Shown in pieces: positions 1 to 64,000 of a stretch of DNA of 64,000 bases. Source of the DNA: Phoronis australis. Taxonomy: Eukaryota > Animalia > Phoronida. How positions within the stretch are numbered: the first letter of the stretch is position 1; each line of letters begins with the position of its first letter. Location: the NCBI GenBank assembly GCA_002633005.1, contig NMRA01000086.1:186001-250000 (forward strand). Direction: 5' to 3'. A model generated the notes under the pieces. That model made no database searches. It saw only the letters and a list, made by a program, of their open reading frames with translations, and was not told where the DNA came from. The position numbers were made by a program, and so were the translations under genes.

Positions 1-879
1 TACACTCTGGCAGGTGCCCACCACTTGTTACAGTCATCCAAATAACATCTTCAATTGCTAAAGGTTTAACTTTTCTGTATAGTCTGTAATTAAGCTCATT
101 ATGCCCCAAGGTTATTGTGAAGGACAGGACAAATCACATGTCAATGCACATTCAGCATTTATGTACATCAGAAATACCATGTTTCTAGCCATTGCTTTTG
201 CAAACAACTCTGCAAGCTACAGCTCGGGGTAACCTAACCATCACAAAACCAAGCATTGACGTGGGGTTGTGTACAACGCGTTAGGTATGGTTCATAAAAT
301 GTTTGTTTTTGGCAGAAGTGATGTATATAAGATCCCATGCAAACCACAAACATTAAACTGGAATAAATCTCAGTTAGTGGCTTTGAACGTTCCCATTGAA
401 GAACTCGGTGAACTTCATGTGGTCCGTCAGCTTGGAATGCTAGCTGGCCTAATTGAAAAACAAAACATAGAGTCCCTTCCCAAAACATGAATCAAAGCAT
501 ACGATGGCACTACATGGAGCTTTAAAGATATTTCGTGCTATATGTTATGGCACTGTTTAAAACCACAGACTGTAGAAAATAAATTTGACAGTAAAAAGTT
601 CAAAGTGAAAGTATCGTTAAACATTGACCGTTGAGCCCTTTGTTACGTTGATATTTGATGCTCCTTGTGGATCCTTCTGTCTTTCTTCTATTTTCAATGT
701 TACTGAAATATGAGTGATTTAATTTTGAAGGATAGTAATTAAAGAATTTGTTCATTTTAAGTCTTTATCCTCATTTTTCTGTTTGATATTCTAGTCAAAC
801 AAAAGGACTAATTGCTCAGAAATTGGACCTCACTCTTTACGGAGGTAAACATTGTTTTCATGAGCTAATTACTTTACAG

Positions 880-8910
<8,031 letters not shown>

Positions 8911-9800
8911 CGTCAACTGAATTTGAGTGCAGAGACATGCAACTGAGCTGTTGGAGGACTTAGTTCATGCTCTTTTAAGGAATATTGTAAAGTCATCAAG
9001 TGGATTTGGACTTCAAATGCAGTAGAGTGAGAGGTCACAACCTTAACTGTTTACTGTTTTGAACAGTTCTAGCGTTTTACTTGCTGTAGTTTCTGGTACG
9101 TTGGTACTGGTACGTTGGTATAGAGACAGACCACCATTAAAAAAGTGTGCTGGAGCAGGGCAGAATTTCATATAGATGGACAATCAGTTCTTATGACTTT
9201 GATTTGACTGCAAGTGTCTGGGAGGATAGTTGTGCGACTTTTGAACAAATTAAATTGAAGGAAGATTTAATGAAATGCTTTGAGATAGCTAAAATGATAA
9301 AATATGTCACTGTTTGGGAATCAGCACCTTCAGGTGTGTGGCATTTCACTTGTTTAGCAAAGAAGGAAGACCCACCTATTTAAGAAGCATTTCGGCCAGT
9401 TATTGATATAGTCTCAAGCAGTTATTCAACTTCGTTATAAATCTATTTTCATATCCTTTTTTTCCTTTTCTCTAGTTCAAATATCACGGCCAGAAAAACC
9501 AAATGCACATTCTGTTGGAAGGAATGCTGTATGTGTACTTTCTCCAACACTTCAGTGTTGGAACCATTCTTCAACAAACCTTGCCCTTGTAGGCTGGTAC
9601 TATACAAGCAATTGACAAAATGAACTGAATTGTGGATGAAACAGTTTAAGTTGGCATTCTGGGTCACTTAATTACGTTCATTTGACAAAATAAGCCACTG
9701 CACAAAGCTCAGAATGGTACTACGTAATGATGGTAACACGTAAACTTCAGTTGTTAAGGTTGTTGCTTTCAATAAACAGAAGAGATGTTCTAGTTTCATT

Positions 9801-9970
9801 TGTGGTTGGTGCATTTTATTGTGTAGTGGATATGGCAATGACTGACTACATTACACTGTGGTTGGTGCATTTTATTGTGTAGTGGATATGGCAATGACTG
9901 ACTTCATTACACTGTGGTTGGTGCATTTTATTGTGTAGTGGATATGGCAATGACTGACTACATTACACTG
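9801..9970. repeat. 56-bp tandem repeat, 3 copies
   Basis: TGTGGTTGGTGCATTTTATTGTGTAGTGGATATGGCAATGACTGACTACATTACAC x3, nearly identical. Confidence 0.93.
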
Positions 9971-10856
9971 ACACCGTATACGTGTACTTTTAAGCCTATG
10001 CACCTGTATTCAAAAACTGCATTTTTCAAAAACAAATTGCCTGAAGTTTTAACAGGACACAAATGTTTTTTGGGATTATCGTTGGGTAGGATAGACTCCT
10101 TGAAGTTATTAACTTTGACCAGAGTTATATACTAGGTGCAAAGTCCATTGCTTTGTGGCATTGTTAGAAATCTGCTATTCCCGACGTTGACTTCCAGCCA
10201 TTTGATAAAATTAATTGAAATCAGAGCCAGTCAAGTGCTCTTTAAAGTTTCTACTACCTTTCCCACTTTGTCATTTAGCTTTACAACCAGAGTGGTGGGT
10301 TTATCGAGGACTACCAAGGTCGTGGGTTTTAATTGGCCTTGGGGCTGATCTCGAATACACACCATGATCATCCTGTCACTTTCAACACATTGGCACATGC
10401 ACCCAGAGCTAAATTTATGTCCACATGCAATTTTTTTTCTTACATGTGGACATTTTAATTGGATGTTTTTGCTTCTTTTTAGCCATTCCGAGTACTTTCC
10501 GAATTCTTTAAATGAAAACATTCATTTACTGGCACAACTTCTCCTGTAAATGAATGGGCCTGAATTGATGCATGTACATTAGTGCTGTTACGCTTATGAC
10601 ATCTGAACACATGGCAATGATCACTTCAGTAGTCATCTGGCTTTATCTATAGAGTCGGACATACTTTGTGGTAGGTGTCTTTACAAAACAAAGTTTTACT
10701 TAGGTGTCAAGCTGTTTTTGGTTGAAACAGGACCCTCACTACATTAGTTATTTCTTGTCCAGTCCTGTTTTATGGTAGCAAAGTATTCTGGAAGACTACA
10801 CTGAACTGAGATGAAAACTGAAAATACATGGCTAAAAAAACCACCGTACATAAGAA

Positions 10857-12025
10857 TCAATTGTGCTTCAGAAGCACAAGCGCTTTCTCAAGAGCCTTGA
10901 AGTTATCGTTAACTAGAAACACGTTTTTCAAACTCTTCTCCCATGTTGAAAAATAATGCTCTTGTTTCATGGTGTTAGAATTTACCACTACGTGTGGTTT
11001 GCCCAACAGAACGCACATAATGTGTGCGTGAAGTCGGTCTGTTATGACCACTTGTGCACGTGACAGAAACATCATGCCAGACATTGCACGTAACTGGTGG
11101 TCTTCCATGAAATTGTCTGACCTCTGGTTCATCCAATCATCTTGCCAGTCTGTGATCACATGACTAACTCCACTAGGTATTTTAGGCATTTTCTTTCCCA
11201 TGGATTCCCAGTCGTTTCGTTTCAACCATATTATATCATAAACTGGAATAATGTTCAGTCGCATTGGTCCAATAGCAAATGCGGAATCTGGAATCAGATA
11301 ATTTTCGTTGGTTTTGAAGAAATTGACGGCTAACATGTATGAGTATCGGTCTCTTAGTAAAATGTGAACATCTTCATGAGCTGCAAACATTTTGGCATAC
11401 TTCTTTATCTCTGTGCACGGAGGGGTTGGATGGCAAGAACTTATTGGAAACACTACCACTCGGTTATTAGGAAAAGATTTTAAGGTCTTGTCCACAACAA
11501 ATGCATGTGCTGGGTGACCGATATATCCAGCTCCTTGTATAAACACGACAAGATCGGTAGTTCGAGGAACGTTAGTAAAATCACAGTTGTTGCCTGGATA
11601 GTAACAATAATAAATCAGCTCAACTCCCAGTCTTTTGAGTAGAAGGCGCTGGCCAATCATAATCAGTTGATCACCCTTGTTGGCCCATGTGAACACATTG
11701 ACTAGCACGGCCACTTTGAATTGCTTATGCACAATTTTAGGAAATATTTGATTGTGAATTCGTTCAGCCTCAGCAAGCACTTGTGTGGTTGTTCTAAGTC
11801 TGTGTGACAAAAAGTCTGACATGTTTCTGTGCTTGAAGAGATCAACCTTCAAAAATTTCCTTTCGTCCAACGTGAGGTTTGTGTAATCTAACTTGGTCTG
11901 TTCAGCTCCAGGTGAGTTAGGAATGCTGTCACTTTCAGACCATGTTCCAGTTGTCGTGGCAACTATTACCACCATTAATGCTGTCATCATCGTCAGCCAA
12001 AGTGAAGGACTGTTCAGACTGGAAC
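10857..12025 (-). other. Polysaccharide pyruvyl transferase domain (PS_pyruv_trans; Pvg1/EpsI-like) preceded by one TM helix
   Basis: Ordered family motifs: N-x-G-D (NKGDQLI), the GGGN-equivalent QGAGY, FP, LLRDRYSY, PDSAF, WLKRND, DW, and FLSRAQVVITDRLHAHIMCVLLGKPHVVV...K...Y..TW. Confidence 0.9.
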
Positions 12026-13169
12026 CTAAAAAGATAATTATAATACCTTGAATAAAGGTTTACGTGCTGAATTAATTAGACAAAGCAGGCAATTGTGAAA
12101 GTTATAAAATGTGTCTCGTTTCACTATGCAACAGTTTATGCAATATCATGATTGCTACTGAATCCTTTTCATAGCTTACCTAGTGAGCTGATGCATTTTG
12201 GGAAGGCGTATATCAACAGTCCTACTACCAACAAAATTCCAAATGCCACATTTGTTGCAGACAACATTCTCTGTCCAATGAGAAGAAACGCAGCCGCAAT
12301 AAGAATCCTCTTCAGAACATTTGCAGTGGCGTGGCCGATCACTGAAGTGTAGTTTAGGATGACGCACATTGAGATTATGTTGTAGGCACTGTGAAAGACT
12401 GCTGACACGATGCTCAGTCCGAGGCAAGACACCATGTTGCCAATGAGAGACGGATTAATAATCATTTCTACTATTATCAAGATGCACAAAATGGCTGCTG
12501 CTATAAAACTTATGGTTGATAGTATCTGTAATTGGTGGGCCACTTTGTCGCTTGTTTTCAAGAAATGTTTGATGTTAATGTTTTTAATACCAAGGAGGAT
12601 GTTGGAGATAAATGCCATGCCTAGCCCGGTTGTGCTGGCGACAGACAAGTCAGGATGCCACACAAACCCAACTGCTCCTGCTACTACCAACGGTAATGAG
12701 ATGATTGAGTTTGTTTCCATTTTCTGGCCTGTAAGCATACTTATGAGTACTGCTGAAGATATGGGCTCTGAAGCTTTGATGGTGAATGCAGAGCCTGCAT
12801 TTGCAAACAAAAGGCTAGCATTGGTACATGATGAAGCCACAAGGTGACCTATTGCTACTGCCAGTATGGAATTCGTCATGTCTTGGTTGTCGAACTTTGT
12901 GGTTGAGTCATTTTTCTTGTCAACATAGTTGTTATTATCTTTAGGTTGGCTAATTTTCCAATTTAATTTATCAGAAATTGCTACCAACAGTCTCATAACA
13001 ATTCCTCCAATAAGCATCTGAATACCAGTGACTGTCACGATGCTAAACCAGTCATCTTGATCCTCCTCTCCTTCTGACTGCAAAGCAGCTCGAGCAAAGT
13101 AGTGTGCAAGGAATGAGAAAACTGTCCATGCTGTGAAAGCTATTGTTCCAGCAAGTATGTTGCCAAAAC
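10857..13169 (-). CDS. Fusion protein: TPT/SLC35E-like (putative PEP) transporter + Pvg1-like polysaccharide pyruvyltransferase; start exon not resolved
   Basis: Exon A is 13169-12180, with acceptor TTTATTTCAG and donor G|GTAAGC. Exon B is 12025-10857, with acceptor TCTTTTTAG and stop TGA. The two join in phase 1 (...CISSL-G-SSLNSPSLWLTMMTALMVVIVA...), giving at least 719 aa with no stop. The transporter has TIKASEP and GHATANVLKRI motifs. The transferase has NKGD, LLRD, LIPDSAFAIG, WLKRND and VVITDRLHAHI motifs. Confidence 0.85.
12180..13169 (-). other. Triose-phosphate translocator family (TPT/SLC35E, DMT superfamily) multi-pass domain
   Basis: About 9-10 hydrophobic segments. It has K in 'FTIKASEPI' and KR in 'ANVLKRIL', the positions that bind phosphate in plastid TPT/PPT-family carriers. 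Confidence 0.8.
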
Positions 13170-16100
13170 CTGAAATAAAGAAAGAACACCTGTGTAATTG
13201 ATAATCCAGTTTTTTTTTTTCAAATGGCAGTATATGATGAGATAAGTTATAGCTGTATGTTGACTGAATCCCAGCATTCAATCAGATTTAATTTGTGTAT
13301 GATAATTGGAACACAATCTGATTGTCATGAATAACTTCATGTAGGATTGATATGAGAGCACTCAAGGATTGCATTAATATAAGTAAATGGTTAATACATT
13401 GTGATCTATTCACACCATTAGTAATGGTAATTTACTGAAAGTTTTGGTAACATGCCATTGACCTACTGAGGTTTTCTAATTTGAAATTTGTCATTGATGA
13501 AAATTGGTACTTGACCTTAATGAGCTCTCATGTCTAGCATATATGTTCATAAAATTCTTCATAAAACATGACCCTTAGCCACTTGTCTATACCGGTATTC
13601 CTGGTGAAGATACGTTGTATCCCTGCAGTATGAAAGTCTGCATTTTGGTCTGAAATGTTGGGATCTGCATCATGATCATGGCACAAGTTTTACGATTCTT
13701 TTGACATGTTTTCCAATTCATGGAAAGAACTAGTTCATTTTTATGACTAAAATAACTATATTTGTCCGTGTTAGAGTCCAAAATCCGCAAAAACAAAAAA
13801 CATTAAGTTGAGCAGGTGCGCTTATAATCGAATCTTTTCAGAACTCCTGGTTGCTGTTTGTGAGTTAAATGCTAGCTATAAGTCCATGCATTGTGGGAGC
13901 TTTGTGAAGAGAAGTGTTTTCAATTAATCGAAAATCTCAATTGGCAATTTAAGGGTTGGCGTATAATTGAGCATGGGCCTTTAGAAATTGAGTGTTTATC
14001 TGAATGTGCATGGTAACCCAGACTCGTGTGGTAAGTTAATTTTGTGTTTATCATAAGATGCCTTCACAAAGATTAGATTGCTTGAAACTGCATTTCACCC
14101 TGTTAGGATAAAAAACGAAAAGCGAATTAGGTTGTTTACTTTCATAAGATCTTATTCCTTATCAGGATTGAATTTCATTTCAACTCAAGTCACACAGGCA
14201 TTGCGCACATGCACCTTTTTAACTTGGCAACTTTAGAGTTGGCCAACCGCATTAAACTGTGAAGCTTTTTCGTGATTCACGTTCATTTGGTGGTTTGATG
14301 TCCATTTTAGTAATATATTTCTATCACTAAAGAAAAAATATGTGAATAGTTTTGGAGTGCAAAAGGCTTAATTCTATTTTTGTTTTTAACCATGAAGCAG
14401 CTTTTAAGTCAATGCAATTGTTTGAAACAGTGAGACTTAAGGTGATATGTCAGTAACAATCAACTTGCTTAATTCCATCATTCTATAACAGCCTTTTAAG
14501 TGCATGATGTCTTTTACCACCATGCCATTTTTCACTTTGCAATTTTTGTTTATGTATTGAAATGTTCCAGAAAATAAGGTTTATATTCTCTTTGCTACCC
14601 ATCTTGTCCTATTCTAGAGATATACAAGCCTAGAAGTGCACTATTTAAATACACACATAGCGCAGTGTAAGTAGGTTAAGTTAGTAATTAAGTATTACTA
14701 AGGAAAACCTTTTGCATATTAGGTGAACGTGCTCATAAACTGTATAATATCATCACAACCACTGAAAGTACAGATTCTGAAGTATTAACAATAAAGTTAC
14801 AGAAGAAATTATTTACAGATGACATAATGAAGTAACAGTACAGGATCCACTCTAGAGTGTTGCACACTGAGAGTATTTCTGACACACACATAAGCTCAGA
14901 CATTTCATGAAAGCAATCAGTGTAGTGACTTCCTGTGACTTCAGTAGTCGGGGTATTGTGTTCCAGAGAGAAATACCATGAGGATTAGAAATGGTACCAT
15001 AAGCAAATGTAAATGTGTACTCACGTTTTGTTTCCATGTTGGAGAGTGGTGAAAATTCCAAATATTGAAACAAATACTGTTCCTGGGCTCCTCAAAGAAA
15101 AGGGAAATTGGAATACAGTTTGTTCTTATTGGCAAGCATGCATCAGGCTGGATTTATATTATATCATGAAGCAGCAGAGCCCCACCTCAACTCTTTTGCT
15201 ACTGGAAGAATTTATCACAGCAGGTAAAACAGTTTTGCATTTTGTGCCAAAACATGGGTCAAGTTAAAATGATATTTCTATCCTTTGTTGTTGTAACATT
15301 GCTATTTCAAGAGTAGTTATTTTGTAAAACCAGATTTTTGAGTTATGCAAACTGAAAACTGAAAGCCAGGCTTTATTTAACCAGCCACCCCTCAAGTTTG
15401 AATAAGATTATTGAACTCTGCCTATTCAAAGAGTTTCTTTGCTTAGTAAGAATTGTCCACAACAATGGGTTAAGGGTATTACATAATGTAGTGAACTTAG
15501 CATGAGTTAGTGGGACATAGTAAAATCAAATGGGTGGGTATTTAGTGACACTGACTCAGACAGTGCTGGGTCTGTCTGACTCTGCCTATTGTTATTACTT
15601 CAGGTGCTGTGGGACCCAAACTCTTACTAGGACAAAAGTAAATCACCACAAGGTTGCGATCCATGGGCAGCTATCAGGTATATATATATATAAATATCAG
15701 AGCTTGGTAAAGTCTTGAAACATAATTACAAAAAAGTGTTGTTTGGGACGTATAGTGCTGTTCTGTGTAAAGCAATCACAGAGGTTGATTTGACAAGAAA
15801 AGATATGGTGGACGATAGATTGGTTTTTAGGAACTTTTTCTTTGCTGTGAGCACGCAAGTGAGGTTTGTAACTGAGATCAAACATTATTTGGAAACGTTC
15901 TTAGCATTTGCATGTGACAATCAGTAACAAGCATTCAAAAATAGAAAAGTGGCAATTTTATCAATATTTTTACCAAAATTTGCCGACTCTTTACTAAGCG
16001 TGTTTGTTATAAGCTTATACAACTTAGAGTACTTCAAATTTTCCAACAAAGCACTTGTTTTCACAGTAAAGGTTAAAATTTACCACTAAATATAAGGAAT

Positions 16101-16239
16101 GTCTGTTTTCATCAAATTTGTCTTTACAGTCAGTTATTTTTATGTACAGTTTCAATTAGTTTTTCTGCATGCTTATTAATTATTATTGATTGTGAGATGT
16201 CAACTAGGTGATGTTCTTGAGTGATGCCTGTATTAGTAA

Positions 16240-17230
16240 AAGTGAGAATCTCACTGGATTCTGCAATGAAGTTCCGATGAGATTCTCATTAAAACCACCA
16301 CTTGAGTGAGAAATGCAAGTGAGAATCAAGTGAGAATTGAGGAGTATACTTTACTCAATGTGTGGTGGGACTGAAAAAGAGACAGAATTCAGTGAGAATT
16401 TTGGACTTAGAAAAATTGCGAGTGAGAATCCAGTGAGCATTTCTGAGTGAGAATGTGAGAATTAAGTGAGAATTTGTTAAAGTGGGAATTTAGGATAAAC
16501 GAACACACTCATGGGCTGCCTGAGTGTATATTTCAGTTAGACTAATCAGATTTTATGAATTCAAAATAAAATGGTGCCAGAAATTATCAGTTGTAATGAG
16601 GGAGTGAAATAACTTGAAGGTTGTCAATGTTTTTCTCATAAATATTGAGAAATTACCAAACAGTGTTTACTTCAACCAGAGGGGATGGTGAACTGAGGTT
16701 GGGAGTTAATACATTCCATTCATCTAGTAGAGTACAATAATGAATCACTTTTACTCTTCGTAGAGTACATGTTTAATCACTGACCTTAACTGTTAGGCTG
16801 ATGTCTTCATTCTGTGTTTGTTGTTGTATTTTATTGATTCCCATTAGCGTATTTAGAGGCTGAAATTGTTCAGACTTTAAGTCTACTGTATTTGACAGGT
16901 TGTCATTAAATTCCCTTTTTCAGTAACACAATTTTGTTCAATATTCTCTTCAGTCAAATTTCATGGTAAACATGCAAAAACGAGCAGCACTTGACTTTGG
17001 TCACTGATAGCTTTGAAGTGTTATCTAATTTCAATGACTAAAATAAATACAGAAAAATTCTAAGTTTACAATTCTCACCTTGTGAAATATAGCCATGCTG
17101 GAAGACAAATCCTCACTGAGTGTAGGAATTCTCACTGTGCATTCTCACTGGAATATCATTGTATTCTCAGTCAGTGAGATTTTTTCTCACTAATTAGAAT
17201 GGCATCTCAGTGGAATCCCACTGGATTCCA
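16240..17230. repeat. Two oppositely oriented arrays of a short GTGAGAAT motif (fold-back-like repeat)
   Basis: Many AGTGAGAAT copies at about 16240-16490 and many ATTCTCAC(T) copies at about 17070-17230. Confidence 0.55.
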
Positions 17231-18408
17231 ATTATAATCCTTTTAAGGAAATTATCCTGCAAATTTTTTTCGAAAAGGAAACGTTAAGGTAAACAAGTGG
17301 TCGTGTGGGTCTTGAGGAGGGTGACATATGTTGAGAGTGGACCTGATGAAGACTTGAACCTATTAAGGCTTGAAAGCTAGTGTTGTTTAATGTATACTGG
17401 ATTAGTGTTTTACTTGTTCTGCATTGTCTGTTTTTAATTCGATAAATGCATATATTTTCTGAAAGTGGAAAACCTGTACAATGTAATTTTTTTAATTTAT
17501 ACCAATTTCCTTTTAATCGGGTCGCATGGCCATGTCTTTGTTGTAAAATTTAGCGAACAACAAAGGTACGCCCGCATCAAGGTAATGGTATCAACGTGTC
17601 AACGTGACAAAATTTCATTAGTGATAAAGTTGTCAAGATGAAATCGCAAAAATCATGCTGTAAGAGTTTTCTAAATTATAATCTCATTTTCATTTTATGC
17701 GACTTTAGGTTTCTTTTCATAAAATCATTAGTTTTTTAAGGAAGATTTTAAAATTAATTCCTTACAGTATTTTGGACAACATTGCATACGTATAGTAGAT
17801 GAAAGTGTACAACCACACATTGCTGAGATATGATGCTTCAAAGTTAGTCACATTTGGACATTTTTGTAGGTCCTACATATGGTATAACTTTGAAGACTTA
17901 AGTGGTCGTGGCTCATAAGATAATTATTTTATTGCACCCTGTTTTTCTGTGCTCTAAGTGTTAATACAAAATTTGTAGTAACATGCATCATGCCATCATG
18001 TCTCTCAGTTTTGTCGTTTGGAACTTGATTTCTGTACAACTTTGAATTGGAAATTGCAGTAATTCTTTACAAAAAAAATAATTGCTGACATTGTCATTTT
18101 TATATTTTGTAAAGGCTTGTTACCTTGTTGCAAATACTGTAAACTTTACCATTATTGTTTTATGACCTCTTAGTAGACAGGGAGTTTGTAGGTATTGGAC
18201 AATGTTGTTGTATTGTTACTGTCATGTGTATGCCTGCAGTACACAGAAATCATTACAGGTCCATATTTAGTGATTGAGGATCACATAATAAAGCCCTTAA
18301 CCATGCATGGTTTAGTTCTCTGGGAAATAAATCAGCCCTTAAACTATCAACACACTGTTTAATTTACTGGCATAGTTCTTTAGTGTTTGCTTTTTGTTTT
18401 CAGATAGA

Positions 18409-21252
18409 ATGATCCCTCGTATCATCGTGAAGTGTCGGTTCATCTTGTTGTCTGTGTTTCTTGGTGTTTTTGGCCTCATACTCATAGCTCTTCTCCATCA
18501 TGGTAAATCTGTCAGTGTTCTCTCACAAGGTCCTGCTTTAAGGACTACATTATATGCCAATAATGCTCTTCATCAAAAGGCTGGAGACAAATATGACGGA
18601 GGCATGGTCAATAGACAACTGTTAGCCGGAACCATGTTCTTCGACTCCAATGATGTTGTACGGTTTTCCAAACCAGTGACAACCTCTGTTGTTCATTCGT
18701 TTTCGACAGACACTATCAAGGCTGTTCGGCGGATTTTTCAAGATTTCGCCGGGGATAACATGTTTCGTGCTACTGTGCCAGCATTGATTAGAAGAAATGG
18801 TGTAATCTTATTGGTGCAAAGAATATGGTTGTCCCAGTATGAGCATGCTGCGTATTACAACAAAAATCTAAACTGGACAAACTACTGGCAGGAAAACTTC
18901 TTTTACACACAGGTAAATAATAATTATAAACATTTATTTGAAAATGAAAATATATGCAGAAGTTCTCAAGAAAGCTCCAATAAAACTACCTTCTGTCAAC
19001 TTTTTAATTAGTCCTGTGGATGTTTATAAATCTGCATGGCCTCAACTTGTTCTTTGCTCAGATGGGAAGTGATTTCTGGGTTGACAAAGAAATGACAGTC
19101 TGTTATTGCGTGAGGTCATCCTCTGCATTAAATGTCCTGCTGTGACAATCCCAACTTCTTCAGGCTGTTTTTGAGTAGTAATGAACTGCCAATTCACCCT
19201 AAACCTACAGAACTCATTTCTAAACTAGGAACCAACATATTGCTTCCTAGATCTAAGTAAGCGACATGTTGAGACCAGTTTTACAATGATCAGTGGTCAG
19301 AATCAAAGGTTTATTGTTTATGAAAGGCGAGTTAATTTGCCCTTTTAAAAGGATACCAAACCCAGTTTTGGCTTACTAGCAGATATGAAAAATGACTTCC
19401 CAGTTCAGTTCTCTGAAACAAAATAGTGTTCAGTAAACCCTCAACAACTCAAAAAGTTTTGGAGCAAAATTTGGAAACTCCTTAAAAAGACTGCGAAACG
19501 GGCAAGCAGGACCCACGCTTTGAGCGAGTTACACAACTGCAGGGAAAGATCACACCCCGATTTATGTCACAGAGGATAGTGGGATTCCAGTGATGCATCA
19601 ACAGGTGACAGCATATTTGTTGATATATTTGCATATATAGGCACATACAGGGATTTTCACTATGTGTTCCAGGTGCAGTGTTAAGTATGTAAAATTTTCC
19701 TTCCCATCATCAAAGCAGCCTCCACTGCATCACTAGGTACCGCTTGCTCCTTGAAGATGTCCAAAGAATTGACTGCTTTCCTTGAGACCATGCTCGGTGT
19801 ATAAAATGACATATTGTATAGCAAGCCAACTTGTAGAGGCTGGTCTTAGATCTTTCAAAGAACTAAAATCCCTAATTCGACAAAGCAATAATTTTAGAGT
19901 GGTGTAAGTATAAGTTAGTGTTAATGATGGAAGCCAAGCTTGAAGCTAGGCTTGAAGTGTTGGCTAGCTCTCACGGTCCTTTTAATCCATCAACAAAAAA
20001 TAAAACCGACTTCATGTGTCATTGTTTTGCAATTGTGATTCATTTCAGACTTTCGACGAGAATTATCAACCATTATCCAAGGGCGAATTAATGGGAATTC
20101 CATCTCCAACCAACCTCATATATGAGTATCGGAGTGATGGACCTATGGATCCCCGACTATTCTCTGTAAAAGATGACACTTTTGTGATCTTCCACACATG
20201 GGCCAGCTACACTAAGGGTATTTGAAACATTGCATGTCATTGATTTACGTTTGGTTTTGTTAAAACTCTTGATGGGCAGGTACAATTTTAGGTTGCAAAA
20301 CAAAACAATACATATTAAACTTTTTAAAGTAGCTGAACTGGAAACCAAACAAAGGTACCCCAGTGTTGTTTTTTTCTGTTAAAATCCTCTATGGTTGACA
20401 GTCACGGCCTTTTTAAAGCACTGCATATCAAAATTAGACCCAATGAATAGAAAGCATTAACATTATTGTGACTGAATTTGTCATTATAATTGCCTTTTAA
20501 CTTTATTATATTCAGGTAATCCAAAGAAAACTGCTTCGAGACTGCACTTATGGAATTTCCAAGAGAATGCCAAAATACGACTAGACACTACTGACTTGAA
20601 ACTGATGACTACAGAAATCAACTGGTGCCCTGTTGTGAGAAATGACACACTGTACCTGCTCTACACTTTTGATCCTCTCAGAGTTCTTCAGTGTAACCAT
20701 GGAAACGGCAACTGTAAACTGGTGCACTCTACTGAGAATGCGGATCAGCACAGCTTTGAACACGTTGTGGACCATTTACGTGGTGGAACACCATTTGTAG
20801 AGTACACATATCCATACTTCATCAGTTTTGCCCATTCTGTATTGGTTACTACGAACAGCAAGTCTGTATACACAATGCATTTGGTTGTGATCTCTGTAGA
20901 ACCGGTGTTTAGAATAGTGTATGTTTCTGCACCAGTAGACGTTAGCAAAGAACTGTTGTATTCCGTCCCGATTGTACGGAATTTTACTCTACATTCACCG
21001 TTTGTTTACCCCGTGGGTATAATCATGTGGAACAAAGACCTTGTTGATATTGGTGCGCATCTCAATGATTTTGATGGACACGTGATACGATTTAGAGGCA
21101 TTCAAGGAATAATGGATAAAGTTATTATAATTGATCAATTGCATGAAACGAAGCATGGTGCACGTGCAAGACAAATTCAGGCGGAGGTTGCCAAAAGTGT
21201 TGATATTCACACAGAACACAAGTTGACATTTCAAGGGGTGAATGTTGGATAA
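18409..21252 (+). CDS. Type II membrane protein with GT91 (beta-1,2-mannosyltransferase/Bmt)/GH130-like five-bladed beta-propeller motifs, 469 aa
   Basis: Exons 18409-18912, 20049-20217 and 20516-21252 are joined by GT-AG introns in frame (1410 nt). There is a short basic N-terminus plus a TM helix (FILLSVFLGVFGLILIALL). Motifs GPMDPRLF, EINWCP, LRGGTP and FISFAH resemble the GPEDPR, EKNW-P and RGGT motifs of Bmt-type proteins. AATAAA at 21294. The gene model is firm; the family call is less certain. Confidence 0.72.
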
Positions 21253-22170
21253 AATGTTCAAAATACTAATGTGATTTTACTACGCCATTAAATAATAAAC
21301 AACGTACGTTTAGATAAATTACATCAGACACATACAAATACCTCGTCGAGCCCAACAGAAGGATGCATTTCAGGAGCATGGCTCAGTAATGTCCAACCAC
21401 CTACCTCGTAGTGGAAGCAATTTTTTATCACAGATCTCTCCATGCACATAGCACTAAATACTGTGTGACATTTTTCCATTGTAAAGTATACAGTTAGTTG
21501 TACTATTTACTTATACACATGATTCAGTGTTGCAACATCATCAGGGCCCGAAATCAAACTCTAAATTCTTTTTTGGCATTTTCTATTCTACTTTTTAGTG
21601 TGAACTGAAAATAGTTGTATTATTTATTCCATACTAGAGTACATAATGGCTTTACATAAAAAACTTTACTAGTTTGTAGCATGAGTTTCCACACAAATAG
21701 AAGAGAAAATACCAAAATCAATTTCAAGTTCAATTTGAGCCTGGCCCCAGGTGTACCATCAGCAATGAATATTCAGGGTATAGAAAATGAAAAATATGCA
21801 ATTCCCTTATTCAGTGTGATACTCCGGTTGTCTACAACCATCTTGCTATGAATGCCACTATTTACCTTTTTATGGACGATTCGATGAAATGTGAAAAGTA
21901 CAACACCAAAAGTAATCTCGCAACATGGGCTGGAATTCCAGTCCTGTCAGGAATAAGTTTCTTCTCAAATAGAAGAGAGCAGTGTTGGTGTCTGACGACT
22001 GGCAGCTGTAAACCGCCAGTCTTCACATGACTGAAGTTTCTTTGTAGACACAGGTCAGTCCATGCCTCATTGGTTTGTTAGGATGTTTGGTGTATCCTCT
22101 CTGCAGTGTAACAATCGTCTTCTCAACAACCCTGTGGCATCGCAATAAAGCGTGTAGACACTCAATTAGC

Positions 22171-25100
22171 TTAGTATGGCTGAAAGTTGCTAGTCAAATA
22201 CAGGAGAGCAGTGCTAGCTTCAGTTGTCTGTATATATGCCTGCTGAATAGTCTCTGCGTCGGCGGTGTGGAACGTTTCCTCCAGTTTGTCCCCGCTGGCC
22301 TGGTGCATGATGGGAGCGTGTATCTCTACAACTTGAGGCACTGTATCTTGAGGTGTCGGTAACTCCACCTGTTTGAAAAATATCAGAATATTACTCACAG
22401 ATCTAAAATTCATTTCCTACACACACATTCCATGAAAATCCAACACTTGATTTCATTCTCTCTCTAATAATATGAGCAGGGACTGTTTCATGAAAAGTGT
22501 TTGATAGAAATTATTCTCCCACTTTGCAGCAACTGAATCCATCGGTCTAGAAAGGATTTATAGAAATTATTTCAGTAACCAGATTTTGCACCAAATGAAA
22601 TTTAATATTTTCCAAATTAGGAGTGTTGCATGAAGCACCAAATTTGTGACTTACTTAAGTATCAAGTCACCTTTCATGAGCCAGACCCCTTGCCTTCAAA
22701 ATGTCCGACTACAAGCAACTTGACGCTGTGCCATAATGATTACAACAACATTTTTAGCTCGCAAAAATTGTACTGCAATCGAGCTCTCTGTTGTGGAGGA
22801 CATTGCTACAACTTTACTCAACAAAAATTCTTCACATTTGAGGTGTCCATATGTCCTTACTCATATCATTGAATAAAGAAATAACTTATTTATTTTCATG
22901 TATATTTACAACAAGTGGAAATGGAACAAATAGCTGTGATGACAAATTGTCATCAACAGTTTATTTGGTTTTAAAAATATACTTTCCATGTAACTTACCA
23001 TGACATTGCCTACAACAACTTTTGAATATTGCTGCTCTGACCCCTTCTCCACTATGCTCCGCATGCCTGGCGTGTCGTGCGTTCGTTGGTGCCGCTCCAG
23101 TGAATACTTGGTGTTGAACCGCTTGTCGCACAGTGGGCAGGGGTGTGAGCGCGGGTTCGAGTGAATGTTCTGCATGTGTTTACGCTGTACTGCCTTGGTC
23201 TTGAAGTTGGCACCACAGATCTCGCAGAGGAAGGCGCGCACGTTGGTGTGCATCACCACATGTTCCTTTAGATGAGCCTGCAATATCAAGTAGTCGGCAA
23301 CCATGTGAACAGGGCATAAATCCTAGAAATACCTGGTGCTCTGTGAAGTGAATCCTTCCATTGTATAAAATGTGATGGGAAACCATGTGAACGGGACAAG
23401 GAATACTTTTTAGACAAATTATGTCCCATCTGACTCGTATACCATACATACATATATGTCCAAGTTGATCAAGTAGTGGAGAATTAAGACAATGAGACTA
23501 GGCTGAAAAAACATGGTTGTTACTTATAGTATCTTTTTCACATTTTTCCCACTGTCTGAAAGAACAGTTGCTTCATGAGAATGTTCACCTTGAAAATAAG
23601 CATATTCAGAAGGTCAGGACTCTGGCATGACAACAGTCCAAATAAAATACCAATGAGATTCAGATTCTACAGATCTAAATCTTTCCATTTTAAAATGCAA
23701 AAGTCTTGTTTGTTTTAAGCTATGATTGGCAGTTAAATTTAAATACATGACTGGACTATAAATTCAGCAAAACATAGCTATTGTGTGTCACAGATTTATT
23801 CAAACATATTCCAATCTTTTCATTTAATAGTAATGTGTCAAACAAAATAATTTGCCAGGAAGTGAACAGACAGAAATCAAAACTATTCTCACTATCATAT
23901 CCGATTTCCTACCTGTGATTTGAATAACTTATGACAAGTTGGACAAGGGAACCTGTATTTCCTATCGTCTCGGTTGATGTGAGTTAACTTATGCTGGTTC
24001 AGGGCATCAGGTCGTTTGAACGCCTTGCCACAGAGGTCACAAAGGAAAGGTCGTCGATTAGTGTGCACATTTTTGAGGTGGCGGATAAAGTGTTCTTTGC
24101 CTGAAAATAAAATGCAACAGAACATGCTACGATACAGTTCACCAGGGGGTAACCCTCTAAATATTAAACCTTTCCTGCACATTTTCATAGATTTAGAAGA
24201 TGGTGTTTTTGTGACCAAAAGTCAAATCAAAATATTTGCCCAGGTATATTGGCATTGCTATATATACGACAGAGAGCATAAACAAATGTCGCCACCGCTT
24301 AAGCGAAATCCCCGGAATGCTCTCAATAATTGTGGCAGGCACTGTTTTAATAAAGGGCTGAAATTTCACTGTCAGTGGTTCAAGTTTTAAGGTCTAGTTC
24401 CCTCTGAAACTTGGCAATTTTCAGGGTTCAACTAAACATAGTATGTACCCTGGGCATATTTTCAGATCCAATGGGCATACATTCAACACAGACCTCTCAA
24501 ATTTTGGTACTGTAATAGTTGTTCATGGCTAGCGTGAACCATGTGTTCATCCATGCATCTATGATTCTATCACAAATCTCACTTATCTACGCTGAATTTG
24601 CAGAAAATTGATGAATCAATAACAAGTGGATTCTGAACTTTTGATGACTACGCCGAGTCTGTATAACAAGTCAGTGACATTACAGTGCCCTCAATTTTGG
24701 GGCCGAAATTGCCCACGACATATATTTAAAAATTATGTGAAGTTTCTTTCACTGGGCCAAAACATTTCTCTTCAATGATTAAAAATTCCCTTCAAAGTTA
24801 GAATCACTTATGCAAAATGTTAGTATTGCAGATGAGGGGAGGCAATCGCGGAAGGTGAAATTGAGAATTTGAGGTGATGAGGGGGAAGGGATTTTTCCCT
24901 TCACCAAGGAAGTCCCCCCCCTCAGAATGTGCAGGCAACTTTCCTCACAGGTGAACGAGGGCCCTGCACTTGAGGACTGACAACAATCCATGATCAGACT
25001 TACGAGTAGACACATAAGAACACTGTTTACACTGAAACGTATTGTCAGTGTAGAAGTTCAGAAGATCACGGGCACTTTCATCCAATTCACCACCTTGGTC

Positions 25101-28100
25101 GCCGATATGGTTGTGCACGTCAAAAGGTATCAGGCCACTGTGAGCCTGGAACAGAGAAAAGCATACACTAGCCAGCTGGAAAAATCAAGTGAATGCGTAA
25201 ATGAAAAAAAATCCAAAACAAAATATTAACACAGAGTCAAAACTACTTGTACATGCTACAAAAAGTATTACAACAACAGCTCCTTCACTCAGACAGATTT
25301 TGATTAATACCAACTAGCTATTGTCAGTTCCTTATGAACCCAATTGTTGGGAATAAACTTGTTAAACCTGGATTTAACTTGTTTAACAACTTTTTGATTG
25401 TTTCTATAAAATGCAAAGCAACTTGCAGCAACAGTGTCCCAATTTATTTCCTTCAGATTTCAAAACATGAGTTAGGGAAATAGTATTCCAACAGCATCTC
25501 AATTTATTTCCTTCAGATTTCAAACCATGAGTTAGGGAAATAGTATTACAACAGCATCTCAATTTATTTCCTTCAGATTTCAAAACATGAGTTAGGGAAA
25601 TAGTATTACAACAGCATCTCAATTTATTTCCTTCAGATTTCAAAACACGAGTTAGGGAAACAGTATTCCAACTACTGGAAACATAAACTTAAGTTAGTTC
25701 AGCTTGTATTTTGTGACGTCACGTCTTCAACAACATATGCATTAAGTCCAACTCACTAATATGACAGATGGTGCACACACTAAAACAGGGAAGTCACCTC
25801 TGTTTGATAAATCATTCAGGAACTCGCATGCTCATACCCTATATAACTCATGACGAAATACATTGGTTTGAATAATAAAAACACCACATCTTGATATCTG
25901 ACCCTAAAATCACCGGTCAAATGAAAACAGAAACTTACTTGAAGATGTCTCTCATAGTGGGATGAAAATTTTGTTGTATATGTACACTGTGTGCAAGCAT
26001 ATTCTTTTTCTGGAACACACAATAACAAAAACAAAATAAATATACATGTCCCCACCGCCTTACAATATTTAACTTCTGGACCCGAGATCTAATTCCTGTA
26101 CCCAAAACTCAACTCGAAAAATGACCAATCGCATGTCATGCTTTGAGTAAACTTACAACTTAGTACTCCAATCATAGGGCATAAGTGGTTGATTTTAGTG
26201 TATGACACAAATTAAAGCTCCGAGATTAAACCCTGGGTCCAGAAAACCCATGTTGTATTTGCTGGCTATATTTAAGAAATAATAGTAACTGTCAAACCCT
26301 GTCCACTGCAAAAATGGATATTATCAAACTGATTTCTGACAAAAATGGCTGAAAAAAATCAATTGGAATGATGTCACAATGCTGTTGTCTGACAATTGCC
26401 TTAAGGTTTTTCTAATTAAGAAAGACAGCATCCTTTATTCTGAACAATTGCTATATGAAATTGAATGATTGATTCACCACAGCTAGTTTCATTGCGGCAG
26501 ACTTTAATTCTGAGTTTAAAATTTAAAATTGATTCGGTTACTGTTGCATGACCATTTTAAAAACGAACGGAAGAATGAAATAATTTTGCAAACAATTTAT
26601 CTTTTGTTACCGCAGTTTTGTTATTTTGTGACTGTGTTAACTATTATCAAACATCAATGACCAAGGAAAAACTTACTAGGCTGAGATTCATGCTTCAGTT
26701 TGATGTGTTTGTTGAGATGAAAATGGTTGAAGGTTGTGAATGAACAGTGGCTGCAGTGCATCAGCTGAAAACACAAGTCAATGTTGAACTTGCATTGACT
26801 GAGTTATTTTATCCCAGTAAACCAAAATACATCTCAGCTGAAAGGCTCACTAAGAATAACCGCACCACAGTACATACTTCACACATTTGATGATCAAAAG
26901 AATTGAGCAGTATCCATCTTTGTATTTTTGTCCAGATTACTGTAAGTGGCAAGCATAAACAGTGATTCATCATGTCCTTACAACCACACTAATGATAATC
27001 AATCAAGAGGTCAAGCAGTGGCAGATTTGGGAGGGAGACAGGAGACATGGCCAAAAATAGTTTGGAATGCATGAAACAGTACCACCAGCAAAATTGCAGA
27101 TTCACCGCCAACAGGCTCACCAACATCAGAAAGTTGTAAATTAAACTGACATTGAACACCACAAAGTATACACATTGCACAGCATTTATTTAATCAGGCT
27201 TTCGTTACGCCACTAAGAAATGCAACCAGATTGGGCACAAAAATTACCTCGAAGTTCATTAGGTGACACTAGAGACACAAAAGTCTGACTGTGGAAAAGG
27301 ACACGTCCTTCAGATCACATGGCACATTTCTTCAAGAAATGTCCCCATTATGGTGAACAGTGTTCTGCTCAGATGATAAGAAAGTATTCATTCTTTGTTA
27401 GAAATAGCGAGTGAATACTGAACTGGCCAAAGGAGGGGCAGTGAAAACAAATTATGGACTTGGCATTTTACCTCACTTTCATCTCTATGTTTCAGTTCGT
27501 GTCGCCTGACATGAACTTTCCTCAATGCTGTGAAGTCACACATGGAACACTTAAATAAGTTTGACGCAGCATATTTCCTATGCACTGAGAGGTGCTTTGC
27601 AAAATGACTTTGCCGCCTCGTCTTGAAGGAACACCTTTTGCAGAAGAACTTGAAAGGAGTCAGCTTATCATTATCTTTCCTGTAAACGTATGTGTGTTCC
27701 TCCAATGTATGATCGCTAGTCTTTTCTGAAATATGGAAACAGTTGTATTTGTAGGATCTATAGGGTAAACAAAATACACCATCATTTGCATAATTACACA
27801 CTATCAGACAATCTCTGAGATCTCATACTCATGTGGTACACGTCAAAAATAATTGGAACAATCCACCTTCTGTTACCATGGTTTGAGCAATGACCTGTCC
27901 TCCCCCAGTACTCTGACCATCAATAGCCACTTTCCGATATAGTGTTGGCATTCTGAAATTTACATGGTCACTAAATGACAATAGGGTATTTTGGTTGCAA
28001 ATAAACAGCGCCACCTAGTTTTCATGCAACTTGTCAGAGATTCTAACAGTATAATTCCATATTGTTTTTAAATTTTTTGCTATCACTATCCCATCAAATC

Positions 28101-31100
28101 ACAATTACTGTGCAGTGGGATGTTCAAACCACTCAAAAAGTCCAGCCACCAATTGCCAGTGAATGAAAGAAATTACATTTCATCTTCATTAACTGTGCTC
28201 ATCTTGACCATCCAAATTTGAAATAGGATGAAAACAGAAGTTGCTCTTCAAATGCTAAAAAGTAGTATATCGAATGCCTTCCATTCTGTTTGCATTTAGA
28301 AGTCATGACAAAGAATTCTTCAAACGTTCAGTCAACTCATTTTGACATTAACCGTCTGTAATTGAAGTATTCCATATTAAAAAAATGTTTAAATTACTCC
28401 ACGTCACAGCAAAGTCTGAGTAATGCAAGGTTTGAATGATTTCCACACAAAATTCTATCTAATGGTATGTCTCAATAATGTTTCTCTTTGTCCTTGATGA
28501 AATCATAAGATAGTCACATTTCCACAAAATACGAGAACCAAAGATATAACCCATGACAATTACTTTGGTATCATGGCAACAAAAGCATTCCACCCATTCT
28601 CCTATATTATGACTAACCAAGGTTAAACAATATACAATATCTAAAAACTCAATGTGTCTATCTTCAAGCCCTCTTGACCACACCTGGGAAGGTTTTGCTT
28701 ATTGACAATGTATAACAAGAGCAATGCCGAGCGTTGAAATGCGCCCACAATTGCACCGTATACGGTGTCCTTTTAGGGTTGTTTATTGGTACCATAAAGT
28801 GGCCAGTAGAGGGCATATATGTAGTATGTTGTACTTTGCAAAATGGAAAGGCATGGTCATTGTCTCCTCAATAGGCTAGGGGCAAAATGTGAGTGATCTT
28901 CATAATACAAGCACATCATATACATCAGTTGCTTAAAGCACCACAGAAACATAGAATTAAAAACAAATTTACCAACATACGAGATTAGCACAGCATTAGA
29001 ATGCCAGAAACAAATTTCTACTTGGAACTTTTCCTTCATAGTCACGAAGTNNNNNNNNNNNNNNNNNNNNNNNNNNNNNNNNNNNNNNNNNNNNNNNNNN
29101 NNNNNNNNNNNNNNNNNNNNNNNNNNNNNNNNNNNNNNNNNNNNNNNNNNNNNNNNNNNNNNNNNNNNNNNNNNNNNNNNNNNNNNNNNNNNNNNNNNNN
29201 NNNNNNNNNNNNNNNNNNNNNNNNNNNNNNNNNNNNNNNNNNNNNNNNNNNNNNNNNNNNNNNNNNNNNNNNNNNNNNNNNNNNNNNNNNNNNNNNNNNN
29301 NNNNNNNNNNNNNNNNNNNNNNNNNNNNNNNNNNNNNNNNNNNNNNNNNNNNNNNNNNNNNNNNNNNNNNNNNNNNNNNNNNNNNNNNNNNNNNNNNNNN
29401 NNNNNNNNNNNNNNNNNNNNNNNNNNNNNNNNNNNNNNNNNNNNNNNNNNNNNNNNNNNNNNNNNNNNNNNNNNNNNNNNNNNNNNNNNNNNNNNNNNNN
29501 NNNNNNAAAAAACAAAACTGCCACTAGGAGGCGCCACAGTAGTCAAAATCGTCGGAAAATCATCGTCAACCGTCCGCTACATAGTAAACATATACATGCC
29601 AATTTTCACAATCATCCTTCGAGCGGTTTGGTTGATAGAAGGGTGGACGCACAAAAACAGACTCGAATACACTAAAAATGGCCACTAGGTGGTGCAAACT
29701 ATGTCGAATCCATATGAAAACGGGAGGATAGCGTCATCGCACTAATAGGTGCCTACATACCAAATTTCATGAAAATCCGTTCACGACTTTTGAAGATACA
29801 AAGGTAAGCGTAAAAAAATTAAAATTGCCACTAGGGGGCACACCAGTAGTCTGATCCGTCCAAAAGTTCGCACATGCCGTCCCATTCATGAATGGAACAT
29901 ATGTGCCAAATTTCATGAACGTATGTCAAAGGGTTTTGGAGATAAAGCAGCGGATGCCGGACGCCGGATGGACGCCGCCCGGACGGACGAGATGACGGCA
30001 TAATGCGTCCACATATAAATATGTGGGCGCAAAAAAATCCATTACCCGACACGTTTTCCTTTGAATCCTCCTTGTTCAAATGTAAGATATTTTCCTCAAT
30101 GACACCATTCAGAGATGGAGGTGATTTAGATGGAACTGATTTCCTCGGCCTACCACGTCCCCGTTTGGGTTTTTCCATCACAGCCTCTTCTTGGCTATCA
30201 TCTACTTCCATCCCCATCATTTCTGCATAAAATCCTCGACCAGGCCGCGCACGTAAGCGGCCAGCCTGAAGCAGCTGACAGTCAACTGCCTTGTCTTCGG
30301 TTTCCACGACAGTTTTCTTAACATCTAACTTTGACGCATTTTCGTGGTCATCCTCTGTCAAACCTCCATTCCAGTGCCTTTTCAAAGCCTTCTCAATTCC
30401 AATCATTGAGGAAAGATCACCGTTTATGGCGTACTGTCCAGATTGCAACAGAACTACCTCGCAGCGAATATCTGACTCTTGCAGTAGTTTGAAAAAGAAT
30501 TCTTGCTTGTCTGGAGGAAGGGTTTGCACTATAGCATCCGAAAGCACAGCCGAAACTCTGCAGAAAATCTGCAAAAATCAGACAATTAGAGGCACATTAA
30601 CTTCATGTATGAGTTCTGAGTATGAAAACAGTTGCTACAAACATACACAAACATTTACTGATACTAGTACATACAAGCAACCTCAATTGCCACGTAACTA
30701 ATCACTCCACACAAGTTATCATCTTTTTGCTAGTCCCATTTAAATTATCAAAAAAGCATGAATAAGCTCATATTACAAATTGTATTTTGGTAGAGCTCAT
30801 TGCACAAAAATAGACCTAACCCTACTAATTACAAGCAAATACCACCGAGTAAGTTATCACCTGGGTAGCTGACTTGCACTGATGTTACATTCCCGATTGC
30901 TAATTGTCAATCAAAATCCAAAAGCAATTATCAGAACATTATAACTTAATCTTCTCCCAATTTATTCTTCGTCATTCAACTTCTCCAAGCAATGGGTAAT
31001 AGAAACGAATCCCATTTACCAGAATCTGTTGCATTTTTTAAAATGAGATTTGGTTACCTGCCAACAAAGTTGTCCTAGCAACATGTCATCATCTATCCTT

Positions 31101-31840
31101 TGCTGGCGTCATTTTACTACGGCTTTTGAAAGTAAAAGGTTCTGCACACGTCAATGAAAGGGTTAATTGGTTCTTCAATTCGAGCGGCTATAAACCAGCT
31201 TTCTGTCGCAAAAAAGTGATTTTTGATTTAAACGAATTACCGTGGCAAAATAGGTCTCAAATTGTTCCCTCGTCAAATAAGAGGCGATTTCTTGGCTTGA
31301 AAAGAACTGGCAGTTCATCATTCCAGATCAGGTTCTATAAATTGGCGTGTCACGGCAGGTCATTTTATACATATAACATCATGGTACTAGTATCAAACAA
31401 TCCACCGCAGTTTCTCAATCATTCTGCCATAGTTATCAGATTGTTTGTCATTCAAAGAGTGAAAAGGCTCAACTTTAAACCAATTAAGTTTTATACACAG
31501 CCTTACTTGTATTTTGTGTTTTATTGTATGCATGTTGCTATCACTAACAATCATCTCTGTTCTCTAATCCCCAAAACAAAAGAAGTGGTTGATGAAAGTC
31601 CAGGGGCTGAGGTACCTTAAAATGAGTATTCAAATTCTCACAATTAAAAAGCACAGTTTTAAATTAGAAGACATATTTCACCTGCATTAGTTGCCCATCT
31701 ATCTGATGACCATCTCCAAGATTGTCCTTGCTTGTAGACTCTTCAGGTGTATCAAACAAACTGTTCATTTCCAGCGGTGACTGACTGGTACACACTTCAT
31801 TGGCACTGCCCCACGCATGTGATGGAGGGACTGTGGCCAT
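22171..31840 (-). CDS. AT-hook and C2H2 zinc-finger transcription factor (9 fingers, about 633 aa)
   Basis: Nine exons in frame: 31840-31682, 30568-30046, 27725-27472, 26764-26677, 26009-25939, 25145-25004, 24100-23913, 23277-22999, 22368-22171 (1902 nt). AT-hook KPKRGRGRPRK. Fingers include CKRC..H..H, CSMC, CSHC, CTQC, CKQC, CDLC, CPTC, CEIC and CPLC. One intron spans the assembly gap. Confidence 0.88.
25430..25675. repeat. 60-bp tandem repeat, about 4 copies
   Basis: AATTTATTTCCTTCAGATTTCAAAACATGAGTTAGGGAAATAGTATTACAACAGCATCTC repeated in register on four consecutive 60-nt lines. Confidence 0.95.
28713..30037 (-). mobile_element. Helentron-associated/DINE-1-like non-autonomous element (spans the N gap)
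   Basis: On the minus strand: T-run, subTIR GCGCCCACAT with a nearby partial inverted copy, GTCC-type microsatellite, about 150-bp internal repeats, second subTIR TGTGGGCGC and a terminal ...CTCTTGTT. Confidence 0.65.
29051..29506. other. Assembly gap
   Basis: Run of N. Confidence 1.
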
Positions 31841-33329
31841 GCCAGAATCCTAAAACTGCAAAAAGTAGACAATTTGAACATTTTTAATCGAGAGGATTAG
31901 TGACTTTAAACTACTAATGCCACATTAACATTTAGTAAAATTCTTCAAGTGTATCTTCAACATACATATTTCCATAAGGATTGCTGCATTTTTATCCCAG
32001 AGCCCACATCAAAAGCCTTACGCTCCAACCCCTCACGGGCCTAAAGCCAATGAATCTATAGTCCAAGTTGGCCAGGCTTGATTTGTGAGAACTTACCTGG
32101 TCATAAACAGTGGTGTGCAACTAAGGCCTAATTTAAAAAAGCTTTAAATCTGAAATTTCAATGACTAATAAACTTCACATATCACAGTCGTGTCGATTTT
32201 TAAAAATCATTGAATTATTTTATTAACTGAAATTAAGGTGGGCATCCCAAAGACTTTCAACTGCTAATTACATTTCCACTTCACTTTAAGTTTAGGATCT
32301 CCACATGGGTAATCAGGTTTCAAAAACTGCCCACTGGGAGAGTGAGCCAGAAAATCTACTCGCCCAGTCCAAAGTTCAGTCTCCTGGCCAACATCAATAA
32401 AAATAATTGTTTTGTGCATTGGTTAGTACCTACTAGGACAATTGCCGCTTTCAGGAAATGTAGAATTCCTACCAAGAAACTTTTGATGTCGATGAATTCC
32501 CAGCAACGTAGCCTTGGCGCAAAGCTATATGCATGCAGTTTCGCACCGATGTGGGTAAAAAATAAATTCTGACACAAAATTATTGTCTGCATTCCATTTT
32601 GCGTGCCAATTTTTTCAGGGTATGAATGTTTTGCACTCTTATGCCCATTGATACTCGTTAAATCTATACTATACAAATAGTCTACTAGTATACTCGGGAA
32701 CCCAATGGTCGTCCGCCTAAGCATAAAACCGACTTGCTGTTGTACTCACCGAATTATTCCACTTCAAAGTTATGATCTGAATAGGATTCGATTTAACTCT
32801 CACAGATATACTGCATTCATCGATTCGGAAGTTTTCTTTAATTTGTGCCGAGTTATTTCAAATGTGCACTGCCTTCGGCAGCCATTTTATTGTGACACCT
32901 AAGGTCGTCATATGCTGCCCCCTTTTGTAAAAACTGAGAAACATGCAGAAAAAGGCCAACGAAGTAATGAAAATTGCAACAGCCTGTTTTTATTGACATA
33001 AACTCGATTTGAAGCTTTGATGTTGAGCTCTGCACTGTGGTTTCCAATAAAAGCCAATTGGACAACATTTCAATGCAGTTTAATGGTGAATGCGTGAGGC
33101 AAAAATGTTAAGAACCCAGCGTATCGCATTTGTCTGCGGATTTTTCCTTTGGCCTTCTAGATCCTACTAGTGCCTGGGACAAACAGATACATTGCATAAA
33201 CAAACCCTGGATCATGTTTTGTGTCCCGTCGGAAGAAAATTTAAATTCGAAAACATCTTCTGAAAACGCACAAAAAAGTGTATTAGTAAAATCTACTGAT
33301 TTTTAAGTGGTTTTAAAAAACAATCGGTA

Positions 33330-33495
33330 AACTCACCGATTTTTGTCTCATTACTTTGATACGTGTCTCTTCCGATAAGTTAGTACCTAACGTGCACACG
33401 AGCACTCCAAATTGGAACGCTAAGTCCCGCGTGGTTGCGCTGCACGCGAAACAAGATGGCGGACGACCTTTGGAGCCTGACGACAATAGGTAACC
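33330..33495. promoter_or_regulatory. Putative bidirectional promoter of the zinc-finger gene and MED24
   Basis: Locally CpG-rich. There is a minus-strand donor (CG|GTGAGT, intron starts 33336) and a plus-strand donor (AG|GTAACC, 33490) about 150 bp apart, facing outward. YY1/TISU-like CAAGATGGCGG at 33452-33462. Confidence 0.6.
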
Positions 33496-34197
33496 GGACT
33501 ATACTATGGTATGCCGGATATTCAGACCAAATAACCCAGAATTACCCGTCATAATGGTTGGGCAGAAGCCAAATTCGTTGTCAGGGTGGTTTGCCCTCAT
33601 GATGCACAAAATTAGTAAAGCAGCAAAGCCATTCCGCAATTATAATTTTGACCCCATAATAATTATTTAGCAGTCGTTTTTGCCGATAGCTAAATTAGCT
33701 TGTCGTGGGGATTGGGGGAAACATTATTGCTTCTGATTACTTTCTTGAACTGTATGTACACCAATAGCAGCACAAGCAATGAAGTCAAATCATCTATTGG
33801 GAGAACAATGAGTTGAGAAGGTGCGTCTAACGAAAACATGCATTAATCTAAAGCATTGTTTTATCACTAGTTGTTACCTGCCAATCCAATTAGAAAATTG
33901 AGACCGGAAGTCAAATAAATAAACGACAGATGTCGCTCATATGTTGCAAATGGTTGAAGATGCCGGTGTGAAAAGTGGAAGATCTGTCAATCTCTAACAA
34001 TATTTTACTGCGTAGGTGTTGATAACTGTTTAATGTAAGTGTAACGTTATCCACAATAGTGCGCACATCTGTAAACTGTGCTGTTTCATTCTCTATAGGT
34101 ACGAAAATCACGACACAAACTCGCCACTAACATCTGGCTCTGCTGCTGACTGTTGACGTTGTGGTCGTTGTGTCAGTCATCCCAGTGTGTGATTCTG

Positions 34198-34300
34198 TGA
34201 ACTAGGAATCCTGTTACTGCTTAATCTCAAGATTGCGTATGCGTGAACTAGGAATCCTGATACTGCTTAATCTCAAGATTGCGTATGCGTGAACTTGGAA
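34198..34300. repeat. About 46-bp tandem duplication
   Basis: GTGAACTAGGAATCCTG.TACTGCTTAATCTCAAGATTGCGTATGC x2 plus a partial third copy. Confidence 0.85.
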
Positions 34301-35280
34301 TTTCAATACAGTATGAAACTTGGCTAGTTCACTCAAATAATCACATTTATTATATTTTTTAAAATTTTTACTGCACTAAAGCATATTGCATGTTAATTAA
34401 TCAATGTATAAATAATTTTACCAACCTCCTCTCTTCAACTTCCATTTTTGATAAAAAAAATTAGAAAATTAATTTTTTACACTTTACCACCTCTTAACTT
34501 ACTGACCTGAATTTTTTTAAAAGTCTACACTCAAAGTCATCTTCATCAATCTTATTCTAACCCTTTTCAATTAAACTGTAATCAGTTGATAAAGCATATG
34601 GTCCATCCAGGAACATATCAGAGAAGGCAGGTGCAGTCAAATTTAAAGATCCATGTTGACCTCTTCAGAGTTCTAGCTTACCTGGAACATGATTACAACT
34701 AGATGTAAACAGGCAATAACCAAAACCCTAATGAATGTCAACGTGAAGCAAAAGACTTTGACACAACATCTGGTACGGTTCTGGCTCTTAAAGTCATCTC
34801 TTTGAAAAGTCGAAATGCATATATTTAAATTTTGTCAGTTCATTGCAACATCTAATTGATTCAGACAATTTGTTTCATAGAGAAACACCTCGATTGTGTA
34901 TGGAGTTTGAGCAGTAAATAGTTGAATGAAATCTAGAGACAGATGAGACATTTTGTCCCCAGAAGTTGTAGGAGGACTGCCGCAATGCGAAGCATTTTAG
35001 AGGACATCTTCCAACATGATAGACATGTTTAAAAACTTCTGTAGCTAGATTCATCATTCAACTAGCCAGTAATGGAACAGAGTTTGCCCTTGATAGCAAA
35101 GGTGAATACGAGGACTGGTAATCACTAAACACAAAACTCAGGGACATGAAACTGAATCTTTTTCACAAGCTTTGAAGAGGGGTTTGACATGTTTTTTCTC
35201 TGCTATGTTTTGAGTCATTTCTTGCCTAATTTCTGGCCATTGCTTTTGCTGGCTGTAGATATTTGGAGACTTGTGCAAGG

Positions 35281-38200
35281 ATGACAGCTGATGGTGGTCT
35301 TTCCAATATCAAGTCACTTGTGATTAGGGCTTGGCGCGAACGATGGACAGACGTGCAGTTTTCAATACATCTGAAGCAGATTGTGCCTGTTGAAAGCCAG
35401 ATCACAGCTCTTCCAGGTATGAAATTCATTTGTCTGCCTGTTGGTTAAATTTTACATCAGCTTGGCTGTTAAACTGACATAAAGGTAAAGTCTGTCAACA
35501 TTCATAGAATTTCTTTTCAAAAATTGAACATTCACATGTTGTTAAGTTACATCTAGATTTTTCATTGCTAATCATAACAATACTTAAGGACAAGTGCATT
35601 ATTTATGTGCCGATTCAGGCCTTTTGATTTTCGTAAATTTGATTTCCCTTTAGTGTGTAGATCAATTTGCATGAAAGTTCAAAATAGACTGTTAAAAAGT
35701 AATTTGGTGAAGTGGGATAGGACTTTCTGAAGGTTGGTATTGTCGCGAAAATTGACATTATCTTTTGATTGCCATGCTTGAGCTACAGGACAAGGCAAAA
35801 GTGATCAGACAAAATAACCTTTTGTCGTGGCTGGTAATAACTATTTTGGGGGCAGAATTGTAATTACAGACTGACTGAGCCACCTTTCCAACTTTTCTGT
35901 TAATTCCCCTTCATTCTGGGTCACAAGAGAAAACCACTCTACGGTGAATTTTGCTTTTGTCCAACCGTAATTATGAGGGAATTCTGGGTCATTTGGTCTG
36001 AATACTTTTGGCGTATACTGTACTGGGACTTGGCACTTTTGGACTGTTTGTGGTTTTGGATACAGTAAAGCAAATAATCGTACATTCTCCTCCTTTGAGT
36101 TCTCAGTTCAGGCTGATGCTGCAGCAGTCAAGCGGTTTTCATGTGCAATGTGTGTAATTATCTTTAAATGTCTCTCCTATTTATGCAAGGTTGTTTTTTG
36201 TAGACATTTTGATACAACAAGCTATGTCTGGTTCAGCCCCCAACAGTTTGATTTTGTCCTACCTGAATCATCTGTCTGCCACTCAGGTAAGAAAGCATAA
36301 AAACATAAAAGCAATAATACTGGCGATGATGACATTTATGACTTCAGGTAGTTCGGTAAACTTTTGTTTTTTGTCTAGCATACCATTGCATGTAAAGAAC
36401 ATTTTGATTATGCTTGCTGTAATAGAAGAGTACTTTGTATCTGGTGGAACATCTTATGAATAAGAAGTCAACTACCATGGCAGATGTTATGATGTGAGTT
36501 CCTCGATGTGTTGAAAACAACATTGTTCTGCTTTTGAATATCATTGTTAAATACCAAATAAATATTTTTAAGTAATCATGAAACAAACTTCATTTATTCT
36601 GTTTAATTTGCTAAAAAAAACAAAATCGAATTACGACGTTTTCTGTTATAAAATCAGTCTCGTGATCATTCTTAGCCTGATAGAATTCCATTTAACTCTA
36701 CTAACTCAAGCATGCATGCACCTTTTTCAAAGTTGCAATTTTTGGGTTGACCAACCCAAGTAACCTCTGAAGTATTTTCCAGAGTCGTAGATGCTTTCTA
36801 TATTCTTGACAATAGCAGAGACAGAATTCTGTCGTGGTAAGGAATATAATGAGACTGAAAGTAATAAATTATTGACTTAATTCAATTTTCATCTTTAATT
36901 TGTCGCCTCCCAAACATGGGGAAATGCAGATTTAAATAAAACTACCAGTGTTCAAATTTGAGCACTTTTTGCACCAGTGACGCAGATGGGAGCAAAGCTT
37001 ATGGTACATGTGTGTCCCTGGGGTGCAAGAAATTGTTGAGAATCTTCACAGTTTACTTTCATTGGTGGTTGCAAACTTTCATTTTTAAGTCCTTTGTGCA
37101 TGATATTGTCCGTTGAATTTGAACTCTGTAAAACAGAGTATTGAGAAATAATTTGTGCCGCATACAGAATTTCATCACGATCTGTTTGTTGTTTTAGGTG
37201 CTTTCCTCTTCCTGTGTGTTGAAGTCTGTGCTCCAATTTGAAGACTTTACCCGGCCGCACTGTATAATCAGCCTTGTTGACTTTGCAAAAGCTTTGATAA
37301 AGCGCATCAGGCAAGATTTGTTAAGATTTGTACACAGCTAAACTTAAGTCAGTTTTGTGTTTACTAAAATGTTTAAAGCCATTGTTAACCATGCTGTGGT
37401 GTTAAAACATCAACATTCTTTGCATGTGTATTTGCTCTTCCTATGCACCATAATGGTGTTCTTATCCTGTTTTTATTGCTACATTTCACTCTGTTTAGCC
37501 ATCTTAACAACGGAAATTGGTGAAGATCTTTTATTTTCATAAAATTAGCCTCATTATATCTTCTTTCCCCGGATAGGATTCCCTTTCCATTTCCAATAAA
37601 GCGCTTCAGAGTTCATTGGGGTTGGCGTACCCTATAATTGCAAATTCCAAAATGGTGCACATGCACATTGCCTGTATGTAACTTGAGTTTTCGAATACCA
37701 ACTTAAGTCGCAAGCAATGCCTTGTGTTCCATGTTTGAATCAGAAAGAATGTTACAAGGCAGATTCTATAAGAGTATAAGACCTAATTTGATTTTTGTCT
37801 TTTACTTTCTTATGCAGGACAAAATGCGGCTTTAACTGAAATTGGTTACAATAAATTGTATTGAATTCCTCTAGTGATTGATATTAACCAGCTGTTTCAA
37901 GTTATTCAATTGAGCCAATCTGAACCAACAAGACCCTCTTTGTCTGCTGATTTTGATGCTTACAATCATTTCTAATCTCATCAAAGAACAAGATGAGACT
38001 GATTTCATTTCAGTAAATTGCCTAAATTATAAGCTGATGTTTGTCAGAAGGCCCAGGTTTGTTGTACATCCACTTCTCCACTCTTTCCAACCCCTGTACA
38101 ACCATGACTGCTGCCTGTCTCATGCCTACATCCTTCAACACATGGTACTTAACTCGTTAAACCTTCCAGTCCCATGTACGACCCTGGCAGTTATACTGTA

Positions 38201-41200
38201 CTGTTTCATATTTGTGTTTTCCTTCCGATCCTGTGTATTTCTCTGACAACTGCCTAATGCCTGTACCCTACTTCACATAGTAGTTCATTGCGCTCATATT
38301 CATATTTGCCTTCTAGGCCTTTGTATGGCCCTTACAACTGTCCGTCTCATACCTGTGCTCTACTACACATGGCAGTTAACTGTACTCATGTTTCTATTTG
38401 CCTTCTAGGCCCATGTATGGCCCCGACAGCTGCCTGTCTCATGCCTGTACCCTACTACACACAGTGTTGTGGCTGCTGCAGACATTACTTAAGAGTCTCC
38501 AGAAGCAGGCCGAGTCCAAGTCTTCGGCGACACCATTTTTGTCTGTTATAGAAAGCGTGCAAGCATGTTTTGAGGTTACCATCGTGACTGGTGTCAATAA
38601 GTCACTGATGTTAGTTGCGAAAAAAGAAAATACTGGTATGTTGTGCAACTGGGCTTGTCAATATATCAAAGATATTTCTGATAGAAGTTAATGAAAAAAT
38701 AAGGAAAACTGAGGCAGTGGAGCAAGTAAAGAAAGTTGTGAACTGTGACATCTTCTTAGTCCAGCTCTTAATTCATGTTGATTTGTGGTACCTTGTGACT
38801 GCTGGATAATTAATTGGAGGTGAATGTAGATTTTTAATGTTCAACATGCTCAAAGCATTTCTGACTTATTTGAAAAAGTTGTGTCAAAGCCTGTTTTCTT
38901 TTTTTGTCCTATGGAGTGAAAGTTAAATTTGTTTTTGTTTTTATATTTCAGTATTTAGAAGTAGATGATTATTTTTAATCTTTTTTAAATACAAGCTTTT
39001 ATTTTGACAGTTTACTATAGAAAACTATGAAAATCAGCAGTTTTTACTGATATCTGATCAAGTGATGATTCAAATATTTCTTAATATGCTAAATGTTTCA
39101 GCCACAATGACTGCAACGTTCTCTTTACTTCAACTTTAGTTTTGTTTTTTCTCAGAACTTTTCAGTAAAGTGGAGCAGGCAGAAACTGATGTGCGAGCAG
39201 TCTGTGGACAGATACAAAATACAGCCATTAGAGACAAAGTCGAGGCTTGTTTGAAGTTATCAGCCATGTAAGTTCGAAATTTGTTGGAACAGTTATGAAT
39301 AAAGTTAAAGTCTCTTACATTGGCAAGATTGTATAAAAGTCAAATTGGAATAGTACAACTGTTAAGTCAGTTGAATCGCTGAACGCCATCTGGTGGGAAC
39401 ATAATCATGTAAAATTACAAACCTCATAATAATGTCAATCTCTTAATTTCCCTTTAGATGTTTATAGTGGTTTTTACAAATGACACTGCATGCCAATGCG
39501 TCTTTGATTTAAGAGCCAATGAAAAATATAATAGCTTTGTCGTCATAGTTTTAGCTCACAGTTACACTTGTAATAGTTAACTCTGTCTCCCTCCTTATTA
39601 CAGGTTACACCAGGAGAGCCAATCAGATCTGAGTATCCTCAACCAGCCACACATTCCCTCTGTGGCTGGACTCATCATAGGGTTTGAGGCTGTTATGAAC
39701 CCTCTGGGTGAAATCAACCCATTTGTGGACCAGCTGCTCTTGCTGGAAAAACTACAAGTAACCTTTGGCGCATTGTGTTCATCGAATCAATTTTGATATG
39801 TTTTCTTTGACCATCGAATCCTTGTAATAAGAGTGGTCAAAAATTAAATAATTATGAATAATTATTCTTAATTAGTTTCAGCTTTGTGTTCTTTTCTTAA
39901 TTCACTCTTTGTTTATTCTTGGGGCAAATTATGAAATATTTTATAATTTATTGTAATATGAAATAATTGTTAATTTATCATCATTGGAATTGTGAATAAT
40001 AATATTTAAACTGCTTTGAAGATTTGAAACTCCCTGTTTTTACTAAAGACAAAATCTTGACTTGAATTTATGGAGTTTATGAATTTCAAATTGCTGTGAA
40101 ATGTTTCTTCCAGCACATCTCGCGTGTTGACCTGTACTGTGACATTGTACGAGTCTGTTGTATTGGTCTGATAGACTGTGCTGACGACCCAGATGAACTA
40201 AAATGGGCGGCGTTCACATTTCTCAAGGTTTGCATACTTTCTCTGATTTGACCATTTACTTCATCAGCCAACCATAGCATGTATTATCTTAGTGCTATCT
40301 GTCCAGAGTTAATTCTCTCTCAACTTCCACAACATGTTTGGCTGTTCTTGGTGAGCCAACTTGTGGTAGAACAGGTCTTGCCACCTGGTGACTGCCTGAC
40401 TTACATGTGAAAAGTCATTATTTCTTCATGTAGTGAGACAACTATTGGTGCTTGTCATCATAGAAGTACAAATCCTGGGAAAGTAAAATCACCATTCCGT
40501 TACCTGACTTACTAGTTCCTAACACTAGTAGGCTCAGTCACCAAGTCCAGCCTTTCACTGGTTATTTGCCATTCTGGCTACAATGCTCCTGGTAATCTGG
40601 ACAGGTCACCCCAGTGTGTTTGACGTCATAAGGAGTGATAGAGGAATCTTCCACTGTTTACAACATTTCGGCGTCTGTATTGTGGTCAGTAATTATTCGA
40701 AATTCTTCTAAATATTTTTCCCAGTACACGTAAACAAAAAGGGTTGATTAACAGAAGTTTCTCAATAGAATAGCAAGATTTTTGCTCAAGTTTTCTTGCT
40801 CAACTTGTCATACGTCCGCGTTTAACAAACTTGGCTAAACGCATTAAATAGAATTTTCCTGTCAGATACTTTATACATGGAAAACCATATGTGGCAGGCC
40901 AAATTGTTGAGTTTCACATTAGCAAGCACAGTACTTGGTTGAATGACCTTGCGTTAGCGATGTTTGAAAGTTTAGTGTAGCACTTTTTTCAGAATCTGAA
41001 TAGTTTATATGTTTAAGTGTGTTGTAAAAGTGAATGCTGTGGATGTCTCTGTCCTAGCTCCCTGCTGTGTTGAAGCACATTTTCCACCTTTCACCTGGTC
41101 ATAATAATGGTGATGAACTGGATCAGGGAATTAACAAGCTCTTGAACTACGCCTCATTGTTGGATCTTACAGAAATGAAGTCTAAGTAAGTGGTGTTGCT

Positions 41201-44200
41201 TTTGCTTGCTGTGTCTTTGAAGTTTGAGCCTATGGGTCACTTTAATTAGCTGTGACAGGTTTTAACCTCGCACCGTTCTCATTCTCTGTGATGTTTTGTA
41301 GTGATGTTTTGTTGTTTTGCTCTACAAACTTAATGACTACCATTTGGCAACCATTGACTGGTTTTCATGAGTAAACGTTAGCTGGCTTTCACAAGACATC
41401 AAATCCAGATTGCATGCCAGTGTCATTGGAAAGTGCATTATGTTAACCAATCAGTTTTACTAGTGCTTGCACCATGTTTCAGCTGTGACATCATACTCCA
41501 GCTGACTGAGCTGTTTGAAAAGATGGGGCTACTCTCAAAAACGCAGTGTGCCAAGTTATCAGAAAGAAGGTAAAGTTCATCTCATTAGCCTTGTACTTGT
41601 ATTTTGTTCAAAATTCCATTTACTTCCAGATTGTGTTGTAGTTTTTCAATTGTATCACTTGTTTATAAGTTGGCAAAGGTATTGCTCATTCTTTTTTCTT
41701 GGCAGAAATCATCTGTGGCAGGGTTCATAGTAACCAAAACATTCTTGTACAAATTTCTCTTACTAATAGATTGAAATCTATCTCCAGAGCATCGGAATCT
41801 CGAAAACCAAAGACAAATGAAACAAGTGGAGGACAACCAAATGCCAGCCTCATTTTGAAAGCAGAGCCCACTGTCAGTAGTCTGCTTAAGGTATGCTGTG
41901 GCTGTTTTCACTTCACGAAGCATGGTTGAATACCTGTAGTCAGCCACAGTTAGTTCAACCATTAACCTTTGAACATAACAATGGTTCATGCATGCTATGG
42001 ATGTGGGTTAGTGTAGTATTAGGATAGTTGCAAGTAAATTGACAATTTTCATTGATAATTATATGATTTCTAAAAGTATACAATAAGTCGTTGTAAATGG
42101 GCAAAATATGATTTTATTAAATAAATGAGATATTGTTTCAACTGATTATTGAATAATGTTTTACTATGAAATATCTAATTTGTTTCTTGAATTGGCGCAC
42201 TCTTTGGCTTTGATCAATCAGGCAGTGGGCACATGCTTGCCTCAGCACAGCCTTCAGTATGCATGTATTTTGTTATTCGGTCTTACTGTGGTCAACTGAA
42301 AATGGCTAGTGTCCCTCAGTTATATGGAATTATCAGGCACCATGTAATACAGTTGTACTGAAAGTAGCACTAAACAAACTAAATCATGCTAGTGTGTTGA
42401 AGTCCTTTTCCTTTACAGAACCAAGATATGGTCAACAGTCACCTAATCTCCAAGACAAATGAATACCTCCATTGCTGCTATTTTTGAACCTCCCTTACTT
42501 GTAAGGAAAACATGTCAGTGATGGTACAACTTTGAGGTTCAGTAATTTTTATACATGTCATCATTTGCCTTCTTGTTTCAGACTCTGGACACAGACTATG
42601 GGAGAAATCAGGATGCATTATTAGGCGTATTAAGTCACATGTTGTCTGGCAAGAGCTTTGAGTTGATACTTGTAGCTGCAGCAACCACTCACAAACTGCA
42701 AAACTTTGCTGTGAAACTTGTCAAGTAAGTGTATTGTGCTCTCACCGTGCAGGGGTGAAACTCAGCAAGCCAGAGCGTGATTTGTAGTGCGACATAGATG
42801 GAGAAACCTCCATTGGCAAAGCTGAAGTTTTTCTCTTGTTACCATTTTTAGCATTGCATTGACTGTACACGGATGAGCAGGTGATGAGCTCAATCTATCC
42901 CATAACCCTCTAATCTGGAAAATTCGCATCATGCAGTGCAAGCCAAACATATTCTGACAAAATAACCAGAATTCCCTGTCATGCCAGCTAGGCTGGAGCC
43001 GAATTCATCATCAGTGTAGTGTTCCCTCATGACTGAGAGTGAATGGGAGTCGAGGAAAGTTAGTAGGGTAGCTTAGCCATTTTGTAATTAGAATTTTGTG
43101 GCCCTAATAGTTATTATTAGAAGTAGAAATCATGACTGAGAGACGGCATTTTGTCTGATTACTTTCATCTTGTTCTATGTGTCGGTTTATTTGTGAAAAA
43201 GCAGTGGTTGGTGACAACACTGAAGTGTAGTCTTTAGTCCGAATGATGCCATTGTGAAAGACTGGTAATTTTTTATGACAGAGTAATGGTTGCTTTATTG
43301 TGATTTGTTTTAAGGTGTTTACAGGAAGAGTTCTCAACCACAGTACTACCGTTTATTTAGGCCTATGTGAACTGATGCATTTTGTCAAAGTGTTTTGCAA
43401 TAGACGCATGCATCTTAGTTTTATCGAAAGGTACAGCTGGCTATCCCTTTCATACGCACATGTCTTAAAGCAGTACGGTGTTATCTGGTGTGCTCATAAT
43501 CACCTTCTTCATCATCACAATCATCATCGTCGTTAATTTCACCTAGTGTTCTTCAAGATTGTAGGTAGCACTGAACTGTCAGGTCGCGGCCACGGGGCAT
43601 TTTCTAGTGCCTGCAATTCATATACAGGGTATATGTCAGGTTTAGCTCGTTGTTCGAGGAATCTGTTGTAAACAGATGCCAGAAAACTAATTTATTTGTA
43701 TTTTTGAATGAGAAAAGCCATATTTTTACCTACTTTTGATGCAAACCGGTGGCTGTCATTTGCTATCAACCTCTGTCGTCTGCCGTCCAAGAAAGCGGGT
43801 GCGTGAACAAGACTGCAGCTTATTTCTTACTGCTTTCTTCGCTACTCACATGAATGTTATCGTGTTGTTCATAATCGCTGCTGTCATCATCATAATCGTC
43901 GTCGTCGCTGTTCTCCCCATCGTCGTCTTTTTGATTAATTTCGCCAAGTGTCGCTCCTCCGAGCACTCGTTATCACTTTTCGTTTCCTAGTTAATGCTGA
44001 GTTGAATACATTTCAACATCTACCATTTTAAATATAAAAGTTGAGTTTTACTCTCATATTTTAAAATTTTATTCCTCGATTCTGCTCATACAGTATATCA
44101 TATAGATGCATGTGCCAATATATGTCAGCACAACTTCACGTGGGCCTAAATACAGTAGTTTTCAAAATATTAAATTGAATTAAACAAACTTTGCCAAAAT

Positions 44201-47200
44201 TATTTGGCAGTGTAGTCAAACTTTTTCGCAATAATAGAATTTTGTCAAATTGTTGTCAGAGATTAATGTGATGTTATTGTGCCTAGCTGTTAATTGTTTA
44301 TTTCTGTCATGGACTTGTGCAGAAAGTTGTCGTGATTTCAACAACCTTGATAGAGCTGAACCTGTCGAGATTGATTTTAGTAAAAAATAAACAGATATTT
44401 AGTCGTGCTTTTGTGCACTGAAACTTTGTCGAATTTTGCTGTTGTTCAGCCTCTTGAAAATTACCACATGCATCGTTTCTGGTTAAAACACTTAAATGTT
44501 GCCTTAAAAACCCTGTCATGTTTTCATTTATTTTTTCTCTTCTCTTCTCTCATCTAAGCAGTAGTCTTTTGACATTTCATAGATTCAACGAGTTTGCCAA
44601 ACAGGCCGCTGGAGAGACAGGTCGAGCCCCATCCACGAGGGCACTACTGTTTGACATCTCTTTCCTCATGCTATGTCACATGACCCAAACATACGGGATC
44701 GAGGTATGCGTTATTGTTCGATGTTTCTTGTACAAATTTGCTGACCAGCAATTTAAGAGAGTAGTTCTTCAACAACTCAAAATATTTATGGAAGGTTGAA
44801 AAGTAAAAGGTGTTTCTGTAATATTTCTAAACAATGATTTTGCCAAAAAGTTGTTTAGTTGATATTTACCTAGTTTTTCAAATATTAATTTGCATTTTGC
44901 ATAGTTACATTCGTACAATTAATAAGATGAGGACATACATTCACACGCACGCACACACACACACATGTATATGTGAGTTTTTTCATTATATTTATTAGTA
45001 AGCTGTATCAACAATGTAGTTGTTAGTCAAAAATGACCAGCCAGAGTCTCCATTGTTCAGTGTATTCCACAAACTTCTTATTTTTCAGGAGAATGTATTT
45101 TTGAATAATTATTCAGTTCGTGTTCTATATGATTGCAAAAAGTGTTTATATTTAAAGAACACTTTCTGAATCTACAACTGTAAATGAAATTTCTGCACTG
45201 CAACAATGCCCAGTTGAAGACTTTGTTGTCTTTTTAACAATATTCTGAAAATCATCATCTTTCTATTTAGTTAAACATAAACCCCTCTTAGCCAACAACT
45301 AAGCACTAACATGTGACAGAAAATTCCCAGTCACATTACATTAAAAAATATAATATGTTGTAGAGATTCTCTATTTACATTACAGAACAAGGTACATTTT
45401 TCAGGGTCAGATATATGTACTTTAAACAAGAACAAATTGGTAGCCATATTCTGTATTGCAACCATCGTAATGAAGATCCTTCAGTTGATGTTAATGTGTA
45501 ACACACATCTTTAAGATCACTTACCAAACCAGTCTGGGGAACAAATGAAAAAATCTGTTGTCCAATGGAAAAATAAATATAAATAAAAAAATTGTCTGAA
45601 ACTAACTTTTGTTTTGCTTTAGGTAATCACCGAAAACGTGGAGAGCCGAGACTCATTCTTTGCCCAGTGGTCCATCAAATACCTGGGCGATCCTGCTACA
45701 TCGCCCCCTGACATTATGTCTTCTGGGGTTGACCAGGCCAAAGTAGACAGCTTACTGGAACAGGTGGCTTCTGGTGGCCAATGGAAGACTGCTATGACGC
45801 GCTGGCATGACGTCTGCATGAACCTCCCGTTTGTCATACAAGAAGTGGTGAATGCAGCCGAATGTGGCGCCATCTCAAGTGATTCACTTAAGGTTAAATT
45901 GTTATTGACGATATCAAGACTCCATCAAGATTATTTCCTGTTTGTAATTTTGACATATGACGTATCGAGTGGAATGACTTACTAAACAAAACACTTATCA
46001 CAGAAATCTAAGCTTTTCTTTTGCTGTTAATTTAAAAATTGCTTAATCCCTGAGTTTTTTTTACTATTTTCAATTGGTTTTGAATTGTTTGGTATTAAAG
46101 CTAGACAAAATTTTCTCAGTGTTTTCACAAACACATTGAGATCATTGTCATTTGATTGCCAGTGTTTGAAACTTTTCTATGGGAGACCACTTTAATTTTC
46201 TACCATAGTAAGAGCATGCAAGGATGTGTGCAGCTTTGGATTTTTTATATCCAGAGCAAAGATCATGATTCGTTTTGTTACAAAAATTTGGTATGGTTTA
46301 AATTATATATGTCTTATTAACTAAAATCGGCTCCATCGATTTGATATGTACAGACTATTAATTTTTCCATGTGCTGATATATGTAATAAAAACTGCTGAC
46401 TATATTCAATCAAACTGCAGACTATATTCAATCAAGCTGCAGACTATATTCAATAAAACTGCAGACTATATTCAATCAAACTGCAGACTATATTCAATCA
46501 AACTGCAGACTATATTCAATCAAACTGCAGACTTTATTCAATCAAACTGCTGACTATATTCAATCAAACCGCAGACTATATTCAATCAAACTTCAGACTA
46601 TATTCAATCAAACTGCAGACTATATTCAATCAAACTGCAGACTATATTCAATCAAACTGCAGACTATATTCAATTTTGATTTAAGTGTAGGATGATGGCA
46701 GATTCGTATTTTTACTAAACATAGCACTAAAAACTTAGCTTTTCCCTTTAGAATTGGAGAAATCTCAGCTTAAATTACCCCCGCCCCCTCCCCATCTTGT
46801 TAACTAATTCTAATTTGCTGCCGAACAGTTCTGATTTTCATTGTCATTCTCTGTCGTTTGTATCTGAGATCGTCATTATTTCATTTCGCTTTGTTTCCCA
46901 CCTTTTTCTTTGTGTCAAAATTTTCTAATTTGTACCTTCTGTGGCTTTCCTCACATCACCATTCCGTTTGTAATAACTAGACAAATTCAGCAAGATACGT
47001 ATTGTTTGCTCGAGAGCATTATAATATTTTCAGATCATCATGGACCATGTAAAAAGCAGACTCTGTTCCCTGCCAGTGGTGGCCGTAGGTTGGCTTTGCA
47101 CTTACCTAAACACAGTGAGCGAGGCCAACCGGCAGATACCCCTCAACATGATACATCAACTGATGGTCCCATTACAGGGTGACACTGGCAATACTCACTA

Positions 47201-50200
47201 TGCAGAGAGGTGATGCTTTAATAACATTCATTAATTTTTATACTATTTTTTCTCACACACCTTCTTGTAAAAGTACTGTATGAAAGACCTTAAATGTCGA
47301 TTTTTCTCTACTTGTGCTGACTTCAATTTGTTATTGGAAAAGCAGTGTGAGGTCTAACCTCTCATTGAAATTTTCCTGTCCATAGACTTGCAGAACTTGT
47401 GCAAGTAAAATGTGGCAATAGAGGCATTAGACAAAATGCGGTGTATTGCTACTACTGCAAGGGAAAAGGTCTGCACTGTGAACCAGTGCGGAAGGTAGCA
47501 CTGGAAACGGGTGATGTAATAGGGTTTCTTGTTGATATACAGAATGAAGTAACATTCAGACATTTCTATTGTTTGGAAAACAACATTCGTACATTCCTAG
47601 TGGTTCGATGTTGCCAAAAGCCTTTATGAATTACAGCTACTGAAGCAAGTATAAGAACAGACTTATTTGATCCATTCCACCCCACCCAAGCTCTTTGTGA
47701 CACTAAAGATAACATGGCATCAAATATAACAACACAACCATTCACTATATTTTTCCCTCATCCGTTTACAGGCCGTATGTCCAGGACAGACATCCAAACC
47801 AAGGCATGCACACTAACGCCCTCTCATGGGTTTCTGTGTGTTGTTTGGAGACGCATCAGGGATAGAGAGTTTCTTAAAAAATACAAAAAAATAACTGCAG
47901 GTGGTCTGGTCCATATTGTACGAGATGTGTGCAGGCCACTCAGGTGGGCACATTGCCCTGATCACCTGAAACTATTTTTTATGCTTTAGTAATATACAGT
48001 TAAAAAATGGATTGAGGACCTATGATGTTTATTCCATGCAACAATGTCCCTTTAAAACACTGTAACATTATTATCAGGTCGCATTTGATGAACGTTGTTC
48101 TAAAGAAGATGACACAGACGGTGGAGTCAAGCTGGTCCACAGCCAAGCCAGTCACAGACCCACAGTTTCTATCAGAAAATCTCCAGTCAATGTTCAAGTC
48201 AGCTTACAGTAAAACTTGGGTCGACCTAAAAGGAACACGGCTGATGGAACAAGTACTTAGTGTGGCCGGGCCAGATTGGCTGTGCTATAATGTGATCAGG
48301 GTAAGTGATTTATCCTTGTGTGTATCAAAATTCACCCGACACAAGTATGATTATTGAATGCATTCATAGCGGATTAATTGAAATACATTCCTATGAATGC
48401 TGTTGATCAGGTTTGTGTTCTTCATCTTTATCTGATTAATGTCAGAATTGTCGCATACTTCGCATGTTCATCCAAAATGTGACTTGTCGGCTTGTGATGC
48501 ACAATCAGCTGAATCTGCCAGGGGTAAATGGGGGAGATAAGTCTCAATGTCAGCATGTCCGCGACGTTGTAACACTGTAAAACTAAAGCAGTTTTTAAAA
48601 ATCTGAACAATTTATCCATCTGTGGTATAGGTTCACATATCAGTGTCTTTTTAATTGTTTACATTCAATAGACTCACTAATCGTGAAAAGTTTGCAAGCA
48701 GGGCTTTCAAATCCCACAGAGCAATATTGTAGTCAAGACAAAATGGCAAATTGTGAACTTGAATAAATCAAGTTTGTGGTGGTATGTTGAATCTTCGCAT
48801 TGAAACGCCGTTCAGTTCATTTTTTTCATGTGTAATTCGAAATGTTATCTTTTTTTAAAGAAGCAAAACAAGCAGTTCTATTGCAGAACATTGGTTTAAA
48901 CGGCGGTGCTTCGTGGTACTTTAAAGAGACGTTTTGCATGCTTACAAATTTATACATTTAAACAGGAAATAGATATGTTCCTAAAACATTAATCAGTCTT
49001 TGCAGGCCATCTAGCTTACTTGTCTGTCTGTCTCAGTATTAAAAATTGAATTGAATATAATTTTTTATGATCCAGGAAATGCTCAAGTTCAGCCGTATTG
49101 AAGACTTGTCACGTTCATTGTCCCTCGTCTTGTCTGTCCTTCACCTTGACCTTGTGACCCTTGTGCTCAGCCTCCTGCGACATGTCATCCCACTGCTAAT
49201 CCAGCAGCCAATCAAATCGCAGCTGCTTGTCGACCCTAGAGGCTACTTCTTGGCAAAGTTGTGCGTCGCTGCCATAGCCTGTGTCTTGGTGCATAGAAAG
49301 TGGGAGAAAGGTGCGTTGCTAAAGGGTTGTTACGGGTTGGTTGTTTTGAATGGGGAACTGACACCAGCTAAACATTGAATGTGGAGTGAGTACTGTTGAG
49401 ATATGGAAATCTTGGTTCAAAGAAGCTTGCATTGCATTGAAATTTACCACATTGTTGTGTTTTAGTGACAGACAGAATCTTTAAAACATTGTTTTCATAG
49501 TTCTATTTCTTTCTGCTGATCGAATTGTTTTTCAGGCTAACAAAGGTAAAGCCCGTCTGGAGGTTTCAAGAAAACATTCTTTTGTTAACCAAATTTGTTT
49601 GTATTGCCTTCCTCAGAGGCATCAGTCAGTTACTACTTGAAAACACTTCAAATTTGAAGATGTTTTGCAATTATGTTGTGGCCTTAAATGTGCATCGGGT
49701 GCACACAGAAAACAGTTCAAGAACTTCCCAAATCCATAGAATAAACAGTAGGCCTCCATCTCTCATGCATTTCTTCATTTTTCTGGTGAAGCCGGTCCCT
49801 TCAGTTTTCCTGAAGGTGGCACCGTTGAACTGTGGGAGGGGCTGGATGAAAATCGGATGTAAATTTGTTACAGATCAGAAACCCTCGGTGAAGTGTAGAA
49901 GGAAACGAACTCGTGTTGAATATGAAGTGGAAGAAACGGAGACGGATCAGCCGAGTAAAGTACGCAAGCTTCAACCAACTGAAGAGGTGTCCTTCCACTC
50001 TGAGGGATTCAACATGGGTAAGGTTTGAAATAATGGTTTATCATGATGCCCAATTATTTTGATTTTTACACAGAATCACAATGAAAACATGATTACAATA
50101 TTATTTCACTTGGTGTTTCGTTTACTGTTCTCTGTAGAAAATAAGTAATATTTGTGATTAATAAATCACCAGAGAATAACATCAGTGTGACAATAGCTTG

Positions 50201-51624
50201 CGATCACTGGAACAGTTCTTTACTAGCATTTAGTAGCAGCCATCAATTTAAATGCTATTACATTCAGACACTACTGTAGTTATTAGGAACAGTGTACTTG
50301 CTATGTGTTGGTATGTTGCTAACATTTCAACACTGATAAGGTATGAACTCGGGAGGTCACTCATATTGACAAGGTGCCCTCAGGCGTGTACCAAAAATTG
50401 ACGAGAGATCCCCTATTGTGGGACCCAGGTCTGCCGATTCCCAACCCCTTTTGCAACGTAGATTTTTTCTGCCTTGTGGGGATGAAATGGAAATTTAGGG
50501 GCCTGTTGGACTCTGCGTGGATCCTGCCAAGCTTTCTGAAAAAGTACCACCTACCCGTATTTTTTGATACGCGCCTGCGGACACCTTGTCAGTGAGTGAC
50601 CCTTTGGGTGCATGCAGTAGTAGTCCATATATTCTCCTCTCATTTGTAGACTTGCTGTCTGCCAGTGCCGGAGTAGATCAGGTCCCGAAGTATGACACTC
50701 ATGACCCTCTGAACCGTGCCATGGCTGGCCTATTCCGGTTGTTCGATGCAATAGTTGACGTAAAGACCACCAGTCACGTGACCTGTTTCGTGATGAACTT
50801 CATGAAGGAGGCCATCAAAGCTGGACCAGACACCAGTGGATACATACTGCAGTTTGTCATGCCCAGTTATAGTCTGGTAAGTGGAATTACGTTGTACTGT
50901 CAACATTTTGATTAGTGTGGTTTGGCTATTTTAAAATAAATCATATTTACAGTAAATGTCCGCACATAAAGAGACTTGTTTATAAGATGGAACCACTTCT
51001 CATATGAAAGTCACAATATTCAGCATTTGCCTAAATATGACAAGAAACCAGACAAAACCTCTGAAGGCATTTTCATCTCGTTTTATACATGTTGCCACTA
51101 ATGAAGCTCATTACATTCATATTCCTTATCATTGGGTTTTGGATGTTGTATTAAAAGGGAACTGTATTTTATTCTGCATAAATTCTGGATAGTTTTCTAT
51201 GAATTGTTGATTAATTTCACAAATAATTCAACACCAAAAATTAAACTTATGTTCTCTAACGAAGCTCAAAAAATTACCGGCTTGGAGCGCTGCTTAGTCT
51301 CGTGACGTATTTGGCGGGGGCAAAGTCACTNGTCGTATTAAGGCTATACCCGACGATTACCTATGTCATTAAACAGTGTAGTATTTAAGAGTTTATTGTA
51401 CAAAGCATTGTAATCATTCGATATATTATTTGTAAAGCATGTGCAACATAACCCTACAATAAAAAACATTTTATTTTCAGATAAGCAAGCTATCCAGAAA
51501 GATGCCGGATTCATTTACAGAAGGAGAGGTGTTGAAACTATGCGACACATCAGTGCAGGGTGGCCGAAAGGCTGCAGTGAAAATACTGTGTGACATTCAG
51601 AGGATGAATGCTCTCCACTCTTAA
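35281..51624 (+). CDS. MED24: Mediator of RNA polymerase II transcription subunit 24 (about 979 aa)
   Basis: 19 exons in frame (2940 nt): 35281-35416, 36204-36286, 37198-37310, 38409-38635, 39156-39267, 39604-39757, 40114-40227, 41058-41185, 41483-41569, 41788-41890, 42582-42724, 44583-44703, 45623-45892, 47034-47209, 48078-48300, 49076-49310, 49874-50017, 50650-50876, 51481-51624. MED24 signatures: RAWRERWTD, QQAMSGSAPNSLILSYL, ELKWAAFTFLK, LILKAEPTV, RALLFDISFLMLCH, DPRGYFLAKL, DPLNRA. Confidence 0.95.
38085..38465 (+). repeat. Degenerate tandem copies (about 90 bp) of the MED24 intron/exon boundary
   Basis: ATTTGCCTTCTAGGCC...TGTATGGCCC...GTCTCAT.CCTGT..CTACTACAC occurs with acceptor AG at 38315-16 and at 38407-08. 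More decayed copies lie further upstream. Confidence 0.75.
46390..46674. repeat. 22-bp minisatellite, about 13 copies
   Basis: AAACTGCAGACTATATTCAATC repeated. Confidence 0.95.
50355..50600. mobile_element. MITE-like element with about 45-bp imperfect terminal inverted repeats
   Basis: GGTCACTCA...TGACAAGGTGCCCTCAGGCGTGTACCAAAAA pairs with TTTTTGATACGCGCCTGCGGACACCTTGTCAGTGAGTGACC. Confidence 0.65.
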
Positions 51625-54233
51625 CCTCCGTGTTGTGATGAGACTTGAAACACCACAGATCAAGTATGAAGTTGGTTTAAGACTGGGAGATGAAATGTCC
51701 TTGACCTACTCGCAGGCAGCACTGTGTTGGTCTTTTGCATCTGGTCGATTGCTGACATCAAAGCCAATGTTAGAGGGGTGCTTAACTGATCAGATGTTCA
51801 TGTTAAATTCTTATCCGAAGCGCTGTAGAATTTAAAAATTTACAATGCTTATCCGATCTTGAGTTGTTGCTGAATGGGTCAGCTATTCAAGTGAACTCCC
51901 CGGCAAGGAACCATTTTGAAATTTCTAATTTTAGGCCTGGCCAACCCCAAGAAACTGAAGTGTTTTCTTGCGTCACTGACTTCAATGTTCTTGTTGGTAA
52001 CGGAAATAGAGAATTGTAGCATGTTAAGGAATGTTATGACTGATTCTGTGTGCTTTTAAAAATTAAAAGTGGCTTAATTTTTGGCCACTATTTACTGAGG
52101 AAAGCATTTTTATTTATGCGCTGTAGCAACAGATTGTCTTGGCATTGCTCTGCAACTTCTCAATCACAGTTGTAAAGTTAGAACTCTGGGCGTTTCGCTA
52201 ACCTGAATAAATGTGTTGAATGTTGTTGCATACTTGTACACATGTAAGATTCTTTAGCAAAAATAAACTGCTGTTTCTGGCATGGGCGGAAGTCAGTTTG
52301 GATTGCATCTCTGGCGTGAATGTAAAATTTACACATCAAGTTACTGAAAAACCTGCCTTGAATTAAACTGATTGAAATCCTTTTAAAATGGATTAATACA
52401 ATTGCACGATGTTAGTTTTATGTTCCAACAACTTTAATTCTATCTTGTAGTTTACTGGTTTTCTAACATCAGCTGAAGCAAACTATTTTTTCTAGATTTA
52501 AAAAACCTCAAATTTTAGTGTTTTCAATGGAATAGGAAAACATTGAAGTCAGATAGTACCTTATTGACAGTTCTGTATAGCTAGCTAAATATCCACTATT
52601 TAACTCGGCAAAAGTATTTATTTTCTTAAATTTTGTAGAATTTCACTTCCGACTTTACACCAGTTAGCCACTTAGGTCACGTGACCTCGCAATTGGAAAA
52701 ATTTAGCCAAAAACACGGTACATTCAGAGCAAAACAACCAAATCAATAACATGACCAAGTTATGTAAGATAAAACTTTTCAAGATAAAATCTCAAAAATG
52801 TCAATACTTTTTCCTGAATTATCGTTTTGTTTTTATTTAAAGATTTTTCATGAAAATAATATGTTCTATTTTCGATAGCCCCTCGATGCAAAAGTGGAAC
52901 ACTTTAAAAACAATTTATAACACCGTTCTGTAGAACAGTGTACAATGCATAGTATCTGAAAGTTTGATGTGAATCCGACCAGCCATTTGTGAGATACGAT
53001 TCCAAAACTGGATTTTTCTAGAGTTCACATAACCTTAACTTCGCCAACTTCTTTTTGAAGTGTTTTAGCTCCTACAACATCAGTCACATAAGAATGCACC
53101 AATTTCAGTTGATGGCCATTATGTTATGTCTTGGGAGTGTGAATTAAGTTGCTGTGAACAATCTTAAGACCAAAAGTTTATTTTTCATAAATTGAAATTT
53201 CCGTCAACCAATGTCTGCACTAGGGTTTGTCTACTATTTAGCATAATGTTGTAAAATCATTAAATGCCAAAATAATAAAAATTAATGCAAAACCACCATT
53301 TTTCTAAGTATTTGTGATTTAAAAAATCAAATGATTCGTTAGTCAATGACTTGATACATGGTAAACTGTCAAACACCTCTAAGTGATGTAATAAAACGCA
53401 TGAAATTTTATAAACCAAATTTTTTATATTTTTAATAAAGTGTTTTTCAGCTTTCATGCCATGTGGGTAGAAATGTCTCTACTGCTGCTTAGATCTACAT
53501 TGATTTACAGTGCAAAATACTACACATAGTGTACATATAAGTTCTCTACGTTCTTTCGTTGTTCAATGTTTTTGCGAGTTTCTAATAAATTACAGTGTTC
53601 CAAATTCAAATCATGAGGACATGCACATTTCATACCATTTGAGCAACAGGATGCGGCTTGTATGCACCACACACATGCATTCTTCCAAACTCCTAAGTCT
53701 GTTTTCCAGATTTTCCAGAGACACAAAGTGAACTGTTGCACACTCTTAAAGATTAAGAGTTGTATTCTGAACCACGACAAACCAAATACTCTAAACCAAA
53801 ATGCCATGGCCAATTACAATAAACTGTGTAGTAGAAATTTAAAGTTCACCCGACCACCATATACAATGTTTTTACAATGTCACCATCCTTGGATACTACT
53901 CAGTAGCACTATGTATTCAGTGAAATTAATGTGGGGCAAACGTACTGCTGCAGTTAAAAGTGTTGTGAGATTGGTCACTTTCCTTTGCAAACAAGGTATC
54001 TGATTCTGCAATGGTGCTTCATGATGCTGTCAGACACTTTTTTATGGGTACTAAATAAACAACCGAGTAAAGCTGAAGTTGTCTTGATAGTGAAACGGTG
54101 GCGCTTTTTAAAAATACTTAAAGTCTCCAATGTCAAACACTAAAGAAGTAACGTATATGTTCGTCACATCACATAAATAACAATTTTCATCGTTTTTCTT
54201 GTCATCCAAACTTTAATAGTTTGTAACCAAGTT

Positions 54234-57200
54234 TCACTGTTTTGAGTATGGCCACAAAGAAGATAAAACCCCTTTTTTGCTTTTCTTTTCTTTTTCGCTG
54301 CTCTCCAGAGCCTGTTGCACGCCATCGACTGTTCGGCTTTTTAACACACCATTTTCCTCCACGGTCTCTGTCGTGACACCATTCTCCATCACCCTGAAGA
54401 AGAAGCAATACAATGTTAACGGCTGTTCCCTGAGAATTGTGGGACATGTCTAGACGATCTCCTTAAACTTCCATACAGGGTTTTGCTTGGAATATAGAAA
54501 ATAACCAAATGTAGAGAAATCAAAATAAATGTCACGTCAATTTTACACCGCAGAAAGAGAAATACTTAGCCTGGACTGAATAAACAACATCATGAGTAAC
54601 TTCTATTGGATCTTAGGTCACTGAATATGGTAAGTCCCAAAACAATGAATTTAGCACTTCAGTCACATATCAGGCATTCCAACCTTTTTTACAAATTATG
54701 CTAGAGACCCAACAACAGTTTTTGGAGAGGTTCACATACACAAAGTCGCATTGTTGTAGGACTGTCGTGCGATAGTATACCATGCAAAATGGACTAGTTA
54801 GATAATTTGTAATGGTATAATAAACATACAACTGTCACAAGACAGGCATATGATATCGACATTTAAATACTGTTGTGCGTCTAACCTACCAGGACCACAG
54901 GAAGTTCTCAGATAACCGTATATACTGTACAGCAGTTACAAGATGTATCATGGTACAGAATATATAAAAGTTTTCTTCAAAATGTTGTACGACACTGAAA
55001 TACTTTTACAAATGCAAATACTTCACACTGCTTAGTGCCCAACTTCAGTGAGTAATTTCAACTGGACTCTCAATACATCCCAAAACGTTCTCATCCACAT
55101 GCTGGGAAAGAATTGTCACTGCCTATTCACATACAGACCAAACCAGTACCTGAGCAACTATGACAATTGGTATAACCAAGAAATCCCACAATGCTACCAC
55201 TTCAATCCTCACAACAGAAAACCTCCGGATATACGTAGAAACCAGAATGAAAAATATAACTCACTTTTTTGTTACAATTGTCTTGCCATTGACCGTTTTT
55301 GTAGAGGTTGATGTAGACTTGAAGTTGCCTCCCCTGCTCGGCCCACTGAAGGTCGAACTTGAAAACGATGTGAAGCCACCCCTGTAAAACAAACATTCAA
55401 TTATCACTTAAAGCTTTCCCAGAGAATTAACATCACATGCAATGTTTATAACTGCAGACTATTAGAAAATGGAAGAAGTTATTGTAACTTACGAAGTGCA
55501 TTGGAAAAATGGTTTCGGACAGAAAAAAGTCTTTACTCTGTCTTTTTAAAGGTACTTAGCAAGAGAGGTTTATCATTTGCAAGCTAAGCATTGCAGGTAC
55601 GATTATACTGCAGTGAATCTGTGTTGCGATACCATAACAGGGAGTATTATTAGTCTCTTACATGCCATCTATTGTGACCTGAAATGGCCAAAGGCATCTG
55701 GATGTGACCAACAGAGGGGGGTGTTAGAGACTAATGATATTTCCTTGTAAGCAGCGGAGGGTTCGTTAAAATGGGAAAGCCAACATTTTCAGAAATCCAA
55801 CAAGAAATTTCACCCTTCCGTCACCCAATACCTACTTGGATGCTATTTAGTGTTTCCTGGCTTCATTCATGTATGGGGTGACATATCCTGCAGTATGGCA
55901 GTTTTACTTAAACGTGCTTCCACCTGCCAGTCAATCATTACTACACTCCAAATGTCACTCCGGGGAGGGAGTGAGCGGGGAGCAAGAAACTGAATTAGCT
56001 ATATTGTAAATTTGTAAAATGTTTCATGCATAACTAATTGTTGCCAGATCAGTAATAAACTGAACTGGGATACCTGGAAAGGTTAAAAAATTGTAAGAAA
56101 CTAATAACCACATCCCAGTTGTCAATGAAAATACTTGCACAAATCTTCATTAACAATGTCATACAATGGTGAATGATGGCAAAGAATCAAATGCCATAAG
56201 GTCACTTCACTCTAAAACCAGGATGATAAAGGACTCTAGTTCTAGGGAGCTCTGTATTTTTTCTAGCATCCCAAAATATATACCAGGGCCTTCCATTTTG
56301 GGGACAAATATTGGCCCTATTCTCCTGCGAAAACTATTTAAAAATCACACAGATTACCCTTTGTTGGGCCCAAAAATTTACTTCCAACAATTAAAAACTA
56401 TCCTCGACGTTACAATAAATTCTTCAACACGTTCGTTTTGGCTACTTGAGGCATTGCCGATGAAGGGTGGTGACTGCGGGTGGAATTGGTAGTGATTGAG
56501 GGATGGGGGAATTTTCCCCTCCACCTAAAATTTCTCCTCTCAGCAGACACAGGCACTCTGAGGTGAGCGAGGGCCCTATATATGGTTGCACCATCAGGGA
56601 TCTAATATCTTTTTGTGGAGAAACTTACGACAACAGCGGAACTGTCCTCCACACAGTACAAGTGGGCCCGGTTGCATAGAAGTTATACGCTGTGCAGCAA
56701 CAATATGTCCCATAATGGTTGGTAACCATGGTTGTGAAGCATAATCAACCACGGTCAACCACAGTTGCCAACCATAGTCTACCAACGAGGTATTAAAACC
56801 ATGGTCAACCATGGTTTCAACGCGAGGTGTTAAAACCATGGTTGTACAGCCATGGTTGTGCAGCCATGGTTAACTGAGGTACATTTCGCAGGGGTTGTAA
56901 CGCACCTGGCATCGTAGAACAACTTTTCCAGCGCATAAGTTTTAAAGCTTCATGCAACCCGACCCTGAAGTGCAGTTTATGTCAGACGATTCCTTAGTCC
57001 CCATCTAGGTGTCAGTGAGGCTTATCCCACTTAAGGTTTATAGTTCATTGACAAAAAAAATATGACTGCATCAGTCATTTCACCACTTGAAATGGAGATA
57101 ACTGGATATTCAAACTGAAAATGAAAGCTGGAGTTGTAAGGAAGCAGAGGACTAAAAGCAAGAGCTGGTATTTGATGGAATGGGCTGCTAGGATAAAACT

Positions 57201-57955
57201 GATAAACATTACAGAGAAACATAGACTTTGCTGAAGGAAAAAGAAAGGTGATGAATGCAGCAGCTAAAGGGAGACAACTTAACGGTAGACAACTTCTCAG
57301 ACAATATTCTACTAGCCAATAACAAAGAGGTAGCCTTCTGGTCCACGATAGGGTATAAAGTCAACTTAATTTTCAAATACCGAAAACCTTCTTATGTCTG
57401 CAAATTCTCCTATAAATGTCAGATATAAAATAGACTTCCCCTCAGTAACAGGCTTATGTTGTGCTCCTTCCCAAACTTTAGGCACAACAAATTGGCAATG
57501 GCCAGGAAATTTGTCGAGCAACAACTTAACTCAATGTACAGTTGTACCAAGGAGGAGAATCGTGGTCTAAACTTTTTTAACCTGTTGACACACAGCAACA
57601 CAACAACGACTAAACATACATCCAGCAAGACAACATAAAAACGAATGGGAAACATGACAACCCATCTGGTTTCAAGCTTGAATAACTTCACTTGCTAATC
57701 TACAGGTGTCAAGGCATGTAATCGCCATGACCACCACAAGTGAGCAAGCAAACTCTCTCAATGGGCAGGAACGACGATTACCCAAAGCCCATACTAAATG
57801 GGTCCTCCATCATAAAGTGATTGTGGACGGGGGATGTAAAAAACGGCGAGAAACCGCCAAATGGCGACTGCCGCGCTCTGTGTTGATGATGTTGCTGGGT
57901 CCTCTGGTCTTGCACGCGTCCGTCAGGCCGTCGGTGGTACGGATGACTCCGCCTA
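54234..57955 (-). CDS. DNAJB6: DnaJ homolog subfamily B member 6-like (Mrj), 3' part; J-domain exons not found in the window
   Basis: Exons 57955-57782, 55381-55265 and 54393-54234 (TGA) join in phase 2. They encode the G/F- and S/T-rich region and C-terminal domain: GGFTSFSSSTFSG...[46 protein letters not shown], matching the DNAJB2/6/7/8 C-terminal pattern. Confidence 0.85.
56720..56880. repeat. Cluster of palindromic (AA)CCATGGTT motifs
   Basis: At least six CCATGG(TT) copies within about 160 bp. Confidence 0.65.
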
Positions 57956-59650
57956 CTACAATCAAAGGACAGGCATACAGTGCGTAGCATAGTTAGTAGC
58001 GACTGTGGCTCATGACTACGGGCTAAGAGGCATCGCATGCCACGAGCAATAAACAAAAACCAGGAGCAAACACACACAGGCGTGAACTTGTGACAACTGT
58101 TGGTCTAGCCGACAGCAGGCATTAAACTTGCTCATTTCCATTCAACCGCGACCAGAACATTGAGAAGACTTGATCCAAAACAATAGCTGGTGAGATCAGC
58201 AACACATTACCATGTTTGCATTGACTTGATTTAACATGTGAGTCAATTCAACCAAGTACAGAACCAAAAATAACAACGTTATATAAGCTAGGACATGACA
58301 AAGAGAATGCAAATGTTAACTTCTGTTGAGGCGATGTGTTCTCCACAGCTGTGCTGAATCTAACATGCAAGTTAATATATATAAGACAGGATAGAACACA
58401 ACAAGTGACAATTTGCGGTAACAGTTTGCAGTAACTATCATCAGGCAACAGAAAAGCATGCAAAACTAGCATGCAACAATTTCGCCCAGCCCATGTACAC
58501 ATATTTACAACAGTGGCAAATAGATAGGGAAATGGCAACTTAAAATAACTAACAAAGTTATTGTGATTAAATTTAGATAGTTTTCTGATATTTAAAATAC
58601 AAACAGAAGTGCAAGTTTCCATTGCCATTGACATGTGGCAGACCAAGTTGATTTATTATACTCAGGCTGTAAATGACCAGTACAAACCAAGGTGCTTATA
58701 GTCAACTGTCTGCAAAAACAAGTTTTTGCCCAATCAGACAAGGAATGATTTGTTTTACCACATTCAGTAACTATTCCTCCGAGAATGCTTTTGGCATTGA
58801 CAGAGGTGACTCTCTACTTCAGACTGGGGTGAAATCTTACAGTACTTTAGATAGAGCATGGGTTATCTTATAGTGGTGCAGCTTCTATGGCTCAAAGTTT
58901 TGAGGCACTCCAACTTCACAGCTCCAGTTCTGGCAGCGCTGCACAGTCAAACTATTATTAAAGCTTCTTTAGTTACTTATTGACAGCTGCAACACAATTG
59001 GCACATTTTCAATCAAAATACCCAAATACAGATGTTTATTCGTGTTGTTCGTACTATACAAATAAAGATTTTTACTAACACTCAGGGGTCAGGCAGAAAT
59101 GCCAGTGAGAGTATAACCTCACCATCATGCCATAGACTAAATTGAAAACTAGATGATCATAGTAGCCCAGACAGACTGTGTAAACTACTGGTATATGCAG
59201 CATGTGGTCTGCATTAGCCCAGGGGAAACAATCACAGAGTTAGGAGACTGTACCATTCTAGAGGGAAGGCAAGAGATGAGGAGGAGACAGGATTTGAGTG
59301 TGGTGATTCTATACTTACTTAGCACACCCGAAATTAGTTGGAAAATAATATTTTTCATGGAGAGAATGTCTATCCTTTTATCTAATTCACACACAGTCAG
59401 TTTTGTAATTCAGAAAATAGCAGTACAACGTCCAGAGTGTTTCACCAATGATGGGGGTAAAATACTCTTATATTGGTACAGGTTAAAGTAATTTAATTAC
59501 TGTTAATTGGGTCAAAGTTGTCTACCTCTGGACCGCATTTCGCTAAATTCACATAGGCCCAAGCAGTTGGTGATGCTTGCTCAATCAGTGGCGAAGTCTG
59601 TATATTCAGTTTATTTGGCACAAAATTATAAGCAAAACAGCTGTAACATG

Positions 59651-60980
59651 AGCGCAACAGGACACTTTTATGACAAAGGCTTGTTAGTTATTACTTTTTT
59701 GAAACAGAATTTGCCAATTTAAGAAAAACAGAAAAAAACAGCATTTTAGGTTTGCTAAAATGGATTTGTTTTAGAAAATGAAAATTCAGCACATATTGTG
59801 CAAATGGTTCCCTATATACGACAGAATATCCTGACAGAAGACCACCAACTGAGGAGAAGCAATGCCAAAAATTAGTAACTGTATTGTATTAATGCCAACT
59901 TCCTGTTTTCCACTTTGACTATACTACAAGGTACAAAACATTTCATTGTAATGTGAAACTTCAATAGGAAACACTCTACATACAACTCATGGTGAAAGCA
60001 AACAGTTTCTTTCAGTTGATCCAGTTTCTAATTTCGGTGCTCAAGATGGGGGTAGAGTTGACAAGGCCAAAAAGCGAATAATTTTCATTCATGGATATTT
60101 TGAGTTATTAGCCATCCATTCATGTGAATCATCTGAATAACCCATCTACTGCACAAACAGAAACAATTTGACGACACGATGTACATGGAGAATTTATAAA
60201 GAATGTAGGGAAATATCCCAGTNAATGAATTATTTTCATTCGTTGTCATGTATCATTGTATTCTTAACATCAGTTTTCTATTTATGTATTCGTATATAAT
60301 CATTGTATATAGACTTCTTTGTATTTTTTTACCCAGATCTAATGCCTCTTGGCGCTTTCTGGGTTATGTATATTCATTGTATTCTGAAGATTTCGTAATA
60401 AACATCAAAAAAGCGCAACAGGACACTTTTACGACAATGGCTTGTTATTTATTTTTTTGAAACAGAATTTGCCAATTTAAGAAAAACAGCATTTTAGGTT
60501 TGCTAAAATGGATTTGTTTTAGAAAATGAAAATTCAGCACATATTGTGCAAATGGTTATCTATACACAACAGAATATCCTGACAGAAGACCACCAACTGA
60601 GGAGAAGAAATGCCAAAAATTAGTAACTGTATTGTATTAATGCTAACTTCCTGTACTCCACTTTGACTATACTACAAGGTACAAAACATTTCACTGTAAT
60701 GTGAAACTTCAATAGGAAACACTCTACATACAACTCATGGTGAAAGCAAACAGTTTCTTTCAGTTGATCCAGTTTCTAATTTCGGTGCTCAAGATGGGGG
60801 TAGAGTTGACAAGGCCAAAAAGCGAATAATTTTCATTCATGGATATTTTGAGTTATTAGCCATCCATTCATGTGAATCATCTGAATAACCCACCTACTGC
60901 ACAAACAGAAACAATTTGACGACACGATGTACATGGAGAATTTATAAAGAATGTAGGGAAATATCCCAGTGTCATGAATT
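59651..60980. repeat. About 570-bp direct duplication (59651-60235 and 60412-60980)
   Basis: Two near-identical copies differing by scattered substitutions and small indels. There is an N at 60223 at the end of the first copy. Confidence 0.9.
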
Positions 60981-63900
60981 CATACAGAATGTGGAACAGT
61001 GTCCACACACTGCCCTGATGCCATCTATTTCAGTATGTGGTTGCTATGTCAGAAAAAGGTTATTATTTAAGTGAGGAAAGGGTTAGAAACAAACGTGTAA
61101 AGCAATGCAGTTTAATCAGTGAATGGTGATTCACAAATGTGTAATGAGTAAAAATGGATGTCCCTTTAGACAGAGGAGACTCATTAGACCTAGGATTAGA
61201 GATTATGTTTATAGCATATGTGCAGAAGTCATAACAGTGGAGGTTCCTTATCACTGCTGAATTTACAAATGGTCAGACATAGTAGGTAATGTTATCTGCT
61301 AATGAGATGAGCAGAAGACATGCCTGATCCAGTTTCAGGAACAGATTCAAGAGGCCACAGCACAACAGGATACACCCAGGCTTCAACTTTCCAAGCACAG
61401 ACATGTGAACTAGTGGTGGTAACCAGAATAAGTCCTACTAATGCATTCAGAGGTCAAATACGATTTCTCAAAGATATCAAAACATTTCCTAAATTTGACT
61501 GATTGAGCATGTCCCATACAAGATCAGCTTTCACAATTTTGGTTTGAAAATCTTGGAAATTCCACATGAAATCTCCTTACTCACTGCATTCAAAAATGGC
61601 AATAGTGCACTTACAGTGCTCCCGCATTTTGAGAACCAGTTTTCTCCACTGAACTACGGGCATCAGACTGGTACTCAAAATCCAGAAGTCTTGCAAGTAA
61701 CTATGGCTCACAAAATCACCCACAGATCAGAGTTTGACCCTGATGACCTCATGCTGAGAAAACCATATAATCAGGATGACCCAATATTTGGAAATTAATG
61801 TGCCAATGAAGATCTAGTTAGGGGTTCATGGTCATATCCCCAGTGTATCAGATGATACACCTTATCGTCTCTGACAAATTTCCTTTTAATCAGTAAACGG
61901 CTAAGGAAATCTGATGCTCCAACTACTCTTTCACAAGGCTCTAGAGAAAAAATTGAAGTCAGAACATAGCTTTACACAGATGACACAAAGATGAATACAT
62001 AAAGGTTCACACAGATGTCAAAACACAAAACCTCTTCTAGGTTATTTGCAAGCTGTAACCACAGAGTTACCATAAACATTAAAAAGGAAATGAACGAATA
62101 GTTAGCAGAAGCTAAATTAAATTCACAGTTAAAGGCATGCAAGAAAACATTTCCGTTACTATAGTAACGGTGAGTGACCAGCCAGCCAGTGTTGGTTATA
62201 CACTACAGGGTTGAAAGCTCAAACAAGCACGTCATACCTACTCAGAATCTGTTAATATCAATTACTCAAAAAACCTTAGATTGAGAACTAATATTGTTTT
62301 GAAGCCACATAAAACACAACTTATCAAGATAAATTATTAGCGTTACTTTCTGATATGACAAGGTTCCTAGTTTAGCAGAACTGCACTGTGCGCTGAGAGC
62401 AGTTTATTGATTATTTCAGCGGTAAGTTTCTATGTCATAAACATGATTTGCTCTAAACTGAACCTGGTGAATTTTCTTCGACCTCGACACGGCAAGTGCC
62501 ATTTGCAATGGCATAAAATATCTTCTTCAAGAAAGAGGCCACTTGGCAGCAAACGACAGCTGTAATGTGAGTTGTTTCAAAGTTGTCTCAGATTAGGGGA
62601 GTTCTGCACTCTTTGCCAATTACAAAGTATGCTTGAAGAGGATTCTTATGAAACAACTAAGGACATCTCGCTCACACAATCAGAATCAATATAGCAAGTG
62701 GATGGAGTTGCTATCATTGAACAATCCACCCATGACTCCATAGTATTGTGAGAGTCCAAAAGTGACATCTCTTCGACCCAATTTTAAATTGTGCTAGTGA
62801 CACGCCCAATTCCACTGCTGTTAAACTGTACATGACATCACATGTTTGTGCAAAAACACTCTACTGCCACCTTGTGGTACACCAAATTTTAACACGTCAT
62901 TACTATATCAGAAAATGGCACTAGCTTTTTTGCACGCACATGCACACACAACGAAATCCAACTTGTTTCAGATTGAGATGCAATTTGTTTCTAGTGCAAA
63001 ATTGTGTGCAGCGTCAGTGTGCTGGCACTCTTAATTAAAGAGAAATTCTATGAATTTTACATTCGTTTTGGCAAATGTCACAGATTACGATGACTTATAA
63101 GATAACTGGATATTTTTCAGTGAAATTCAAAGTCAAAATTTGCAGTCCCGAAACCGTAGGTAGACATAACCATATCCATTTTTACTGTTTGCCTGCTATT
63201 ATGTCTTAGTTTTCATCTCCTGTTACCCAAGTTTTTGTTGGATCTTGTGTCTAAGTCTTGTGAATAATTCGTAGAGGTCCCTGAACTACATCACTGATGT
63301 TACATTCAGAATCAACCATTCAATAGCTTCAGTTGGTCCACCCCAGTTAGTAGTCAGTAACAAGTGATGACGTGTCATTACACATTCAGGAAAATGAAAC
63401 ATTTTCACTAATAAAACCACTTAAAAAGTCCAAACAGGCAATGTTTTAGTGGACATCATTTCTGCGCGCCCCCGGACTCCATGCCGTATGACAATAAATT
63501 CCATTCAACTATCCCAGTCAATAGAGACATTGGGTTCTTGCAGCCAAAGGTTGGAATTAGCAGCAGGCTCAGCAGACCACGTTAGTCAATTCATTTCTTG
63601 GTGAAAAACACACGCATAATCTTTTCTTTCAATGGCCATTCCATCTACCCTAGGTAGCTCCATGAGGTTTCTGCCTGTAGGCTAATGTCTGAAAATACTT
63701 ATTTACAGGGTCAGCAAATACTATTTACAGACAAGTTACACATCTAGCTTTGAACTACTACTGATACTACTAAGATACTCCATACATGTTCTATTCCCTA
63801 GTTTGTGGCTGAATTTTGTACGAATATGTATAACCATTATGTTGAGCGGAGTTTTTGTGTCACAAGCTTCCCATAGGTTTTAGGCATTCAAATCGTAAAC

Positions 63901-64000
63901 TAAAAATAGAAACTGGAAGACACCTTTTATGGAGTGTCCAGTGCATGAAGGTCTCAGGAAAAATTTGGTGATCTACTCAAAAAGACAATCATTTATTTGA

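Follow-up and report, generated by a model that had tools for sequence, protein, structure and literature searches.

Two minus-strand open reading frames of the window, by which we mean the whole 64,000-nucleotide stretch of Phoronis australis DNA analysed here, belong to one spliced message, which encodes a predicted 723-residue protein with a TPT-family carrier as its first half and a Pvg1-type pyruvyltransferase as its second. We consider it likely, with good but not full confidence, that this protein resides in the Golgi, imports phosphoenolpyruvate (PEP) in exchange for phosphate, and, within the lumen, attaches pyruvate from it to a sugar as a ketal. The features of the gene are the following, in the coordinates of the window.

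15025..15037, minus strand: coding part of exon 1, 13 nt, with the ATG at 15037 (14 junction reads, 723-residue frame)
13170..15024, minus strand: intron 1, 1855 nt, GT..AG, phase 1 (junction reads)
12180..13169, minus strand: exon 2, 990 nt, ten-helix carrier of TPT/DMT fold (PF03151, 5y78, helices placed via the Watersipora model)
12208..13038, minus strand: Pfam match to TPT, PF03151, containing K136, Y267, K291 and R292
12026..12179, minus strand: intron 2, 154 nt, GT..AG, phase 1, between the carrier and helix 11 (junction reads)
10857..12025, minus strand: coding part of exon 3, 1169 nt, with helix 11, the stem and the pyruvyltransferase (Pfam and reads)
11946..12002, minus strand: predicted eleventh transmembrane helix, residues 343-361, hydropathy 1.74 (helix 327-346 in the homologue)
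10977..11681, minus strand: Pfam match to the pyruvyltransferase family PF04230, containing D453, H508, R559 and R665

The two open reading frames run from 13281 to 12169 and from 12059 to 10857. Intron 2, which begins with GTAAGC and finishes with TCTTTTTAG, links them in frame, and its retention would lead to a stop codon at 12171-12169. In-frame joining is weak evidence on its own, because 25 GT/AG pairs that keep the frame were counted in the region around the intron, and intron 2 was therefore tested with RNA reads. Four runs bearing an identical species label (X1 to X4) were used, about 18-19% of X1, X2 and X3 being read. This portion gave 111 reads on the gene in X1 and 102 in X2. The joint, visible as 154 skipped nucleotides bounded by CT..AC on the plus strand, was present in four X1 reads with four starts and in one X2 read, so that the intron is backed by two of the four runs and five reads in total. 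Depth in the 100-nt bin 12030-12129, inside the intron, was 0 in both X1 and X2, the nearest bins that are wholly or almost wholly exonic having depths of 7.6 and 12.9 (X1) and 3.1 and 2.4 (X2). First mates lie nearly all on the plus strand, which is the expectation for a minus-strand message in the usual stranded library. In the portion of X3 that was read no read fell on the gene, X4 (contigs) gave two matches of 22-24 nt and nothing more, and no single read of the four runs covers the whole message. An earlier note, made from the letters of the window, had proposed that a 154-nt intron from 12179 to 12026 joins the two frames and had named junction reads across 12180/12025 as the check; the reads bear out both the intron and its position.

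The same note spoke of one spliced protein of at least 719 residues. The single message stands, but the first exon had been overlooked. Its joint with exon 2, 15025|13169, is carried by six reads of X1 and eight of X2, and unaligned read ends also agree with exon 1. Three exons thus form a single open frame of 723 codons from the ATG at 15037, a start that lines up with the N-termini of two homologues, and the 3' UTR of exon 3 reaches at least 10300. The 5' UTR of exon 1 extends farther upstream and contains upstream ATGs, which are short or out of frame. Contamination was considered and ruled out: the gene has spliceosomal introns, reads from runs with the identical species label are 95-100% alike, its GC content (0.38-0.40) matches that of the flanks, and its neighbours (ERCC3, C2H2 and Med24) are intron-rich.

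As the note had supposed, the first half is a TPT-family carrier (PF03151, E 5.3e-22, 79 bits for a cut-off of 30), and the sole match of exon 2 in a PDB sequence search was the TPT carrier 5y78 (E 2e-6). Key residues were mapped by hand from printed alignments, the offsets being 89 (GsTPT2) and 53 (Pvg1p). K136, Y267, K291 and R292 (codons starting at 12777, 12384, 12312 and 12309) correspond to K204, Y339, K362 and R363 of GsTPT2, which are described as binding phosphate in all plastid translocators (10.1101/169169, available text), and the phosphate site of GsTPT2 is therefore complete in the window protein. The K of a KASEP motif and the KR of NVLKR had been assigned to phosphate-binding positions of TPT/PPT carriers; both motifs are present and K136 and K291/R292 do align there, yet they do not single out PEP, because this site is common to all plastid translocators. 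Conservation was counted over 39 fusions (the window protein, 36 others, P0153 and P0159), gapped rows being dropped at each site: K204 is kept in 31 of the 33 that cover it, Y339 in 35 of 38, K362 in 38 of 39 and R363 in 36 of 39.

The question arises as to whether PEP is the cargo. In the available text of the same source, His185 of plastid translocators binds the carboxylate, and an Asn replaces Phe262/263 in PEP carriers, giving PEP room (10.1101/169169). The window protein has Ser117 at the position of His185, where no His occurs in the 30 fusions that cover it, and Leu197 at position 263, where the Asn of the plant PEP carriers (PPT) is absent from all 36 covering fusions. PEP specificity consequently rests on the fusion itself. 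The carrier has its DMT fold of ten helices and its K/Y/K/R phosphate site in common with the plastid TPT, PPT, GPT and XPT proteins (GsTPT2, 5y78); it differs from them in having no transit peptide (it begins at residue 4), in being fused to a transferase, in lacking His185 and the PPT Asn, and in scoring 47.6 bits on the plastid phosphate translocator profile TIGR00817, below the cut-off of 317.9. It is conceivable, then, that the transferase is active while the carrier moves a nucleotide sugar needed for the residue underneath, or phosphate alone, or is an anchor, PEP being brought by another carrier. The two missing residues favour such a role, as does a feature search of the Atlas that groups the carrier with nucleotide-sugar transporters and TPT clusters alike (each of the ten clusters listed has a score of 0.97), and so do the Pfam TPT scores of the animal copies (50.7-79 bits), which lie far under those of the chytrid and slime-mould copies (159-188). 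On the other side, the phosphate tetrad is retained in nearly all copies and would be superfluous in an anchor, a fold search puts TPT first among carriers, and PEP is the sole donor given for the partner enzyme in the available text of a review (PMC6801904). We regard a cargo other than PEP, or the lack of any cargo, as unlikely. We favour PEP because the partner enzyme uses it, because Schizosaccharomyces pombe needs a Golgi PEP carrier for this same reaction, and because the phosphate site is conserved.

The second half matches Pfam PS_pyruv_trans (PF04230, E 3.5e-23, 83.3 bits for a cut-off of 25.3), in line with the domain first read from the letters, and exon 3 retrieved Pvg1p (5ax7, E 1.5e-27) and also WbbZ from the PDB by sequence. 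D453, H508, R559 and R665 (codons starting at 11672, 11507, 11354 and 11036) correspond to D106, H168, R217 and R337 of Pvg1. According to the available text of PMC4872226, the D106 mutant is almost inactive, R217 and R337 are modelled on PEP (expression of their mutants failed), and H168 hinders LacNAc acceptors. Among the fusions D106 is kept in 38 of 39, R217 in 36 of 38 and R337 in 35 of 37; the acceptor-side position of H168 is highly variable (His in 7 of 38), and the window keeps the His. With the phosphate site of the carrier and the Pvg1 residues both conserved, the two halves look functional, although carrier specificity is not readable from plant rules. Key residues are lost in two fusions, P0004 and P0094, which suggests that the architecture can outlast the chemistry.

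For the fold, a single-sequence AlphaFold model of exon 3 reached a pLDDT of 34.8, and the fold was judged on the closest named relative, a protein of the bryozoan Watersipora subatra (XP_067938280) that is 43% identical in the carrier and 61% in the transferase. Its model, built on a 30-sequence alignment (of which Pfam recognises the transferase in 29 rows and TPT in 28), has a mean pLDDT of 84.8, with ten carrier helices, an eleventh helix, an alpha/beta domain and a poorly modelled stem; its pTM, 0.53, does not fix how the domains lie relative to one another. In a Foldseek search this model returned Pvg1p (5ax7) first, with E 1.9e-14, a TM-score of 0.78 by target and about 27% identity, followed by 5y78 and then by WbbZ, SLC35B1 and CMP-sialic acid carriers. 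Assessed in this way through the homologue, the transferase would adopt a two-domain GT-B-like fold like that of Pvg1p.

Even if PEP is imported, the PF04230 domain might act by another chemistry or at another site: it might form an enol- or lactyl-ether, use an acceptor other than galactose, or work on a lipid in the endoplasmic reticulum. Identity to Pvg1 is just about 27%, a review urges care with sequence-based assignments in the PF04230 family (PMC6801904, section 5.3, within its available text), and the position of H168 varies. The window protein nevertheless retains all three of the proposed Pvg1 catalytic residues as well as H168, its nearest solved structure is Pvg1 at the TM-score just given, and the gastropods, which bear the fusion, include Aplysia with its known pyruvyl-galactose glycolipids. 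We give such departures from ketal formation on galactose a slim chance. The bacterial ketal-pyruvyltransferases of PF04230 (EpsI-like, CsaB, WcfO, and WbbZ, 6x1l) belong to the same family at about 20-33% identity; they are cytoplasmic and carrier-less, unlike the fusion.

An extra transmembrane helix ahead of the transferase had been read from the sequence, and it recurs in nearly all of the fusions: in 37 of 39 the stretch between helix 10 and the transferase contains a hydrophobic 19-mer with a hydropathy of 1.67 or more, with no other above 1.5, and the homologue model shows ten helices plus one. The window copy, at 1.74, stands at the weak end, with no Lys or Arg in the 12 preceding residues, and in the Watersipora model the helix has a pLDDT of 50-60. 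The density of Lys and Arg was computed on the 25 of 39 fusions that cover all eleven helices. Per 100 residues it is 11.9 in the N-terminus and 12.9, 9.2, 17.4, 6.3 and 19.7 in loops 2-3, 4-5, 6-7, 8-9 and 10-11; it is 1.3, 3.8, 4.8 and 5.2 in loops 3-4, 5-6, 7-8 and 9-10, and 7.4 after helix 11. Loop 1-2 (10.5) violates the positive-inside pattern, and the remaining alternation fits a cytosolic N-terminus and a cytosolic loop 10-11. Golgi carriers of the DMT fold are described as having both termini in the cytoplasm (PMC6508934, available text). With the carrier ends cytosolic and an eleventh helix following, the transferase is predicted to lie in the lumen; Lys/Arg alternation, helix 11 and the termini of Golgi carriers agree on the lumenal orientation that had been suggested. 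Both sequons that had been noticed, NLT and NMS, are present, at N384 and N402 in the stem that follows helix 11. The layout is not that of a single-anchor type II protein, since eleven helices are predicted and the anchor comes after the entire carrier. An inverted chain, or a helix 11 that does not cross the membrane, would leave the transferase in the cytosol with a carrier that exports its product, and the pLDDT and the modest hydropathy of helix 11 in the window copy could be taken that way; we hold this very improbable, as 37 of 39 fusions keep the helix, no loop is more basic than loop 10-11 (19.7), and a cytosolic enzyme would presumably have no need of a PEP carrier.

The mechanism that we propose for a lumenal transferase fed with PEP by its own carrier is as follows. 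The carrier would span the membrane ten times and have its two ends in the cytosol; helix 11 would then lead the chain into the lumen, and there the transferase would hang on a stem of about 75 residues, as in a type II Golgi enzyme. K136, Y267, K291 and R292 would bind the phosphate of PEP and allow its 1:1 exchange for lumenal phosphate. If the enzyme works like Pvg1, PEP would be held by R559 and R665, D453 would activate a sugar hydroxyl, and the ketal would form with release of phosphate. The freed phosphate may in turn be the counter-substrate of the carrier, which would close the cycle within one protein. As acceptor we would most expect a terminal beta-galactose carried by a glycolipid or a glycoprotein, with either a 4,6 or a 3,4 linkage.

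The nearest known arrangement is that of S. pombe, where Pet1p and Pet2p are TPT-family proteins. The transferase family and fold are the same, and so is the predicted logic, in that a carrier supplies PEP to an enzyme in the lumen; but Pvg1p stands apart as a type II protein of its own, whereas the window unites carrier and enzyme in a single chain of eleven predicted helices, and its carrier is likened to Pet1p and Pet2p by their described activity, not by sequence. Among O-acetylation systems, a multi-pass domain that handles a cytosolic donor is combined with an outward-facing transferase, fused or split according to lineage. Examples with acetyl-CoA as donor are CASD1/Cas1 (sialate and glucuronoxylomannan O-acetyltransferases), plant RWA with TBL, and bacterial OatA; their design is analogous, but the families are unrelated and the membrane part is not an antiporter of TPT/SLC35 type. 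Available text on S. pombe states that Golgi pyruvylation there needs Pvg1p together with Pet1p and Pet2p, which transport PEP, all separate proteins (PMC4872226; PMC6090015).

The architecture is not special to Phoronis. Longer proteins were sought with exon 3 as the query, and two of 2529 candidates matched, an unnamed protein of 757 residues and the Watersipora protein, both of them fused. HMMER with the latter listed 150 representatives, and 36 of the 152 proteins collected had both halves; in a later count, which included the window protein and near-copies, 53 of 227 were two-domain proteins, with the carrier first in all 53. Names were looked up for 22 proteins. Besides the bryozoan, the named fusions include gastropods (Haliotis asinina, H. 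rufescens with several copies, Elysia, Physella, Lottia and Gigantopelta, in which Pfam gives the transferase alone and our own profile both halves), and, beyond animals, the slime moulds Physarum and Ceratiomyxa, the chytrids Spizellomyces and Quaeritorhiza, Vitrella and Cryptosporidium canis, with both domains found by Pfam, although TPT lies slightly below the cut-off in C. canis. A further fusion match is EukProt Tk10180, which we take to be a copepod from its label. An ESM Atlas cluster of 60 members, all eukaryotic and most of them from molluscs, carries PF04230 in 97% and PF03151 in 93%. No named sponge or Aplysia protein stands among the fusion matches listed. In the 81 viral and metagenome loci listed, with flanks of up to 4 kb, the carrier profile found nothing, and no bacterial or viral fused form was seen. 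Single-anchor transferases also occur among the unnamed matches.

Several carrier-only frames exist in databases. In five of six, a Gly stands as far from a YxxP motif as the splice site of the window does, and the frame ends 2-38 residues past it; as judged from these sequences they look like unspliced exons ending just past the position of intron 2. Two separate genes, a minor read-through message or an annotation artefact would agree with such frames and with junction reads that number five, none of them full-length; given that the depth of intron 2 is 0, that five of the six frames end where unspliced exons would, and that fused proteins are recorded across eukaryotes, we consider this explanation scarcely credible and retain the single spliced message.

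Over 29 fusions, tree distances for the carrier and for the transferase are correlated (rho 0.75, none of 2000 shuffles as high), two degenerate and three near-duplicate rows being left aside and the carrier tree having neither Pet1p, Pet2p nor an SLC35E outgroup. This shows that the halves travel together but not why, because shared descent alone produces such a correlation. A transferase tree of 41 rows has a branch (SH-aLRT 87) with 19 of the 21 fused domains on one side; the chytrid pair lies elsewhere. Holding all 21 together was weakly rejected (p-AU 0.038) in a quick LG+G4 tree with 20 mostly unnamed outgroup rows. Judging from these sequences, the history may be one old fusion with later splits and swaps, or two or more fusions. 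Given the wide spread of the fusion, recent horizontal transfer is not needed.

Pyruvylated animal glycans have been known since the 1990s, from glycolipids of sea-hare nerve (Aplysia, 3,4-ketal) and adhesion glycans of sponges (4,6-ketal), as two reviews recount in their available text, where these are the only animal cases listed (PMC6801904, PMC6994554). The earlier view that animal pyruvylation is chiefly a matter of sponges thus holds for sponges but leaves out the glycolipids of this gastropod, which fit the gastropod fusion matches. In that available text the two reviews name no animal pyruvylation enzyme and report no pyruvylated glycans in bryozoans, and for one of them it is not clear if pyruvylation is a rarity in eukaryotes or has just escaped notice (PMC6801904, PMC6994554). 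The available text of PMC8724618 holds nothing further on animal pyruvylation. A sequence survey described in PMC6801904 (available text) retained proteins of 250-600 residues only, a filter by which nearly all full-length fusions (about 600-1000 residues) would drop out. Females of Cryptosporidium express two pyruvyl-transferase genes, the available text of the source making no mention of a carrier (PMC6877471). A term search of the available text of PMC9713705 and PMC10774378 found no fusion, and our literature search, with most subscription journals and supplements outside its reach, found no paper on the fused architecture. Two-domain annotation is already visible in automatic database records. 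As far as searched, then, the fusion is undescribed in the literature, yet it is not unseen in databases; both parts are known, and what appears new is that they are joined in one chain and that this chain is spread over animals and other eukaryotes.

A wider proposal, which we put forward tentatively and at somewhat less than even confidence, is that the fused antiporter-pyruvyltransferase is an old and widespread eukaryotic family, of which Pvg1 with Pet1/2 would be the split form, and that it is the missing animal enzyme, for instance for Aplysia nerve glycolipids. Its expansion in molluscs and bryozoans would make pyruvate a negative cap that is acid-labile and common on invertebrate glycans but has been overlooked, and tethering would couple PEP import to phosphate export. 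The family provides a specific candidate gene for animal glycan pyruvylation, so that the question becomes directly testable. Bryozoans, molluscs, slime moulds and chytrids should, on this view, contain pyruvate ketals. Given the fused C. canis protein, the family may also bear on Cryptosporidium. A Golgi carrier tied to the transferase that it feeds would be a natural test system for substrate coupling, and potentially a one-gene tool for placing sialidase-resistant negative charge on glycans.

A TPT-like carrier with the K/Y/K/R phosphate-binding site precedes the pyruvyltransferase in P0111, P0172, P0173 (Cryptosporidium canis) and P0066 (Vitrella), homologues of the fusion protein that the databases either label 'AMSJ/WSAK like polysaccharide polymerase' or leave without a name. 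Key residues are not retained in every fusion: they are missing from the carrier only in P0004, where the transferase is intact, and from carrier and transferase alike in P0094. Other domain combinations were found among the homologues. An unrecognised seven-helix membrane domain is followed by the pyruvyltransferase in P0113 and P0138, and in P0091 the pyruvyltransferase is followed by a GT8 domain. One Spizellomyces model, P0176, places a methyltransferase and a carrier ahead of the pyruvyltransferase, an architecture that is possibly a merged gene call.

In the window, the start codon of the fusion gene is preceded by four short ATG frames of 2 to 15 codons each (15037-15240, minus strand), and the gene has the following neighbours:

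864-1220, plus strand, ERCC3/XPB exon
20476-21252, plus strand, stop-to-stop ORF of 258 aa with a marginal Pfam BMT match (PF12141)
22906-27822, minus strand, C2H2 zinc-finger exons
36158-50915, plus strand, multi-exon Med24 gene

Between 16200 and 20000 there are repeat-like stretches with many partial read matches on both strands; among them is an inverted pair whose members lie near 16261 and near 17207.

PF12141 describes the yeast beta-mannosyltransferases. The 258-aa ORF lies on the strand opposite to the fusion gene, some 5 kb upstream of it; it scored 28.7 bits in the Pfam search (cut-off 28.3), and had no match in PDB or NCBIfam. A second plus-strand ORF, at 18376-19011, may be its upstream exon. 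If real, such a beta-mannosyltransferase-like sequence would be unusual in an animal.

Nine metagenome loci with host-like DNA (L002-L007, L013, L014 and L049) carry pieces 70 to 94% identical to the transferase of the bryozoan Watersipora. Because the transferase is broken there into up to six exon-like pieces, whereas that of the window lies in one exon, the comparison suggests intron gain or loss between close relatives.
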